This document shows positions 1-64,000 of a DNA stretch of 64,000 nt, piece by piece. The position numbers and the translations under genes were made by a program. The stretch lies in NCBI GenBank assembly GCA_947085505.1, contig CAMTWI010000004.1:129800-193799 (forward strand). Direction: 5' to 3'. Positions within the stretch are counted from its first letter, which is position 1. The number at the start of each line of letters is the position of its first letter. This DNA is from an uncultured bacterium (lineage in GTDB: Bacteria; Patescibacteriota; Minisyncoccia; Phycocordibacterales; Phycocordibacteraceae). The notes under the pieces were generated by a model. The model had not been told where the DNA came from, searched no databases, and saw nothing but the letters and a program-made list of their open reading frames with translations.

Positions 1-225
1 CCGATTCAGCACGTCGTTACTGAGAACAATGACGGCACGTTGTCGCTTCGTGTATCACGCAGTGCTGAGCTCAGTGCGGCCCGCGTGCAACTCCTTGCGG
101 CAACTAATCCGCCCTCGGCGATTGTGCAGCCGTTCTTCGAAGCCTACACCGAGAACACCGAACTCCTGCTTCAGGCATGGAAAGACGGGCTTCGCGTAGG
201 GAACGCATATCGACAACTACACTAA
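1..225 (+). CDS. 3' end of a CDS that starts upstream of the window; function unknown
   Basis: Frame 1 is open from base 1 to TAA 223-225. A hairpin terminator follows. Confidence 0.4.
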   Translation, partial: PIQHVVTENNDGTLSLRVSRSAELSAARVQLLAATNPPSAIVQPFFEAYTENTELLLQAWKDGLRVGNAYRQLH

Positions 226-230
226 GGCTC

Positions 231-262
231 GGGCCCTGGAATCTCTTCCAGGGCCCGCTTTA
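231..262 (+). terminator. intrinsic terminator-like hairpin
   Basis: GGGCCCTGGAA-TCTC-TTCCAGGGCCC (231-256) followed by GCTTTA. Confidence 0.55.
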
Positions 263-296
263 CGTATTCTTCACCAGTACGTCGTATACTTCATAC

Positions 297-689
297 ATGA
301 AAGGATTCATAAATGACATCGAGTCAGAGACGCTTGAGAACACCAACTTTAGGAAGGTGTTGTACACGGCCTCGTATATGCAACTTGTTTTGATGAGCAT
401 TCCAGCAGGTGAAGACATTGGGGAAGAGGTGCATGGACAGGACCAGTTTATCCGTATTGAGGCAGGGAACGGACAGGCAATTCTAGACGACGTCTCGCAT
501 GATATTGCGGACGGATCCGCTCTTGTTATACCAGCAGGTACCAAACACAATATTGTGAACGTAGGAGGCGAGGAACTGAAACTGTATTCAATCTACGCGA
601 CACCACATCACAAGGATGATGTGGTGCATAAAACTAAGGCAGATGCGGAGAAGGACGAGGAGGAGTTTCTAGGGGACACCACGGAGTAA
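297..689 (+). CDS. cupin domain protein
   Basis: Track ORF 177..689 trimmed to the internal Met at 297. Single-domain size with a cupin motif-2-like PAGTKHNIVN. Confidence 0.7.
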   Translation: MKGFINDIESETLENTNFRKVLYTASYMQLVLMSIPAGEDIGEEVHGQDQFIRIEAGNGQAILDDVSHDIADGSALVIPAGTKHNIVNVGGEELKLYSIYATPHHKDDVVHKTKADAEKDEEEFLGDTTE

Positions 690-737
690 GCAGAGTCCGG
701 TAAGGTTTTCATGCTACGAGCGTCTATACTTCTATAC

Positions 738-1286
738 ATGAAGAACACACCATCCATAGTGCTGGCTCTAGCCTTTGCCGTACTCGCTGTTCCCGCCATA
801 ACCCAGGCGGAGACTCCGACAATGTGCACCATGCAGTACGACCCGGTCTGCGGTACAGAAAAGGGTGTTTACAAGACGTACGGAAACAGCTGCGTGCTCG
901 GTGCTGAAGGTGCGACGTACCAACACAAAGGCGAGTGCACTGCTGCTGAGCTTAATGGAAAGCAAGAAGGAACCTATACGCCTCCAGCGAACTGCACCTC
1001 CTGGTTTGATGGGTGTAACAGCTGTAGCAAGAACGCAAACGGCCAAGCTATGTGCACACTTATGGCTTGCATGGGAGAGCCGGCTGCAGGGTATTGCAGA
1101 GCCTATGGAGAAACAACACCTAAGCCAGTCCCGTCCTCACCTCCGTCAGAGACTGTTGGGAGTGGCAGTATTGAGCCTGTAGAGGCTGAGATAGTTGTTG
1201 AAGCCACAACAACGGTTGAGACCGATCCAGGATTCTTCTTTGCCATCTGGAGAGCTATTGTTGCGTGGTTCCAAGGACTCTTCTAA
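738..1286 (+). CDS. secreted Cys-rich protein with a Kazal-like module
   Basis: Signal peptide MKNTPSIVLALAFAVLAVPAITQA. YDPVCG...TYGNSC...HKGEC spacing resembles a Kazal inhibitor domain, but only 4 Cys are present. A second Cys-rich module and a hydrophobic C-terminus follow. Start chosen from TATACT(725-730)-N7-ATG. Confidence 0.6.
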   Translation: MKNTPSIVLALAFAVLAVPAITQAETPTMCTMQYDPVCGTEKGVYKTYGNSCVLGAEGATYQHKGECTAAELNGKQEGTYTPPANCTSWFDGCNSCSKNANGQAMCTLMACMGEPAAGYCRAYGETTPKPVPSSPPSETVGSGSIEPVEAEIVVEATTTVETDPGFFFAIWRAIVAWFQGLF

Positions 1287-1298
1287 TCCTGTGGTGCT

Positions 1299-1327
1299 TT
1301 GACTAAGCTTCCCACTTCGGGCATATT
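1299..1327 (+). promoter_or_regulatory. sigma70-type promoter, predicted leaderless start at 1334
   Basis: TTGACT (1299-1304), 17 nt spacer, CATATT (1322-1327), then 6 nt to the ATG at 1334. Confidence 0.55.
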
Positions 1328-1333
1328 TTATGG

Positions 1334-1747
1334 ATGAGCGAAGAAAGAATTCCCCAGAAAAAGGTAACTCCTTCGGTTGAGGAGATCTCACGTCAGGCGC
1401 GTCGCATGCTTGAAGCGCAAAATGCTGAAATAACAGATACATGGTCGAAAATAGCAGACTTCAAGGAACGAATCGAGGCGGGTCGCAAGAAAGATGCTGA
1501 TTTACTCGCAGAGCTTGAGGCACAAAAAGACACTATTCCTGGAATAGCTGAGCTTATTGCCCGGCATACTGCAAGTATGAAGCTGTTTAATGAGGCCATG
1601 GAAGCTGAACTAACTGCTCTCGAGGCCATAACTACCAAGCTAGAAGAAGGGAGAGCAGCGCTTCAAGCAGGTTTAGATGAACTTCACACGACCCAACTAG
1701 AAACATTGGACATCAATACACCTGGATCTAAAACAACGATGCAATGA
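1334..1747 (+). CDS. coiled-coil hypothetical protein, first gene of the grpE-dnaK unit
   Basis: 137-aa charged, heptad-like sequence. Its stop overlaps the grpE start by 4 nt (ATGA). Confidence 0.6.
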   Translation: MSEERIPQKKVTPSVEEISRQARRMLEAQNAEITDTWSKIADFKERIEAGRKKDADLLAELEAQKDTIPGIAELIARHTASMKLFNEAMEAELTALEAITTKLEEGRAALQAGLDELHTTQLETLDINTPGSKTTMQ

Positions 1748-2298
1748 ACATGAACGACGACGTTGTAGTTGAGCGCGACGGCTCCGAAGAAGATGGTATG
1801 AGCGAGGTTGAGCTCGAGGAGCGTGAGTCGCGTGCTGATACGAAGCTCTCAAAAATCAAAAAAGAACTTGATGTCTGCAAGAAGGAGCGTCAGGAACATC
1901 TTGATGGATGGCAGCGTGCTAAGGCAGACTATGTAAATGCGCTTAAACGTTTCGAAGAGGAGCGTATGGACGCGGTGAAGCTCGGTACCGTTAAGGCATC
2001 ACGTGCATTCATAACCGCCATGGACTCACTCGCTCGTGCGGAAAGTGCTGGGGAGATTCCTGCATCCTTCCAAGCTATTGCAAAGCAGCTTCATGACGCG
2101 GCGAATTCGCTTGGACTCCAGACTTTCGGAGCTCCTGGAGAGGCATTTGACCCAATGCTCCATGAGGCGTTTGGCCAAGACCCGGTAGATACGAAAGAGA
2201 AGGACGACATTATCACAGTGGTTCTTGAGCCAGGGTGGAGGGCAGGCGACCTCGTGGTGCGTCCAGCCAAAGTACGGGTAGGGAGCTTCGAAGGCTAG
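1744..2298 (+). CDS. grpE: nucleotide exchange factor GrpE
   Basis: GrpE C-terminal region DPMLHEAFGQ...VVLEPGWRAGDLVVRPAKVRV; lies upstream of dnaK. Confidence 0.9.
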   Translation: MNMNDDVVVERDGSEEDGMSEVELEERESRADTKLSKIKKELDVCKKERQEHLDGWQRAKADYVNALKRFEEERMDAVKLGTVKASRAFITAMDSLARAESAGEIPASFQAIAKQLHDAANSLGLQTFGAPGEAFDPMLHEAFGQDPVDTKEKDDIITVVLEPGWRAGDLVVRPAKVRVGSFEG

Positions 2299-2393
2299 GG
2301 ACTTGAACCCCGGCGCAGGAAGCGTAAAATGAAGGGACTTGGGCGCGAGGGCGTTTTTGTAAGGGTTTCTCTAATAACCTAACTAATTTCACT

Positions 2394-4283
2394 ATGGGAA
2401 AGATTCTCGGTATCGATCTGGGCACCACCAACTCCGCCATGGCAATCATGGAGGGTGGCGAGGCTCGCGTTCTTGAGAACGCAGAAGGTACCCGCACTAC
2501 TCCTTCGGTTGTTGCTATCGCAAAGAATGGCGAGCGCCTCGTGGGTACACTCGCGAAGCGTCAGGCAGTAACCAATCCGAAGAACACTATTTACGGCATC
2601 AAGCGCTTTATGGGCCATGCTTTTAAGGACGATGTGGTACAGAAGGATAAGGATGTTGTGCCGTACGAAATTAAGGCAGGACCTAATGGCGGCGTTGAGG
2701 TACGGCTCGCGGACAAGGACTATCGTCCTGAGGAAGTATCCGCGATGATTCTGGCCAAAATGAAGGCTGACGCAGAGAAGAAGCTTGGCGAGACTATCAC
2801 TCAGGCGGTTATCACCGTGCCTGCATACTTTGACGATGCACAGCGTGCAGCAACAAAGGCGGCCGGACAGGTTGCAGGTCTCGAGGTACTTCGCATCATC
2901 AACGAGCCAACGGCAGCAGCACTCGCGTACGGCTTTAACAAGAAGAAAGAAGAGAAGATTGTTGTCTACGACTTCGGAGGAGGAACATTCGACGTGTCCG
3001 TGCTTGAGGTTGGCGATGATGTTATTGAGGTGAAGTCTACCGATGGCGACAGCCACATGGGTGGCAGGGATATCGATCAGAAGATTGTTCGCTATCTTGC
3101 GGACGAGTTTAAGAAGGAGTCTGGTATCGACGTAACGAAGGATCCTCTCGCGCTTCAGCGTCTTGATGAGGGTGCTGAGAAGGCAAAGCACGAGCTCTCA
3201 ACGTCTTCTGAGACTGAAGTGAACATCCCGTTCATCACCGTTGGTTCTGACGGCAATCCGCAGCATCTTCTTGTGAAGCTCACACGTGCGAATCTGGAAT
3301 CCCTTTCAGATGAGTACATTGCTCGCTCGATTGACATAACAAAGCGCGCACTTGAAGCGTCCGGAATCAAGGCGTCTGACGTAAACGAGGTTATTCTCGT
3401 CGGTGGTCAGACCCGCATGCCAAAGATTCAGGAAGAGGTTGAGAAGCTCTTTGGTAAGAAGCCGCATCGCGATGTAAACCCGGACGAGGTAGTGGCTATT
3501 GGTGCTGCTATTCAGGCGGGTATTCTTCAGGGAGATGTGAAGGACATTCTTCTCGTGGATGTTATTCCACTCTCACTCTCAATTGAGACCATGGGTGGTG
3601 TCGCGACGAAGCTTATTGAGCGCAATACTGCGGTTCCAACCTCTCGCAGCCAGACATTCTCAACGGCTTCAGACAACCAGACCAGCGTTGAGATTCACAT
3701 TACGCAGGGCGAGCGCGCTATGGCAGCTGATAACAAGTCTCTCGGACGCTTTATGCTCGACGGCATTCCACCGGCACCTCGCGGACTCCCGCAAGTTGAG
3801 GTTTCTTTTGACCTTGATACCAACGGTATCCTTACCGTAAAGGCAGTAGAGAAGACAACGGGTAAGGAGCAGTCTATCCGTATTGAGGGCTCTACAGGTC
3901 TTTCTGAAGCTGACATCGAGAAGATGAAAGCAGACGCTGAAGCACACGCAGGAGAGGATGCGAAGCGTAAGGAACTCGTTGAAGCAAAGAATCTTGCAGA
4001 GCAGATGATCTACACAGCAGAGAAGGCGGTGAAGGACGCAGGGGAGAAAGCACCTGCCGAGGTTGTTACGGAAGTGAACGAAAAGGTTGCAGGACTTCGC
4101 ACCGCACGAGACGGAGACGATATCGAGGCAATTAAGACAGCTTCTGAAGCACTCTCAACATCGCTCTCAAAGATTGGAGAGGCAATGATGAAGGATCAGC
4201 CACAGCCAGCTACTGAAGGCGAGCCCGCTCCTGAAGCCGGACCAACAGACGCTGAGTTCAGCGAAGAGAAGCCAAAGGAATAA
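2394..4283 (+). CDS. dnaK: molecular chaperone DnaK (Hsp70)
   Basis: 629 aa with [19 protein letters not shown] and [11 protein letters not shown] motifs. Confidence 0.98.
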
Positions 4284-4299
4284 GACACTTCGCGTGTTT

Positions 4300-4338
4300 C
4301 AATGGCCGTGGCATTCGCTACGGCCATTGACTTTTATG
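4300..4338 (+). terminator. intrinsic terminator after dnaK
   Basis: CAATGGCCGT / ACGGCCATTG stem followed by ACTTTTATG. Confidence 0.7.
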
Positions 4339-4355
4339 TTCTTATGGTGTATTAT
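4327..4355 (+). promoter_or_regulatory. sigma70-type promoter for the 4409 gene
   Basis: TTGACT (4327-4332), 17 nt spacer, TATTAT (4350-4355). The downstream leader carries a GGAG SD. Confidence 0.6.
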
Positions 4356-4408
4356 TGTATTAACGTTACTTGGGTCCCTCAGGGGACACGCAACACGGAG
4401 ATCCTTTA

Positions 4409-4792
4409 ATGACCAGCATCAAAGTACTCGGACTCGCGGCGTTCGCGGTTATGGTCTTCGCGACCAGCGCTTCGGCGCAATCTGTGACGCCCGATCCTTC
4501 GACCTGCACTGACGTGCAGGTCGGGGGCAAGCGCTTCATGCGCTGTCCGGACGGTCACTCATACGAGTGGCAAACGATAAACAATCGCAGTGTTTTGGTA
4601 CGGATTCAAACCCTTACCAATCCGTATGACGCGGATCGTCTGCGAGACGCCGAGCGGTACCAGAACCAGTACGGCTACTACTACGCCTTCCCGGACACTC
4701 GCTTTGGCAGAGACCCGTGTGAGCGGAGGAGTCAAATTACCGGCCGGCCCGTCATCTCCGAAAGGTGCGATCGGGCACGTCGTGGCTACTGA
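4409..4792 (+). CDS. secreted hypothetical protein
   Basis: Internal Met with a GGAG SD. Signal peptide MTSIKVLGLAAFAVMVFATSASAQ. Has its own promoter and terminator between dnaK and dnaJ. Confidence 0.6.
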   Translation: MTSIKVLGLAAFAVMVFATSASAQSVTPDPSTCTDVQVGGKRFMRCPDGHSYEWQTINNRSVLVRIQTLTNPYDADRLRDAERYQNQYGYYYAFPDTRFGRDPCERRSQITGRPVISERCDRARRGY

Positions 4793-4816
4793 AAACACTC
4801 CGACTACGAGTGTGAT

Positions 4817-4856
4817 AACGGGCGGTCTTCCTTGAGAAGACCGCCCGTTTTGATTT
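4817..4856 (+). terminator. intrinsic terminator
   Basis: AACGGGCGGTCTTC-CTTGA-GAAGACCGCCCGTT followed by TTGATTT. Confidence 0.75.
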
Positions 4857-4870
4857 ATATAGATGAGATT

Positions 4871-4899
4871 TTGCTACAAAAAATTACCAGGTGTATAGT
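4871..4899 (+). promoter_or_regulatory. sigma70-type promoter, predicted leaderless dnaJ
   Basis: TTGCTA (4871-4876), 17 nt spacer, TATAGT (4894-4899), then 6 nt to the ATG at 4906. Confidence 0.6.
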
Positions 4900-4905
4900 G
4901 GCCGT

Positions 4906-5976
4906 ATGGCGAAGAACTATTACGACATACTCGGCGTCGACAAGAAGGCCACTCAAGACGACGTTAAAAAGGCGTTTCGTAAGCTTGCGCAGAAGCACCA
5001 TCCTGATAAGGGTGGGGATGAGTCTAGGTTTAAGGAAATAACAGAAGCGTATAGCACCCTCTCAGACGAGAAGAAGCGTCGTGAGTACGATTCATACGGT
5101 CAAACGTTTCAAGGAGGAGGAGCTGGCGGGTACGGAGGCTTTGATCCGTCTCAATTTGGTGGCTTCGGGCAGGGTGGCGTTGAGTTCGATCTGAACGATC
5201 TCTTCGAGGGATTTGGAGACATATTCGGCGGAAGAGGAGGACGCTCTCGTGTGAAGCGTGGGCGAGACATTTCTATTGATATCGAGGCAACCTTTAAAGA
5301 GTCTATCCTTGGCGGTAGCCGCTCCGTACTCCTCACTAAAGTAGGTACCTGCAACACGTGTGAGGGTTCCGGTGCAAAGCCTGGAACCGAACTTGAGACC
5401 TGCAAGACCTGTAACGGGCAGGGCAAGATGCATGAGACGCGTAACTCGCCCTTGGGCGCGTTTACAAGCGTTCGATCATGCTCTGTGTGTGAAGGCTCGG
5501 GAAAGCTTCCGAAAGAGAAGTGTTCGACTTGCTCCGGACACGGTGTAGAGCGCCGCGAAGAGGAAATCAAGATTCAGATTCCAAAGGGTATTGATGGCGG
5601 GGAGATGATTCGTATGCCAGGACAGGGTGAAGCCATCAAAGGTGGGGTCTCCGGGGATCTGTATGTGAAGGTGCACGTGAAGCCGCATTCGGTATTTAAG
5701 AAAGAAGGCATGAACCTTGTGATGAACATGCCTATGAAGCTTACGGACGCGCTTCTTGGCACCACTGCAACCATCACCACCATCGACGAGAAGAAGCTTG
5801 AGGTGAAGATCCCAGCTATGAATGAGGCACAACAGACACTTCGCTTGCGAGGAAAAGGAGTCTCTATCGACGGACACGAGGGCGACCTCCTTATTCGTTT
5901 AACCGCGACCTTACCGAAGAAGATCTCAGGCAAGGCAAAGAAGGCAATCGAAGAATTGAAGAGCGAAGGACTCTAG
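4906..5976 (+). CDS. dnaJ: co-chaperone DnaJ
   Basis: J domain with HPDK, a G/F-rich linker and four CxxCxGxG repeats. Start moved from the track GTG at 4891 to MAKNYYDILGV. Confidence 0.95.
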   Translation: MAKNYYDILGVDKKATQDDVKKAFRKLAQKHHPDKGGDESRFKEITEAYSTLSDEKKRREYDSYGQTFQGGGAGGYGGFDPSQFGGFGQGGVEFDLNDLFEGFGDIFGGRGGRSRVKRGRDISIDIEATFKESILGGSRSVLLTKVGTCNTCEGSGAKPGTELETCKTCNGQGKMHETRNSPLGAFTSVRSCSVCEGSGKLPKEKCSTCSGHGVERREEEIKIQIPKGIDGGEMIRMPGQGEAIKGGVSGDLYVKVHVKPHSVFKKEGMNLVMNMPMKLTDALLGTTATITTIDEKKLEVKIPAMNEAQQTLRLRGKGVSIDGHEGDLLIRLTATLPKKISGKAKKAIEELKSEGL

Positions 5977-6012
5977 AGTGCACAGTACGTATCCGTTAGC
6001 ACGGCGTGTGTC

Positions 6013-6021
6013 TGCTATGCT
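6013..6021 (+). promoter_or_regulatory. extended -10 promoter, leaderless start at 6028
   Basis: TGcTATGCT, then 6 nt to the ATG at 6028. Confidence 0.5.
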
Positions 6022-6027
6022 AACCGT

Positions 6028-6534
6028 ATGGATGTCGTTAACCAGTTTGCAACCGGCGGGTTTGGATCAATTGTGACCTTCTTCGGGAACTTCCTTGTTC
6101 TTGTTGTTATAGCGGCGCTACTGTTCTTCTTTGCGCTTCGTGCGGGGCGAGCGATGCTCATTTCTCTTATACTCGCCCTCTATGTAGGATTCGCACTCTT
6201 TACGGTATTTCCGTACAAGGAGATGTTTCTTGTAGGGGACTCTGCACTTGTTCGGGCAGTTGCCGGAATCACACTCTTTGCAGTGTTTACCTTCTTCCCG
6301 TACATACTTCTCCGGCGGGTTGCCACGTCTGGCTCTATGCGAATTAATCCCATAGTGCTTTCTCTCCTTGCTCTTGTTACCGGGGGCTTCGTACTAGCGC
6401 TCGGGTATCACGTACTTGATATTGCAGCAGTTATCCCGCTTACCCCGTCTCTTGATGCTCTGTTTGCACCAGACAAGTACTTCTTCTGGTGGTTTGTAGC
6501 ACCAATGATCGGCGTGTACGCTACAGCCCGTTAA
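6028..6534 (+). CDS. multi-pass membrane protein, function unknown
   Basis: 168 aa with 4-5 hydrophobic helices. Confidence 0.6.
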   Translation: MDVVNQFATGGFGSIVTFFGNFLVLVVIAALLFFFALRAGRAMLISLILALYVGFALFTVFPYKEMFLVGDSALVRAVAGITLFAVFTFFPYILLRRVATSGSMRINPIVLSLLALVTGGFVLALGYHVLDIAAVIPLTPSLDALFAPDKYFFWWFVAPMIGVYATAR

Positions 6535-6582
6535 TTACACCACGTGCGGCTTTATGAAGTTCGTGGTATAATCCGAGGCTCT

Positions 6583-8382
6583 ATGGAGTCTATAGAAAAG
6601 AAAAAGAAAGCGGTTCGCTCGGTGCCTGTGCTTCGAGCGTATTTTTCCGCTGGAAAGAAGTATCCGTGGCTCGTTACTTCGCTTCTTCTCGGCAGCTTCC
6701 TTATAGAAATTGCAGGCGTCATCTCTCCGCTGTTTATCAAGCAGTTTATAGACCAGATCTCTGAAGGAGATGTCTCTGACGGAGTTGCATATGGACTCTT
6801 TGTAATACTCGGATTCTACGGACTTACCATGCTCATGGGGTGGATCGGACGCCGTATCCAGATGCTCTCCATGATGTATCTCGAGGCGAAGGTGATGGTC
6901 GACCTATACAACAAAGCATTCGCCTACCTTATTGGTCATTCCCACGACTTCTTTACAAAGAACTTCGCAGGATCGTTACAGCGTCGTATAAGCAGGTATG
7001 CGCAGTCCTTTGAGTCGGTTGTTGACATCTTTACGTTCAGTTTCTTTTCAACCGCGGTCTTCTCGGTGGGTGTGATTATCGTCCTTATCCAGCGGAATAT
7101 TTATATCGGGCTCGGGATCCTCGTATGGACGATCCTGTTCATCTGGATACAGATGGTTATGACAAAGTGGCGACAGCCGCTTCGTGTTAAGCGTGCAGCG
7201 GAGGAAAGTAATGTCACGGGTGTGCTTTCAGATTCCGTAAGTAACCAGTCAACCATAAGCCTGTTTGCAGCAGACCGACATGAACGCAGTATCCTTGGCA
7301 ACGCTCTCGGAAAGTGGTACCGCGCGACCATGAAATCATGGACTGCAGATGTATGGATCATGGGCGTTCAGGGGATCTTCGCGATCATCATAGAACTCGC
7401 GCTCCTCGGTGGTGCCGTACTGCTCTGGCAGCAAGGCCTCATCACTATTGGTGACTTCGTACTCATCCAGGTTTACATCATTGGGCTTGTTGACCGCGTG
7501 TGGGGAATCGGGAGTTCTATGCGCCGCCTCTTTACGGCGCTTGCGGATGCAAACGAGATGGTAGAGATATTCGACACACCGCATGCGGTCATGGATGCTC
7601 CAGACGCAAGGCCGCTCATTGTCCGGAACGGCGAGATACGCGCAGAGAATGTATCCTTTGGGTTCAACGAGGAACGCATCATTCTCAAGAGCTTCACGCT
7701 AAACGTTAGTGCGGGCGAGAAGGTGGCACTCGTAGGCCCTTCGGGAGCTGGTAAGTCCACCGTAACAAAGCTCCTTCTGCGCATGTACGACGTGACCAGC
7801 GGATCGATTCGCGTTGATGGGCAGGATATCGCAAAAGTCACCCAGGAGAGTCTTAGAGAGAACATCTCCTTCGTTCCGCAGGAACCTATTCTGTTCCATC
7901 GCTCTTTGCGAGACAATATACGCTACGGACGCCCTGAAGCGACCGACGAAGAAGTTATCGATGCTGCGAAGAAAGCTCACTGTCATGAGTTCATCGCATC
8001 GCTTGCCGAAGGGTACGAGACGCACGTGGGAGAACGAGGCGTGAAGCTATCAGGAGGCGAGCGTCAGCGCGTCGCCATCGCTCGTGCCATCCTTAAGAAT
8101 GCGCCGATTCTTATTCTGGACGAGGCAACATCTGCTCTTGATTCAGAGTCCGAGGCACTCATTCAGGACGCCCTTCGAGTTCTGATGGAAGGTAAGACGG
8201 TTATTGTTATTGCACATCGACTCTCTACCATCATGACCATGGACCGCATTATCGTTATTGAGGGCGGAAAGATTGCTGCTGAGGGAACCCATGACGAGCT
8301 CGTGACCCATAAGGGTGGTCTGTATCAGAAGCTGTGGAGCATCCAAGCGGGCGGGTTCCTTGACGACAGCAAGACGGTATAG
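6583..8382 (+). CDS. ABC transporter, fused permease and ATP-binding protein (MsbA-like exporter type)
   Basis: Six-TM N-terminal half. Walker A GPSGAGKST, signature LSGGERQR, Walker B ILILDEATS. Start at the Met after TGgTATAAT (6564-6572). Confidence 0.9.
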   Translation: MESIEKKKKAVRSVPVLRAYFSAGKKYPWLVTSLLLGSFLIEIAGVISPLFIKQFIDQISEGDVSDGVAYGLFVILGFYGLTMLMGWIGRRIQMLSMMYLEAKVMVDLYNKAFAYLIGHSHDFFTKNFAGSLQRRISRYAQSFESVVDIFTFSFFSTAVFSVGVIIVLIQRNIYIGLGILVWTILFIWIQMVMTKWRQPLRVKRAAEESNVTGVLSDSVSNQSTISLFAADRHERSILGNALGKWYRATMKSWTADVWIMGVQGIFAIIIELALLGGAVLLWQQGLITIGDFVLIQVYIIGLVDRVWGIGSSMRRLFTALADANEMVEIFDTPHAVMDAPDARPLIVRNGEIRAENVSFGFNEERIILKSFTLNVSAGEKVALVGPSGAGKSTVTKLLLRMYDVTSGSIRVDGQDIAKVTQESLRENISFVPQEPILFHRSLRDNIRYGRPEATDEEVIDAAKKAHCHEFIASLAEGYETHVGERGVKLSGGERQRVAIARAILKNAPILILDEATSALDSESEALIQDALRVLMEGKTVIVIAHRLSTIMTMDRIIVIEGGKIAAEGTHDELVTHKGGLYQKLWSIQAGGFLDDSKTV

Positions 8383-8410
8383 CGCGTGGGCGTGATACGA
8401 TATTTGCATC

Positions 8411-9874
8411 ATGTCAGCACTCGACGAAATACGCGCAGAAAAGCTACGCAAACTGAAGCTCCTTGAAGCTGCGGGGAGGAATCCCTACCCCAACAATGCC
8501 AGGCGTACGCATGAGATCGGACAGATCTTAGGGGGATTTAATGTGCTTGAGACTGAGGGTGGGAGTATCGTTGCTGATGGAAGGATTCGCTCCATTCGAA
8601 CCCATGGTGGCTCTTCGTTCGTTGATATCGATGACGGGACCGGCAAGATGCAGTTGTTTTTGAAGAAGGACGAGATTGGCGAAGAGGCGTTTACACTCTT
8701 TATCGACACTATTGATATTGGGGACTTTGTTGAGGCAACCGGAGTACCTATGCGCACCAAAAGCGGACAAGAAAGTCTTCTTGTTTCGGATTGGCGAATC
8801 CTTTCGAAGACGCTTCGTCCCATTCCAGACGAGTGGTATGGGTTCTCAGACGAAGACGAGCGATTCCGTCGCCGATATCTCGACATGCTTCTTAACAAGG
8901 AGGTTCTTGAGAACGCAAAGAAGCGTTCGGTCTTCTGGAATGCGTTCCGGACGTATCTTCTATCCCGCGAGTTCATTGAGGTCGAAACCCCAGTACTTGA
9001 GAACACCACCGGGGGCGCAGAGGCGCGTCCTTTTATTACGCACCACAACGCACTCAACATTGATGTGTATCTTCGTATCTCTGCAGGCGAGCTCTGGCAG
9101 AAGATGCTTCTTGTTGGAGGGCTTCCAAAGACATTTGAGATAGGTCGTATCTTCAGAAACGAAGGTATGTCCCGCGAGCATCTCCAGGACTACACCCAAC
9201 TTGAGTTTTACCAGGCTTATTCAGATTATGAGGAGGGTATGCGCATGGTTACCGATATGTACCGTTTCGTGGCGCAAGAAACCTTCGGTACTCTTGAGTT
9301 CACTATTGGCGAGCACCAGGTTGATCTATCGAAAGACTGGGAAGTCTATGACTTCTGCGAGGTTATAAAGAAGGAATACGATATTGATCCCCTAACTGTT
9401 TCTCTTGAAGAGGTTAAGGCGGCACTTAAGAAGGCCGGTATAGAGAAGGACGCTGATTCTATGAGTATCGGGCGTGGTGTTGATCTCCTGTGGAAGCGCA
9501 TACGGAAGGGTATTGCCGGCCCTGGATTCCTTATTGGTGTTCCGGTGTACCTTGAGCCACTTGCGAAAAGAAGCGAGAAGAATGCGGAGATTGTAGAGCG
9601 CTTCCAGATTATCCTTGCAGGAAGCGAGATGGGTAAAGGATTCTCTGAGCTCAACAATCCTATCGACCAGAAGGATCGATTTCTTGCGCAGCAGGCTCTC
9701 CGCGATGCCGGGGACGACGAGGCGCAGATGGCGGACATGGATTTCGTTGAAGCGCTTGAGTACGGCATGCCACCTTCGTTTGGGTTTGGACTCTCTGAGA
9801 GACTCTTTAGTTTCCTTATGAACAAGGACGTACGCGAGACGCAGCTGTTTCCGTTGATGCGGCCAAGAGAATAG
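8411..9874 (+). CDS. lysS: lysine--tRNA ligase, class II
   Basis: 487 aa; OB-fold N-domain plus class II core (FRNEGMS, GFGLSERL). Confidence 0.95.
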   Translation: MSALDEIRAEKLRKLKLLEAAGRNPYPNNARRTHEIGQILGGFNVLETEGGSIVADGRIRSIRTHGGSSFVDIDDGTGKMQLFLKKDEIGEEAFTLFIDTIDIGDFVEATGVPMRTKSGQESLLVSDWRILSKTLRPIPDEWYGFSDEDERFRRRYLDMLLNKEVLENAKKRSVFWNAFRTYLLSREFIEVETPVLENTTGGAEARPFITHHNALNIDVYLRISAGELWQKMLLVGGLPKTFEIGRIFRNEGMSREHLQDYTQLEFYQAYSDYEEGMRMVTDMYRFVAQETFGTLEFTIGEHQVDLSKDWEVYDFCEVIKKEYDIDPLTVSLEEVKAALKKAGIEKDADSMSIGRGVDLLWKRIRKGIAGPGFLIGVPVYLEPLAKRSEKNAEIVERFQIILAGSEMGKGFSELNNPIDQKDRFLAQQALRDAGDDEAQMADMDFVEALEYGMPPSFGFGLSERLFSFLMNKDVRETQLFPLMRPRE

Positions 9875-9881
9875 TTTGCAT

Positions 9882-9916
9882 AAAAAAGCGCCCAGAGTTT
9901 CCTCTGGGCGCTTAAA
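9882..9916. terminator. bidirectional terminator between convergent lysS and hisS
   Basis: AAGCGCCCAGAG-TTTC-CTCTGGGCGCTT flanked by A-rich and T-rich runs. Confidence 0.7.
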
Positions 9917-9933
9917 GTTCGATCTCACCGGTC

Positions 9934-11304
9934 TTAGGTGTCCTTGAGCAACCGATGAATTGTCGTCTCGAGATCTGCACTTGGAATTGTGTACTGATGT
10001 GAGGTCTTGAGATGCTTTACCGTAAGCATCTCAGAAGCGATGTCTTCCTCGCGCGTTATGAGCGCAAGGTCGAAACCTCTTCGCGATGCAAACTGAAGCT
10101 GCTTCGCGAGAGGACGCTCCTCGAGGTAAACCTCGACAGGAACTCCTGCCTCACGTAGACGCCGCGCTTGATCGAGATACACGGCGCCAAAAGATTCAGC
10201 GCCGAGTCCTGTCGTAACCAGAACTCGAGCGATGCTGACACTCTCCGCAGGCAAAAGACCTGCCTCGATTAGTCGAAGCAACAGCCGGGTAACGCCGATT
10301 GAGATACCGACACCCGGCAGACTCCGGTTGACGAACGTGCTGGCTAGGTTCTCGTAGCGACCGCCGGAGGCGATACTGCCAAGCTCAGGATATGCATCGA
10401 ACCGGGTCTCATAGACAGTGCCCGTATAGTAATCAAGACCGCGAGCGATCGAGATGTCCACACGGAAACGCTCTTCTGGTACGCCGAGCTGTCGAACCGC
10501 CGAAATAACTCGGGAGAGTTCTTGAACGCCTTCTGCGAACAAGGGACCGAAATCACCTTCACGCAGCGACGCCAAGATCGCACTAGTGCCACGAGCGTCA
10601 GTTAGAAGCCCGAGGATTTCAGAAGCACGATCTTTTTCCATGCCCAGCTCAGTCAGTTGGACGAGAGCGTTCTCGATACCGATTTTTTCGATGCGGTCGA
10701 TGACGCCAGACGCCTTCCTGACTAGCTCGCTGGAGAGACCTGTTGAACCGAGGATACCCTCGAGTACCTTTCGGTTCCCGATACGGATTGTGAATGGCCC
10801 GATAGCGAGTTCCGTGAAGATCCCGCTGATCACACCAACCATTTCTGCATCGTGCAGCAGCGAAAGCGAGCCGTCGCCGATGACGTCAATATCCGCCTGT
10901 GTGAACTGACGGTAGCGGCCGCTTTTCGGACGTTCGCCCCGGAAAACCGGGCCGATTGCATATCGCCTGAAGGGAAAAGTGAGATTCCCTTGCTGCGCCG
11001 CAACGAATCGTGCGAGCGGTACTGTCTGATCAAACCTGAGTGCCAGGTTCTTCGTGTCGTCTTCCGCGTCGGGCGCCGGATTCATGAGCCTGAGCCCATA
11101 TACTTGCGCACTGATTTCTCCACCGCCTTTGGCGAGGAGCACTTCAGGGCGCTCCACGAGCGAGGTCTCAATGGGCACGTAGCCGGCACGCTCAAATTGC
11201 GTGCGGATGATGCCCAGCATATAACGCTGCGCAATGGCTTCCCTCGGACCTAGATCCGGGAACCCGCTCGGTGCTTGTAACAGACGTTTCGGAAACGGAT
11301 CCAT
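9934..11304 (-). CDS. hisS: histidine--tRNA ligase
   Basis: Class II HisRS features (RYRQFTQADIDVIG, GGRYENL). Start set at MDPFPKRLL, which has a GAAGGA SD; the track N-terminal extension is discarded. Confidence 0.92.
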   Translation of the reverse strand: MDPFPKRLLQAPSGFPDLGPREAIAQRYMLGIIRTQFERAGYVPIETSLVERPEVLLAKGGGEISAQVYGLRLMNPAPDAEDDTKNLALRFDQTVPLARFVAAQQGNLTFPFRRYAIGPVFRGERPKSGRYRQFTQADIDVIGDGSLSLLHDAEMVGVISGIFTELAIGPFTIRIGNRKVLEGILGSTGLSSELVRKASGVIDRIEKIGIENALVQLTELGMEKDRASEILGLLTDARGTSAILASLREGDFGPLFAEGVQELSRVISAVRQLGVPEERFRVDISIARGLDYYTGTVYETRFDAYPELGSIASGGRYENLASTFVNRSLPGVGISIGVTRLLLRLIEAGLLPAESVSIARVLVTTGLGAESFGAVYLDQARRLREAGVPVEVYLEERPLAKQLQFASRRGFDLALITREEDIASEMLTVKHLKTSHQYTIPSADLETTIHRLLKDT

Positions 11305-11387
11305 GGTGTAATTCCTTCTAATGGTTAGGTTCGTGCAGTAAAAAGACTGCCAAAGGACTAACCGGATTGACGGTATATCCAATAGCG

Positions 11388-11416
11388 AGTATAGGGTATA
11401 ATCCTTGACATATCAA
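11388..11416 (-). promoter_or_regulatory. sigma70-type promoter for hisS
   Basis: On the minus strand: TTGATA, 17 nt spacer, TATACT. An ~80-nt leader follows. Confidence 0.5.
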
Positions 11417-11430
11417 ATGATAATTAGTAT

Positions 11431-12951
11431 ATGGCGAAACTTGACCTTGGGCCTGACCACACGCTGACAGTAGAAGAAGTACATCGCGTAGCTACGGACA
11501 TTACGTTCGAAGTGTCCCTATCCGAGGCAGCAATATCGGCAATACAACGTTCACGAGAAGTGGTTGAGAGGCTTATCGAGAAGGGTTCAGTGGCATACGG
11601 CATAACAACTGGGTTCGGTAAATTCAAAGATGTTTATATTGAAGCTGATAAGGTGTCTCAGCTACAAACCAATCTGATACGTAGTCACGCAGTGGGTGTG
11701 GGCGACGAGTACCCTGAGGAGATAGTGCGAGCCTCACTCCTTACGCGCGTCAACTCCTTATCTAAAGGATATTCTGGTATCCGACCTGAACTTGCTGAAA
11801 CAGCACTGGCTATACTTAATAACAATATCTGTCCGATCGTGCCGTCCCAAGGATCAGTTGGCGCGTCAGGAGATCTCGCACCGCTTTCTCACATCGGTCT
11901 CACTTTGATGGGTGAAGGTGAGGCTATGTACCAAGGACGTAGGATGCAAAGCAGTGAGGCACTTACTCTTGCAGGCATCACTCCTATAACTTTCACAGCG
12001 AAGGAAGGTCTTGCGTGGAATAACGGCACCTCAGTGATGCTTGCCACACTGTCTCTCGCACTTAAGCGAGCGCGTGTACTTGCTGATATCGCCGATATTG
12101 CTTGTGCCATGACTCTTGAGGCAGTCTGCGGAACAAGCGATGCATTTCGCAAAGAAGTACATGCTATCCGCCCCCATGTAGGACAAAAAGTGTCTGCAGA
12201 GCGTATCTGGGACATGATACAGGGTTCGTTGCTCGTTAACTCGGTGCCAGGAAGAATACAAGACGCGTATTCAATTCGTTGTGCTCCTCAGGTACATGGA
12301 GCATCGAGAGATGCGATTGCATACGTCGAATCTGTGGTTAATACAGAACTAGGCGCTGTGACTGATAACCCTCTAGTATTCCCGGATACAGGGGAGATTC
12401 TCTCAGGAGGTAATTTCCATGGAGAGCCGCTCGCTCAAGCTGCAGACATGCTTGCTATCGCAGTCTCTGAACTCGCAAGCATATCAGAGCGAAGATCCGC
12501 ACGACTAGTTGATAGCAACCTCAACGAAGGATTGCCGCTGTTCCTTGTGAAGCCAGAGCTTGCAGGCTTTCATAGCGGACTTATGATGCCGCAGTACACG
12601 GCTGCAGCGCTAGTATCTGAGAATAAGGTACTCTCGCACCCTGCCTCGGTTGATTCGATTCCGACATCTGCAAACCAAGAAGACCATGTAAGTATGGGAA
12701 GCATTGCCACACGCAAGGCGCTTCAGGTAGTAAGGAATGCGGAATCGGTACTCGCCATAGAACTCATGACAGCGGCACAAGCATTGGAATTTAGAGATGT
12801 CTCTAAGTTGTCACCAAAGATTACTAAGATCTTTGACCTTATACGTACTGCCACGACAGCTCTGGGCGAGGATAGAATTCTCTATACCGATATAGCAGAG
12901 GTGCGCTGTTTGATTGAGAAGAATTCAGAGCAATTGACGGGACTTGTCTAA
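11431..12951 (+). CDS. hutH: histidine ammonia-lyase family (MIO-dependent aromatic amino acid lyase)
   Basis: 506 aa with the MIO-forming motif GSVGASGDLAPLSH. Overall pattern is typical of HAL. Confidence 0.85.
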   Translation: MAKLDLGPDHTLTVEEVHRVATDITFEVSLSEAAISAIQRSREVVERLIEKGSVAYGITTGFGKFKDVYIEADKVSQLQTNLIRSHAVGVGDEYPEEIVRASLLTRVNSLSKGYSGIRPELAETALAILNNNICPIVPSQGSVGASGDLAPLSHIGLTLMGEGEAMYQGRRMQSSEALTLAGITPITFTAKEGLAWNNGTSVMLATLSLALKRARVLADIADIACAMTLEAVCGTSDAFRKEVHAIRPHVGQKVSAERIWDMIQGSLLVNSVPGRIQDAYSIRCAPQVHGASRDAIAYVESVVNTELGAVTDNPLVFPDTGEILSGGNFHGEPLAQAADMLAIAVSELASISERRSARLVDSNLNEGLPLFLVKPELAGFHSGLMMPQYTAAALVSENKVLSHPASVDSIPTSANQEDHVSMGSIATRKALQVVRNAESVLAIELMTAAQALEFRDVSKLSPKITKIFDLIRTATTALGEDRILYTDIAEVRCLIEKNSEQLTGLV

Positions 12952-13031
12952 ATCTCTATTGCGATTGCGCCTGTTTGACAATATACCTAAATAGGCCTAC
13001 TCTTTTCGAGGATTGGAAAGGGAGTCTACAA

Positions 13032-13691
13032 ATGCTCAACGTTACCTATGCGCGACATTCTCCGCACACCGGAGAGTCAAGCGTCACGGCGCAAGTCGTG
13101 AAAGCCTACCAGTCAGTCTTCGGCGACCCGCCGTGGAATGAATGGATGAGGTGCGAGACTTGCGGCGCCTTTTGGGGCTTCAAGGATCGTATTGAACTCG
13201 AGTCTCTCGGGTTCATTCACTGCAACAAGAAAATGACCGAGTACTGGCCGACGCATCAGGTCACGGAAGATCTCGAACACGAAATCGGACCTGACGCGTC
13301 AGCGTGGCTTGCGTTCTCTGGTGACAACGTGATCGGTTTCTGTTGGGGATACCCGATTGAAGCCGCAGAACTCGAAAAGAAGCTGAAGGTCGACTTCGCT
13401 GACGACTTGCTCCGCCGATTTGGAGCCACGAGGGTGGCATACCAAGATGAGCTCGGAATTGTCTCGGCCTTTCGGGGTCAGAAGCTTGCGAAAGAACTTT
13501 TTATTCGCAGGCATCGAGATTTCCTGGCACAGGGACTTACTGTGGGCGTCGTTCGCACACGGAGACTTCCTGAACCTTCGGTAACCTACCTGTGGTTTAC
13601 CGAAAAGCTGGGGTATGTCGTCGTCGCTGAATACGATGATGGCAGAGTCGTTCTCGCGAATGACATCCGAGATCTCGAGCGGCAAGTATAG
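13032..13691 (+). CDS. hypothetical protein, possibly GNAT-like acyltransferase
   Basis: Internal Met with an AAAGGGAG SD. C-terminal half has a GNAT-like beta-alpha pattern (AFRGQKLAKELF). N-terminal half has a CxxC...HC cluster. The assignment is weak. Confidence 0.45.
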   Translation: MLNVTYARHSPHTGESSVTAQVVKAYQSVFGDPPWNEWMRCETCGAFWGFKDRIELESLGFIHCNKKMTEYWPTHQVTEDLEHEIGPDASAWLAFSGDNVIGFCWGYPIEAAELEKKLKVDFADDLLRRFGATRVAYQDELGIVSAFRGQKLAKELFIRRHRDFLAQGLTVGVVRTRRLPEPSVTYLWFTEKLGYVVVAEYDDGRVVLANDIRDLERQV

Positions 13692-13750
13692 AAGTGCGTA
13701 GACAGAGACGCCGAGGGCGTGCTACACCAATAGCACGCCCTCATTTTTAT

Positions 13751-14581
13751 ATGAACACCTACGAAACATACGTACTCACAGGCAAGAACCCTGGTAATAA
13801 CGTCGTGGTTATGGTCGGCGTACACGGTGATGAGATATGTGGTCCAGAGGCACTTGCGCGCATACTTCCGAATCTTTCAATAGATACAGGGAAGGTAACG
13901 TTTGTCTGGGGTAATCCTGAGGCTCTTAGGATCGGTGCACGTTTTATTGATAGTAATTTAAATAGACTATTCCAGTCTAATGATGCACTTACTGATGAGC
14001 AGCGATCATCATACGAATACTCAAGGTCTCGAGAGATTCTACCTGTATTGCAGACAGCGGATGCCTTGTTGGACGTACACTCAAGCGCAACACCAAACTC
14101 GGTTCCGTTCATTATTTGTGAACCACACTCATTTGATATCGCTTCAGTATTGCCTACGGAACTAATCTCTTCAGGATGGGATGCTATTCAGCCAGGGGGC
14201 ACAGATTCCTTTGTAAATAAGAAAGGCGGGAAGGGTATATGTATTGAATGTGGGTACCACAACGATGTTGAAGCGATAGATCGTGCCGAGGAAGCTATAT
14301 ACACGTTTCTAAAATCAACCGGGAATATTAGTGGAAGTATTCCTACACCCTCGGAAGGAAAAGTGTTTATGAATGTAACCTTCCTCTATAAGTCGAAAAT
14401 AAATTTTACGCCAATTCGGCAGTTCAATGATTTTGAAAGGGTTACTAGTGGCGAGCTTATAGGTATAGACGCTGAAGAAATGGTATCCGCTCCATATGAT
14501 GGCTTTGTTCTTTTCGTAAGACAGAGAGAGACTCCGGATCAGGAAGCGTTTCTAATTGCTCAGGAGCTAGATAAAAAATAA
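13751..14581 (+). CDS. succinylglutamate desuccinylase/aspartoacylase family deacylase
   Basis: Zn-binding VGVHGDEICG and a downstream LLDVHS motif. Start at MNTYETYVL. Confidence 0.7.
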   Translation: MNTYETYVLTGKNPGNNVVVMVGVHGDEICGPEALARILPNLSIDTGKVTFVWGNPEALRIGARFIDSNLNRLFQSNDALTDEQRSSYEYSRSREILPVLQTADALLDVHSSATPNSVPFIICEPHSFDIASVLPTELISSGWDAIQPGGTDSFVNKKGGKGICIECGYHNDVEAIDRAEEAIYTFLKSTGNISGSIPTPSEGKVFMNVTFLYKSKINFTPIRQFNDFERVTSGELIGIDAEEMVSAPYDGFVLFVRQRETPDQEAFLIAQELDKK

Positions 14582-14610
14582 AGCGACCTTCAGGTCGCTT
14601 TATGCGCTTT
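14581..14610 (+). terminator. intrinsic terminator
   Basis: AAGCGACC-TTCA-GGTCGCTT followed by TATGCGCTTT. Confidence 0.6.
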
Positions 14611-14624
14611 CGCGATTTGAGAAG

Positions 14625-14700
14625 TGGGGTGGGTAAGGGGAATCGAACCCCCGACATTCGCGGTCACAGTGCGACGCTCTACCACTGAGCTATACCCACC
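14625..14700 (-). tRNA. tRNA-His (GTG)
   Basis: Hand-folded cloverleaf: encoded G-1, acceptor GTGGGTA/TACCCAC, anticodon loop CTGTGAC, T arm GGGGG-TTCGATT-CCCCT, discriminator C, encoded CCA. Confidence 0.9.
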
Positions 14701-14726
14701 ACAATCTCAACTGGGGTTACAATAAC

Positions 14727-14771
14727 AATAATTTTAAATAAATCAACCTCCCCTACAGTGAGGGGAGGTTG
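14727..14771 (-). terminator. intrinsic terminator of the 14777..15244 gene
   Basis: CAACCTCCCCT / AGGGGAGGTTG stem; on the minus strand it is followed by ATTTATTTAAAATT. Confidence 0.7.
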
Positions 14772-14776
14772 GGTCT

Positions 14777-15244
14777 TTATGCCTTTCGGGCGGCAAAGAC
14801 GTACCGTTTGCCCCAGTTATTTCTATACCAGATAGTGTACAGATGGCGTCTCTTCTGCAAATGAACGACGCACACCTGTTCACGTGTACCAGGTACTCTC
14901 CACAGATTGTCCGTATGGAGAAAAACAACCGGCAAATCATGTAAGCCGAGCGGTGACGCGATTGTGAAGCGAAGCGCGTCTTGCTCGGTAGGTTGTACTA
15001 GTCCAAGCCTAGAGAAAGTAGCGAGAACTTCGTCAGTGCTTGGCTCGTGATGAAACTGCACGAGAACGAGTACATTATCCCTGGGTTGCTCGGTCATCCT
15101 GAAGCTTTCAGATGCGACGAACTCGCGGGCAAGTGGACCGGCCAAATCGAATTTCGCCCTTTGGAACAGGTCTTCTTGAACTTCAGGTCGAAGTCTTATC
15201 TCCTGTATTACGGGAGACTGTATCGTAACGTGTGACGCAACCAT
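14777..15244 (-). CDS. hypothetical protein
   Basis: 155-aa ORF with its own terminator; no recognisable motif. Confidence 0.5.
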   Translation of the reverse strand: MVASHVTIQSPVIQEIRLRPEVQEDLFQRAKFDLAGPLAREFVASESFRMTEQPRDNVLVLVQFHHEPSTDEVLATFSRLGLVQPTEQDALRFTIASPLGLHDLPVVFLHTDNLWRVPGTREQVCVVHLQKRRHLYTIWYRNNWGKRYVFAARKA

Positions 15245-15328
15245 AATGTGCTGTCCCTATCTGATTTGATGAACCTTGTATCTTGCTGGAACATACATTT
15301 GTATCCAAAAACTGTCAAGAACAGATGC

Positions 15329-15356
15329 TTGCAATTTACATTGCTTGTGCTATAAT
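15329..15356 (+). promoter_or_regulatory. sigma70-type promoter
   Basis: TTGCAA, 16 nt spacer, TGcTATAAT. The leader carries an AAAGGAGG SD before a TTG start at 15411. Confidence 0.65.
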
Positions 15357-15410
15357 AGATGTACAGGCATTGTGCCTCTGATCTTTTCACTTTAGCCAAA
15401 GGAGGCTTCG

Positions 15411-16019
15411 TTGGGACTACTGACCACAGTACGTGAACGCGGCCTCTATTGGGCGACCGCACATGCGCTTCTATATGCATTCGATAAATTTGTAGAGTTC
15501 GTCGTAAGTCCTGCTGCAATTATCGACTTCGGTTTGGTGATGGGCACGGCCTTTCTGATGGCCTTCTCATTCGTCGTCTGCATTGTCCTCATAACTATCT
15601 ACGATTGGGTAGGTAACCAAGGAGTAAGAGATCTTCTTGGTTACGAGACAATAAGGAACATCGGCGGACGCTTTGGACGGCGACTTGGCCATCAAGCCAA
15701 TTCGCTCTGGGACAAGACCTTCAAACTCGGTGTATTCTTGTACCTCTCCATCATGAACGACCCCATGACTTGCACTCTAGTGCTTCGCGAGTCTGGTGTT
15801 TACAGGATGAGCAGAAAGGACTGGAGGAACTTCATTTGGAGCGTTATCGTCTCGAACGTCGCATGGGGACTTATGATTTGGGGAGGCTTCGGTCTTCTTG
15901 AAACATGGTTTCCGGAGGTGTCTGACAGCCTTAGATCACTAGCTTCTGGTTTTTGGGCCGTAATAAATGATCTTGTGGAATCACTGAAGCAGGGTTTGCT
16001 TTCATGGACCACAAACTAG
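15411..16019 (+). CDS. multi-pass membrane protein, function unknown
   Basis: TTG start 5 nt after AAAGGAGG; several hydrophobic helices. Confidence 0.55.
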   Translation: MGLLTTVRERGLYWATAHALLYAFDKFVEFVVSPAAIIDFGLVMGTAFLMAFSFVVCIVLITIYDWVGNQGVRDLLGYETIRNIGGRFGRRLGHQANSLWDKTFKLGVFLYLSIMNDPMTCTLVLRESGVYRMSRKDWRNFIWSVIVSNVAWGLMIWGGFGLLETWFPEVSDSLRSLASGFWAVINDLVESLKQGLLSWTTN

Positions 16020-16021
16020 CT

Positions 16022-16049
16022 GGGGGAGTTGAAAAACTCCCCCTTTCTG
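16022..16049 (+). terminator. intrinsic terminator
   Basis: GGGGGAGTT-GAAA-AACTCCCCC followed by TTTCTG. Confidence 0.75.
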
Positions 16050-16088
16050 TACCTATACGTGCTAGGATTTACACAAATACGCCAATCT

Positions 16089-16931
16089 ATGGCTAGAATC
16101 TCAACTAAAGACATCCCGTTTCTCAATCTCCTAAAAGGAGAGGTGCCTGAGCTTGAAGATTTTCTTACACCTCTTCCTTTGGCGCTAGAAGAGTTAGAGA
16201 GGAGACAAGGGGACAAAGATTTGCAACATAAAGTTGAGGCCTATTTACATAACGACATTCCAGAGCACTTTAGCAATGAGCCCATTCTTTACTTAGCGCG
16301 CCATATAGCAACACCTAACTTCGAGACCCTACGTTTCTTGCACCTCATTGAGCCGATTGGTCTTAAGACTGTTATTGGCCAGGATATAAAGGACAAGTTT
16401 GTACCCAAAAACCTACTGAAAAAATCACTGGCGAAGCTACCAGTATCAATGGGAGTTTCTTCAAAGAAGGGTGCATACCATGAATTATTCGAATACATTT
16501 CTATACTCGACTTTAATACAGCAAACGGTAAGCGGTTCGATGAAATCAAGACACACTGGGGAGAAGGCCTCTCGGACTTCCATCTGCGTCTTCTTAAAGA
16601 GCATGTGAAGTTCCCTGTATCAGTGGTTGATGAATCTGAATGGATAGACAGGAATAACCGTGGAGACTTACTTGAGCATTATAAAAAGTTTCTGGCTTTA
16701 TTTCTTGTTCATGGAATTCTGCTCGAAGACTATGCACTCGAAGACAAGGATGAAAAGCGTTTTATCTCTGAAATCCTAAAACCAGCCTATGATTTTATTG
16801 AGAACGAATTTGGTATCAAACCTTTGATTGCTCAACTCACCCCAACCTCTGTGGAGAGTTCTACGTTCTGGGTAAGTTACCCTCATGCTGTTAAACGTTC
16901 TATAGAAAACAGTCGGGAGGGACGTATATAG
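16089..16931 (+). CDS. hypothetical protein
   Basis: The track ORF start (16029) lies inside the preceding terminator, so the first ATG (MARISTKD) is used. No motif recognised. Confidence 0.5.
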   Translation: MARISTKDIPFLNLLKGEVPELEDFLTPLPLALEELERRQGDKDLQHKVEAYLHNDIPEHFSNEPILYLARHIATPNFETLRFLHLIEPIGLKTVIGQDIKDKFVPKNLLKKSLAKLPVSMGVSSKKGAYHELFEYISILDFNTANGKRFDEIKTHWGEGLSDFHLRLLKEHVKFPVSVVDESEWIDRNNRGDLLEHYKKFLALFLVHGILLEDYALEDKDEKRFISEILKPAYDFIENEFGIKPLIAQLTPTSVESSTFWVSYPHAVKRSIENSREGRI

Positions 16932-16943
16932 TATAATTAATAC

Positions 16944-17327
16944 ATGAAGCAACTTTTCAATATTCTGCTTGCGTTAGTCCTAGTTGGCGGCCTTTCATTC
17001 ACAGTAGTCGCCACGTATAACCGCATATTTGTTCAAGGAGACTATCAGCAAGAGTATGCGATTGCATGTAGCCCGCAAGACGCCTCATGCTTTAGCGAAG
17101 AAATATGTGATGAGGTTACCGAGGAGTGTACAACTGAATACTACGCATTAATGTCTCGCTCAGCAGCTACACTCAGAAAAGCTTGTGGCAATGATACGAG
17201 TAACTGTCTTGCTGCCCAATACTGCTTAGCTGATGAATTTAATTGCTCAGTTACATACTGTGACCCTGAAATAGAAGAGTGTACTAACATAAGTGCAGAG
17301 GAGGAGACGGTAGAGCTTAGTCCATGA
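16944..17327 (+). CDS. small Cys-rich membrane-anchored or secreted protein
   Basis: N-terminal hydrophobic helix and 12 Cys in an acidic region. TATAAT (16932-16937)-N6-ATG. 4-nt overlap with the next gene. Confidence 0.55.
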   Translation: MKQLFNILLALVLVGGLSFTVVATYNRIFVQGDYQQEYAIACSPQDASCFSEEICDEVTEECTTEYYALMSRSAATLRKACGNDTSNCLAAQYCLADEFNCSVTYCDPEIEECTNISAEEETVELSP

Positions 17328-18367
17328 CGGACACAGGGATGGTAAGGGTTTTCTATATCGGACTTCATCCTGGATCGCTTACTTTCATTAATAAGGATCC
17401 TTTTGAGGTTGTTGGTGTTTCCTACTTAGATTTTTTGGGGAAAGTCTCCATAAATCCTATTAACTCCTTATTTTCACTAGTCTATACAGTCCATAAAAGT
17501 AAATTGCCTCATGCGGTAACAATTGTTCTGTTTAGTTTATGGCAATCAATGCACTGGCTTACAACGGGATATCGATCCAGGTATAAAGACTACCTTAAAG
17601 AGGTCGTACTACGGAAAGTGGACATTGTTGATGCTGAACAACATGCCTCTATCGCAGATTTTATAAGTGAAAACAAAATAGACTTACTGCTAATAAATGG
17701 CTGGTCTTTGCTTCCAAAGGAGCTTGTTGTTCTGCCTCGTCTTGGGTGCATTAACGTACACCCGTCAATACTTCCCAAATATAGAGGTGCGCTTCCAACA
17801 TTATGGGCGCTTAAGAATAACGATACAGAGTCAGCCGTTTCACTTATTTTGCTTACAGCTGGGGTAGATACGGGACCGATGATTTCTCAGCGTAATTTCA
17901 AAATTGATTTTGATGACAATGCAATTTCTGTTGAAGGTAAAATTGATCAAGTACTAGAACAGCATTTATGGAGCGACATCCATGAGTATGTTACTGGTCA
18001 CGGGCAACAAATAGAGCAGGTGGGAGAAGTTTCTACGACCAGCAAATATGCAACGTACCGACAAGTACAGTGGCTTGAAGAGACGGCTAAAGATATTGTA
18101 AATAAAGTACTACTGTATCCTTTCTTCGAGCCTGGTCTGTATGTTCAAAGTACTCTTGGGAGGAGAGTTATACGAATAAAAAACGCTTCAGAGGCGCCAA
18201 CAGACGTTGACGTTAAGCCTGGAGTATACAAAATAATGTTGTATACGGTACTTATTAAAGCTAAAGAGGGAACAGTATTGTTACGGCTTTTCCGAGACGT
18301 TGGTGTGATGGATAGTCTTATCCTTTTATTCACGAAGCAACGAACAGTGGGCGAGCATTCATGCTAG
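17324..18367 (+). CDS. formyltransferase family protein (Fmt/ArnA-like)
   Basis: INVHPSILPKYRGALP (N-x-H catalytic motif) and GVDTGPM (Asp). A C-terminal Fmt-like domain is present. The N-terminal half is atypical and contains a hydrophobic insert. Confidence 0.7.
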   Translation: MTDTGMVRVFYIGLHPGSLTFINKDPFEVVGVSYLDFLGKVSINPINSLFSLVYTVHKSKLPHAVTIVLFSLWQSMHWLTTGYRSRYKDYLKEVVLRKVDIVDAEQHASIADFISENKIDLLLINGWSLLPKELVVLPRLGCINVHPSILPKYRGALPTLWALKNNDTESAVSLILLTAGVDTGPMISQRNFKIDFDDNAISVEGKIDQVLEQHLWSDIHEYVTGHGQQIEQVGEVSTTSKYATYRQVQWLEETAKDIVNKVLLYPFFEPGLYVQSTLGRRVIRIKNASEAPTDVDVKPGVYKIMLYTVLIKAKEGTVLLRLFRDVGVMDSLILLFTKQRTVGEHSC

Positions 18368-18377
18368 TATTTTTTGT

Positions 18378-20018
18378 ATGTTGTGTCCGTATCTGACTCC
18401 TCCACAGTACCTCGTCTTTGCAGAGGGAGTTCCAGCGCTTCTATATTATTCTCATATACCTGCAATAGTTATATCCGTGTTTATAGGGGCATTCATACTG
18501 TTCAAAAACCCCGGAGCACTATTAAATCGACTTCTTTCTTCGATAACTATTCTTTTCTCCCTTTGGGCGTTCTTTAATCTTGTTTTGTGGACTAGTGTTC
18601 ACAGCGATGTGATTGTTTTCCTTTGGTCTTTATTTGGCTTGCTGTATGGCCTTCTTGCAGTTACTAGCATTTATTTCATCACAGTATTCCTAACAAAGAA
18701 GGATGTAAGCTTCGTAGAGAAATGTGTGTATCTGGCCCTTCTGGCTCCGGTGCTCATTTTTACACCAACCGCATTCAATATAAGCGGATTTGATCTCGAT
18801 GTGTGTGGAAGCTCAGGATTTGAAGGGATTGAGTTTATTACTTACTACACGGGCTTAGGAGTAGTTGCTCTGATATGGATTACCGTCCTCCTGATTTATT
18901 GGTATAGGAAATCAGATTCTCTTTTTAGAAAGCAGATAGTCCCTATGGGTACTGGTTTGCTTCTTTTCCTTTCGACCTTCTTTGGTCTTGGCTATCTTGC
19001 CAGCTATCTCAATGACTTGGGTTTTGCTACCGATTACAGCATTGAGCAATACGGGCTCTTTGGTATGACCATATTTATGGGAGTAATCGCGTTTCTCATA
19101 GTTCGGTACCAGGCATTCAACGCAGGTATGCTTGCGGCTCAAGCGCTTGTGTTTGCGCTTATCTTCCTCATTGGCTCGCAGTTCGCTTTTGTAACATCTG
19201 ACATAAATCGAGTACTTGTTGCCATAACTCTAGTTCTTACAAGCGTAGCGGGTATTTACCTCATACGAAGTGTCCAAAGAGAAGTAATGCAGCGTGAGCG
19301 CATTGAAAAGCTTGCACGCGAGCTTGAAAAAGCAAACAAGCAGCAAGTTACGCTCATCCACTTCATCACGCACCAGATCAAAGGCTTCGTAACCAAATCA
19401 CGCAATATTTTCTCTCTTATGAAAGAAGGGGATCTTGGTCCAATTCCTGAAGCAATGAAGCCCATGATCGAGGAGGGATTCCGGTCTGACACAAAGGGTG
19501 TGAATACTATTCAGGAGATCTTGAATGCAGCAAACATTAAGAGCGGCAAGGTTGCGTACAGCAAGGAACCATTTGATCTTAAAGCGCTTGTAGACGAAAT
19601 CGGCACGGATCTCAAGACGGCTGCTGACACGAAGGGTCTTGCACTCAAACTTGAGACCGGTACAGAGCCGCTTATGTATCCTGGAGACAAGGGGCAGCTC
19701 GTTAATGCACTCAAGAATCTCATCGACAATTCAATCAAGTACACCCTAAAGGGAGAAGTGCGGGTGAAGCTTGCACAGGAAGGGAAGACTGTTCGCTTCA
19801 CTGTAGAAGACACGGGGGTTGGTATTACACAGGAAGATATGAAAAATCTCTTCACTGAAGGAGGTCATGGTGCGAACTCAGCCAAAATCAACGTTGAGTC
19901 TACCGGTTTCGGACTCTACATCGTGAAGAACATTGTTGAGGCTCATAACGGCAAGGTCTGGGCAGAGTCTAATGGAGAGGGTAAGGGCTCGCGGTTTATT
20001 GTGGAGCTTCCAGTTTAA
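18378..20018 (+). CDS. sensor histidine kinase with a polytopic N-terminal domain
   Basis: About 8 TM helices, H-box region LIHFITHQIKGF, HATPase_c (GFGLYIVKNIVEAHNGKVWAES). Confidence 0.85.
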   Translation: MLCPYLTPPQYLVFAEGVPALLYYSHIPAIVISVFIGAFILFKNPGALLNRLLSSITILFSLWAFFNLVLWTSVHSDVIVFLWSLFGLLYGLLAVTSIYFITVFLTKKDVSFVEKCVYLALLAPVLIFTPTAFNISGFDLDVCGSSGFEGIEFITYYTGLGVVALIWITVLLIYWYRKSDSLFRKQIVPMGTGLLLFLSTFFGLGYLASYLNDLGFATDYSIEQYGLFGMTIFMGVIAFLIVRYQAFNAGMLAAQALVFALIFLIGSQFAFVTSDINRVLVAITLVLTSVAGIYLIRSVQREVMQRERIEKLARELEKANKQQVTLIHFITHQIKGFVTKSRNIFSLMKEGDLGPIPEAMKPMIEEGFRSDTKGVNTIQEILNAANIKSGKVAYSKEPFDLKALVDEIGTDLKTAADTKGLALKLETGTEPLMYPGDKGQLVNALKNLIDNSIKYTLKGEVRVKLAQEGKTVRFTVEDTGVGITQEDMKNLFTEGGHGANSAKINVESTGFGLYIVKNIVEAHNGKVWAESNGEGKGSRFIVELPV

Positions 20019-20022
20019 TCTC

Positions 20023-20655
20023 ATGAAAGAAATATACCTCGTACGCCATGGTGAGAGCGAGGGTAATGCAGGTACGCACTATCAGAACGAGAACACTCGA
20101 TTAACTGAACTCGGTAGGAAGCAAGCAGCGTTCGTTGCCGAACGTGCAGCAAAGCTTCCCATTGAAGCGCTCATTGCCAGCACTATGGCTCGAGCACAGG
20201 AGACTGCAACGATAGTATCTGAAAAGATCGGTCTGCCAATAAACTCCTCAGAGCTGTTTGTTGAACGCCGCAGACCAACAGAACAGATCGATCAACCCAA
20301 GGATGATCCAGATGTCATGGCAGCCGAGGAAGCAATTATGCAGAGCTCGAGCGTACCTGGCATGCGCTTTTCAGACGAGGAGAACTTCGATGATCTCAAT
20401 GCGCGCTCGCGAGCAGCGTTAGCCTTTCTGGAAACGCACCCAAAGAATAGGGTTTTAGTTGTGACGCACGGAGTATTCCTCCGCAACATCGTTGCGCAGG
20501 TTATTTTCGGACGAGATCTAAAGGGCGAGGACTGTGGACATGTTCTAAACGCATTTATAGCTAGCAACACAGGAATCACCGTTCTTCGATTCAATCCAGT
20601 ATTGGCAAAGCCATGGAGACTTTTGACATGGAATGACCATGCGCATCTCGGGTAG
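20023..20655 (+). CDS. histidine phosphatase superfamily protein (PGM/SixA branch)
   Basis: N-terminal LVRHGESEGN catalytic motif and a later VVTHG. Start at MKEIYLV, 4 nt after the kinase stop. Confidence 0.85.
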   Translation: MKEIYLVRHGESEGNAGTHYQNENTRLTELGRKQAAFVAERAAKLPIEALIASTMARAQETATIVSEKIGLPINSSELFVERRRPTEQIDQPKDDPDVMAAEEAIMQSSSVPGMRFSDEENFDDLNARSRAALAFLETHPKNRVLVVTHGVFLRNIVAQVIFGRDLKGEDCGHVLNAFIASNTGITVLRFNPVLAKPWRLLTWNDHAHLG

Positions 20656-20662
20656 ATAGAAT

Positions 20663-20686
20663 AAGCCGCTCCCTAGGGAGCGGCTT
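20663..20686. terminator. bidirectional terminator between convergent genes
   Basis: AAGCCGCTCCC-TA-GGGAGCGGCTT. Confidence 0.65.
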
Positions 20687-20700
20687 TCAGTGTAGTTTCA

Positions 20701-21354
20701 TCAGGATGATTGATTAGTTTCTTTTGTTACTCGTTTACGTTGGATTCTCGTAAGCTTCGGGAGCGTTCCAGAAGCACGATAGCGCTCCCAGATAGGTTCC
20801 CAGTCCTCACGGAAGCACTCGAGTATGATCACGTCGACATACGCGCCTTCATGGAAGTCATGTGCCTTCCTACGGCCGACAATCTTGTACCCGCACTTCA
20901 GAAGGTGTCCGAGACTAGGTGCATTGAATGCCTTCACCTCGGACAGCAGTTTGCGCAGACCAAGGACTTTGAATGCGTGATACTGTATCCAGAGTTTTGC
21001 TTCAGTACCGTATCCTTTCTCGCGCGCGTTATCCGCGCCGAGAACGGAGCCGGTTGTGGCATGGCCCGAAGGCCACTCAACATGATGTATGCCCGCATGT
21101 CCGAGATACCGGTACCCACGGCCTGTCTCCGTGTCCTCATGTGCAAGGACTGCGAAGACTTCGTGTACCCCCTTGCTCTTGCGGAGCCTCTCTATCCACT
21201 CGTCGAAGTCTTCGGGATAGTAGGGTGGGCGCTGAAGCGTACCGTTGATTGCGGTACGCCGGTTAGGCCACGGCAGGTACTCAGGCCCATACATACGTTG
21301 CATCAATGCCAGCGACATAGTGATGCCTTTGTAGACGATGATATGACTAGACAT
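20701..21354 (-). CDS. GNAT family N-acetyltransferase (RimJ/RimL-like)
   Basis: 217 aa from MSSHIIVYKG with a CAGGAG SD. GNAT core pattern (ARGKGYG-like AREKGYGTEA...AFNAPSLGHLLKCGYKIVG). Confidence 0.75.
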   Translation of the reverse strand: MSSHIIVYKGITMSLALMQRMYGPEYLPWPNRRTAINGTLQRPPYYPEDFDEWIERLRKSKGVHEVFAVLAHEDTETGRGYRYLGHAGIHHVEWPSGHATTGSVLGADNAREKGYGTEAKLWIQYHAFKVLGLRKLLSEVKAFNAPSLGHLLKCGYKIVGRRKAHDFHEGAYVDVIILECFREDWEPIWERYRASGTLPKLTRIQRKRVTKETNQSS

Positions 21355-21541
21355 ACTATTCTCCTGTAAGGAACGTGCTCTGCTCACAAAACGAGAAAAC
21401 CTCGGCTTCTGCAGAGCCGAGGTTTTTCTTTACGAGGGTGTGGGGAAAGAAGAATCGCGGCTATGCATAAGCAACAGAAAAGGCGAGGTCACGAGAGACC
21501 TTCGTCATAATCTGCTTTGCATTGCCGCGGTTGTTCATAAC
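21355..21541 (-). promoter_or_regulatory. candidate structured 5' leader/attenuator of the GNAT gene
   Basis: A predicted minus-strand promoter (TTGACA at 21570-21575, 16 nt spacer, TATTGT at 21548-21553) gives an ~187-nt leader. The leader contains a long imperfect hairpin and an intrinsic terminator ~45 nt before the start codon. Confidence 0.4.
21396..21432. terminator. hairpin with U-tracts on both strands, located between divergent genes
   Basis: AAAACCTCGGCT-TCTGCAG-AGCCGAGGTTTT. TTTTTCTTT follows on the plus strand and TTCTCGTTTTG on the minus strand. Confidence 0.55.
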
Positions 21542-21578
21542 AAATCCACAATAGCGATAACTGAGTTTTTGTCAAGTA

Positions 21579-21588
21579 CTGCTATAGT
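21579..21588 (+). promoter_or_regulatory. extended -10 promoter, near-leaderless tyrS
   Basis: TGcTATAGT, then 7 nt to the ATG at 21596. Confidence 0.5.
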
Positions 21589-21595
21589 CATTGCA

Positions 21596-22846
21596 ATGAA
21601 TCTTGCAGAAGAACTCGAAGCACGCGGGCTCATAGAGCACGTCTCAGCACCAATAGAAACAATCCTTAAGGAGAAGCGAACGGTATACCTCGGCGTTGAT
21701 CCGTCTGCAGACTCCATGCATGCCGGGAACCTGCTCGTAGTGCTTATGATGAAGCGCTTAGCGCTTGCAGGACATAAAATTATGCTCCTTGTCGGTGGCG
21801 GGACCGGCATGATTGGCGACCCTCGCGAGAGTGGCGAGCGCGTACTTTCTGACCAAAAGGTTGTAGAAAAGAACAAGAAGGCTCTCAAAGTCCAGATGCA
21901 GCGGATTGTGGGAACGAACGTAACCGTTGTCGACAATGCTGACTGGCTTCTTAAGGTACACCTTATCGATTTCCTCAGGGACATCGGGAAGCATTTTACG
22001 GTTAATGAGCTTATAAAGCGCGACATCATAAAGCGCAGGCTCGAGAATCCAGACGACAGTATCTCGTATACTGAGTTCGCATACTCCCTGCTTCAGGGCT
22101 ACGACTACCTCGTCCTGAACAAGGAGAAGGGGGTTGATCTTCAGGTTGGTGCAAGTGACCAATGGACCAACATCCTTTCCGGCGTTGAACTTATCCGCCG
22201 GAAAGAAGGAAAGACTGCCTACGCGCTCACAACCCCACTCGTTACGGACTCAACAGGTAAGAAGTTCGGCAAGTCAGAAGGAAACGCTATTTGGCTCGAT
22301 GCGGAAAAGACTTCGCCGTATGCCTTCTATCAGTTTTGGCTCAATCAACCGGACGACATGGTTGGGAAGTACCTCAAGATGTTTACGTTCCTTCCAATTG
22401 ATGAGATTGATACGCTTCTTGATTGGCACAAAGACAATGCGCAAACACGCAAAGCACAGCGCACACTCGCACACGCCGTTACAGAGCTCGTACACGGCAC
22501 AAAGGCAGCCGACGCAGCAGCATCAGCTTCTAGCGCCCTCTTTGGCGAGATGGTGCTTTCTGAACTTGATCAAGGAGCACGTTTGGTTGTACTCAAGGAG
22601 GCTCCGACACTCACAATCCTTAGAAAGGACATCATAGGCGGATTAACCATTCTTGACACCCTCGCCACAAGCCCGCTCAGCTCTTCTAAGGGCGATGCGC
22701 GCCGGCTTATAGAAGGAAAGGGTGTGAGCTTGAATGGCACAGCGGTTGATACTCTAGATCAGAAGCTTGCTGAGGGGCACTTCTCAGGAGGTCTCGCGCT
22801 CCTTAAGAAGGGCAAGCGGGATGTAGTTATCCTTATCCTCAAATAG
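21596..22846 (+). CDS. tyrS: tyrosine--tRNA ligase
   Basis: Start at MNLAEELEARGLIEH. HAGN (HIGH-like), KFGKSEG (KMSKS-like), C-terminal S4-like domain. Confidence 0.95.
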   Translation: MNLAEELEARGLIEHVSAPIETILKEKRTVYLGVDPSADSMHAGNLLVVLMMKRLALAGHKIMLLVGGGTGMIGDPRESGERVLSDQKVVEKNKKALKVQMQRIVGTNVTVVDNADWLLKVHLIDFLRDIGKHFTVNELIKRDIIKRRLENPDDSISYTEFAYSLLQGYDYLVLNKEKGVDLQVGASDQWTNILSGVELIRRKEGKTAYALTTPLVTDSTGKKFGKSEGNAIWLDAEKTSPYAFYQFWLNQPDDMVGKYLKMFTFLPIDEIDTLLDWHKDNAQTRKAQRTLAHAVTELVHGTKAADAAASASSALFGEMVLSELDQGARLVVLKEAPTLTILRKDIIGGLTILDTLATSPLSSSKGDARRLIEGKGVSLNGTAVDTLDQKLAEGHFSGGLALLKKGKRDVVILILK

Positions 22847-22880
22847 TACACAACTTTTATAGTGCTCTGTCTTCCGGAGG

Positions 22881-22889
22881 TGCCATACT
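22881..22889 (+). promoter_or_regulatory. extended -10 promoter, leaderless start at 22896
   Basis: TGcCATACT, then 6 nt to the ATG. Confidence 0.5.
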
Positions 22890-22895
22890 TTCTGT

Positions 22896-23678
22896 ATGGC
22901 TAGGAGATGGAATCTACAGGAAGAGAACTTCTACCGAGAGGAACTACTGGAATTTTACGTTCGGCAGAATATGTCTATACGTGAAGTTGGCATAGCACTT
23001 TGTATTCCAGAGGGCACGGTCTTCGACCGGCTGCAACGGCTATCTGTGCAAACATGCCCTGAGCGTAAATCAAACTATCTTCGAAAGAGAAGTGATATTC
23101 ATATTCCCCATGAGCGATCAAGGAATCTCGCTGAGTTTTTCGGAATCATGCTTGGCGACGGGCATGTATCGCCATATCAAACCATAGTGACTCTGGGCAC
23201 TAAGGAATACGACTATGTGTGCTATGTACAGTGGCTCATGACCAGCCTATTTGGGGCTCCTGCAACCATTAATCTCAAGGGGTCTGGATATCATGATGTC
23301 TATATCGGATCTATCGAGCTAACCCGATGGCTGTGCGCGGAAGGGCTCGTAGCAAACAAGGTCGCTGCGCAAGTAGGAGTACCGGCATGGATACTTGATT
23401 CACGCGAGTATATGCAGGCCTTCCTGCGAGGATTTTTCGATACTGATGGCTCGGTATATAAACTTCGTTTTGGTATCCAGCTATCATTTACTAATCGATC
23501 GATTCCGCTTCTGATTGCTTTACAGGCTATGTTGCGAAGGTTAGGATACCGAGTATCGGAGCTTAGTGTGTTTCGCATTTATATTACGCGACAAGACGAC
23601 GTAGAAAGATTCTTCGCCGAAATCCAGTCTATGAATACGAAGCATCAGGACCGATACAGACACTTGACGCGTCGGTAG
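22896..23678 (+). CDS. free-standing LAGLIDADG-family homing endonuclease-like protein with an N-terminal HTH
   Basis: Two LAGLIDADG-type motifs (FFGIMLGDGHV and LRGFFDTDGSV) about 100 aa apart. N-terminal HTH-like segment MSIREVGIALCIPEGTVFDRLQRL. The last 10 nt overlap tRNA-Tyr. Confidence 0.8.
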   Translation: MARRWNLQEENFYREELLEFYVRQNMSIREVGIALCIPEGTVFDRLQRLSVQTCPERKSNYLRKRSDIHIPHERSRNLAEFFGIMLGDGHVSPYQTIVTLGTKEYDYVCYVQWLMTSLFGAPATINLKGSGYHDVYIGSIELTRWLCAEGLVANKVAAQVGVPAWILDSREYMQAFLRGFFDTDGSVYKLRFGIQLSFTNRSIPLLIALQAMLRRLGYRVSELSVFRIYITRQDDVERFFAEIQSMNTKHQDRYRHLTRR

Positions 23679-23754
23679 GTAAGTGGTCAAAACATGCAGG
23701 CTGTAAACCTGTCGCCTCACGGCTTCGGAGGTTCGAATCCTCCCCGGCGCACCA
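23669..23754 (+). tRNA. tRNA-Tyr (GTA), long variable arm
   Basis: Acceptor GCGTCGG/CCGGCGC, anticodon stem-loop GCAGG-CTGTAAA-CCTGT, 14-nt variable arm, T arm GGAGG-TTCGAAT-CCTCC, encoded ACCA. The D stem is weak in my hand fold. Confidence 0.85.
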
Positions 23755-23757
23755 CTG

Positions 23758-23782
23758 AAAAGGCCTCCCTGGAGGCCTTTTC
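23758..23782 (+). terminator. intrinsic terminator after tRNA-Tyr
   Basis: AAAGGCCTCC-CT-GGAGGCCTTTT. Confidence 0.75.
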
Positions 23783-23796
23783 GCGTCTCCTAGACG

Positions 23797-23805
23797 TGGT
23801 ATCGT
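23797..23805 (+). promoter_or_regulatory. extended -10 promoter, leaderless trpS
   Basis: TGgTATCGT, then 6 nt to the ATG at 23812. Confidence 0.5.
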
Positions 23806-23811
23806 AACGGT

Positions 23812-24768
23812 ATGGAATCAGACAAGCCTATTCTCCTCTCCGGTATCAAGCCGACCGGAGCCGCACACATTGGTAACTACTTTGGCGCAATCAAGCAGTG
23901 GAAGGAATTCCAGACTGTAGGGAGCCATCAGTGCTACTTCATGGTTGCTGACTACCATGCACTTAATTTTGTACAGAATGCTGGCGACATGCGGGACCTC
24001 ACGCATGAGCTCGTCTTAACCTACCTCGCTTCAGGTATCAATCCGGAGAAGGTAGTCTTGTTCAAGCAGTCTGACGTGCCGGCACACACGGAGCTCGCGT
24101 GGATATTCGACACCATCACAACCATGCCGTATCTCGAGCGTGCACACGCGTACAAGGACGCTGAAGCAAAGGGCAGAGAAGTATCCGTAGGTACCTTCAA
24201 CTACCCTATGCTTATGGCAGCCGACATCCTCCTCTACAACACAGCTAAAGTACCAGTCGGACATGATCAAAAGCAGCATATCGAGTACGCCCGCGATACA
24301 GCGGAGAAGTTCAACCGTATCTATGGCGACACCTTCACGCTTCCCGAGGAATTCATCATTCCTGAAGTTGCAACAGTGCCTGGTGTGGATGGACGCAAGA
24401 TGAGCAAGAGCTACAACAACACCATCCCACTATTCTCAACCCGTCACGAGATTGAAGAACTCGTTATGTCCATTGTTACGGACTCGTCCGGAGACCGACC
24501 AGAGAACGTGTACGCCATTCACCGGCTTCTTAAGACTGAACGTGAGCTTGATGCCCTCTATGACGAGCACCAGGGCCGCTACAAGGCACTGAAGGAAGCC
24601 CTTATCGAAGACCTCGATGCCTTTATTGCACCTATGCGAGAGAAGTATCATGAACTCGCATCAGATCCTCGTACCGTAGCAGACGTGCTCGAAAAGGGCG
24701 GGCAGCTTGCACGAGAGCGCGCGAACACCAAGATTGAGGAAGTGCGAAGGGCAGTAGGAGTCTCGTAG
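23812..24768 (+). CDS. trpS: tryptophan--tRNA ligase
   Basis: TGAAHIGNY (HIGH) and KMSKS motifs; 318 aa. Confidence 0.95.
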   Translation: MESDKPILLSGIKPTGAAHIGNYFGAIKQWKEFQTVGSHQCYFMVADYHALNFVQNAGDMRDLTHELVLTYLASGINPEKVVLFKQSDVPAHTELAWIFDTITTMPYLERAHAYKDAEAKGREVSVGTFNYPMLMAADILLYNTAKVPVGHDQKQHIEYARDTAEKFNRIYGDTFTLPEEFIIPEVATVPGVDGRKMSKSYNNTIPLFSTRHEIEELVMSIVTDSSGDRPENVYAIHRLLKTERELDALYDEHQGRYKALKEALIEDLDAFIAPMREKYHELASDPRTVADVLEKGGQLARERANTKIEEVRRAVGVS

Positions 24769-24788
24769 AGGTTACGTATTTGTACGAG

Positions 24789-24825
24789 CCACGGCCGCGC
24801 ATTTCATGCGCGGCCGTGGTATTTT
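24789..24825 (+). terminator. intrinsic terminator after trpS
   Basis: 14-bp stem CCACGGCCGCGCAT / ATGCGCGGCCGTGG followed by TATTTT. Confidence 0.8.
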
Positions 24826-24833
24826 AGGCCTAT

Positions 24834-26237
24834 ATGCAGGACCGCACGATGATAGGAGACCTCGCCGAAAAAGCAGGCGAGAGCGTAACGATTAAAGGAT
24901 GGGTAGACGTGCGCCGCGACCAAGGCAAGCTTGTCTTCTTTGATTTCCGCGATATGTCGGGAACCGTCCAGGGTGTTGTCCTTCCAGGAGACGAGGCTCT
25001 TATGGAAGCTGCAAAGAGCGTCCGGAACGAGTTCGTTGTTTCTATTGAAGGAATAGTGAACAAGCGCCCAGAGAAGAACGTGCAGGAAGGGAAGATTAAT
25101 GGGGACATCGAGCTTGAGATTAAGGGTATTGAGATTCTCAATGCAGCTGAGCCTCTTCCGTTCGACATAACTGAAGACACAAGCGGCATCGACGAGAATG
25201 TGCGTCTTGAGCATCGCTATGTTGACCTGCGTTCAGCACGTCTCCAGAAGAACATTCGTACGCGCAGCGAGTTCGTGCAGCGTTGTCGTGACCATCTCTT
25301 CAAGCGCTCCTTTACTGAAATTGAAACTCCTCTCCTTACCGAATCAACACCGGAAGGTTCGCGTGACTTTGTGGTGCCAAGCCGCTTAAATCCTGGAAAG
25401 TTCTATGCGCTTCCGCAATCCCCGCAGCAGTACAAGCAGCTTCTTATGACTGCAGGATTTGAGAAGTACTTCCAGGTAGCACGTGCCGTTCGTGACGAGG
25501 ATCTTCGTGCTGACCGCGGGTTCGAGCACACGCAGCTCGATCTTGAGATGTCGTTTGCATCTATGGAGGATGTTATGTCTCTTGTTGAGGGAATGATCAC
25601 GGAGACCGTCGAGGCTATGGGACATACCATCAAGCAGAAGCCCTTCCCTCGTATCTCATACAAGGAAGCTATGGAGACCTACGGTGCTGACAAGTTCGAT
25701 ATGCGTACTGAGGAGGACAAGGAAAAGGGTATCCTTGCCTACGCATGGGTGGTTAACTTCCCATTCTTTGAGAAGACTGATGAAGGAACGTGGACCTTCA
25801 CCCACAATCCATTCTCTATGCCAATTCCCGAGCACATCGAGTGGCTCAAGCAAGGGAAGAATATCGAAGATATCCTCACTACTCAGTACGATCTTGTATG
25901 TAACGGATTCGAAGCAGGAGGAGGTTCTATTCGGGCACACCAGCCTGAGATTCTCCGCGCTACGTACAAGGTTATGGGATACACGGAAGAAGAAACTGAA
26001 GAGCGTGTTGGACACATGCTTAAAGCCTTTGGGTACGGTACGCCACCGCACGGCGGTATCGCACTCGGTGTTGAGCGCAGCATCATGAACCTTACTGGTG
26101 AAGACTCACTTCGCGAAGTTCAGGCGTTCCCAATGACAAGGAGCGGGCAGACAGCTGCCATGAAGGCCCCGAAGGCACTTACCGACAAACAACTCGCGGA
26201 ACTTGGTCTTGAAATCAGGAAGAAGCCAACAAAGTAA
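24834..26237 (+). CDS. aspS: aspartate--tRNA ligase, bacterial-type core without the GAD insertion
   Basis: OB-fold N-domain, FYALPQSPQQYKQLLM, motif 3 GGIALGVER. Only 467 aa: the segment after YGADKFDMR runs directly into WVVNFPFFE. Confidence 0.88.
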   Translation: MQDRTMIGDLAEKAGESVTIKGWVDVRRDQGKLVFFDFRDMSGTVQGVVLPGDEALMEAAKSVRNEFVVSIEGIVNKRPEKNVQEGKINGDIELEIKGIEILNAAEPLPFDITEDTSGIDENVRLEHRYVDLRSARLQKNIRTRSEFVQRCRDHLFKRSFTEIETPLLTESTPEGSRDFVVPSRLNPGKFYALPQSPQQYKQLLMTAGFEKYFQVARAVRDEDLRADRGFEHTQLDLEMSFASMEDVMSLVEGMITETVEAMGHTIKQKPFPRISYKEAMETYGADKFDMRTEEDKEKGILAYAWVVNFPFFEKTDEGTWTFTHNPFSMPIPEHIEWLKQGKNIEDILTTQYDLVCNGFEAGGGSIRAHQPEILRATYKVMGYTEEETEERVGHMLKAFGYGTPPHGGIALGVERSIMNLTGEDSLREVQAFPMTRSGQTAAMKAPKALTDKQLAELGLEIRKKPTK

Positions 26238-26245
26238 TAAAACCT

Positions 26246-27664
26246 ATGAAGATAACCTTCGGGAAGACTGCTATAGACTCTGCACCGAAGGGATATCTTC
26301 GCGTGCGTTTTATTGAAGAACCAAAGGGTACGAAGCGATTCGTCCGAGAGGACGGCGCTGAATGGCTTGAGCTCGGTATAGGAAAGGCGAAGGACCTAAC
26401 CAACCGCAAGTTCACTATCCTCATCCGGAGCATCGTGCAGGCAGCAAAGCAGCAGAATGCACGCAAGGTTGCTGTGACCTTTACTGCAACTCCTAAGCTC
26501 TGGGAGAACCTTTCATTCTCATCAGAAGAGCTGCGTGGCCAAGTCTTTGCAGAGAATGTTGTTATGGCGAACTTCGAGTTCCGTACTTTTAAAACAAAGC
26601 CAAAGGATGGCTGGAAAGATGTGGAGGAGATTCTCATTTGTGATGCAGCGACGCCAGCAATGCGTGCCGGTATTAAGAAGGGTCTTCTTGTGGGCGAAGC
26701 GGTTAACGCAGCAAGGGAACTTTCAAACACTCCTGGTGGCTCCATGACTCCAAAGGGACTTGCGAAGGCTGCTAAAGCTGCCGTAGCAGGGCTTCCCGTA
26801 ACCGTTCAGACGTTGGATCGTGCAGCACTTACGAAGCTTGGTATGGGACTTCTTGCGGGAGTTGGTGCTGGCTCCTCAGACGACCCAACCTTCACAGTTA
26901 TGACCTACAAGGGCGGCAAGCCTAGCGAGAAGCCAATCGTGCTTGCAGGCAAAGGCATCACCTTTGATTCAGGAGGTCTTAACATCAAGCCTTCAAGCAG
27001 TATTTACGAGATGCACCTTGATATGTCGGGCGCCGCGAGTGTTATTCATGCTGTAGCTCTTGCGGCTCAGCTTAAGCTCAAGAAGAACGTTATTGCACTA
27101 GTACCAGCGGCAGAGAATATGCTTGGGAACGGCGCGACACGCCCGGGAGATATCCTTACCTCTCTTTCAGGCAAGACAGTTGAAGTAACTGATACCGATG
27201 CAGAAGGAAGGCTCGTGCTTGCGGATGCTATTACCTACGCGAAACGCCTCAAGCCTGGTGTGGTTATCGATGTCGCAACCTTAACAGGTGCTGTCCTTGT
27301 GGCGCTCGGTTTCCAGGCGTCAGGTCTTATGACTCGTGACGACAAGCTCGCAGACCAGCTTCTTGCTCTTGGCGAAGAGTCCGGGGACTATGTATGGCGT
27401 CTCCCGCTCTGGGACGAATACGAAACAGTTATAAAGAGCGACTTCGCTGATTTGCAGAATCATTCAATCTCTGGCGGCAGGTATGCTGGTGCTACAAACG
27501 GAGCTATATTCCTCTGGCAGTTTGCGAAAGAGCTCGGATGCCCATGGGCACACCTTGATATCGCCTCAAGAATGACCGCAGTTCGTGGCGAGGAACTTGC
27601 AAAGGGTGCCGCAGGAGCTCCTGTACGGCTTCTCATAGCGTTTATCGAATCATGGAAGGCGTAA
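26246..27664 (+). CDS. pepA: leucyl aminopeptidase (M17)
   Basis: M17 signature VTDTDAEGRLVLAD; 472 aa. Confidence 0.9.
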   Translation: MKITFGKTAIDSAPKGYLRVRFIEEPKGTKRFVREDGAEWLELGIGKAKDLTNRKFTILIRSIVQAAKQQNARKVAVTFTATPKLWENLSFSSEELRGQVFAENVVMANFEFRTFKTKPKDGWKDVEEILICDAATPAMRAGIKKGLLVGEAVNAARELSNTPGGSMTPKGLAKAAKAAVAGLPVTVQTLDRAALTKLGMGLLAGVGAGSSDDPTFTVMTYKGGKPSEKPIVLAGKGITFDSGGLNIKPSSSIYEMHLDMSGAASVIHAVALAAQLKLKKNVIALVPAAENMLGNGATRPGDILTSLSGKTVEVTDTDAEGRLVLADAITYAKRLKPGVVIDVATLTGAVLVALGFQASGLMTRDDKLADQLLALGEESGDYVWRLPLWDEYETVIKSDFADLQNHSISGGRYAGATNGAIFLWQFAKELGCPWAHLDIASRMTAVRGEELAKGAAGAPVRLLIAFIESWKA

Positions 27665-28392
27665 CCGCATACACCGGGTTCACGATACGCACCGGCTCAT
27701 TTGAGGGGCCGTATGACCTCATCCTTGATCTCATCGACAAGCGAAAGCTCTCGGTTAACGAGCTGTCGCTCACTCAGGTAACCGACGATTACATCGCATT
27801 CGTGCGTGGGCATGAGGCATTCCCGATGGAGGAAGCTGCGCAGTTCATTGGTGTGGCTGCGACGCTTCTACTTATTAAGTCGAAGTCCCTCATTCCAGAA
27901 CTCGAGCTCTCCATGGAAGAGGAGGAAGATGTCGACGATCTTAAGAGGAGACTCTCCATGTATGAGAAGGTTCGTGAAGCACGATCGGAGCTCTCGCGAA
28001 TATATGGGAGGAACGTCATGGTGTCCGCAGGAGAGCGAGCACCAACACCCATGTTTGCTCCGGCACGTGACCTTACGCTACAGAACCTTTCAAGCGCACT
28101 TGCCAATGCACTCGCGACACTTGAGAAGGCTGAGGAGAAGCTGCCTGAAGCTAGAGTGCGCCCTCTGGTTACCATCGAGGAGATGATGGACACACTCCTC
28201 TCGCGAGTACAGCGCGCCATGACACTCTCCTTTAAAGAGTTCTCAGCTGGAAGTGCTGAAAAGGTTGAAGTTATTGTCTCGTTCCTCGCGCTTCTTGAGC
28301 TTGTTAAACAGGGTGCCGTTGAAGCCGCGCAGCACGATCCATTTACGGATATTAGGATTACGAACACCTCAGCGGGGGTACCGCGCTACTAG
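27652..28392 (+). CDS. scpA: segregation and condensation protein A
   Basis: Kleisin-like ScpA pattern (FEGPYDLILDLIDKRKLSVNELSL...VSFLALLELVK). Confidence 0.85.
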   Translation: MEGVTAYTGFTIRTGSFEGPYDLILDLIDKRKLSVNELSLTQVTDDYIAFVRGHEAFPMEEAAQFIGVAATLLLIKSKSLIPELELSMEEEEDVDDLKRRLSMYEKVREARSELSRIYGRNVMVSAGERAPTPMFAPARDLTLQNLSSALANALATLEKAEEKLPEARVRPLVTIEEMMDTLLSRVQRAMTLSFKEFSAGSAEKVEVIVSFLALLELVKQGAVEAAQHDPFTDIRITNTSAGVPRY

Positions 28393-28394
28393 GT

Positions 28395-29165
28395 TTAGTA
28401 CAGGACGATAAAGAAGAAGACAACCGCAAGCACAATGCGATAAATACCAAACGGTATAAAGCTGTAACGCCGCACGATCTGAAGCAGGAATTGCATTGAA
28501 AGGAGTGCAACGATAAAGGCGGTAACAAATCCTATTGCAAGGAGACCAAAGTCGTCAGTGGCGAACGTGTCGGCTGACTTAAGAAGATCGTAGCCGGTTG
28601 CCGCTACCATCGTTGGCACCGCTAGAAGAAACGAGAACTCAACGATTGCAACTCTTCGCATTCCAGCAACAAGACCGCCTATGATGGTTGCGGCGGAGCG
28701 AGAGACACCCGGAATAATAGCGATCGATTGAAAGAGACCAACGAGGAGTGCTTGCCGGTACGTAATCTCTTTTGCACCCTCAAGAGACTCGGGACGTTCC
28801 TTGTGTATGAGCTCGAAGAGGATAAGTACCACACCGCCTATAAACAAGGACGCGACTACAACCATAGAATTCCCAAGCAGGAATCCCTTAACGTACGGAT
28901 AGACCAAGAATCCAACGAGCCCCGTGGGAAGGAAGGCAACGAAAAGCTTCTTTAAGAAATTGAGATCAAGGAAAGACTTCCAGTACAAGAACACAACCGC
29001 ACCAACAGCACCGAGCTGTATCGCAATTTGAAACGAGGACAGGAATGCACTCGGCGGAATATTGAGGAGCTCACTTGCGAGTATGAGGTGACCCGTTGAG
29101 GAGATTGGAAGGAACTCCGTGATGCCCTCGATAATGCCGAGAATAACGCTGTCCAGCGGTGTCAT
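28395..29165 (-). CDS. uppP: undecaprenyl-diphosphate phosphatase
   Basis: GITEFLPISSTGHL motif; 8 TM helices; 256 aa. Confidence 0.92.
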   Translation of the reverse strand: MTPLDSVILGIIEGITEFLPISSTGHLILASELLNIPPSAFLSSFQIAIQLGAVGAVVFLYWKSFLDLNFLKKLFVAFLPTGLVGFLVYPYVKGFLLGNSMVVVASLFIGGVVLILFELIHKERPESLEGAKEITYRQALLVGLFQSIAIIPGVSRSAATIIGGLVAGMRRVAIVEFSFLLAVPTMVAATGYDLLKSADTFATDDFGLLAIGFVTAFIVALLSMQFLLQIVRRYSFIPFGIYRIVLAVVFFFIVLY

Positions 29166-29248
29166 GATGGAAAAAGTATACCAGGGCTTTCTCGTCCCCA
29201 GTCCCCAAGGGTTGCCGTAGCCGCGTTTGACGGTATTCTTTAGGCATT

Positions 29249-29791
29249 ATGGCGCTCGCGCTCTCATCCCGGCTTGAAGCCCTTCTCTTTGCCTCTGGCG
29301 AGCCGCTTACAAAGAAGCGTCTCGCGGGTTTTTTGGACACCAATCTGGACGGTATTGAGGATGCGCTAAATGCGCTCCGCATTACTCTTGAGGATCGTGG
29401 ACTCATGCTTGTTGAAGCAGGGGAGATGGTTGAACTACGTACAAGCCCAGAAGCGGCTGACACCATTCAGAAACTCCGCGAGAGCGAGCTATCCCGCGAC
29501 CTTGGGAAGGCGAGCCTTGAGACGCTCGCTATCATTCTCTACAAGGGAGGATCAACACGCGGGGAGATCGATTGGGTTCGCGGTGTGAATTCAGGTGCCG
29601 CTATTCGTGCGCTTCTTCTTCGCGGCCTTATCGAGCGCACCGAAGACAGGGATGACAAGCGACGCGCATTCTACAAGCCAACGGTTGACGCACTTGCGCA
29701 CCTTGGGGCCGGCAAGCTTGAAGACCTTCCGCGCTACGCAGAACTGCATGCGGCACTCGCTGCAAACGAAGCAACCGCATCCGACGTATGA
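29249..29791 (+). CDS. scpB: segregation and condensation protein B
   Basis: LEALLFASGEPL N-terminus and tandem winged-helix pattern. Confidence 0.85.
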   Translation: MALALSSRLEALLFASGEPLTKKRLAGFLDTNLDGIEDALNALRITLEDRGLMLVEAGEMVELRTSPEAADTIQKLRESELSRDLGKASLETLAIILYKGGSTRGEIDWVRGVNSGAAIRALLLRGLIERTEDRDDKRRAFYKPTVDALAHLGAGKLEDLPRYAELHAALAANEATASDV

Positions 29792-30768
29792 CCACACCTA
29801 CTCCAGACCTAAAGACGCTCATACGGAGGCTTGAGAAGCGCCACCAAAAAAAGCAGGCCGCTACCGCACTTATTGCAGGTACCGCGGTGCTTGGATTAAC
29901 CGTGCTCGTTGCACCTCTCTTTGGCCAGGAAGAAGACGTGACACCGATTGCCGTTGAGCCATCACCCATTGTTATGCCGGCGTCTAGTGCCTTTGAGGAA
30001 GTGCGCCTCGAAGGGAAGGCAGCTATTGTCTATGACCTCGTTACCGGCGAGACACTGTACGAAAAGAACAGCCGTTCTCAGCTTCCACTGGCATCCCTCA
30101 CGAAGCTCCTTACCGTATACGCTGCAGCAGAAAGCATCGACAGCAACGCAACCGTGACGATAAGCGAGACGGCGCTTCTTTCCGAAGGAGACAACGGATT
30201 CTCAGCCGGCGAGAGCTTTGCGTTTGGCGACCTCGCTCGTCTTGCGCTCGTATCGTCTTCAAACGACGCAACCGCTGCTATTGCTGAGAGCGCCGCTATC
30301 GCTCGCGCAACAACCGGTAAGAACATGCTTGCGAGTGCCGCGTCAGCTCTTGGACTTTCACAGACATATGCGCTGAACGGTACCGGCCTCGACGAGAGCA
30401 CCTCAGTCTCTGGCGGATACGGATCAGCAAAGGACATCGCCACGCTTTCAGGAAAGCTTCTTCAGATAGCGCCTGAAATAGCGAGCGCTACTGTTAGTAC
30501 ATCAATTTCCATTCGCTCGCGTGAGGGAGTGCTCCATACATTACCGAACACAAACCCGGGTATCGCACGAATCCCGAACGCGCTTCTTTCAAAGACTGGC
30601 TTCACGGACCTTGCCGGCGGAAACCTAGCCGTTGTGTACGATGCAGGCATCGGGCGCCCAATCGCGATTGTTGTACTTGGTTCGTCCCGGGATGGACGCT
30701 TCACGGACGTGAACGTGCTCATGAACCGAACCAACGAATACTTCGCTGGCATTAACAAACAGCGTTAA
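29788..30768 (+). CDS. D-alanyl-D-alanine carboxypeptidase (S11, PBP5-like)
   Basis: SxxK (ASLTK), SxN (SSND) and KTG (KTGFT) motifs; N-terminal TM anchor. Confidence 0.85.
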   Translation: MTTPTPDLKTLIRRLEKRHQKKQAATALIAGTAVLGLTVLVAPLFGQEEDVTPIAVEPSPIVMPASSAFEEVRLEGKAAIVYDLVTGETLYEKNSRSQLPLASLTKLLTVYAAAESIDSNATVTISETALLSEGDNGFSAGESFAFGDLARLALVSSSNDATAAIAESAAIARATTGKNMLASAASALGLSQTYALNGTGLDESTSVSGGYGSAKDIATLSGKLLQIAPEIASATVSTSISIRSREGVLHTLPNTNPGIARIPNALLSKTGFTDLAGGNLAVVYDAGIGRPIAIVVLGSSRDGRFTDVNVLMNRTNEYFAGINKQR

Positions 30769-30773
30769 TTTGT

Positions 30774-31835
30774 ATGATCATCGACGCAGCGCGTGTACTC
30801 ATCCCGTCGGTCATCGCCTTCACCGTAGGTATCGCACTCGCGCCCATACTCACGCACTATCTCTTTAAACACCGCGCCTGGAAGAAGAAGAGCGGGAAGG
30901 GGAACAGCATGGGGGACATGAACGGTACCCCGCTATTTGACGAGCTTCATAAGGAGCGCGAGGTATCAACGCCGCGCATGGGTGGCATTATCGTATGGGC
31001 TTCGACGCTTATAACCGCACTTGGTCTGTGGGGTCTTGCGATGTTGTTCGGCGAACCATTTGCCTCCTTTGATCTGATTACGCGCAGCCAGACCTGGCTT
31101 CCATTGTTTGCGCTTGCAGTCGGTGCAGGTGTAGGGCTTGTTGACGACATCTTTGAAATTACCCGTTCTAATGGGGGGCTCCGGCTTCGCTGGCGCCTTC
31201 TCGTTGTTGCACTTCTTGGGTTGTTTGCGGGCTGGTGGTTCTACGAGAAGCTCGGTGTCTCAAGTATCGGCATTCCACTTGTTGGTCCAGTTGAGCTTGG
31301 CGTCTTTTTCATTGGCTTCTTTATGTTGGTTACGCTCGCACTCTATGCGGGCGGGGTTATCGATGGTATCGACGGCTTAGCGGGCGGTGTGTTCGCCATT
31401 ATTTTCATGACGTATGCAGGTATCGCGTTTGCGCAAGGGCAGACGTCTCTTGCCGCGTTTGCGGCTTGTGTCTCTGGCGCGTTGTTCGCATTCCTTTGGT
31501 TTAATATTCCGCCCGCTAGATTTTATCTGTCCGAGACCGGGACCATGGCGTTAACCGTTGCGCTTGCCATAACGGCATTCTCAACGGATGTGCTTGGAGA
31601 GGGAGTAGGTGTCGCTGTTCTTCCGATTATCGCGCTTCCGCTTACCGTTACCGTCTTTACGAGTGTCCTGCAGGTATTCTCAAAGAAAGTTCTCAAGAAG
31701 AAGTTGTTTAAGATTGCACCAATTCATCATCACTTTGAAGCGATTGGCTGGCCTGCGTACAAGGTTGCGATGCGGTACTGGGTTATTACGATTATTGCGG
31801 GAATCTTTGGGTTGGCGCTCGCGCTTTTAAAGTAA
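30774..31835 (+). CDS. mraY: phospho-N-acetylmuramoyl-pentapeptide transferase
   Basis: Polytopic; DGIDGLAGG and PIHHHFE motifs. Confidence 0.93.
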   Translation: MIIDAARVLIPSVIAFTVGIALAPILTHYLFKHRAWKKKSGKGNSMGDMNGTPLFDELHKEREVSTPRMGGIIVWASTLITALGLWGLAMLFGEPFASFDLITRSQTWLPLFALAVGAGVGLVDDIFEITRSNGGLRLRWRLLVVALLGLFAGWWFYEKLGVSSIGIPLVGPVELGVFFIGFFMLVTLALYAGGVIDGIDGLAGGVFAIIFMTYAGIAFAQGQTSLAAFAACVSGALFAFLWFNIPPARFYLSETGTMALTVALAITAFSTDVLGEGVGVAVLPIIALPLTVTVFTSVLQVFSKKVLKKKLFKIAPIHHHFEAIGWPAYKVAMRYWVITIIAGIFGLALALLK

Positions 31836-31851
31836 AGTAATGAGGATATTG

Positions 31852-31899
31852 AAAAGCCGCCCCCGTTGAAGGAGGCGGCTTTAGCGGCTGAAGCCGCTT
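31852..31899. terminator. paired hairpins between convergent mraY and the 31898 gene
   Basis: AAAGCCGCC...GGCGGCTTT and AGCGGCT-GA-AGCCGCT. Confidence 0.6.
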
Positions 31900-32263
31900 A
31901 CTTGAAGGTGCGAACCCGTGTGCAGGCCCGAGCGACCATGGTCTCGAAGTCGTCGAGCGCGAAGTCCTCCGAAGGACCGTGCGGGCCATACAACGAGTAC
32001 AGCGAGTCGAGTTTTACATCGAACTGCATCATCGTGTGGATGCCGTACGAATCCTTGAGCTTCACGATGACCGAGTAATACCCGGCATTGTTTTCGATGA
32101 CGCTCACGAGGAGTTCGTGGCCGTGCTCGTTTTCGATCGCAGCTTTCTCGATGTGCATGCGCAGCATCTCACCGAGACGCTTTTGCTCAGCGAGCGCTGC
32201 TTGTGCGAGACGCCCGAGCTCACGTTGCTCCTCGGCCGCTTTTCTGGTTTTGATTCCAAACAC
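31898..32263 (-). CDS. hypothetical protein, opposite strand inside the dcw block
   Basis: 121-aa ORF; N-terminal charged helix; no motif recognised. Confidence 0.5.
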   Translation of the reverse strand: MFGIKTRKAAEEQRELGRLAQAALAEQKRLGEMLRMHIEKAAIENEHGHELLVSVIENNAGYYSVIVKLKDSYGIHTMMQFDVKLDSLYSLYGPHGPSEDFALDDFETMVARACTRVRTFK

Positions 32264-32393
32264 GTATTCTCTCCAAAAGGTTCAAGGGGTACTCTATAAC
32301 TATACACGAATATGCATTATTGTCAATATTTGTACCCTGTATATCATTTTGATCGGTGAGTGTATGGCACCCATAGGATAGAATAGGGAACAT

Positions 32394-33503
32394 ATGCGCC
32401 TTTCAGGAGATCGAGCGTTCGCCTTCATCGTCGCCATCTTAGTTGTTGGCGGCGCTGCTATTTTCCTTTCAGCTGCGCTTGGTCTGCTTGCACGCGAAGG
32501 AGCATCGATTGGCAAGCTTGCCCTCACACAGCTCGCTCTTGGTCTCATCCCAGGACTCATAGCACTCGCGGTTATCCGCTTCATGCCGCAGAAGCTCCTC
32601 ATGCGGGCAGTTATCCCGTTCTATGTTCTCGCGCTCATCGTTACTTCGCTCGTCTTCATTCCAGGACTTGGTGTGCATGCAGGTGGCGCGACACGTTGGA
32701 TTGATCTCGGTCTCTTTACGGTCCAGCCGGCAGAGTTCTTGAAGCCTGCCGTTATCCTAATGCTCGCTTTGTTCCTTGCCCGCGCAAAAGAAAAGATTAA
32801 ATACTTCAAGAACGGACTTATCCCGTTTGGCCTCATTATAGGTCTGCCGATTGTTTTGCTCGCACTGCAGCCAAACAACAGTACGATCCTGGTTATTGGT
32901 GCCACGAGCATGGCACTCTACTTTATTGCGGGCGCCAGATGGCGAGATATTGGCCTCATTATCCTCGCCGGTCTCGCCTTTGTTGCTATAGCTCTGTTCT
33001 TTAGGCCCTATGCGCTTGAGCGTGTGAAGACGTTCATTAACCCCGAACAGGATGGACTCGGGAGCGGATATCAGATACAGCAATCCTTAATTGCTATAGG
33101 CTCTGGCGGGATGCTCGGGCGCGGATTCGGCCAGAGCGCACAGAAATACAACTATCTCCCTGAGCCCGTAGGGGATTCCGTGTTCGCCGTCTACGGAGAA
33201 GAGTTCGGATTCATCGGTACTGTACTTCTCGTTATCTTATTCACGGCCTTCGCAACACGCGGATTCGCTATTGCGGCCCAATCTGCGAATGCATTTGGTA
33301 CCTATGCCGCCACCGGCCTCACCTTATTGCTAACCATATCAGCGTTCATGAATATAGGGGCAATGCTCGGTATTATGCCCTTAACCGGGCTTCCGCTCCC
33401 GTTTGTGTCGCACGGCGGTACGGCACTCCTTGCAGCCCTAGCCTCAGTTGGCGTTATTCTGAACGTCGCTGCCAACAGGAGCAAGAAGAAGACTCTAGAG
33501 TAA
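32394..33503 (+). CDS. ftsW: SEDS family peptidoglycan polymerase FtsW/RodA
   Basis: 10-TM SEDS pattern; located between mraY and murG. Confidence 0.88.
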   Translation: MRLSGDRAFAFIVAILVVGGAAIFLSAALGLLAREGASIGKLALTQLALGLIPGLIALAVIRFMPQKLLMRAVIPFYVLALIVTSLVFIPGLGVHAGGATRWIDLGLFTVQPAEFLKPAVILMLALFLARAKEKIKYFKNGLIPFGLIIGLPIVLLALQPNNSTILVIGATSMALYFIAGARWRDIGLIILAGLAFVAIALFFRPYALERVKTFINPEQDGLGSGYQIQQSLIAIGSGGMLGRGFGQSAQKYNYLPEPVGDSVFAVYGEEFGFIGTVLLVILFTAFATRGFAIAAQSANAFGTYAATGLTLLLTISAFMNIGAMLGIMPLTGLPLPFVSHGGTALLAALASVGVILNVAANRSKKKTLE

Positions 33504-33543
33504 AGGAGTGAGTGTTTCCATGCTATAAAAAGGCTACTAAAGT

Positions 33544-34695
33544 ATGAAGATTGTATTTACTGGCGGGGGAACAGGCGGGCATTTCTATCCGCTGATTGCT
33601 ATTGCGGAGTCTTTGCACGACCTTGTTCAGGAACGGAAGTTGCTCCCACCGCAACTCTACTACTTGGCGGACAAACCATATGACGAGGAGGCACTCTTCG
33701 CCAACGATATCGTCTTTCTGAAGGCTCCTGCCGGAAAGGTTCGTCGCTACTTCTCACTATCAAATGTAACTGATGTCTTTGTTACGGCATGGGGGCTCGT
33801 TACTTCATTCTTCATACTCCTTAAGCTCTATCCGGACGTTATTATCTCGAAGGGCGGGTACGCGAGCGTCCCAACGGTCCTCGCAGCCTCTTTCCTTGGT
33901 ATCCCGATTATCGTGCACGAATCAGACGCAAAGCCTGGACGTGCGAACCTACTTGGTGCCAAGCATGCGACACGTATTGCCGTTGCATTTGAAAGCGCTA
34001 TCGAAGGATTCCCAGCAAAGCTCCGGAACAAAGTAGCGAAGGTTGGTATTCCTGTCCGTAAGGAACTTCTTACTCTGCCGCCACGGATAGACGCGGTTAC
34101 TGCACTGAATCTCGATCCTTCTATCCCTACGGTTTTCATCATTGGCGGATCCTCTGGCTCTCTTCGTATTAACGAAACCGTACTTGATGCGCTTCCAAAC
34201 CTCGTGTCATTTGCAAACGTGATACACCAAACAGGTAAGGACCACTTCGACAACATCATGAAGACCGGGAACGTTATTATTGAAAAGAGCGGGCACGAAG
34301 CGAGGTACCACCCGTACCCTTATATGAACGCAGAAACGATGCGCAGAGCAGCCGCAGCAGCAGACGTCATTATTACGCGTGCTGGAACCGGCTCCATAAC
34401 GGAGATCTCTCTTTGGGGTGTACCGTCTATCTTGATTCCGATTCCTGAAGCTATAAGCCACGACCAACGCACCAACGCGTATGCGTATGCGCGCACCGGT
34501 GCAGCGGTAGTGCTTGAAGAGGCGAACCTTACGCCACACGTTCTCGCTTCAGAAGCGCAGCGTATAGGAACTGATTCTGTGGTTGCAAGCCGCATGCGCG
34601 AAGCTGCAAAGGGGTTTGCGAACCCGCTTGCTGGACGCCTTCTCGCGGAAGAAGCTCTTCGCATTGGTCTTTCACACCAAGGGAAGAACGGCTAA
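33544..34695 (+). CDS. murG: UDP-N-acetylglucosamine--N-acetylmuramyl-(pentapeptide) pyrophosphoryl-undecaprenol N-acetylglucosamine transferase
   Basis: GGGTGGHFYPLIA N-terminal loop; GT28 two-domain size. Confidence 0.9.
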   Translation: MKIVFTGGGTGGHFYPLIAIAESLHDLVQERKLLPPQLYYLADKPYDEEALFANDIVFLKAPAGKVRRYFSLSNVTDVFVTAWGLVTSFFILLKLYPDVIISKGGYASVPTVLAASFLGIPIIVHESDAKPGRANLLGAKHATRIAVAFESAIEGFPAKLRNKVAKVGIPVRKELLTLPPRIDAVTALNLDPSIPTVFIIGGSSGSLRINETVLDALPNLVSFANVIHQTGKDHFDNIMKTGNVIIEKSGHEARYHPYPYMNAETMRRAAAAADVIITRAGTGSITEISLWGVPSILIPIPEAISHDQRTNAYAYARTGAAVVLEEANLTPHVLASEAQRIGTDSVVASRMREAAKGFANPLAGRLLAEEALRIGLSHQGKNG

Positions 34696-34704
34696 GCTCT
34701 CTCT

Positions 34705-36138
34705 ATGACCGTCCGTACCCGATTCGCCCCCAGCCCCACTGGCTTTCTGCATGTAGGAGGCGCCCGCACGGCGCTCTATGCGTGGCTGTATGCAAGAAGG
34801 CACAACGGCACGTTCATTCTTCGTATCGAAGACACCGACAAGGGGAGGGAAGTTGAGGGTGCAATCGGGCACATGATGGAATCCTTGAAGTGGCTGGGTA
34901 TTCGGTGGGACGAGAGTATTGATATTGGTGGACCCTATGGGCCGTATATTCAATCCGCTCGATTGGATTCCTATCATACATACGCACGCAGACTCATCGA
35001 TGCCGGATTCGCCTACCCGGATCCCTACACCGAGGAGGAGGTTGAAGTGTTCCGAAAGACTGCTGAAGCAGAGAAGCGTCCGTTCCTGTTCCGCGACCAT
35101 CGACCAGAGACTGTTTCCGCTTGGAACGGCTCACAGCCGCTTCGTTTCAAAGTTCCAACGATTAAGCGATTTGAATGGGAGGACGCAGTTATGGGAACCC
35201 TGTCCGCAGGTGAGGAAGCGCTTGACGATTTCATACTTATCAAAGGCGACGGCTACCCAACCTACAACTTCGCACACATCATTGACGACATAGAAATGAA
35301 AGTTACGCATGTAATGCGAGGTCAAGAGTTTGTCTCGTCTACACCAAAGTTTCTTTCTCTCTATGAGGCCTTGAACGAAGTGCCACCCGTATTCGTGACG
35401 CTTCCGCCCATTCTTGGCGACGGCGGAAACAAGAAGCTCTCGAAGCGTGACGGTGCGAAAGATATTCTGGACTATCGTCGTGAAGGGTATCTGCCAGAAA
35501 CGCTTGTTAACTTCCTCGCACTCCTTGGTTGGAGCCCGGGCGGGGACCAGGAGTTCTTCACACCCTATGGCCTTATCGAAGCGTTCGATATCTCGCGCAT
35601 TCAGCGCTCGGGTGCGCAGTTCGACGAAGACAAACTAAAGCATTTGAACCGCGAGCACATGAGGCTTCTTTCAGACCAGGAGTATGTATCGCGCGGAGAG
35701 CTCAACGCTACGGATGATACACGTCTGTTTAAAGCGGTACCGCTTCTTAAGGAACGAGCCTACACATTCTCTGAGGCTAGAGACATGCTTAAGGGGGAGC
35801 TTTCTTGTTTATTTTCAACCCCAAAATTATCCGTAGAGGGCCTCAAAGCGAAGGAGCCAGCAGAGCGCGCGGGCCTTACAAAAGAGGCTCTGGAGGGCAT
35901 TTTGGGGCTTTTGGAAGGTCTTCCAGCGATGCTTCCGGCAGAAGCCGTTAAGATGGCGCTTATGCCATTTGCGGATAGTCAGGAGGCTCTCATAAAGGGA
36001 GGAAGGGGAGCAGTTCTATGGCCTACACGCTATGCACTTTCCGGCGCTGAGCGGTCTCCAGACCCATTCACCCTTATTTCCATTTTAGGCACAGAGGAGG
36101 CATCTTCCCGTATTCGGGCCGCACTTGCTATACTCTAG
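34705..36138 (+). CDS. gltX: glutamate--tRNA ligase
   Basis: RFAPSPTGFLHVGGARTAL (HIGH) and KLSKRDG (KMSKS). Confidence 0.93.
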   Translation: MTVRTRFAPSPTGFLHVGGARTALYAWLYARRHNGTFILRIEDTDKGREVEGAIGHMMESLKWLGIRWDESIDIGGPYGPYIQSARLDSYHTYARRLIDAGFAYPDPYTEEEVEVFRKTAEAEKRPFLFRDHRPETVSAWNGSQPLRFKVPTIKRFEWEDAVMGTLSAGEEALDDFILIKGDGYPTYNFAHIIDDIEMKVTHVMRGQEFVSSTPKFLSLYEALNEVPPVFVTLPPILGDGGNKKLSKRDGAKDILDYRREGYLPETLVNFLALLGWSPGGDQEFFTPYGLIEAFDISRIQRSGAQFDEDKLKHLNREHMRLLSDQEYVSRGELNATDDTRLFKAVPLLKERAYTFSEARDMLKGELSCLFSTPKLSVEGLKAKEPAERAGLTKEALEGILGLLEGLPAMLPAEAVKMALMPFADSQEALIKGGRGAVLWPTRYALSGAERSPDPFTLISILGTEEASSRIRAALAIL

Positions 36139-36141
36139 GGG

Positions 36142-37509
36142 ATGCAGATCCTACGCTCCTTAGTACTCGCCTTTTCTTTCCTTACCGCTTTCTCGCTTAT
36201 TGGCGCGATTGTACCGAGCGACGTACGTGCCCAGACTGAGGAACAGATTAAGAGCCAGATAAACGAACATGCCCAGCGCATCAAAGATCTCGAAAAGGAG
36301 ATCGCTGAGGCGGAGCGGCAGCGCACAATCCTGAACGGACAATCTCAGACGCTTCAAACCGCAATTAAATCGATTGATATCACCCGTAGGCAGACAACCT
36401 CGCAAATCGATCTAACGCAGAACAGAATTTCATCAACGAACCTAAAGCTCGAGGAACTTTCCTACAATATTCAAGACACCGAGCAGCTCATAGCGCTCGA
36501 CAAACGCACCATAGAGCAGTCCATTCGCAATATGGCAGAAGCTGCTGACGTCTCACTCGTTGAACAGGTGTTCGCCGCAGGTAACTTAACCGAAGCGTGG
36601 ACAGCCGTTGATGACGCAGCCTCACTCAATTCTGCACTTCGCGCGAATCTTGCAAATCTTGCAAAAGCAAAAGACGAACTTTCAAACCAGAAGCAGGACG
36701 TTGACGCAAAGAAGAACGAACTTACCTCACTCGCTACTGACCTTTCAACGCAAAAGCGTTCCTTGGACATTGCCAAGAGCGAGAAGGATAGACTCCTCGC
36801 GCAAACAAAGAATCAGGAGAGTGCATACCAGAATCTCATAGCAAAGAAGCAGGCAGAGAGGAGGATCTTTGAGCAAGCACTCTCAAGCCTTGAGAACAGT
36901 CTCACGTCTGTGGGACAGGGAGCGGCACCGGCGTCCCAGACCGGTGTGCTCGCATGGCCGTACTCCTCAACCTTTGCACAGAGTTGCGCAGGGAAGGCTG
37001 GCGCACTCGGGAACTCACGCTGCATAACGCAGTATTTCGGGAACACGGCGTTCGCAACCGCAAACTCGCAGATCTATAATGGCTCTGGACACAATGCCAT
37101 CGATATTGGCATGCCCGTTGGTACGCCGGTCCTTGCCGCACTCTCCGGAACCGTTGCAGGCACAGGGAACACCGACTCGGTTCCTGGTTGCTACTCTTTT
37201 GGGAAGTGGGTAGCGATAAAGCACGCGAACGGCCTTACAACCTCCTATTCGCATCTCTCTTCGATTTCAGTGTCAGCGGGCCAGACCGTTACCACCGGTC
37301 AGGTTATCGGAAATTCCGGTATGACTGGGTACGCAACTGGTCCACACCTCCATTTCAGCGTGTACGCGTCAGCTGGCTTCAAGATTATGGATCTTGGAAA
37401 CTGGAGAAGGCAGCAAGGACTTCCAACCGGGACTGGGTGTACTGCGGGAGGTGCCATTATGCCGGTTGCACCGCTTGATGCGTATTTGAATCCGATGTCA
37501 TATTTGTAA
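36142..37509 (+). CDS. M23 family peptidase with an N-terminal coiled coil (EnvC-like)
   Basis: Signal/TM segment, ~250-aa coiled coil, then M23 motifs GHNAIDIG and GPHLHFSV. Confidence 0.85.
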   Translation: MQILRSLVLAFSFLTAFSLIGAIVPSDVRAQTEEQIKSQINEHAQRIKDLEKEIAEAERQRTILNGQSQTLQTAIKSIDITRRQTTSQIDLTQNRISSTNLKLEELSYNIQDTEQLIALDKRTIEQSIRNMAEAADVSLVEQVFAAGNLTEAWTAVDDAASLNSALRANLANLAKAKDELSNQKQDVDAKKNELTSLATDLSTQKRSLDIAKSEKDRLLAQTKNQESAYQNLIAKKQAERRIFEQALSSLENSLTSVGQGAAPASQTGVLAWPYSSTFAQSCAGKAGALGNSRCITQYFGNTAFATANSQIYNGSGHNAIDIGMPVGTPVLAALSGTVAGTGNTDSVPGCYSFGKWVAIKHANGLTTSYSHLSSISVSAGQTVTTGQVIGNSGMTGYATGPHLHFSVYASAGFKIMDLGNWRRQQGLPTGTGCTAGGAIMPVAPLDAYLNPMSYL

Positions 37510-37534
37510 GTTCGATACCTAGTCTGCCAGCAAT
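37510..37534 (+). repeat. box copy R0, truncated (right part only)
   Basis: GTTCGATACCTAGTCTGCCAGCAAT starts directly after the M23 stop codon. It matches the box ends GTTC...CTGCCAGCAAT. Confidence 0.6.
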
Positions 37535-37602
37535 TCTTTTAAACCCCTATTGGGTGTAGTATTTAGATTAGAAGGCTGTTTGGGCCACAAGGAGAACTCA
37601 AG

Positions 37603-37851
37603 ATGTTTGATCCTCTTTTAGGCATGTCTGAAGAAGAGTACGAGGCAGAGCTGGTGCGTATGGCTGAGCAGAGCGACAATCCGAGCGCGAAGCGGTGGCT
37701 AGAATGCAGGAATGCGCCACCCCTCACTCTGAAGCAGACTGAGGAGATTCTCGTGCGAATGTCCGAGTACAACCCGGATGCGCCCGAGATACTTCGCAAA
37801 TTTCGACTCAAGCATGCGGACGAACTTGGAAGTGACGAGGCGGCTCCGTGA
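37603..37851 (+). CDS. cassette gene P1, hypothetical 82-aa acidic protein
   Basis: AAGGAG SD 8 nt upstream of the ATG; a hairpin spans the stop codon. Confidence 0.55.
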   Translation: MFDPLLGMSEEEYEAELVRMAEQSDNPSAKRWLECRNAPPLTLKQTEEILVRMSEYNPDAPEILRKFRLKHADELGSDEAAP

Positions 37852-37872
37852 GCCGCCTCAAAACTTTATATA

Positions 37873-37903
37873 GGTTCCAACATCGTCCCAGACTGCCAGC
37901 AAT
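37873..37903 (+). repeat. box copy R1 (consensus)
   Basis: GGTTCCAACATCGTCCCAGACTGCCAGCAAT. Confidence 0.9.
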
Positions 37904-37906
37904 GTT

Positions 37907-37915
37907 TGATAGAAT
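37907..37915 (+). promoter_or_regulatory. extended -10 promoter, leaderless P2
   Basis: TGaTAGAAT, then 6 nt to the ATG at 37922; begins 4 nt after box R1. Confidence 0.5.
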
Positions 37916-37921
37916 CTTGAT

Positions 37922-38359
37922 ATGGATGAACTCCTCGAACTCTTCCCGAAGGCTGTCGCATGGGCAGAGGACCATTCCGCTCAAATCCTGAAAGAGGGGA
38001 GATCGTTAACAGTAGAGGAGATGGAAGCGGCTAGGAGAGTGGGTGTCCAGCACCCAGAGAGCGTGCGCATCTCTGAAGTAACTGAACTCCCTAAGCCTGA
38101 GGACGAAGAGCTGCGAGCGGCAGCTCTCTCAATCGGCTTGCTTGGACCAACGATGATCGGGCTCACGCTTGGGTATGGCATCTATCTTGTACGTGGAAAT
38201 GAGACGAGGTTTATACCCCATGAGCTACGGCACGTGTATCAGTTTGAGCGCTTAGGATCGATTTCAAACTTTCTAACTGTTTATCTGCAGGAACTCCAGA
38301 AATTTGGTTACGCGAATGCGCCTCTTGAAGTGGATGCATCAAGGTACGAGCCTGTGTAA
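37922..38359 (+). CDS. cassette gene P2, HExxH-motif protein (putative zinc metallopeptidase-like)
   Basis: 145 aa with GYGIYLVRGNETRFIPHELRHVYQFERLG. The HELRH motif and its context recall DUF4157-type domains (from memory, not searched). Confidence 0.55.
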   Translation: MDELLELFPKAVAWAEDHSAQILKEGRSLTVEEMEAARRVGVQHPESVRISEVTELPKPEDEELRAAALSIGLLGPTMIGLTLGYGIYLVRGNETRFIPHELRHVYQFERLGSISNFLTVYLQELQKFGYANAPLEVDASRYEPV

Positions 38360-38362
38360 GTA

Positions 38363-38393
38363 GGTTTCAACATAGTCCCAGACAGCCAGCAAC
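38363..38393 (+). repeat. box copy R2 (4 mismatches)
   Basis: GGTTTCAACATAGTCCCAGACAGCCAGCAAC. Confidence 0.8.
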
Positions 38394-38445
38394 AAATAAC
38401 AAAAGCCGCCCAACAAAGTCGAACGACTTCTGTAGGCGGCAGCGG

Positions 38446-38841
38446 CTAGAACCGATATGAGGTTTGCTCGAGCCCGACCTTCTTTTCGGCGGGCCTCTTG
38501 CCGTAGCCGAGACCGAACATCAGAAGGAAGGCGGCCCCGCAGATCGCCAGGGAGCCGGCATTCAGCTGAAGCGCGAGGAGGGCCGGCGTTTCGTCTTCCA
38601 TGGCAGTCCTCAGGGTGAGGACGGGTAAGAGACCGAATACCAGTCCCAGCACACCGCCTTTCGAGCGTTGAAAGCCCGCATACCAGACCAGCAGGGTCCA
38701 GAGCAGCACGAGCACAAAGAAGATGGGTGTGAAGGACCAGGCGGCGATTGGCTCGGCCACGGGCGGATAGAACCCGAGGAAGAGTCCGGACAGCAGCATG
38801 AGAAGCGGCATCCAGATCATGAAGCTACTTTTGACGTACAT
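38446..38841 (-). CDS. cassette gene P3, small membrane protein
   Basis: Start at MYVKSSFMIW with a GGGAGA SD; 4 hydrophobic helices. The track N-terminal extension reads through the repeat and is discarded. Confidence 0.55.
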   Translation of the reverse strand: MYVKSSFMIWMPLLMLLSGLFLGFYPPVAEPIAAWSFTPIFFVLVLLWTLLVWYAGFQRSKGGVLGLVFGLLPVLTLRTAMEDETPALLALQLNAGSLAICGAAFLLMFGLGYGKRPAEKKVGLEQTSYRF

Positions 38842-38934
38842 TGCGTTTCTCCCGCAAGTTGTTTCCTTTGTGAATATATATTTAAATCTAGAAAAGTAAA
38901 GATGCTTCGGTATGTGTCTCTTATAGAGGCATGT

Positions 38935-38975
38935 GTTGCAGAAAGGTTCCAACATCGTCCCAGACTGGCAGCAAT
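38935..38975 (+). repeat. box copy R3 with GTTGCAGAAA extension
   Basis: GTTGCAGAAA + GGTTCCAACATCGTCCCAGACTGGCAGCAAT (1 mismatch). Confidence 0.9.
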
Positions 38976-38977
38976 AC

Positions 38978-39006
38978 ATAAAGCGAAAGAGGCACCGAAG
39001 TGCCCC
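38978..39006 (-). terminator. intrinsic terminator of P4
   Basis: On the minus strand: GGGGCAC-TTCG-GTGCCTC followed by TTTCGCTTTAT. Confidence 0.7.
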
Positions 39007-39008
39007 TG

Positions 39009-39230
39009 TCAGAGAATTAATATCTCCCTCTCTCGTAGACCGGCTTCGGTCTGATTGATGGGTTGCAGTGTGCTGCCTGCGTCTCTCTCCTGCAAAAGCA
39101 GGGAATACAGATCAAGTGCGGCACGAACGGTTGAACTTTTTGATTCAGCGTTTGTATCGACTTGAATCCTTTCAATACGCTGCATGTCCTTCTCAGAGAG
39201 GACAAGCTGCAGGCGCGCTGTCAGAGCCAT
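39009..39230 (-). CDS. cassette gene P4, ribbon-helix-helix (CopG/Arc-like) DNA-binding protein
   Basis: 73 aa. N-terminal beta-strand-like LQLVLSEKDMQRIERI followed by STVRAALDLY helices. AGGAGG SD. Confidence 0.6.
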   Translation of the reverse strand: MALTARLQLVLSEKDMQRIERIQVDTNAESKSSTVRAALDLYSLLLQERDAGSTLQPINQTEAGLREREILIL

Positions 39231-39249
39231 GAGTTCCTCCTGAAAATAC

Positions 39250-39311
39250 TCTAGACAGAACGTACCATATGTTGCAGAAAGGGTCCAACATCGTCCCAGA
39301 CTGCCAGCAAT
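39250..39311 (+). repeat. box copy R4 with full promoter module
   Basis: TCTAGACAGAACGTACCATATGTTGCAGAAAGGGTCCAACATCGTCCCAGACTGCCAGCAAT. On the minus strand this reads TTGGAC, 18 nt spacer, TGgTACGTT. Confidence 0.9.
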
Positions 39312-39344
39312 AGAAATACTCCCCACCTTTCGATGGGAAGTATT
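39312..39344 (-). terminator. intrinsic terminator of P5
   Basis: On the minus strand: AATACTTCCCA...TGGGGAGTATT followed by TCTATT. Confidence 0.6.
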
Positions 39345-39374
39345 ATGGCAACACTGACTTGATGAAGTGGCGAG

Positions 39375-39872
39375 TTAAGCGTCAGATGTGCTGATTCGCT
39401 CTCCAAAGTCCCAGTTGAACTTCGATCTTCTAAAGCGGCCCTTGCCGATACTGAACATAAAGCTCGGCCGCGTGAAGACTTTCAAGTCGGTCTCTACAGC
39501 ATCAGGAATGCACTGGTAGTAGAACATGAGCCTGTGCGGCTCTCTGTGCCGGTCAACCGAAAGGCACAACATGAGCGCGTCGCCAGTGCCGCTTCGAATC
39601 GTCAGCTGCAGCTTATACGAACGCCGCCACACGTCTTCGGAAACTTCTGATAGCAAGTATCTTTTCCGATTGTTCATTGCTTCCTCGACTTCTTCATGTG
39701 GAAATGAAACTGTCGAGTAATCGTAGGTAGTTTTATCCTCACAGGTAAGGACTTCGATCTGAGCGCCCGGGACGTACTGTTGAACAAGTGTAGAGAGTCG
39801 GCGTGCTGACTCCAGGAACTCGTTGAGTCCAATAGCCAGTAGTAAACGGTTATCGCGACTGAATCTAGACAC
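39375..39872 (-). CDS. cassette gene P5, hypothetical 165-aa protein
   Basis: GTG start with an ACGGAGA SD; no motif recognised. Confidence 0.5.
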   Translation of the reverse strand: MSRFSRDNRLLLAIGLNEFLESARRLSTLVQQYVPGAQIEVLTCEDKTTYDYSTVSFPHEEVEEAMNNRKRYLLSEVSEDVWRRSYKLQLTIRSGTGDALMLCLSVDRHREPHRLMFYYQCIPDAVETDLKVFTRPSFMFSIGKGRFRRSKFNWDFGERISTSDA

Positions 39873-39903
39873 TATTATTCTCCGTGTTGGTACAAAACCT
39901 TTA

Positions 39904-39934
39904 TATATAATAGTTCATTATTGACATTTGTCAA
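39904..39934 (-). promoter_or_regulatory. P5-specific promoter with a palindromic -35
   Basis: On the minus strand: TTGACAAATGTCAA (perfect palindrome containing TTGACA), then an AT-rich -10 (ATTATA/TATATA) 17-19 nt downstream. Confidence 0.5.
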
Positions 39935-39950
39935 ACATAAGCCGTAGAAA

Positions 39951-39981
39951 GGTTCCAACATCGTCCCAGACTGGCAGCAAT
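39951..39981 (+). repeat. box copy R5
   Basis: GGTTCCAACATCGTCCCAGACTGGCAGCAAT (1 mismatch, same variant as R3). Confidence 0.9.
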
Positions 39982-40021
39982 AAAATAGGAAAACCGCGTG
40001 AACGGAATTCCGTTACGCGGT
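39982..40021 (-). terminator. intrinsic terminator of P6
   Basis: On the minus strand: ACCGCGTAACGGAATTCCGTTCACGCGGT followed by TTTCCTATTTT. Confidence 0.75.
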
Positions 40022-40030
40022 AACAAGCTA

Positions 40031-40444
40031 TTAAGGGTGGTACGACCTCCATAACTTCCTCCACGGTTGGTAGAGCAGAAATATAATCACACCAACCAGC
40101 GCCGAATTCGCCCCGAGTAGGAAGAAGTAGGCGAACCAACAACACTCCTTGGCGTAAAAGTAACGGGGAAGTTTGTAGTAGCACCTGACAAGGCTCGGGT
40201 CAGGGGCACCGGAGGCGCGAAGAGCCTCTGCTTCCCTCATGTATTCAGCAATCGTTGCGTGCATAAAGGTAAAGAAAACCGCCGCAACGCCGATGTATTC
40301 AATTCCGCCCTTTCGTGTGACGAGTGCCACAGCGATAAGGACGCTGAGTACAACCCCGCCCTCGACCTGATATGTACGGCACCCGAAAGCCCTTTTGATC
40401 TTTTCGACCAAGAAGACGGGTACGTATGCCAATGATCTTGCCAC
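40031..40444 (-). CDS. cassette gene P6, small membrane protein
   Basis: GTG start 5 nt after AAGGAGG; 137 aa with 3-4 hydrophobic helices. Confidence 0.55.
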   Translation of the reverse strand: MARSLAYVPVFLVEKIKRAFGCRTYQVEGGVVLSVLIAVALVTRKGGIEYIGVAAVFFTFMHATIAEYMREAEALRASGAPDPSLVRCYYKLPRYFYAKECCWFAYFFLLGANSALVGVIIFLLYQPWRKLWRSYHP

Positions 40445-40461
40445 AATGGCCTCCTTGTTTA

Positions 40462-40523
40462 TCTAGACAGAACGTAGCATACGTTGCAGAAAGGTTCCAA
40501 CATCGTCCCAGACAGCCAGCTAT
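40462..40523 (+). repeat. box copy R6 with full promoter module
   Basis: TCTAGACAGAACGTAGCATACGTTGCAGAAAGGTTCCAACATCGTCCCAGACAGCCAGCTAT. On the minus strand this reads TTGGAA, 18 nt spacer, TGcTACGTT. AACGTA-GCA-TACGTT is a perfect palindrome. Confidence 0.9.
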
Positions 40524-40562
40524 ACAAAGCAGAAGAGGAGACCCGCTCATGGGTCTCCTCTT
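40524..40562 (-). terminator. terminator-like hairpin overlapping the P7 stop
   Basis: AAGAGGAGACCC / GGGTCTCCTCTT stem; CTGCTTTGTATA follows on the minus strand. Confidence 0.5.
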
Positions 40563-40921
40563 GATTTCTTGCGCTTAAGTCTGCGCGCAGCATTTCGCTT
40601 TTGTCGTTCAAGCTGTGGGCGTAAGTACTCAAACTTTCCAAGATGCATGAAGCCGCTGTACGTTCCGATTAGTGGGTGCGGCCAAAGTCCACACTCACGA
40701 ACCATTTGCTCAGTGGCAATGACCTTCGGAAACTCACCGTGCCAGGTTAATGAAGGCCGGCGATGTGCTCGTTCTGGTGGCGTACATTCGGAACAAAGAG
40801 CCGTTACTTTCGAATGATCCTTCACGAGAAGTCCATAGAACTTACCGGTCGATTTCAGGAACGATGTTCCTAATGCAGTGTTCTCTATACCACTGCACTC
40901 ATCACAAATGAAAAGTGGCAT
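40547..40921 (-). CDS. cassette gene P7, CxxC...CxxC zinc-ribbon-like protein with a basic tail
   Basis: 124 aa; CDEC and CSEC pairs; C-terminal RQKRNAARRLKRKKSR; GGGAGA SD. Confidence 0.55.
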   Translation of the reverse strand: MPLFICDECSGIENTALGTSFLKSTGKFYGLLVKDHSKVTALCSECTPPERAHRRPSLTWHGEFPKVIATEQMVRECGLWPHPLIGTYSGFMHLGKFEYLRPQLERQKRNAARRLKRKKSRGDP

Positions 40922-40937
40922 TGATGTTCTCCCTGTA

Positions 40938-40975
40938 TCTAGACAGAACCTACCACGTGTTGCAGAAGGGTTCCA
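40938..40975 (+). repeat. box copy R7, truncated (promoter module plus first 7 nt of the box)
   Basis: TCTAGACAGAACCTACCACGTGTTGCAGAAGGGTTCCA ends 3 nt before the alkA stop codon. On the minus strand it reads CTGGAA, 18 nt spacer, TGgTAGGTT. Confidence 0.8.
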
Positions 40976-40978
40976 GCT

Positions 40979-41620
40979 TTAAGCGTCCCGGACACGCCAC
41001 AACACCTTTGACGCAAACGTCCGATGCGGAGACCACCGGAGAGCAATAACTTCGAGCTCCTGTACGGCAACATCTTTAGGTAATCCATAGAGACTCTCCA
41101 TAGAACGCCTTAGTCCTAAATCTCCCAGAGAGAACACATCCTCTCGTTCAAGTGCGAACATAAGAAACATTTCCGCAGTCCAGCGGCCAATACCCCACAC
41201 CGAAGAAAGTCTTGTTATGGCTTCTTTCTCAGGAATCTTCCGGAGTGCGGGCAAATCAAGTTCTCCCTTAAGCACCGCTTTCGACAATTCCTTAAGAGTC
41301 TTTGATTTAGCTGCAGAGAGCCCGGCCTTACGCATCGTTGGCAGACGGAGCTTTTGAATAGCTTCGGGTGTAACCTCTCCCTTACACGCAACAACGAGCC
41401 GTTCCCATATAGTGTCGGCGGCTTTCGTTGAGAGTTGTTGGCCCGTTACGCTCGCTGCAAGAGAGGAGAAGAGCTTCTGTCCGGAGTAGCGTCGTTGCGC
41501 CGTGGAGCGGGGAACGAAGTGATCCTTTAGAGGCAGCGCCGCTCTATGTAGTATTGGGTCCGCTTTCTTCAGATGAAGAAGGGCAGCCGCTACGTGCACA
41601 TCGTGCTTCTTTGAAGGCAT
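40979..41620 (-). CDS. alkA: DNA-3-methyladenine glycosylase II family (HhH-GPD)
   Basis: HhH-GPD region SSVWGIGRWTAEMFLMFALEREDVFSLGDLGL. Start at MPSKKHD after TATACT-N7. Confidence 0.8.
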   Translation of the reverse strand: MPSKKHDVHVAAALLHLKKADPILHRAALPLKDHFVPRSTAQRRYSGQKLFSSLAASVTGQQLSTKAADTIWERLVVACKGEVTPEAIQKLRLPTMRKAGLSAAKSKTLKELSKAVLKGELDLPALRKIPEKEAITRLSSVWGIGRWTAEMFLMFALEREDVFSLGDLGLRRSMESLYGLPKDVAVQELEVIALRWSPHRTFASKVLWRVRDA

Positions 41621-41642
41621 CGAGACTAGTATACTGGAGGCA

Positions 41643-41840
41643 ATGGTACGATTCATCATCCTCATAATCATATTGATCCTTGCGCTGTCTTATTTCGGCA
41701 TTTCGATTCGCGATATAGCACAATCGCCAACAGGAGAAGATAACTTCACCTTTGTCTGGAACTACGTGAAGGACGGGTGGGAGATCATAACTGCCATTCT
41801 CGCTGGTCTTATCGAGGCCGTTCGAAACGTATTCTCATAA
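41643..41840 (+). CDS. small membrane protein
   Basis: 65 aa with an N-terminal TM helix (FIILIIILILALSYF). Divergent from alkA, with which it shares the palindromic AGTATACT. Confidence 0.45.
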   Translation: MVRFIILIIILILALSYFGISIRDIAQSPTGEDNFTFVWNYVKDGWEIITAILAGLIEAVRNVFS

Positions 41841-41851
41841 TCCTCATACCT

Positions 41852-42097
41852 ATGGAAAAGAAACAAATTGCTATCTCAGCCGCACCGAACACGAACGCAA
41901 CCTTCGTAAACGCTACGCAAGTAACCGTCTCAGACGATGCGGTCATCATTCAGTTCGCCTATGTACGGCCAAACACAGAGGTTGGGCAGCTTATTTCTGA
42001 GATTGTGCTCTCGCCAAAGCACGCCATAGAGTTCAGCAAAGCGCTCGACAACACCATAAAGCAACACTTCACCAGACATCTCGAGGTAGGGGAGTAA
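41852..42097 (+). CDS. small hypothetical protein (DUF3467-like by recollection)
   Basis: 81 aa from MEKKQIAIS. The pattern VTVSDDAVIIQFAYV...VLSPKHAIEFSKALDNTIKQH resembles DUF3467; this was not searched. Confidence 0.5.
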   Translation: MEKKQIAISAAPNTNATFVNATQVTVSDDAVIIQFAYVRPNTEVGQLISEIVLSPKHAIEFSKALDNTIKQHFTRHLEVGE

Positions 42098-42191
42098 CAT
42101 GAACGCTTCATGCCGACTTCATGATGCTGCGCGTAGTATTCACACATGGTTAGTAGCAAGTACTAACGATTAATTAACCTATTGTATTGCT

Positions 42192-42425
42192 ATGAAGAAA
42201 CTACTACTCGGATCGCTCGCGCTTGCAGCAGTTGTCGCCATCCCTGGCGTATCATTCGCAGCGACCTACGCATACGTAAACACTGCAGGAGAAGTTATGA
42301 CGATGGAAGCTTCAAACGCGTCTACCGCCATTGCTACCGCTCCTGGTATTCACCCACGCAGCGGTGTTCTGCTCATCCAGTCAACCAGCGACCCTATTGT
42401 TGGAGACACGGTGCAGGTTCGGTAA
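42192..42425 (+). CDS. small secreted protein
   Basis: Signal peptide MKKLLLGSLALAAVVAIPGVSFA; 77 aa. Confidence 0.55.
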   Translation: MKKLLLGSLALAAVVAIPGVSFAATYAYVNTAGEVMTMEASNASTAIATAPGIHPRSGVLLIQSTSDPIVGDTVQVR

Positions 42426-42568
42426 GACACCACTCGTCTTATACGTCTTAACTCCTGAAGCATTGTGCCTCAGGAGTTTTGCGTTCTCAACTTCATGAAG
42501 CATATTCCTCTTCATATTTCTTTCCGTGCTACGGTTTTAAGACTAACTTTGCATCTAGATCCTTACGT

Positions 42569-43660
42569 ATGACATACACCCCATTAAAGACACTAAGCAT
42601 ATTAGCCATTATGGCACTCGCGTTTATCCCGTTCACTGCGTCAGCAGCAAGCTCAAGAGTATCCTGCGAACTCACCGTTACAACGTCCTTTGACGACGCA
42701 TCCTTTAAGAAGAAAGGGAAGATCCTTGTGCAGAAGGGCGACGAGGTTACTATTGCGTGGGAAGGAAAGAATGCCACGAAGGTTATTGATCGAGACAAAG
42801 ACGAGGTGCATCTCAAAGACTCGATAACCGTTACTCCAGACAAAGACGAGACATACTCCTTCCAATTTACCGACAATAGAAGGAAGACAGACTGTTCAGT
42901 TGAACTCGTTGTTGTTGATGCCCTAATAGACGAAGACACTCTCCAAACAGGCAAAGCAAAGCCGACCATTTCAGGTGAGGCTATAGGTGCTAAATCTGTA
43001 TACCTCCTTATTACAGACGAGAACAGAAAGACTGCATTCAAAAGTAGAAACATCCGCACAAAAGATGGCGATTGGATGACGCATGTTACTAAAAGCCTCA
43101 AGGACGGGTCCTATGACGTGACGCTCTTTGGGGATAAGCGTGCCAACATAAACATCATCGCTACGAGCACGCTCGTTATTGGAGATGGCTCAACCTCTGC
43201 AAGCAACTCTTCAACCAAGAAGGGAGGCATGCTTGCTATTAGCCCAATAGCACTTCTCTCAGGAGGAAACGCGGTCCCTGGCGCATCAGTTCCCGTGGTC
43301 TACATTAAGGTAGCGAATCCAGGAAAGGATGCCGCCTCTATTGATGGGTTCACCCTGAAGCAAAACGGTTCTGCTTCCACCAACGCGATACTGAGCTTCT
43401 CAACTAATGACGACAAGAGCGGTTCTCGCTTCACAACGTCTGGAGCAGGTCTCTTCAAGAATGGTCATACGTTCGTAGGTCTTCCGGCTACTATCCCCCC
43501 GGGCCAGTTCCGCATCTTCACGATTAAGGCCAACTTGAACTCGACAAGCGGTATATCCGCGGGACAGACGCTCATGCTTGATGTTGCCTCAGTTACCTCT
43601 GGTGCAGCACTTGGCGGTTCGTTCCCAATTAAGGGAGTGACGTGGACCCTCACAAACTAA
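42569..43660 (+). CDS. secreted beta-rich hypothetical protein
   Basis: Start at MTYTPLKTLSILAIMALAFIPFTASA (signal peptide); Ig-like beta-rich composition. Confidence 0.6.
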   Translation: MTYTPLKTLSILAIMALAFIPFTASAASSRVSCELTVTTSFDDASFKKKGKILVQKGDEVTIAWEGKNATKVIDRDKDEVHLKDSITVTPDKDETYSFQFTDNRRKTDCSVELVVVDALIDEDTLQTGKAKPTISGEAIGAKSVYLLITDENRKTAFKSRNIRTKDGDWMTHVTKSLKDGSYDVTLFGDKRANINIIATSTLVIGDGSTSASNSSTKKGGMLAISPIALLSGGNAVPGASVPVVYIKVANPGKDAASIDGFTLKQNGSASTNAILSFSTNDDKSGSRFTTSGAGLFKNGHTFVGLPATIPPGQFRIFTIKANLNSTSGISAGQTLMLDVASVTSGAALGGSFPIKGVTWTLTN

Positions 43661-43725
43661 ACACACTGTAGAAGGAATAAAGGGGGCTACTGCCTCCTTT
43701 TTTCTTTTACTGTAGAATTGAGTAA

Positions 43726-44574
43726 ATGGAGACCCAGATACTGCTTTTCTATAAATATGTAACCGTTGAGGACCCCGAGACCCTCGCGTCATGGCTACGC
43801 ACTCGCTGTTCTGAGCATAATCTCGTTGGACGTATTCTCGTGGCGGAGGAGGGTCTAAACGGCACTGTAGAGGGCACCGTTGAGAACACGGAGAGATTCG
43901 CTCACGAGCTTGTTAAAGACGCACGATTCAGCGACATGAAGGTAAAGCGGAGTGTAGGCACTGGGAAAGGATTCCCGAAGCTTTCTGTTAAAGTCCGAAA
44001 GGAAATTGTCGGGACACAGTTCCCAGCAACGGTTGATCCCCGAGTTCGTACGGCTACGCACCTTGCTCCCGAGGAACTTCGACGGTGGTACGAAGAGGGG
44101 AAGGACTTCGTTATCGTCGACATGCGTAATGATTACGAATTCCAGTCAGGGCACTTCAAGGACTCTATTAATCCAGGACTTGAGAATTCCCGCGATCTCC
44201 CGAAGGCGCTTCCTAAGCTCGAAGGACTCAAAGAGAAGACCGTCCTTACGGTGTGCACCGGCGGCGTACGCTGCGAGAAAATGTCAGCCCTTCTTCTTGA
44301 GAATGGCTTTTCTGACGTATACCAGCTTGATAACGGGATACACGGGTACATGGAGAAGTACCCTGGGCAGGATTTTGTTGGGGGACTTTATACGTTTGAT
44401 GATCGTAAGGTCATGCACTTTGGCGGAGACCGGGAGATCGTTGGGCGGTGCCATTTCTGCCAGGCTCCAACGGAGAAATACGTAAACTGTGCCAACGATT
44501 TCTGCCACCTCCATTTCCTTGTTTGTGAGGGCTGCAGCAGCTCACGGAGCGTATTCTGCTCCAGGGTCTGCTAA
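43726..44574 (+). CDS. trhO: rhodanese-domain protein of the UPF0176/TrhO (YceA) family
   Basis: N-terminal ILLFYKY, rhodanese active-site loop CTGGVRCEK, C-terminal Cys cluster. Confidence 0.8.
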   Translation: METQILLFYKYVTVEDPETLASWLRTRCSEHNLVGRILVAEEGLNGTVEGTVENTERFAHELVKDARFSDMKVKRSVGTGKGFPKLSVKVRKEIVGTQFPATVDPRVRTATHLAPEELRRWYEEGKDFVIVDMRNDYEFQSGHFKDSINPGLENSRDLPKALPKLEGLKEKTVLTVCTGGVRCEKMSALLLENGFSDVYQLDNGIHGYMEKYPGQDFVGGLYTFDDRKVMHFGGDREIVGRCHFCQAPTEKYVNCANDFCHLHFLVCEGCSSSRSVFCSRVC

Positions 44575-44615
44575 CCACATGCAATCTTCATGAAGTTCAT
44601 GCGTATACTGTACGT

Positions 44616-44939
44616 ATGATACTTTCACTAATTCTTGGTTTTCTTTTGGGTGTTGCAGCACTTTTATTCGCTCTTCAGAACACCGCTGTTGTTGAACTCT
44701 CGTTTATGGGGTGGCAGTTCGAAAGCTCGCTTGCGCTCCTTATCCTTATGGCATTCGCTGCCGGAATTGTGGTGAGTCTCCTTGTCTCTATTCCTTCTGC
44801 AGTTAAGGACAGCTTCCGCATTGGCGGCTTGAAGAAGGAGAATAAGAAGCTTGTTAACGAAGTAAATGAGTCTCGCCGTGTGAGTCAGGCTGTTGCGGAC
44901 GATGCCATTCCACAGGTGCTCGATATTCGTAACCCCTAA
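44616..44939 (+). CDS. LapA-domain (DUF1049-like) membrane protein
   Basis: Two TM helices followed by a charged coiled tail. TATACT-N6-ATG. Confidence 0.6.
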
Positions 44940-45427
44940 TGGAAAAGAAAGCATATCTCGCGGGAGGATGCTTCTGGGGACTAGAGGAGCTCTTTCGGGA
45001 GCAAGAGGGAGTTCTTAGTATTGAAGCCGGGTATACCGGCGGCGAGAATGAGAACCCTACCTACGAAAATCATCCTGGACATGCTGAGGCACTTGAAATA
45101 ACCTACGACTCTGAGAAGACGTCGTTCAAGAAAATCCTCGACTTCTTCTTTCAGATTCATAACCCAACGACCTTGAATCGACAAGGGAATGATGTGGGGT
45201 CCTCATACCGTTCTGCGATCTTCTATCAAGACGAAGAAGAGCGGAAAGAGGGCCAGGACTTCATACGTCTTGTTAATGAGTCCGGACGATGGGGTGACCC
45301 TGTCGTTACGACCTTAGAGCCGTTTACTCAGTTCTATAGAGCAGAAGAGGAACATCAAGACTATCTTCAAAAGAACCCAGGCGGCTATACCTGCCATGCT
45401 ATCTATTTCGATAGCTACCTGGGGTAA
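44939..45427 (+). CDS. msrA: peptide-methionine (S)-S-oxide reductase
   Basis: GGCFWGLEE active-site motif; 162 aa. Confidence 0.93.
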
Positions 45428-45436
45428 CATATATCT

Positions 45437-46000
45437 ATGAAAGCAAACTTAATTCTCGCCGTGCTTGTGATCGCTGCTATTGGCGCTGCTCTCTGGTTTA
45501 TGACCAAATCTGAGAAGCAGGCAGTAGTAATTAACGATTCTGAAATCCGTTCCTTTGCTGACTGTGCCGCGGTATATCCTGTAATGGAGAGCTACCCTCG
45601 CCAGTGCAAGACCAATGATGGCCGTACCTATGCGGAAGAGCTGCCACCGCCGGATCCAACGTATGTGAACGCGTCAGCTGACCTGATCCGTGTTACTACC
45701 CCAACACCAGCGTCTGTAACAGGGAAGCCAATTATCGTAAAGGGTGAGGCTCGTGGCAGTTGGTACTTCGAAGCATCCTTCCCGATTGAAGTACGTGACA
45801 GTGCAGGCTCAGTTATCGCAACCGGATACGCTCAGGCGCAAGGGGAGTGGATGACGTCTGAGTTTGTGCCGTTCGTAGGAACCATTCAAATTCCAGAGAC
45901 GTACATCGGTGAAGCCGTCCTCGTCTTTATGAATGACAACCCGTCTGGCATGGCAGAGAACGCTCGCTCAGTTTCATTTCCCATTACTATTGAGTACTAA
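45437..46000 (+). CDS. membrane-anchored protein with a Gmad2-like Ig domain
   Basis: N-terminal TM helix. C-terminal VKGEARGSWYFEASFPIEVRD...GEWMTSEFVPF pattern. Confidence 0.6.
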   Translation: MKANLILAVLVIAAIGAALWFMTKSEKQAVVINDSEIRSFADCAAVYPVMESYPRQCKTNDGRTYAEELPPPDPTYVNASADLIRVTTPTPASVTGKPIIVKGEARGSWYFEASFPIEVRDSAGSVIATGYAQAQGEWMTSEFVPFVGTIQIPETYIGEAVLVFMNDNPSGMAENARSVSFPITIEY

Positions 46001-46007
46001 CTCATAA

Positions 46008-46056
46008 AAGAAAGCAGAAGCCGCCGCAACCAACACGGGTGCGGCGGCTGTCTTTC
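46008..46056. terminator. bidirectional terminator
   Basis: AGAAGCCGCCGCA...TGCGGCGGCTGTCT flanked by A-rich and T-rich runs. Confidence 0.65.
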
Positions 46057-46061
46057 TGATG

Positions 46062-46385
46062 CTATGCGAATCGATCGGCAGCTGAAAATATCTCCTCAAC
46101 GGTTGATCTATACCCGCCGTACTGAATCGCAAGGGCAACTGCAGCCACATTGTTCGAGACCCCAAGCTTTGAAAGCAGTCTGCGAATTTGGGTTCTCACG
46201 GTCTCAACCGAGCTACCTTTCTTCGTAGCAATTCCTTCAGCGGTTAGGCCGTGACACATAAACGCTAGGACTATGCGCTCATGTGGAGTAAGTGATTCGA
46301 GTCCGTCTTGTGTCCGCCCTTTGAGTTCAAGACACGTAGCTTCTGGAAAAAGGTTGTCGATAACAATACTGGCACTGGCACGCAT
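46062..46385 (-). CDS. LuxR/GerE-type HTH transcriptional regulator (no receiver domain)
   Basis: Start at MRASASIV. C-terminal LTPHERIVLAFMCHGLTAEGIATKKGSSVETVRTQIRRLLSKLGV. Confidence 0.7.
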   Translation of the reverse strand: MRASASIVIDNLFPEATCLELKGRTQDGLESLTPHERIVLAFMCHGLTAEGIATKKGSSVETVRTQIRRLLSKLGVSNNVAAVALAIQYGGYRSTVEEIFSAADRFA

Positions 46386-46540
46386 ACAATTACTTTCTAA
46401 TGAACAGGTCGTACATATAATACTACAAAAACATACGTACGTAAAGTATTCAAGCTGACTCGATATAGTTGTGTATATTGTGTGGAAAAATGCACAAGTT
46501 GTGTATTGTCGCTCATACAGACGGGGTGTACGATACATCT

Positions 46541-47233
46541 ATGACAAAGCTCGTTGCACTCACTCCAGCACAGAAAGAAACACTCACGCTTATTCAAAAA
46601 CACACGGAGAAGCATGGACAGGCTCCAACCATCACGGAGATGCGTGACACACTGAAGCTCCGTTCACTCAGAAGTGTTACGCAGCGTATCGAGAGCCTTG
46701 AGAAGAAGGGACTTATAACAAGGAATCGTTTTCAGCATCGCGGCATCGCTCTTCTTGAAGGCGTGGGGTCCCAGCTTTCGTCCGACCTCATCCAGGTCCC
46801 GGTTATAGCCTCCGCTGGTTGCGACGCTATGGATGTGTATGCAGAGCAAAGCTTCGGCGAGTACATCGTTATAGACCGAAGCCTCATTGGAGGCCGTCGA
46901 GAGAGCACGAATATCGCAGCGGTACGCGCCGTAGGGGACTCCATGCAGGATGCAGGGATCCATAGCGGCGACTACGTTATCGTTGAGGTTACGGATCAAG
47001 TTGAGAATGGGGACAGGGTAGTGGCCATCCTCGGAAACATGGCTGTTATTAAGCGCTTTGAGCGGGTTGATGAGGTTGTATACCTCAATCCTGAGAATAG
47101 ATACGGTACCTATCACCCGATTGTTGTGCGTGAAGAGGATTCAAAGGTGTTTGGGAAGGTTCTTTCAATAATCCCTGGCACTGAGTGGGTGGACGATATT
47201 AAGATTGAGTACTATACCGAGCAGGCGCTCTAG
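46541..47233 (+). CDS. lexA: LexA-family repressor (S24 peptidase)
   Basis: N-terminal winged HTH (LTPAQKETLTLIQKH...PTITEM). S24 catalytic region AVGDSM...VVAILGNMAVIKRF. Confidence 0.88.
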   Translation: MTKLVALTPAQKETLTLIQKHTEKHGQAPTITEMRDTLKLRSLRSVTQRIESLEKKGLITRNRFQHRGIALLEGVGSQLSSDLIQVPVIASAGCDAMDVYAEQSFGEYIVIDRSLIGGRRESTNIAAVRAVGDSMQDAGIHSGDYVIVEVTDQVENGDRVVAILGNMAVIKRFERVDEVVYLNPENRYGTYHPIVVREEDSKVFGKVLSIIPGTEWVDDIKIEYYTEQAL

Positions 47234-47237
47234 ATAC

Positions 47238-47270
47238 GAAAACACCCCGCGTTATGCGGGGTGTTTTCTA
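47238..47270 (+). terminator. intrinsic terminator after lexA
   Basis: GAAAACACCCCGC-GTTAT-GCGGGGTGTTTTC. Confidence 0.85.
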
Positions 47271-47886
47271 TCACTCAAGATCTAGATAGATCTAGTCTGC
47301 GATAGACAGGGAAGTGAGACTCCCCTAACCATAAGAGATTAACTCTTTGGGGAGTAAGGCCAGGGGTGGGCCAGAAAGATAAAGCTTCACCAGAAGTGTC
47401 GAAACACATACATCAATGCCCTCAGGGGGAACGCATAGGTGAATGAAAGACAAGTTCATGCACAATAAGCACACTTATTTGCCAGAATACAGCCCAGTGT
47501 TTAGGTAGATTGTACTACGCAAAAGATATATTGTACGAAGTACATTCAAGAAGCTCCCAGAAGGGCTTTAGATCTCAATTATTGCTTTCCTGCCTAGGGA
47601 CCTTTTGTACTTCTCTATTCCCTCTTAAGGTATCTCCTTCAGCCGGACCTGCCTCCGGAATTTCCTCTGCATGATTAGTGGTGCGCTAATTTGCACAAAA
47701 GGGACCACTTCCCCGATTTCAAAAAAAGAGGTCCGGGGAAGTGGTTTATAGGACTTTACTGAAGACACTTCCCTGCCTCGGCTTCACTTTTTGAATTACT
47801 TCTAAGGGTGTGCGATTTACACGGAAAGGAGTGCTGCTATGTCATCTATCGAAGAGTGGAAACACTCCCGGCCCTTTTCTATATCT

Positions 47887-47970
47887 GTAAACAACAAACT
47901 GCCCGTGAAGGCAGTTTGTGTGATGGTAGCCACCATCTCGGTCCGGTTTCCTGTTGTACCAGGGGCCGGA
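47887..47970 (-). ncRNA. candidate ~85-nt small RNA (three hairpins ending in an intrinsic terminator)
   Basis: On the minus strand, TGtTAGTAT (47977-47985) is followed 7 nt later by three hairpins. H1 is UCCGG..CCUG-GUACAA-CAGG..CCGGA. H2 is GAUGGU-GGCU-ACCAUC. H3 is AAACUGCC-UUCACG-GGCAGUUU followed by GUUGUUU. Confidence 0.35.
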
Positions 47971-47994
47971 ATCCGCATACTAACACCTTGTCTC

Positions 47995-48117
47995 CTACCG
48001 CGCTTTCTTTCCGTAGTACGTGGCACGCACCGGCTTTTTCACTCCCTTACTCGAAAACCCAGTAGGACTTCCCTTCGGAATCCATGCTGGTGCTGGTTTC
48101 TTCTTTGGTGCATCCAT
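47995..48117 (-). CDS. possible 40-aa basic peptide
   Basis: The ATG lies 2 nt after the stop of the 48120 gene. Sequence MDAPKKKPAPAWIPKGSPTGFSSKGVKKPVRATYYGKKAR. No SD; speculative. Confidence 0.2.
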   Translation of the reverse strand: MDAPKKKPAPAWIPKGSPTGFSSKGVKKPVRATYYGKKAR

Positions 48118-48119
48118 AA

Positions 48120-48323
48120 CTATTTCTTAGTCTGTCGATCGCGCCAGCCGAGCGTATACAGAAATAGTACAAGCGGAATAAGCCAACCCATAAGTTCAGG
48201 GAATGTGTAGTTCGCCGTGTAGTGCGAGTAGCTTGCCTTCTCGATAGACCAGAACGTTGCAACAGCTCCAAACACCCACAGAACAATAAGTTGTGCTTTC
48301 GATATGCTGTAGAAGCGCTTCAT
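48120..48323 (-). CDS. small two-TM membrane protein
   Basis: 67-aa track ORF with two hydrophobic helices. Confidence 0.45.
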   Translation of the reverse strand: MKRFYSISKAQLIVLWVFGAVATFWSIEKASYSHYTANYTFPELMGWLIPLVLFLYTLGWRDRQTKK

Positions 48324-48329
48324 GATTCC

Positions 48330-48473
48330 CTACCCTTTAGTTGCAACAATGAGCACATGAAGAAGACTAATTAGCGTGCTGGCAAATCCGGTCCAGAATG
48401 CATATACCTCAAGTCCAGGGCCCCTGACCTTTGTCTTGTGAGCAGAGTGCTTCTTCGTCTTGTGGCGTTGCAT
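48330..48473 (-). CDS. small tail-anchored membrane protein, paralog of the 48513 ORF
   Basis: Hand-translated 47 aa: MQRHKTKKHSAHKTKVRGPGLEVYAFWTGFASTLISLLHVLIVATKG. Shares KKH...YAFxTG...LxSLxHxxIV with its neighbour. Confidence 0.35.
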   Translation of the reverse strand: MQRHKTKKHSAHKTKVRGPGLEVYAFWTGFASTLISLLHVLIVATKG

Positions 48474-48512
48474 GGATCGTGCGTAGGCTTGTATACACAT
48501 CAGGATATCACG

Positions 48513-48671
48513 CTACCGAATGATTGTGACGATGAGGTGCACGAGGGACACTAACATTCCCATAACACCCGTCAGGAACGCGTACTTTCGTAAACGTTCA
48601 CTCCTCGGATCGTGCTTCTTGCTATGAAGCGCTTTCGAGATTAGACGTTTCTGGCTGTAGTCGAGTCCCAT
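48513..48671 (-). CDS. small tail-anchored membrane protein, paralog of the 48330 ORF
   Basis: Hand-translated 52 aa: MGLDYSQKRLISKALHSKKHDPRSERLRKYAFLTGVMGMLVSLVHLIVTIIR. Confidence 0.35.
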   Translation of the reverse strand: MGLDYSQKRLISKALHSKKHDPRSERLRKYAFLTGVMGMLVSLVHLIVTIIR

Positions 48672-48681
48672 ATGCGTATGG

Positions 48682-49476
48682 CTAGCAATCGGTAACGGTC
48701 TTTTTGATGTAGTCGAACGCTTCGTCTACAGAATCAACAACATGGAAGAGTGCAAGGTCCTCTTCGCTAATAGTTGCATACCCCTCGAGAAGATGTGTTC
48801 GGAACATCTCCACAACTGGCTCCCAAAATCCCTTTCCGTAGAGCACGATTGGAATCTGCTTAATCTTCTTGGTCTGCACCAGCGTGAGAATCTCAGTGAA
48901 CTCGTCAAGTGTGCCGTAGCCACCCGGGAAATAAATATAGACACGCGATGCAAATGCGAGCATCACTTTGCGCACAAAGAAGTGCTCGAAAGTAAATGAA
49001 TCAGTCAGGTACGAATTGTTAGCTTGGTTGTCCTCAAGCCGAATATTAAGACCGATGGATGAGCCACCAGCATCATGTGCACCCTTGTTCCCTGCCTCCA
49101 TGATCCCGGCCGAACCGCCTGTAATAACGGCGTAGCCTTCCTTGGCGAGTCTTGCCGAAAGTTCAACGGCCTCCTGGTAGTAATGATGATCGGGCTGCGT
49201 GCGGACACTTCCGAAGAACGTTGCAGCAAGGCCGTACTTCTTCAAGAGATCAAACCCGTCAACGAACTCCGCCATAATCTTAAAGACTCTCCAGCTCTCA
49301 ATCTGCGTAGGCTTGCAAACAAGTGGCGCTGGATTATTTGGTACGTCGTGCTTCCCTTCCTCAATAGCGCGCGTAAGAACGTTTCCCATTTCCTGGTTAC
49401 GCTCCTGCGTAGACTCCCCTTCATCAGGGGCGTACAGACTCATTGTTGGTGTCGTAATTATCGGTTCGTCTCCCAT
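48682..49476 (-). CDS. LOG/TIGR00730 family nucleotide 5'-monophosphate nucleosidase
   Basis: GGSAGIMEAGNKGA and PGGYGTLDEFTE motifs. An ~70-aa N-terminal extension is present. The start is ambiguous (49476 or 49443). Confidence 0.85.
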   Translation of the reverse strand: MGDEPIITTPTMSLYAPDEGESTQERNQEMGNVLTRAIEEGKHDVPNNPAPLVCKPTQIESWRVFKIMAEFVDGFDLLKKYGLAATFFGSVRTQPDHHYYQEAVELSARLAKEGYAVITGGSAGIMEAGNKGAHDAGGSSIGLNIRLEDNQANNSYLTDSFTFEHFFVRKVMLAFASRVYIYFPGGYGTLDEFTEILTLVQTKKIKQIPIVLYGKGFWEPVVEMFRTHLLEGYATISEEDLALFHVVDSVDEAFDYIKKTVTDC

Positions 49477-50063
49477 GGAATATCAAATGAACTAAAGTCG
49501 GACAATAGTTTTTTATTATACGCTATGCGTGAAATTACCTCCGCATGACAATACGCGCCAGTGAGCGCATTATGTGGCTTTGGTTCTCCCGGCACACCGC
49601 AGTACGCGAGTGCCGCATCAAGATTTATTGCAGAGTGCTCGTTTCTTGTTGGTGGCTCAATATCACGCGTAACCATATGCAACCAGGTAATCGAATGAAC
49701 GTCGATGGTCCGCTTTGCGAATGGACACTCGATACCTGCGCGCTTGCATGCCGCTTGTACGAACTCTAAATCAAAGGACACGTTCTGTGCCGCTAACGTT
49801 CGCTCTTTCGGCCGGTCCATAGCCCACGCGACAAACGCTCGAATGAGACCTTCCTCAGTCTGCTTCTTTGAGCCCTGGTCCACGACCTCTTCCCTCTTAA
49901 ATCCGTTTATGGCAAGTGCCTCGTCTTCAATCTCTGCCCCGTCCCATACCTGGCACTCCTCGTAGAACTGGTTTGTCGGGTCATTGAGATCGAGTGCTCC
50001 CAATGAAAGGATGGAGTGTCTTTCTGGCACGAGGCCGGTTGTCTCAACATCGAGTACTATCAT
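49458..50063 (-). CDS. DEDDh 3'-5' exonuclease (DnaQ/RNase T-like)
   Basis: MIVLDVETTGL, VSFDLEF and HNALTGAYCHAE motifs. Confidence 0.85.
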   Translation of the reverse strand: MIVLDVETTGLVPERHSILSLGALDLNDPTNQFYEECQVWDGAEIEDEALAINGFKREEVVDQGSKKQTEEGLIRAFVAWAMDRPKERTLAAQNVSFDLEFVQAACKRAGIECPFAKRTIDVHSITWLHMVTRDIEPPTRNEHSAINLDAALAYCGVPGEPKPHNALTGAYCHAEVISRIAYNKKLLSDFSSFDIPWETNR

Positions 50064-50077
50064 TTCCCTATTCTACC

Positions 50078-50500
50078 CTAGAGCCCCGGACAGTTTGCAG
50101 CCGGACCATACCCTGCAGCTTCAGCCTCTGCTTTCGTCTGGAACCAAACGATATTTTCTGGCTTTATCCGCTTCGCACTCCCACAAGTCGGTAGATAGTA
50201 CTTGGTACCGTTCTTTGAGGCTAAGTACGTCCCCGATGTAGCCACAGGAATTGCAGGCTTAGCTACTTTCACGGCTTCTATGGCGGCCGCAGGGCCTCTA
50301 GCGCTCGGAAGCGGCTTCTCCGGGAGCTGCTCTATCCAGAATCCGTCCTTGCCTTCTGCTTTAACCATATCTTTCCCAGCGAGGACCCCAAGCCCGAAGG
50401 CCAAGGTCGCGGAGAGGATGAGCACTAAAACAACGAGGATATCAGGCGGAATACGGCCTAGGAGCGCCTTGCCTCTCTGTGTACCGTCTGCTATAGTCAT
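50078..50500 (-). CDS. membrane-anchored protein with a C-terminal YYLPxC...AGY...C motif
   Basis: Start at MTIADGTQ; one TM helix. The C-terminal KYYLPTCGSAKRIKPENIVWFQTKAEAEAAGYGPAANC resembles Ada-like/'sunset' Zn-binding tails. Confidence 0.55.
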   Translation of the reverse strand: MTIADGTQRGKALLGRIPPDILVVLVLILSATLAFGLGVLAGKDMVKAEGKDGFWIEQLPEKPLPSARGPAAAIEAVKVAKPAIPVATSGTYLASKNGTKYYLPTCGSAKRIKPENIVWFQTKAEAEAAGYGPAANCPGL

Positions 50501-50520
50501 ACCTAAGTAAAGTATAACGT

Positions 50521-50799
50521 ATGGCAAGTACAAAGGCTGGAGGATCAGCAAAAAACCTCAATGATTCGAACCCGAAGTTCCTCGGGGTTAAGCTTTCTGA
50601 TGGCCAGGCAGCTCGCCCAGGCATGATTATCGTGCGCCAGCGCGGTACCAAGATCGAGGCAGGCAAGAACGTAAAGGTTGGCCATGACCACACCCTCTAC
50701 TCCATGGTTGTGGGTAAGGTCTCCTTCCGTAGCCGCCGCAAGACCAACTTTGATGGACGTGTTGTCCAAAAGAAAGTTGTGGACGTGGTTCCAGCGTAA
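50521..50799 (+). CDS. rpmA: 50S ribosomal protein L27
   Basis: [12 protein letters not shown]...IIVRQRGTK...[14 protein letters not shown]. Confidence 0.95.
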
Positions 50800-50810
50800 G
50801 CCACACATAC

Positions 50811-50840
50811 GAAAAAGCCGCCTTAGAGCGGCCTTTTTCG
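50811..50840 (+). terminator. intrinsic terminator after rpmA
   Basis: AAAAAGCCGC-CTTAGA-GCGGCCTTTTT. Confidence 0.75.
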
Positions 50841-50974
50841 TATCTCATACAATTTGACACATGCTCGTATATGTTTTAATATCTATCCGGAGATTCCTCG
50901 GCGTATGTGGAAACGGCTTCCTGCCATTCACCCGCCGGATCATCAATCAGAACATCGAAAGAAGGAGAATTGTT

Positions 50975-51670
50975 ATGTTGAAGTGGATTGCGCCAATACT
51001 GGCCGCGGTCGCTCTCGTCGGTTGCCAGAAGGCCCCCGAAGAGAAGACGGCGCGTCCCGAGGCTCGACCCGTGGCGGCTCTGATCGCACCGGCACGTCCG
51101 GCTCCCCAGCCAGAGATCATCGTCACCAATGCGGAGAGAAATCTCTGCAAGAACAGCTGGGTCGCCGCACAGGCGGCCGAGCTCAAGATCAGCACTGCTG
51201 AGGTTGAACGTCGCGCACGCTTCATGCGCGCGACTCCGACATCAACAGTAACCGTACACGGTGTGTCCACGTCGTTCACGAAGAGCGTCTGGCACTCGTG
51301 CGGCGTTGCCATCGAGGCTTCGCGCAGGACTGAGGTCCAGGCAGCTCCGGCTGTACGAGACCCGAATCTGGTGACGCTCACGCGTCAGCAGTACAACAAC
51401 CTGCGCGCAGCCGCCTACAAGAACCCCGAGGAATCGGACCCCGCCAAGCTTCTCGGCTACCGTGAAGACGCGGCAAGGCTTGAAGTTGAGAGAGACAATC
51501 TCTTGGGTTTCACTCCGATGCACGGATTGTCTTTCGTGCTCGGTCTGGTGCTGGGCGCCTTCTCTATCTGGTTCTTCAACCTACCTATAAAGACCCGGAC
51601 CAAGAGACGTCGTGATCTTCCCCGTGAAGATCCGCGGCCGACAGCGTCTGAGCCAGACCCTGAACATTAG
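50975..51670 (+). CDS. putative lipoprotein with a C-terminal TM helix
   Basis: Start at MLKWIAPILAAVALVGC (lipobox LVGC) with an AAGGAG SD. Visibly more GC-rich than its surroundings. Confidence 0.55.
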   Translation: MLKWIAPILAAVALVGCQKAPEEKTARPEARPVAALIAPARPAPQPEIIVTNAERNLCKNSWVAAQAAELKISTAEVERRARFMRATPTSTVTVHGVSTSFTKSVWHSCGVAIEASRRTEVQAAPAVRDPNLVTLTRQQYNNLRAAAYKNPEESDPAKLLGYREDAARLEVERDNLLGFTPMHGLSFVLGLVLGAFSIWFFNLPIKTRTKRRRDLPREDPRPTASEPDPEH

Positions 51671-51947
51671 GTACCCGATTCCCGGGACTTCACCTGATTC
51701 GACATTCTGCTCCATTAAGGAGTCCTCTCGAGCGTAGGTAACGTTCAAACAGCACCTTACAAACAAGCTTCTCCGGGACCCAGGATTAACCTGTACGTCC
51801 ACGTGTAGATCAGCGTCACGTATTCCCTCGGGAATGCGTTCTTCCGGTAAAGAAGGAAGAGGAGTCGCAAATCGCGACAACGGCAGTCTTGTAAGACTAA
51901 ACAAAGGCGACCCTCCCCGGGCCGCCTTTATCTATATCCTCTTTTGC

Positions 51948-52373
51948 TTATTCTGCTTCGATTGTAATCGAGAGCTTTCCGAAACTCTCGCCGAGCGAAA
52001 CGGGCACATCAAAGGTACCCAGCTCCTTAAATGGTTTCTCAATCTTTATCGCATCAACTGGAAGTTGTGTTGCTTTTGCGATATCAGCGGCGTCAACGGC
52101 ATCATAGAGATGTCCCTTCTCGTTCGCCTTCTTGAGGATAACGATGCGCTCCTCAGAAAGTGCCGAGAGACGGTCTTGGATAAGCTTCACATCAAGCTCC
52201 TTTCGATCAATGCCCTGCTTTATACGAAGCTCAGCCTGCTTAAGGTTTGCGGGTGTTGCGAGTGCAGCCATACCGCGAGGAATAAGGAAATTCTGTGCGT
52301 GGCCATCTGCACAGTTAACGACAGCTCCGGCACGGCCCGTGTTCTTAACGTCTTTCAGTAGTACAACTTTCAT
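51948..52373 (-). CDS. rplI: 50S ribosomal protein L9
   Basis: MKVVLLKDVKNTGRAGAVVNCADGHAQNFLIP. Confidence 0.9.
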   Translation of the reverse strand: MKVVLLKDVKNTGRAGAVVNCADGHAQNFLIPRGMAALATPANLKQAELRIKQGIDRKELDVKLIQDRLSALSEERIVILKKANEKGHLYDAVDAADIAKATQLPVDAIKIEKPFKELGTFDVPVSLGESFGKLSITIEAE

Positions 52374-52476
52374 ATATAGGCATCCTACCGGTCCTGGGGC
52401 CATAGGGCAAATTGACGATTTTGGATTTTATTGGTTATCTCTAATTAGACTCATCGAATACGAAAGGGACGAATCA

Positions 52477-52809
52477 ATGTCAGAACCTAGGTTATATGGA
52501 TTTGAGCGATCTCAGGCTCTCAAGCTGCTCGACTCATCCGCAGCTCGTACACACTACGTGATGGAACCAACGTTGAGTGGAATGATCGCGGGCGCAATGC
52601 TTGGAGCAGTCTCGTTTTTTTACTTCCACGGATTCCAGACCCTGCAGACATCCGATGGCTGGCGTCAGCTCTTTTTTTGTCTGATTCTTGGCGTAATTCT
52701 GGTTGGAGGAATCCTTTGGGCCTCACACTACGAGAACATCGAAAAGTTACTCAGAGCAGATCGTGACGCAAGGGTCTTGAACCAGATGCGACACAATGAC
52801 AACCAGTAG
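52477..52809 (+). CDS. small membrane protein
   Basis: Internal Met MSEPRLYG of track ORF 52132..52809. The upstream part of that ORF is antisense to rplI. Two TM helices. Confidence 0.5.
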   Translation: MSEPRLYGFERSQALKLLDSSAARTHYVMEPTLSGMIAGAMLGAVSFFYFHGFQTLQTSDGWRQLFFCLILGVILVGGILWASHYENIEKLLRADRDARVLNQMRHNDNQ

Positions 52810-52815
52810 TAGCGT

Positions 52816-52850
52816 AAAACCGCCCGGCTTCGTAGCCGGGCGGTTTCTTC
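52816..52850. terminator. bidirectional terminator
   Basis: AAACCGCCCGGCT-TCGT-AGCCGGGCGGTTT. Confidence 0.75.
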
Positions 52851-52858
52851 ATTGCGCT

Positions 52859-54118
52859 TTACTTCCCTGTCGTAAGGAATTGTATGCCGCGTGCTTTCTG
52901 TGGATCCGCTTTCGCTTCCCTGTCTTCCTTAGTGTACGGAACCTCAATGTCTGGCGAGAGTCCGCCGTCAGAGATGGACTGTCCAGCAGGGGTGAGCCAG
53001 CGGGCGATAGTGACCTTCAGCGCGCCGCCATTGATCTCAACAAGTTCTTGCACCGAACCCTTGCCGAACGAGCGCGTCCCGACAAGTGTTGCAACGTTTG
53101 CGTCTTGAAGCGCTCCTGCAAGAATTTCAGAGGCTGATGCCGAACCCTGATCAATGAGGACAACTACCTTTGTGCCTTTAGGAAGTCCTCCGATACCACG
53201 ACTACGGTGTACAACATTCTCCTGCTTACCCTTATAGTCTTCTGTAACAACGGCTGCTCCCTTTGGAAGGAAGTGGCCAGCAACAGAGACCGCCGACTCG
53301 AGATACCCTCCAGGATTACTCCTCAAATCAATCATGAGCTTGGTTGAACCTGACTTTCTAAAGTCAGCCATTGCCTTAGAGAACAACTGGCTCGAATTAG
53401 CCGTAAAGCTATAGAAGGAAATGATATAGACCCCGCTCTCATCAAGTTTTGTTTCGATGGTTGGGACCGTAATAGTATCGCGTACGACCTGAATTTGGAG
53501 TGATTCGCCATCGCGCAGAATCATGAACGTAACCGTCGTACCCTTCTCGCCACGGATGAGCTTCACTGCCACATCCGTCGACATACCATCAGTTGAGGTT
53601 TTATCAATCATGATAATCTTGTCTCCCGAGCGCAGACCTGCACGTTCAGCAGGCGTTCCCTTGAGAGGCGCAATAACCGTGAGCACCCCTTCCTTAACAC
53701 CGATTTCCATACCAACACCCTGGAAGTCTCCTCGTATATCATCCTGGAACTTCTTCGCCTCAGTTGGCGGCATGAATACGGTATACGGATCGCCGTAGGA
53801 AGCAGCAAGACCTTGGATAGCACCCCAGATCTTGCTCTCAGTCGACGGTGGTGTGCTGGTTGCCTGTGTCTGCACAAACCGCTCGTTAAGTGCATTCCAT
53901 GCTTTCCAAAAATCCGCTAAGTCTGCAGATGCGTCCGGGGTTGCGTCAAGACCGTCTCCAAGTAAAGGGAGGTTCGAGAGCATCCGACTGCCGCCTGCAG
54001 CACCTACCGTGACGCCACCCGCAAACCCAATGGCGAGCATGAGTGCCAACGCCACACCAAGCTTAGCGAGCTTAGTAAAGGAACCAGGGAGTACGTTTGT
54101 TTCTTCGGAAGGATTCAT
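52859..54118 (-). CDS. ctpA: carboxyl-terminal processing protease (S41)
   Basis: PDZ domain plus S41 core (RSNPGGYLESAV, GSASASEILAGAL). ATG at 54118 is preferred over the track TTG at 54124 because TGaTATGAT-N6-ATG precedes it. Confidence 0.9.
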   Translation of the reverse strand: MNPSEETNVLPGSFTKLAKLGVALALMLAIGFAGGVTVGAAGGSRMLSNLPLLGDGLDATPDASADLADFWKAWNALNERFVQTQATSTPPSTESKIWGAIQGLAASYGDPYTVFMPPTEAKKFQDDIRGDFQGVGMEIGVKEGVLTVIAPLKGTPAERAGLRSGDKIIMIDKTSTDGMSTDVAVKLIRGEKGTTVTFMILRDGESLQIQVVRDTITVPTIETKLDESGVYIISFYSFTANSSQLFSKAMADFRKSGSTKLMIDLRSNPGGYLESAVSVAGHFLPKGAAVVTEDYKGKQENVVHRSRGIGGLPKGTKVVVLIDQGSASASEILAGALQDANVATLVGTRSFGKGSVQELVEINGGALKVTIARWLTPAGQSISDGGLSPDIEVPYTKEDREAKADPQKARGIQFLTTGK

Positions 54119-54124
54119 ACCCAA

Positions 54125-54133
54125 ATCATATCA
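54125..54133 (-). promoter_or_regulatory. extended -10 promoter, leaderless ctpA
   Basis: On the minus strand: TGATATGAT, then TTGGGT, then ATG. Confidence 0.5.
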
Positions 54134-54204
54134 TGATGCCCATATCCCCGAGTAGAGCGTGAACGAGGGTTTTGGTTCACCAACGGGAGCGTATACTTAC
54201 CCTA

Positions 54205-55122
54205 ATGATAACTAGGCACAAACGCGGCAAGGCGGTATGGGTCGATCTTGAGTCGCCCACTGATGACGAGATTAGGGATGTTATGTGTGAATTCAATATA
54301 GATGAACGTATTCGTGAGGAAATACAAACCCCGACACCCTATCCACTCTCTATCGCATTCCCAGACTATTCTTACCTTATCCTCCATTTTCCGGTGGCAG
54401 GTTCTGTAGATGGCACCCGGTCTCAAGAAGTAGACTTTGTCGTTGGAAAGGAGTTTCTCATAACGGCCCGCTATGAATCGGTCGAGTCCCTTCACAATCT
54501 GCAGCGTGTTCTCGAAACTGAGGAGCTGCTTGGCATTTCAGGAAACTCAAAACCTGTCGGTGAGATGCTTGAACGAGCATTGGGTCACCTCTATACATCA
54601 ATTGGAGAAGAAATTGAACGTGTTGGCAGACGACTCGAGCGCATCGAACAAGACATCTTTGCAGGAAAGGAACGACAGATGGTGCGAGCCATATCAAACA
54701 CAGGCCGAGTCTTACTTCGGTTTGAGACTTCTCTTGCACGACACGAGGAACCATTGACTGAATTCCTCGCTGGACTATCAACAAGCTCACTTCTCGGTAC
54801 ATACTTCGAAGAACATGCAGCAAAGATTGCAAGCCGTCGTGCGCATGCAAAATCTCTAGCATCATCCTACCGAGAAATTGCGCACGAACTACGTATTACG
54901 AACGACTCACTCCTTAACACCTCCCAAAATGAGGTTATGAAGATCCTTACCATCATGGCTTTCGTAACCTTCCCGCTCTCGCTTATCGCTTCGGTATTCG
55001 GCATGAACACAGAATATTTGCCGTTCGTTGGCCAACCGGGTGATTTCTGGATTGTGGTTGGCATAATGGTTGCCCTTACCATCACTTTCTTCGCCTATTT
55101 CAGAATGAAGCGGTGGCTCTAA
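54205..55122 (+). CDS. corA: magnesium/cobalt transporter CorA
   Basis: GMN motif (VFGMNTEYLP) between two C-terminal TM helices. Start chosen from TATACT-N7-ATG. Confidence 0.88.
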   Translation: MITRHKRGKAVWVDLESPTDDEIRDVMCEFNIDERIREEIQTPTPYPLSIAFPDYSYLILHFPVAGSVDGTRSQEVDFVVGKEFLITARYESVESLHNLQRVLETEELLGISGNSKPVGEMLERALGHLYTSIGEEIERVGRRLERIEQDIFAGKERQMVRAISNTGRVLLRFETSLARHEEPLTEFLAGLSTSSLLGTYFEEHAAKIASRRAHAKSLASSYREIAHELRITNDSLLNTSQNEVMKILTIMAFVTFPLSLIASVFGMNTEYLPFVGQPGDFWIVVGIMVALTITFFAYFRMKRWL

Positions 55123-55155
55123 CCTGTATAAGACACCGTGCGGTAGAATATTGCT

Positions 55156-56619
55156 ATGACCTGGCTCACCTCCCTCTTCTCGCGCAAAAGTGAGCCCGCA
55201 AAAAGTGAGGCTCCTCTCTTCTTTACTAACACCCTCTCGGGCAAAAAGGAGCTCTTTTCCTCGCGCAAGGCGGGAGAAGTTTCTATGTATTCCTGCGGGC
55301 CAACAGTCTACAGTAAGCAGCATATTGGAAACCTGAAGGCTCCTTTGTTCGCCGACCTTGTTGCGCGTGTACTCTCTTCCTCTGGCTACCGTGTGCGAAG
55401 GGTCATGAACATCACTGACGTTGGACACCTTGTTTCTGACGCAGACGAGGGTGAAGACAAGATGGAGGCCGGTGCCCGCTCTGAGGGTCTTTCCGCTCAA
55501 GAGGTGGCAGCTCGTTACACACGACTTTTCCTTGAGGACAATCGATTACTCAACATAGATACTGATGCGATTAGCTTTCCGCGCGCAACTGACTACATAA
55601 AGGAGCAAATTGCTATGGTACAGACGCTCGAACAGAAAGGATATGCGTATCGCACAAGTGACGGCGTCTATTTTGATACAAGTCGATTCCCTCATTATGG
55701 TGCCTTAAGCCATGGTGGCGGCTCGTTTCGTGAAGAGGCATTTGCCGAAATCGGTCGACGTGTTGGCCACAATCAAGAAAAGAGACACCCTGCAGACTTC
55801 GCACTTTGGAAACTCTCTCCAAACGGTACAGCACGACAACAGGAATGGGCATCTCCTTGGGGCACCGGGTTCCCCGGCTGGCACATTGAATGCTCTGCAA
55901 TGGCAAAGGCATTACTTGGTCCTGAACTCGATATTCATACGGGAGGTATTGACCACATACCAGTACATCACACAAATGAAATAGCGCAGTCCGAAAGCGC
56001 AAACGAGAAACCTCTCTCTCGATTTTGGATGCATGAAGCATTCATAAACTTTGGAGATGAAAAGATAGCGAAGTCCACCGGAAACGTAATCTACCTTTCG
56101 GATATCACAGAGCGTGGCTACAGTCCTCTAGCACTACGTTATTTGTTTCTTCAGGCGCACTATCGCTCACCCCTTTCCTTCTCCTGGGATGCGCTTGCTG
56201 CAGCAAATGAAGCACTAGGACGCTTAACGAAGCTTGCTCACAAGATTAGTGTTGAAGCGAAAGGGCGTATGCGACAAACCGACACAAGCAGACGCATGAT
56301 TGCGCTTTTACGCGACGATCTTGCTACGCCCGCAGCATTAGCACTAGTGTGGCAAGTTGTACGAGACGAAGAGATGACCCGTGAAGAACAGCTTGCCGTT
56401 ATCGACGCTGCGGAAAGCGTCCTTGGGCTATCCCTTCTAACGCCGCATGATGTGCTCGACATCCCGCCGCACATACAAGCGCTCGTCAAAGAACGTGAGT
56501 TGGCCCGTAAAAATGGTGATTTCGCAAAATCTGATGCACTGCGTATCCACATAGAGGAGGGTGGATATCATGTGGAGGACAGGCCTTCCGGAGCCATAGT
56601 CACTAGGAGACCTGGTTGA
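55156..56619 (+). CDS. cysS: cysteine--tRNA ligase
   Basis: CGPTVYSKQHIGN (HIGH) and KIAKSTGN (KMSKS-like). Confidence 0.93.
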   Translation: MTWLTSLFSRKSEPAKSEAPLFFTNTLSGKKELFSSRKAGEVSMYSCGPTVYSKQHIGNLKAPLFADLVARVLSSSGYRVRRVMNITDVGHLVSDADEGEDKMEAGARSEGLSAQEVAARYTRLFLEDNRLLNIDTDAISFPRATDYIKEQIAMVQTLEQKGYAYRTSDGVYFDTSRFPHYGALSHGGGSFREEAFAEIGRRVGHNQEKRHPADFALWKLSPNGTARQQEWASPWGTGFPGWHIECSAMAKALLGPELDIHTGGIDHIPVHHTNEIAQSESANEKPLSRFWMHEAFINFGDEKIAKSTGNVIYLSDITERGYSPLALRYLFLQAHYRSPLSFSWDALAAANEALGRLTKLAHKISVEAKGRMRQTDTSRRMIALLRDDLATPAALALVWQVVRDEEMTREEQLAVIDAAESVLGLSLLTPHDVLDIPPHIQALVKERELARKNGDFAKSDALRIHIEEGGYHVEDRPSGAIVTRRPG

Positions 56620-56633
56620 TAGAATAGAGGGTA

Positions 56634-57998
56634 ATGGCAACCGACCCCACCCTCCGCCTTCCACCTCAGAGCCTTGAGTCGGAGCGTGCACTCCTCGGCT
56701 CTCTTCTTTTGAAGCCGGATGCTATACACGACGTCTCGGACCTGATTCGACCCGAATCTTTCTATGCGGATAAACATCGCCATATTTTTGACTGTATGCG
56801 CGAGCTCGTTGAGCGCGGCGAGCCAATCGACATGCTCTCCTTGGGAGAACGGTTGAATACGAAAGGTCTCCTTGAGCGAGCTGGCGGACGTGCATACATT
56901 GCAGAGCTCGCGAGCTCTTCTCCTACCCCAGGCAACTTTAATCACTACGCGGAGCTCGTGGTGCGAAAGCACATCATGCGCTCGTTGATCGATACCGCGA
57001 GTGAGATTACAGAATCTGCCTATGACGACAGTGTCGACACGGCAGTTGCACTCGATAGTGCCGAGAAATCTATTTACGCTATCGGGAACGCGTCGGCAAC
57101 GCATAAGTTCGTTGCAATTAAAGACAAAATGGATGACGCATGGGATCGCATCGAATCTCTTTCTAAGAACAAGGGTGCCATTCGCGGCGTCTCAACCGGC
57201 TTCCCTGATCTCGACAACCTTCTCTCGGGTCTCCATAAATCTGATCTCATCATTCTTGCGGCACGTCCTTCCATGGGTAAGACATCGCTCGCGCTCGATA
57301 TCGCTCGTAACGCAGCTGTGCGCCATGACACGCCGGTTGGTATTTTCTCGCTTGAGATGAGCTCCGAACAGCTGGTTGATCGTATGCTTTCAGCAGAGTC
57401 CTTCATCGATTCCTGGAAGATGCGCACCGGTGCCATACATGCCGAAGAAGACTTCAGCAAGATTCGTGATGCGCTCGAGAGTCTTTCAAAAGCCCCTATC
57501 TACATCGACGACAAGCCAGCACAGAACATCCTATCGATGCGTGCAGTAGCGAGGCGCCTGAAGCGCGAACGTGGTATCGGCCTCATTATTGTCGACTACC
57601 TCCAGCTCATGGCCCCAACCAACACCAAGGCGTCTGATTCCATGGTGCAGCAGGTTACGGAGATATCGCGTTCTCTAAAGCAACTTGCGCGCGAGATCGA
57701 GGTACCGGTTATCGCACTCTCCCAGTTATCGCGTGCAGTTGAGCAGCGCGGCGGTACCCCTCGTCTCTCGGATCTTCGAGACTCGGGATCGATTGAGCAG
57801 GACGCTGACGTCGTTATGTTCATCCACCGAGAGGACAAGATAAACAAGGAGAGCGATCGCCCAAACATCGCGCAGATTCTTGTTGAGAAGCACCGCAATG
57901 GCCCTACCGGGAAGGTTGAGCTCTACTTCGACGAGAAGCGCACTAGCTTTATGCCGATGGATAAAACGGGATATGGCGAACTCGCTGACGAATTCTAG
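56634..57998 (+). CDS. dnaB: replicative DNA helicase
   Basis: N-terminal PPQSLESERALLGSLL, Walker A ARPSMGKTS; 454 aa. Confidence 0.95.
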   Translation: MATDPTLRLPPQSLESERALLGSLLLKPDAIHDVSDLIRPESFYADKHRHIFDCMRELVERGEPIDMLSLGERLNTKGLLERAGGRAYIAELASSSPTPGNFNHYAELVVRKHIMRSLIDTASEITESAYDDSVDTAVALDSAEKSIYAIGNASATHKFVAIKDKMDDAWDRIESLSKNKGAIRGVSTGFPDLDNLLSGLHKSDLIILAARPSMGKTSLALDIARNAAVRHDTPVGIFSLEMSSEQLVDRMLSAESFIDSWKMRTGAIHAEEDFSKIRDALESLSKAPIYIDDKPAQNILSMRAVARRLKRERGIGLIIVDYLQLMAPTNTKASDSMVQQVTEISRSLKQLAREIEVPVIALSQLSRAVEQRGGTPRLSDLRDSGSIEQDADVVMFIHREDKINKESDRPNIAQILVEKHRNGPTGKVELYFDEKRTSFMPMDKTGYGELADEF

Positions 57999-58000
57999 CT

Positions 58001-58606
58001 ATGCGCGATCGTATCGAAGACCTCTCATCTGCATTCAATCGCTTTCCGGGAATTGGTCCTCGGCAAGCGAGGCGTTTCGTGTATCACTTACTTGCCGTTC
58101 CGCAGAGCGACCGCACTCGCCTCGCTGACCTTATAGCAAACCTCGGAAATGATGTGCAGCAGTGCGCAATGTGTATGCGGTTTGCTCCCGTTACGAGCGA
58201 GTCCCTCTGCAACTACTGCGCAGACCAGAACCGGCAGGATGCGATTCTTATGATTCTCGAGAAGGATCAAGACCTTGTTGCGGTTGAGCGCACCGGCACC
58301 TATCGCGGACGGTACTTTGTGCTCGGCGGTGTACTTACCCTTTCCGGCAAGGGTGCAATTCGAGAGCTCGATTTAATACGAGTAGTTGAAGCGAGAGCCA
58401 GTACAGGTCTATCTGAGATTGTGCTCGCGCTTTCCGCTACAAGCGAGGGGGAACATACGGCAGATCGTGTGCGCGAAATTCTTGGACCTCTGCGTGGATC
58501 GATACTTATCTCAGAGCTCGGGCGTGGCCTTTCAACAGGCAGCGAGCTTGAGTATGCAGACTCCACTACCCTATCTGCAGCACTTCAAAACCGAAAGGAG
58601 ACATAA
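58001..58606 (+). CDS. recR: recombination protein RecR
   Basis: HhH N-terminus, C4 zinc finger (CAMC...CNYC), Toprim domain. Confidence 0.93.
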   Translation: MRDRIEDLSSAFNRFPGIGPRQARRFVYHLLAVPQSDRTRLADLIANLGNDVQQCAMCMRFAPVTSESLCNYCADQNRQDAILMILEKDQDLVAVERTGTYRGRYFVLGGVLTLSGKGAIRELDLIRVVEARASTGLSEIVLALSATSEGEHTADRVREILGPLRGSILISELGRGLSTGSELEYADSTTLSAALQNRKET

Positions 58607-58607
58607 G

Positions 58608-58645
58608 GAAAAGGCCCGCGAACGTTCTGTTCGTGGGCCCCTTTG
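58608..58645. terminator. bidirectional terminator
   Basis: GGCCCGCGAAC-GTTCT-GTTCGTGGGCC. Confidence 0.65.
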
Positions 58646-58649
58646 CCTA

Positions 58650-58928
58650 TCAAACGACCGGCGCGCCCTGGGCGGTATGCGGTCTCCAGCCGCATTTTGC
58701 GGCGAGGAGGTCTTCAACCTCCCTGCGCTCAATCAGAAAATGAGCGGTATTGCGATGATAACGCCAGACTTCCTGTATCCGGCCGAGGCCCGGGATTTCA
58801 ATCCTACTGTCCTCAGTCAGCGGCGGGCCATTCCAGTCTCGCTCAGCGCAGAGCGAATGGGTGCAGTCCGCATTTCCCACGACAAGCAACCGCGTGGGTT
58901 CAGTCTCAGCCACCGTTTGTTGTGTCAT
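58650..58928 (-). CDS. hypothetical 92-aa protein, GC-rich
   Basis: Start at MTQQTVAE, 7 nt after AGGAGG. Competing plus-strand ORFs lack start signals. Confidence 0.45.
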   Translation of the reverse strand: MTQQTVAETEPTRLLVVGNADCTHSLCAERDWNGPPLTEDSRIEIPGLGRIQEVWRYHRNTAHFLIERREVEDLLAAKCGWRPHTAQGAPVV

Positions 58929-59016
58929 CTCTATTCCTCCTGCTAGAACAATGCCAACAGCCATAGTGCCACAGCACGTTCGTAACGCAAGAACCGCCCT
59001 CTCAGGCGGCTTCTTG

Positions 59017-59346
59017 TTACGCGATTGAGTCAATCTTGACCCTAATCTCTGGCTGGCGATGTCCGCGGCGCTTTAGATAGCGGCTCTTAGCCTTGTACTT
59101 AACCACCTCGATTTTCTTGGCGCGTCCTACCGAGTACACGGTGCCGGTAACCGTCTTTCCGGGAAGTGTTGGTGTGCCAAGCGAAAGGGTGCCGTTATCG
59201 GTCATGAGGACCTTATCAAACGTGATAGTGTCCCCCTTCTTAATATCCTGCGTAGCGGCGCCACGACCAAGCTTCTCGATAGTTACGAGAGCGCCTGGGG
59301 AGACGACATACTGCTTGCCGCCGGTCTTGATTACTGCGAGTTCCAT
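59017..59346 (-). CDS. rplU: 50S ribosomal protein L21
   Basis: MELAVIKTGGKQYVVSPG. Confidence 0.93.
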   Translation of the reverse strand: MELAVIKTGGKQYVVSPGALVTIEKLGRGAATQDIKKGDTITFDKVLMTDNGTLSLGTPTLPGKTVTGTVYSVGRAKKIEVVKYKAKSRYLKRRGHRQPEIRVKIDSIA

Positions 59347-59392
59347 AGTCCCCGTATAGTACCGAAATAGGCCCTAGAAAGCAATAGCGGGG

Positions 59393-60445
59393 CTATTCCT
59401 CCCTATTTCCCGGCTTATCCAGGAGTTCCACCTCAAGCCCTATCTTCTCCTCGGTTATCCGGTAGACGTCCTTTTCAACTTTCCCGAGCTCCTTGTACCC
59501 ACTGTTGTAGTGCGATACGGCGGTTCCAAGGGCTGCCCCGAGCTTCTGATAGTAGGTCTCATAGGCCCCCAGATGCTTCCCAAGCTCACCCACGCGCTTC
59601 TGGATCTCTTCGGCCCGCTTCTCGATCTGAAGGGCCTTCAGGCCCTGCATAACGGTCTGGAGATAGGCGAGGAAGGATGTTGGCGAGACGATAATCACCT
59701 TGAACTTCCCAGCCGCACGTTGGATGAGATTCTCGTCCTCTCCCGCACCTACTTGGTTTGTGAGGAGGTCGTAGTAGATACCTTCCGACGGAATGAACAT
59801 GAACGCGAAGTCCATAGTTCCCTCTTCAGGACGGATGTACTTAGCAGTCTCAGAAATTCTAAGTTTTAGATCGTTCACGAACGCTTTCTCGAGCGCTATG
59901 CGTTCTGCACCCTCTGCATGAATGTAGCGGTTGTAGTTGTCGAGAGAGAACTTTGAGTCGACCGGTACAATCTTGTCGTTGATATACACCGCAGCGTCGA
60001 CAACCTCTCCGTTCTCGAACATGTGCTGCATCTTGAACATGCCTGGCGGCAAGACATTCTTAAGAACGGTCTCCAAGTAGTACTCGCCGAGAATACCGCG
60101 CTGTTTCGGATTCTTTAGGATGTCCTGAAGATTCTTTAACTGCTCCGCGAACTTCCCCGTCTCACGCCCGATCTCCTTAACAGAAGTTATCTCTGCCGTT
60201 ATCTCTTTTATGAGTCTTGAGGACTCTCCAAGCTGGCTACGAACGGTCTCGTGCATCTGCTTCGAAGACTCGTTCATACGGGAATCCAAGGAACGCTCGA
60301 GCTTCTCCATCTGATTCTGTATAAGTATGAGCCCTCCCTCGTCCTTAGGTTTATCGTTCTCACGACGACGGAGCATAAGCCACAGTCCAATCCCCTGCAG
60401 AAAGACAAGCACAAGAACGATTATGGCAACGGTGAAGATATCCAT
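59393..60445 (-). CDS. rmuC: DNA recombination protein RmuC
   Basis: N-terminal TM helix, long coiled coil, C-terminal RmuC nuclease-like region (FAFMFIPSEGIYYDL). TATACT-N6-ATG. Confidence 0.85.
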   Translation of the reverse strand: MDIFTVAIIVLVLVFLQGIGLWLMLRRRENDKPKDEGGLILIQNQMEKLERSLDSRMNESSKQMHETVRSQLGESSRLIKEITAEITSVKEIGRETGKFAEQLKNLQDILKNPKQRGILGEYYLETVLKNVLPPGMFKMQHMFENGEVVDAAVYINDKIVPVDSKFSLDNYNRYIHAEGAERIALEKAFVNDLKLRISETAKYIRPEEGTMDFAFMFIPSEGIYYDLLTNQVGAGEDENLIQRAAGKFKVIIVSPTSFLAYLQTVMQGLKALQIEKRAEEIQKRVGELGKHLGAYETYYQKLGAALGTAVSHYNSGYKELGKVEKDVYRITEEKIGLEVELLDKPGNREE

Positions 60446-60460
60446 ATGAAAAGTATACTG

Positions 60461-63151
60461 CTAGGCCGCGAAACCTGCCTTTCGGCTTGCTGCTTCTTGA
60501 GGACGGATAAAGACCAACCACTTAGCAAGCTCGATGGTGGCAAGATTTACAATACCGAACCCAACCAAGATCACGACCTGAAGCATTGTTGGTTGCGCGA
60601 TATGAATAAGTGTCTGTAGGAACGGCACATACAGCACCGCGAGGAGCAGTAGTGAGCTTGTGAGAAGAGACACGAGAAGGAATTTATTGGAAAGCAATGG
60701 CAACCTCCACAATGGCGTTCCAAAGCTCTTCATCGAGAACGCCATGAAGATACAGTTCACGGAGACAGCAATAAACATCAAGGTCTGGATTTCAAGAACG
60801 CTCACACTTGTCATGAAGACGAGATACAGATACACCCCAATAAGGGTTAAGGACGTAACCGTACCTACAAGCACAATAAGACGAAGAAGTTTTGGTGAAA
60901 GAACACGGGAAGTTTCTGGATCCTTTGGAGAGCGCTTCATGGCGTCTGGGTACAAAGGCTCAAACGCGAAGGCGAAGTTCATAAGACCTCCTTGGATGAG
61001 GTTGGACCACAGAATTTGAGTAGGAAGTATAGGAAGTGGTAACGCGAAAATAAGCGAAAATGCAATGAGAATAACCTCACTAAAATTGTTTGAAAGCATG
61101 TAGGCAAAAATCTTTCGGAAGTTATCCCGAAGTCGCCTTCCCTCTCGTATAGCGGCATTAATAACGGAAAAGCCATTATCAAGCAGCACCAAATCTGATG
61201 CTTCCTTTGCGACGTCGGTTCCCGATCCTACGGCAATCCCAATAGCAGCGGCCCGCAGTGCTGGCGCATCGTTCACTCCGTCTCCCGTCATTGCTACAAC
61301 TTCTCCGGCATCCTTGAGTACGTTGGCTATCCTGAGCTTTTCTGCAGGAGCGACCCTGGCAAAAACGCTGTGCTCTCTCAACACGGTAACGAGCTCCTTG
61401 TCTGTCAGTTCGGAAAGCTCCATACCCGTATAGACACGCTCGTCAGGACTGAGCGCAATACCAACCGCATGCGCAATGGATAGCGCCGTCTGTGGATTGT
61501 CGCCTGTGAGCATCACAACACGTGCACCGGCTTCTTGCATTTCGCGTATAGCATCCTTTGCTTCAGCACGAATAACATCCGAAAATATGAGCAAGCCCAG
61601 GAATTCGCCATGAGTAAGAACCGAAAGAAGATCTTTCTCGTTCGGAAACGAGCGAGCAGAGAACGGCATACGTGCCGCCGCGATAACTCGTTTTCCGTCT
61701 CGTGCCGCCGATGAGAGTGCGTCTTCAAAATGCGCACGCACCTTTTCTGTCATGGCGTGGGTGGTGCCTCCCTTTCCTGCTACTTTTGTAAACACTTCAA
61801 GAAAGAGCTCCGGCGCGCCCGTAAGATATGCGATGGGTCCGTCCTTTCCTTCGTACAACATCGCACCAAATCTGCGTGAAGAGTCGAAATGAAGTTCATC
61901 GAGTCGAGGGGACTCGGCAAGCAATACATGCTGTGCAATACCATTCTGAAGTCCGAGCGTCACGATTGCTTGCTCAATGGGCCTGCCGTGCACAACCAAC
62001 TTCTCGTCCTCAGACGCATCTTGCCGCTCCTCCACGTACGCGTTTGAGGCCAACACGCCCGCTAGGAGAAGTTGGTGCGCTTCTCCCTCTCTACCTTCGC
62101 GATACGTGTCATTCATTCCAACCAGCGTCTCGAGTGTCATGCGACCCTCGGTCAATGTGCCAGTTTTATCAGTGAGGATGTAGCTCGTTGTACCAAGCGT
62201 CTCAGCAGCAAGAAGGTTTCGCACAAGACCACCTTGCTTCAAAATCCGCTCCATCCCGAGCGCAAGCACGACCGTCACGGCGGCAGGGAGTCCCTCAGGC
62301 ACGCTCGCCACAGCGAGCGCGATTGCTGTAAAGAGAGTCTCTTCAAACGGAAGGTTGCGCAATGCGCCAAGCGCGAGAATACCCGCCAGTATCACTGCCA
62401 CCGCACCAAGCAGCAGGTGTGCTACCTGCCGTATATCACGCATCAACGGTGTTACTGTCTTGTCCTTCGTACCGAGTTCTGCTGCAATCTGGCCAAGCTC
62501 TGTATCTCCTCCCGCTGCCACCACAATTCCCTTTCCGGCTCCGGCAGCGATAAGAGTGCCCGCATACGCCATACCTGCGCGCTCAACAAGTGGAGCCTCA
62601 GGCACTGCGATAGTTGTACTCTTTTCGACGGCCATCCATTCACCAGAGAGCGCCGATTCGTTCACCATGAGCCCATGCGTCTCAATGAGTCGTATGTCAG
62701 CAGGGACGGCATCTCCTGTAGAAAGTGCAACCAGGTCTCCCAGCACAAGTTCCTCGGCAGGTATCCGTTTTGGTTCTCCGTTACGGAACACAACTGCAAA
62801 TTTAGCCTCGCCCTCTTTAAGTGCTTCGAACGCCTTGGACGCCCTCCCCTCCTGAACTAACCCAATGACTACATTTACAAAAAGCGCGATACCAATCACC
62901 ACGGTATCTGTCAGATGACCCAGGAATAGCATCGCGAACACGGCGAGCACAAGCACGAGCGTAATAGGGCTCGTAAACTGTCTTAAGAGCCGTATAAGAA
63001 AGGATTCACGTTCAGGAGCCGGGATGCGGTTTCCGCCTTGTTTAAGACGCGTCGCAGCCTCTTCTGGTGCAAGGCCTCGCTCTAAATCAGTCTTCTGATA
63101 CTCCGCAGTCTCCTCTAGAGAAAGGGCATGCCATGGTCGAGAATCTGCCAT
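60461..63151 (-). CDS. cation-transporting P-type ATPase (P2-type, Ca2+/Mg2+-like)
   Basis: DKTGTLT, TGDGVNDAPAL, 10 TM helices. Start at MADSRPWHAL. Confidence 0.93.
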   Translation of the reverse strand: MADSRPWHALSLEETAEYQKTDLERGLAPEEAATRLKQGGNRIPAPERESFLIRLLRQFTSPITLVLVLAVFAMLFLGHLTDTVVIGIALFVNVVIGLVQEGRASKAFEALKEGEAKFAVVFRNGEPKRIPAEELVLGDLVALSTGDAVPADIRLIETHGLMVNESALSGEWMAVEKSTTIAVPEAPLVERAGMAYAGTLIAAGAGKGIVVAAGGDTELGQIAAELGTKDKTVTPLMRDIRQVAHLLLGAVAVILAGILALGALRNLPFEETLFTAIALAVASVPEGLPAAVTVVLALGMERILKQGGLVRNLLAAETLGTTSYILTDKTGTLTEGRMTLETLVGMNDTYREGREGEAHQLLLAGVLASNAYVEERQDASEDEKLVVHGRPIEQAIVTLGLQNGIAQHVLLAESPRLDELHFDSSRRFGAMLYEGKDGPIAYLTGAPELFLEVFTKVAGKGGTTHAMTEKVRAHFEDALSSAARDGKRVIAAARMPFSARSFPNEKDLLSVLTHGEFLGLLIFSDVIRAEAKDAIREMQEAGARVVMLTGDNPQTALSIAHAVGIALSPDERVYTGMELSELTDKELVTVLREHSVFARVAPAEKLRIANVLKDAGEVVAMTGDGVNDAPALRAAAIGIAVGSGTDVAKEASDLVLLDNGFSVINAAIREGRRLRDNFRKIFAYMLSNNFSEVILIAFSLIFALPLPILPTQILWSNLIQGGLMNFAFAFEPLYPDAMKRSPKDPETSRVLSPKLLRLIVLVGTVTSLTLIGVYLYLVFMTSVSVLEIQTLMFIAVSVNCIFMAFSMKSFGTPLWRLPLLSNKFLLVSLLTSSLLLLAVLYVPFLQTLIHIAQPTMLQVVILVGFGIVNLATIELAKWLVFIRPQEAASRKAGFAA

Positions 63152-63226
63152 CGTCTTCTGAGTATACCCGACTAATATCAAGCCGCGATATGTGGGATAT
63201 TCGGTCTCCCTATATAGAGCCGGAAA

Positions 63227-63235
63227 TGCTACGAT
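63227..63235 (+). promoter_or_regulatory. extended -10 promoter, leaderless start at 63242
   Basis: TGcTACGAT, then 6 nt to the ATG. Confidence 0.5.
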
Positions 63236-63241
63236 TTCCCC

Positions 63242-63697
63242 ATGACCATACACCAAGGAATCAAGGCAGGAATCCCTGACGCGCTACGTGCCAAGGATGA
63301 AGTACGTCTGCGCACCCTCCGATCGCTCACAACCGCCATGACAAACGAAGTTGTAGCGAAAAAACGTAAGCCAGATGAGTTTCTCACCGATGAGGAGGCA
63401 CTAGCGGTACTCAAGCGCGCAAGCAACCAGCGCAAAGATTCTATCGAGCAGTTCGAAGCAGCAGGACGTCATGAACTAGCCATTCCGGAGAAGGAAGAGC
63501 TCGCGGTTATTGAGTCTTTCCTACCTGCTCAGATGAGCACTGAAGAGATTGAGGTAGTCGTTAAGGCCAAGATGGCTGAGGTGGGTATCACTGAAAAGAA
63601 GGATGCGGGTAAATTCACTGGTGCCGTTATGCAGGAACTCAAAGGCAAGGCAGACGGAGGAGCAGTGAAGGCGGTTATCGATTCTCTGCTTAGTTAG
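63242..63697 (+). CDS. GatB/YqeY domain protein
   Basis: Typical YqeY pattern (LRAKDEVRLRTLRSL...AVIESFLP); 151 aa. Confidence 0.85.
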   Translation: MTIHQGIKAGIPDALRAKDEVRLRTLRSLTTAMTNEVVAKKRKPDEFLTDEEALAVLKRASNQRKDSIEQFEAAGRHELAIPEKEELAVIESFLPAQMSTEEIEVVVKAKMAEVGITEKKDAGKFTGAVMQELKGKADGGAVKAVIDSLLS

Positions 63698-63754
63698 CAG
63701 TTGACGATCAGCTGTATCTGATGCATATTCTCCCCAGACAAGGGAGAATTGTTC

Positions 63755-64000
63755 ATGAAAACAGCAGTATGGAGAATTTCAGGCACAGCGCTTCTGCTGA
63801 GCCTACCTGAACTCGATATTGAGAGAACAGTCTGGATTGACTACGTCTCTGAAGACCGGGTTGTATTTCGTACCCAGCATCCTTTTGAACTTGATGATGA
63901 TGTCGTTACGATCGAGTATCGTGGCCACTCATCCAAGGCGAAAGGTCCTGCTCTGTATGACGGCCTCATTTACCAGCCTCTCTATCTGGCCATGAGGCAG
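63755..64000 (+). CDS. 5' part of a hypothetical CDS running off the window
   Basis: ATG 63755 lies 8 nt after AGGGAG. The frame is open for 82 codons to the window end. A TTGACG-17-CATATT promoter candidate lies at 63702-63730. Confidence 0.4.
   Translation, partial: MKTAVWRISGTALLLSLPELDIERTVWIDYVSEDRVVFRTQHPFELDDDVVTIEYRGHSSKAKGPALYDGLIYQPLYLAMRQ

Follow-up and report, generated by a model that had tools for sequence, protein, structure and literature searches.

The repeated box at 37510-41004 of the analysed DNA is most likely the attachment site of small mobile one-gene cassettes, derived from the end of a tRNA-Gln gene and stacked in hypervariable arrays in many ultra-small bacteria of the Patescibacteria. 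The arrangement resembles an integron-style gene-capture system of which no published description was found. The DNA, referred to here as the window, is a stretch of 64,000 nucleotides (64 kb) from a Paceibacterota (Parcubacteria, Patescibacteria) bacterium, and loci from other genomes that were compared with it are designated by the letter L and a number. In the window, six near-identical boxes, one decayed copy (R7) and an eighth site of a different type (R0) bound seven one-gene units, most of which have a terminator of their own.

The box array in the window

The repeated boxes described in the initial annotation are real. Six full copies, R1 to R6, lie on the minus strand at 37873-37902, 38363-38392, 38945-38974, 39281-39310, 39951-39980 and 40493-40522 (as annotated features they extend to 37903, 38393, 38975, 39311, 39981 and 40523, respectively), and a 19-mer core gives 6 matches where 0.01 are expected. 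R2 is the most diverged of the full copies, with 3 substitutions. The decayed seventh copy, R7 (GTTGTGGCGTGTCCGGGACGCTTAAAGCTGGAACCC, about 40966-41004, minus strand), overlaps the last codons and the stop codon of the distal flanking gene, which encodes an alkA-like HhH-GPD glycosylase (40979-41671, minus strand). At the other end, the array is closed by R0 (ATTGCTGGCAGACTAGGTATCGAAC, 37510-37534, minus strand), which was missed in the initial annotation and lies directly after the stop codon of a convergent gene encoding an M23 peptidase (36142-37509, plus strand). R0 is a stand-alone copy of the T-loop, acceptor and trailer of tRNA-Gln in reverse complement, which it matches at 22 of 25 positions.

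Between these sites, two cassettes on the plus strand, antisense to the boxes, had also been overlooked. The first, between R1 and R0, carries an ORF of 82 aa (37603-37851), and the second an ORF of 145 aa (37922-38359), with an outward TGaTAGAAT -10-like element abutting R1; neither has a family hit. The remaining cassette ORFs are on the minus strand. P3 (38446-38841) is a hydrophobic ORF of 131 aa with its own TTTACT-16-TATATT promoter-like site at 38873-38900. P4 (39009-39230) is an ORF of 73 aa, which had been taken for an RHH protein, an assignment that is not supported, as sequence searches returned neither an RHH nor any other family hit. P5 (39375-39872) is an ORF of 165 aa with its own TTGACA-16-TATTAT promoter-like site at 39907-39934, and P6 (40031-40444) is an ORF of 137 aa with no family hit. 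P7 (40547-40921) is an ORF of 124 aa with two CxxC motifs. With regard to termination, hairpin plus T-tract terminators precede the boxes: a terminator scan found three of them, assigned to P3 (38399-38433), P4 (38988-39007) and P7 (40533-40562), and folding revealed the other two, after P5 (39315-39347) and P6 (39993-40021), all on the minus strand.

A promoter-like module, TGCAAC-N-TGnTA(C/G)GTTCTGTCTAGA, follows the box only after R4, R6 and R7, at 39250-39276, 40462-40488 and 40938-40964 of the minus strand. The -10-like nonamers within it are TGGTACGTT at 39259-39267, TGCTACGTT at 40471-40479 and TGGTAGGTT at 40947-40955, so that the coordinates given for them in the initial annotation were 2 nt too high. 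The other elements described there were confirmed: the palindrome TTGACAAATGTCAA lies at 39921-39934, the R6 palindrome AACGTA-TGC-TACGTT is present, R3 keeps the module up to GCAAC (it is followed only by TTTCTGCAAC), and R5 diverges after TTTCT. Notwithstanding, a simple sigma-70 scanner did not call the module as a promoter, since it matches only 7 of 12 hexamer positions plus TG and falls below the threshold of the scanner.

Distribution and extent of the site

The conserved sequence upstream of the putative -35 element, considered in the initial annotation as an activator or repressor site of about 23 nt, is the core of a longer site of ~35 bp, (A)TTGCTGG-NN-GTCTGGGACGATGTTGGAACC-YTTNT, in which conservation runs from -9 to +25 around the core with two variable positions. 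The 21-mer core occurs in more than 118 stretches of species-representative genomes, and nearly all of these are Patescibacteria MAGs, often with 2-7 copies per 8 kb on one strand. Several loci can lie 100-300 kb apart on a single contig. Box-to-box spacing is 309-1957 bp, and the cassette ORFs are found in either orientation, with 33 co-oriented and 33 antisense to the boxes. Most of the 63 cassette proteins examined have no Pfam family, while the rest are NUDIX, alpha/beta hydrolase, GNAT, HAD, PIG-L, CutA1 and cupin enzymes.

The arrays are polar. Out of 61 arrays, 32 have an R0-type site within 2.5 kb on the downstream side, against 1 of 61 on the upstream side, and 15 of the other 29 have a more diverged tRNA-3'-end-like site on the downstream side. 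In eight loci (L003, L026, L033, L039, L046, L047, L099 and L037) the R0-type site is the 3' end of a tRNA-Gln gene called by ARAGORN, whereas in the window and most other loci only a 25-nt fragment of the tRNA-Gln end is present. Such stand-alone R0 sites next to protein genes are not explained by simple integration into a tRNA gene. The box itself aligns to the 3' end of tRNA-Gln plus trailer with one 5-nt gap, and only 2 of 5000 shuffles score as well.

Turnover of the cassettes

The content of the arrays varies strongly between relatives. L017, from a close relative whose flanks are 92-96% identical to those of the window, holds between alkA and the M23 peptidase gene only P7 (96% aa identity) and a unit of ~130 nt, where the window holds seven cassettes; the one shared cassette is that farthest from R0. 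Furthermore, about 30 pairs of orthologous loci with flanks 67-88% identical share no cassette and differ in cassette number. That the units are independent is indicated by P5, of which a homologue with 47% identity sits in a different box-flanked cassette of a related genome (L082). Nevertheless, neither an excised circle nor an empty/filled pair at single-site resolution was seen.

No tyrosine or serine recombinase is present in the 64-kb window. A search with an HMM built from Xer proteins, together with phmmer searches with XerD, IntI1 and lambda Int, found nothing in the window and only a housekeeping-type Xer, in L016, among about 96 CPR loci; this was likewise the only recombinase found beside about 60 arrays.

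Promoter or recombination site

The interpretation offered in the initial annotation, in which a shared promoter with a regulator-binding site implies coordinated control or module-wise acquisition, is supported only in part. Module-wise acquisition is supported, as the units are discrete, hypervariable between relatives and bounded by the box. The reading of TTGGAA or TTGGAC, an 18-nt spacer and TGnTA(C/G)GTT as a promoter of the extended -10 type is plausible from sequence alone, and the arrangement fits that type at R4, R6 and R7. The same 58-nt module occurs at 30 of 150 boxes in other genomes, at fixed length and in the same register, and in the listed copies an SD-like purine run and a start codon usually follow it. 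However, its best-conserved part, GTTCTGTCYAG, lies downstream of the -10, which a promoter alone does not explain. After R4, CTGTCTAGA sits at the predicted transcription start.

In contrast, the idea that the upstream 23 nt serve as an activator or repressor site for coordinated control is not supported. This sequence is the invariant core of a site that is present whatever the orientation of the flanking genes, that lacks the -10 part in 80% of copies, that is derived from the 3' end of tRNA-Gln, and that sits in polar arrays ending at a tRNA-type site, which is the anatomy of a recombination (att) site and not of an operator.

A probable integron-like cassette array

The best explanation, held with moderate confidence, is that 37510-41004 is an integron-like array of seven one-gene mobile cassettes, each carrying a box that is a diverged copy of the T-loop, acceptor stem and trailer of tRNA-Gln, read on the antisense strand, and that the array is anchored at one end on R0, a site that still looks like the tRNA-Gln 3' end. 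In this view, a site-specific recombinase encoded elsewhere, most likely a tyrosine integrase, would recombine the box of a circular cassette with R0 or with another box. Strand exchange is inferred to fall in or left of the 8 bp that the two site types share, ATTGCTGG, although the sequence to the left of ATTGCTGG is not conserved and the box has no dyad symmetry of the kind that core-type recombinase sites usually show. With regard to the crossover position, the dinucleotide in R0 (CA or GA) is not shared with the boxes of its own array: only 27 of 132 are equal, and GA is seen in 14 of 48 R0 sites but in 2 of 132 boxes. New cassettes would then enter next to R0 and push older ones outwards, an insertion order that rests on a single close comparison, that with L017.

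Most cassettes in the window are self-contained transcription units with their own terminator. In P4, P6 and P7 the putative promoter would use TTGGAA inside the box as -35 and TGnTA(C/G)GTT, 18 nt downstream, as an extended -10, and because both elements lie in the same mobile unit, the promoter would travel with the gene. The analysis establishes the site and its relationship to tRNA-Gln, the polarity and hypervariability of the arrays, their spread in Patescibacteria and the absence of a linked recombinase, whereas site-specific recombination in trans, the position of the crossover, the order of insertion and the activity of the promoter are inferences.

A broader reading, which remains possible but tentative, is that Patescibacteria (CPR) possess their own gene-capture system, functionally equivalent to integrons but of independent origin. 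It would consist of a phylum-wide shared pool of one-gene cassettes, each with a double-stranded att site of ~35 bp that evolved from the tRNA-Gln 3' end and often with a portable promoter whose -35 lies inside that site. The cassettes would be inserted at tRNA-Gln-type anchors by a chromosomally encoded recombinase acting in trans, possibly the only tyrosine recombinase of the host, and this would be a main route of accessory-gene flux in these reduced genomes.

Patescibacteria make up a large share of bacterial diversity and have tiny genomes, few recognised mobile elements and mostly unknown accessory genes. A conserved, easily searchable 35-bp site marking hypervariable one-gene cassettes would give a direct handle on their flexible gene pool and on gene flow between lineages, and would point to a site-specific recombination system that is missing from current surveys of integrons and mobile elements. 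It would also explain assembly breaks in their MAGs, as short-read contigs of this organism end at the boxes, and would offer a natural docking site and a portable promoter for genetics in the few cultivable members. Additionally, it would be an independent example of the integron strategy, built from a tRNA-targeting att site instead of folded attC hairpins.

Alternative explanations

The alternative that survives best, although unlikely, is that the arrays are scars of serial integration and imprecise excision of larger elements that carry their own integrase and target tRNA-Gln, such as prophages or tycheposon-like islands, each event leaving one att copy and a piece of cargo, so that the cassettes would not move on their own. 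Repeated partial tRNA 3' ends downstream of a tRNA gene are the classic trace of tandem integration, newer elements pushing older ones outward has been described for Prochlorococcus islands (bioRxiv 10.1101/2020.12.28.424599), and the absence of an integrase near the arrays would then reflect decay. However, the units are uniformly tiny (0.3-2 kb), carry one or two small ORFs and, in the window, mostly have a promoter-like site and a terminator. The box core is invariant across about 150 copies rather than decaying, no phage, replication or integrase remnants were seen among the 63 cassette ORFs or the flanks, and no box or tRNA-Gln-type attP was found in IMG/VR viral contigs. Moreover, the box differs from the host tRNA-Gln end by a fixed 5-6-nt indel, so it is not simply a displaced tRNA end.

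It is also unlikely that cassettes are exchanged by homologous recombination after natural transformation, with the identical 35-60-bp boxes acting only as homology anchors, or as an uptake or self-recognition signal, and without a dedicated recombinase. The lack of a linked recombinase and the near-identical boxes that flank every cassette would fit this reading. Cultivated Saccharibacteria are naturally transformable; a paper on this subject has been published (PMC10633639). The variable dinucleotide is partly genome-specific, with 53% identity within genomes against 26% between them, as expected from concerted evolution. Nonetheless, homology alone does not explain why the 21-nt core is invariant across lineages whose flanking genes are only 65-75% identical, why the arrays are polar and end in a tRNA-Gln-type site, or why the R0 and box dinucleotides stay distinct within one array, and about 35 bp is near the lower limit for RecA-dependent exchange.

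A primarily regulatory role, in which the 62-nt unit is a shared promoter plus regulator-binding module that puts unrelated genes under common control, appears less likely still. Apart from the promoter-like arrangement at R4, R6 and R7 and at 30 boxes elsewhere, an inverted repeat, GTCTGGGAC ... GTCYAGAC, brackets the putative promoter, and the palindrome GTCTAGAC sits at the predicted start, as an operator pair would. This reading is weakened by the 80% of boxes that lack the -10 part, by the simple scanner, which does not score the module as a promoter, by the tRNA origin and polar, hypervariable setting of the box, and by the genes flanking it, which lie in all four orientation combinations, most often both antisense.

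That the boxes are dif-like Xer sites, and the array a stack of IMEX-like or dif-module elements at the chromosome terminus, is very unlikely. The cumulative GC skew peaks around 30-48 kb, so the array lies in the terminus region of this window, no recombinase is present in cis, as with pdif modules and IMEXs, and a box abuts the xer stop codon in L016 and L165, as does an R0-type site in L163. However, 77 of 80 xer loci have no box or R0-type site directly after xer, and boxes occur at several loci per contig rather than at a single terminal site. Inverted 11-bp arms around a 6-8-bp spacer, as in the 28-31-bp Xer/dif sites, are lacking (the best arm symmetry is 5-6 of 9-11 positions), the site is tRNA-derived, and the window has no convincing canonical dif either. 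Xer as the trans-acting enzyme is not excluded.

A classical integron or CALIN whose attC sites act as folded single-stranded hairpins is largely refuted by folding: although GTTGGAA or GTTGGAC resembles the GTTRRRY core, the sites show a strand bias relative to replication, and the full 58-nt module is an imperfect inverted repeat with a bulged G, 92% paired at the correct register, the box alone does not fold, folds of the box with its flanks are dominated by the terminator hairpins, the full modules of the window fold no better than shuffles (z between -0.5 and +0.2), and 80% of sites lack the second arm.

Relationship to known systems

Integrons, including CALINs, the clusters of attC sites lacking an integrase (Cury 2016; Neron 2022, PMC9024848), share with these loci polar arrays of short cassettes, usually with a single ORF, each bounded by a copy of one recombination site, with one distinct anchor site at one end, content that varies greatly between close relatives, and a cargo of mostly ORFans and small accessory enzymes. 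As in CALINs, the arrays have no adjacent integrase. The site, however, is an asymmetric sequence of ~35 bp derived from tRNA-Gln and not a 57-141-nt imperfect palindrome recombined as a folded single strand, no IntI, the tyrosine recombinase that complete integrons carry next to attI, was found, and there is no Pc promoter at the anchor. Integron cassettes are mostly promoterless and co-oriented and are expressed from Pc, whereas the cassettes here bring their own promoter-like sites and terminators and lie in either orientation. The host clade, Patescibacteria, is not mentioned in the text of the IntegronFinder 2.0 survey.

Tandem integrative elements at tRNA genes, such as the tycheposon-shaped islands of Prochlorococcus, as well as CIMEs and other integrase-less hitchers, have att repeats that are partial tRNA 3' ends and integrate repeatedly at one tRNA, with older units pushed outward and some units that lack an integrase and would depend on one supplied in trans. 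Such elements encode an integrase, usually next to the tRNA-proximal junction. In the arrays examined here, the units are 0.3-2 kb with one or two small ORFs and no integrase or replication module. The repeated site is not an exact partial tRNA but a fixed derivative conserved across many Patescibacteria lineages, and arrays also sit at stand-alone tRNA-Gln-end fragments next to protein genes.

The pdif (Xer) modules of Acinetobacter plasmids and IMEX elements are likewise small gene modules bounded by short recombination sites with the recombinase encoded elsewhere in the genome, but the present sites have no XerC/XerD-type dyad, are direct and not alternating inverted repeats, and are chromosomal, at many loci and tRNA-derived. 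Phage morons, which are autonomous promoter-gene-terminator units, resemble most genes in the window in the possession of a promoter-like site and an intrinsic terminator, yet morons are not bounded by a conserved att-like repeat and do not form arrays at tRNA ends. Finally, the box does not correspond to a REP/BIME or MITE, being asymmetric and having ORFs between its copies.

Organisation of the array

Read on the minus strand, the region begins with the gene of the alkA-like glycosylase (HhH-GPD, 40979-41671), whose stop codon is overlapped by a decayed copy of the box, R7. Five co-oriented small ORFs follow, P7, P6, P5, P4 and P3, each of them preceded by a box (R7, R6, R5, R4 and R3 in turn), and R2 follows P3. 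Two ORFs on the opposite strand come next, one of 145 aa (37922-38359) and one of 82 aa (37603-37851), with R1 lying between them. A site of a different type, R0 (37510-37534), abuts the stop codon of a convergent M23 peptidase gene (36142-37509). The six full boxes are highly significant, since a 19-mer core gives 6 matches where 0.01 are expected and the copies are 84-100% identical over 37 nt. No other copy of any of the three site types was found in the window.

What the initial annotation had observed in the sequence holds, with one correction, namely that the three -10-like nonamers lie 2 nt lower than it had placed them. Hairpin plus T-tract terminators precede R2-R6. None of the seven ORFs has a Pfam or NCBIfam family, and the assignment of P4 as an RHH protein, proposed in the same annotation, is not supported. 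P7 (40547-40921), the only cassette conserved in a close relative, has two CxxC pairs (CDEC...CSEC), which suggests a small zinc-binding fold.

Distribution and extent of the box

The box is not special to this locus. An exact scan of one genome per species with the 21-mer GTCTGGGACKATGTTGRAMCC returned at least 118 stretches, about three quarters of which are MAGs labelled by their depositors as Paceibacterota/Parcubacteria, Saccharibacteria, Kaiser-, Nomura-, Adler- or Berkelbacteria, or "Patescibacteria group". Since exact matches were required, both the copy numbers and the taxonomic range are lower bounds. Copies often number 2-7 per 8 kb on one strand and occur at several places on the same contig, for example at 32-40 kb and 128-144 kb of LFCR01000004.1. 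In 150 Patescibacteria copies, conservation extends from -9 to +25 around the 21-mer, so that the site reads (A)TTGCTGG, two variable bases, the invariant core and then YTTNT. A typical box was also present on a 2.8-kb contig binned as Chitinophagaceae (JAOQAL010000695.1, locus L044), but this bin comes from the same study as several Parcubacteria MAGs and the contig is probably mis-binned, so it is not evidence for the site outside Patescibacteria.

The rest of the genome hits, mostly from alphaproteobacteria (loci L004, L013, L019, L023 and others), and all 34 IMG/VR hits (L120-L153) fall inside one highly conserved cytosine-5 DNA methyltransferase gene, in which the 21-mer encodes VWDDVGT and the identical 21-24-mer GTCTGGGACGATGTTGGAACCTT encodes ...VVWDDVGTFDGRPWRG...GYPCQ. 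The gene occurs in many Rhodobacterales and related genomes and on IMG/VR viral contigs. Although the identity is striking, it is treated here as probably a single chance match multiplied by a widespread mobile gene. In a search for a phage or plasmid attP, three scans of IMG/VR, for the box core, for the tRNA-Gln end and for the left part of the box, returned only chance coding matches, the methyltransferase gene among them.

Exact-protein look-ups of P4-P7, intended to recover strain variants, gave only contigs of about 1 kb that end at the boxes. Two short-read contigs of the same organism, of 986 nt (L001) and 1029 nt (L234), from the Logan assemblies ERR3478706 and ERR3478703, start and end at the boxes. 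The repeats therefore break assemblies, and arrays in MAGs are probably under-recovered.

Relation of the box to promoters

Genes next to the box lie in all four orientation combinations, the commonest being both antisense, at 41 of about 150. Only 30 of 150 boxes carry the downstream module TGCAAY-N-TGnTAGGTTCTGTCYAGA, while eleven others are followed by TTGACW-N15-19-TAnnnT promoter-like sequences and some have an outward TGGTACACT-type -10 on the other side. The box therefore sits between transcription units and borders cassette promoters, but does not define them. The initial annotation had read the repeats as promoter modules built on the box, implying coordinated control or module-wise acquisition, an interpretation that is only partly supported.

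The best-conserved part of the module, in the window and in 30 modules of other loci, is GTTCTGTCYAG, which lies downstream of the -10-like hexamer (TCTAGAC at 39250-39257, 40462-40469 and 40938-40945 in the window). With the neighbouring bases it resembles a tRNA T-arm (CTAG-GTTCTGT-CTAG) in the sense orientation, inverted relative to the box. It also places the palindrome GTCTAGAC at the predicted transcription start, which would lie about 7 nt after TA(C/G)GTT, near CTGTCTAGA. An ECF-sigma reading of the module (GGAAC...CGTT) was rejected because the spacing, at 19 nt, is too long.

Polarity of the arrays and relationship to tRNA-Gln

The R0 site of the window, ATTGCTGGCAGACTAGGTATCGAAC, recurs 49 times in the fetched loci, and boxes almost always lie on one side of it. 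An R0-type site is present within 2.5 kb downstream in 32 of 61 arrays, against 1 of 61 upstream, and 15 of the other 29 arrays have a more diverged tRNA-3'-end-like site there. In seven of the loci (L003, L026, L033, L039, L046, L047 and L099) the site is exactly the T-loop and acceptor end of an ARAGORN-called tRNA-Gln(UUG), and in L037 it is that of a tRNA-Gln(CUG). Elsewhere, including in the window, it is a stand-alone 25-nt fragment. In L003 (6285-6600) the tRNA-Gln 3' region appears three times around a run of N, which may represent either tandem partial tRNA-Gln copies or an assembly or scaffolding artefact at the array anchor.

The box aligns with the reverse complement of the tRNA-Gln end plus its CAAT trailer, with one 5-nt gap, and only 2 of 5000 shuffles score as well. 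The box is therefore a fixed derivative of the tRNA-Gln attachment sequence. This also explains the strand bias, whereby the box lies on the strand with negative GC skew in 71 of 98 loci and opposite to most genes in 71 of 96, since it is antisense to a tRNA gene and tRNA genes usually follow the direction of replication. A model in which the site would serve in tRNA-primed (PBS-like) reverse transcription was rejected, as the box is not kept complementary to tRNA-Gln and half of the ORFs are antisense.

Turnover and content of the units

The units behave as mobile cassettes when related loci are compared. L017, a locus from a Paceibacterota MAG, is 92% identical to the window over alkA and P7 and 96% identical over the M23 end, yet between the box after P7 and R0 it has only a ~130-nt unit, where the window has six more cassettes. 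The shared cassette is the one farthest from R0. About 30 pairs of orthologous loci have R0-side flanks that are 67-88% identical and nevertheless share no cassette, and they also differ in cassette number, for example 2 against 4, 2 against 7 and 7 against 3. Moreover, a 47%-identical homologue of P5 lies in another cassette with diverged boxes, on a different contig of the L017 genome.

Box-to-box spacing is 309-1957 bp, and the orientation of the ORFs, for which the gene calls in the loci are heuristic, is 33 co-oriented to 33 antisense. Most of the 63 cassette proteins have no Pfam family, the others being small enzymes, namely NUDIX, alpha/beta hydrolases, GNAT, HAD, histidine phosphatase, PIG-L, CutA1, nucleoside deoxyribosyltransferase and cupin. 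One protein matches a PADLOC model. This profile resembles the cargo of chromosomal integrons.

Inferred mechanism of exchange

R0 and the box share ATTGCTGG and then diverge, and the two variable bases that follow stay with their own site type. R0 has CA or GA, while the boxes of the same arrays have CA, GG or CT. Only 27 of 132 are equal, and GA occurs in 14 of 48 R0 sites but in 2 of 132 boxes. In one genome all 10 boxes have GG, while the R0 sites of its arrays have CA. If R0 and the boxes recombine, the exchange must therefore lie in or to the left of ATTGCTGG, a 7-8-bp stretch, which is the usual size of a tyrosine-recombinase overlap region. An attempt to map the crossover from the ends of homology was uninformative because the box is shared by every unit.

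On this model a cassette would consist of NN-GTCTGGGACGATGTTGGAACC, then the promoter, the gene and the terminator, and finally ATTGCTGG, so that the -35 inside the box and the -10 after it would belong to the same mobile unit. Insertion at R0 would place the newest cassette next to R0, which is consistent with the single close comparison, that with L017. While the sites, the polarity of the arrays and the differences between related loci were observed directly in the sequences, promoter activity, recombination, the crossover position and the order of insertion are inferences.

Search for a recombinase

No tyrosine or serine recombinase is encoded in the 64-kb window or in the fetched flanks of about 60 arrays, usually a few kb on either side, with the exception of one housekeeping-type Xer whose stop codon abuts a box in L016. 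Clustering of 630 ORFs from 96 loci, Pfam annotation of 80 large ORFs beside the biggest arrays, and phmmer or HMM searches with XerD, IntI1, lambda Int, gamma-delta resolvase and Hin found nothing recurrent.

Among 80 metagenomic loci encoding orthologues of the L016 Xer, two have boxes nearby, in one of them directly after xer, and one has a lone R0-type site between xer and xth. L016 (4168-5142) and L165 (around 4888-5530) have a box abutting or just after the xer stop codon, whereas L163 (4918-4938) has the lone R0-type site with no cassette, which is a possible empty anchor. Taken together, the spacer between xer and the exonuclease III gene xth looks like one more insertion hot spot, and not like a xer/site module. 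The enzyme must act in trans, or the exchange is homology-driven.

Alternative readings and comparison with known systems

A regulatory role is not excluded. The 58-nt full module is an imperfect inverted repeat, GTCT(G)GGAC...GGAACC // GGTTC..GTCYAGAC, which is 92% paired at the correct register. It brackets the putative promoter and places the palindrome GTCTAGAC at the predicted transcription start. Regulation by a protein that binds both half-sites, perhaps the recombinase itself, remains possible.

A dif/Xer site was considered because the array lies in the region where cumulative GC skew peaks. It was rejected as the nature of the site since boxes lie at many loci per contig, the box has no dyad, and only 3 of 80 xer loci have a box or R0-type site directly after xer. 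A classical folded attC site fares no better despite the inverted repeat, as the box does not fold, folding of the boxes with their flanks and of the full modules, on both strands, gave only the terminator hairpins and no stable site structure, the window's copies of the module fold no better than shuffles, and most sites lack the second arm of the inverted repeat.

Functionally the arrays resemble an integron or CALIN, whereas their ancestry is that of tandem integration at tRNA genes, as in the Prochlorococcus islands shaped by tycheposons. They fail the defining tests for an integron, having neither folded attC sites nor IntI, and those for self-sufficient tRNA-targeting elements, in that no integrase is present in the loci examined. 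Full-text searches for the sequence itself and on CPR, integrons, cassettes, genomic islands and tRNA-Gln, covering open-access papers and bioRxiv only, found no description of such a system.

Wider features of the window

GC skew in the window (1-64000) is positive up to about 30 kb and negative from about 48 kb, with cumulative maxima at about 31-33 kb and 39-40 kb. The window therefore probably contains the replication terminus, with the switch around 30000-48000, and the cassette array lies in that zone, although no convincing canonical dif site was found in the window. Next to the tRNA-His gene at 14625-14699, a stretch of low G+C (14000-20000; 0.43-0.44, against about 0.51 elsewhere) holds four ORFs without any Pfam family, a formyltransferase-domain protein and a histidine-kinase-type ATPase. 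It contains no boxes and no integrase, and may be a separate island.
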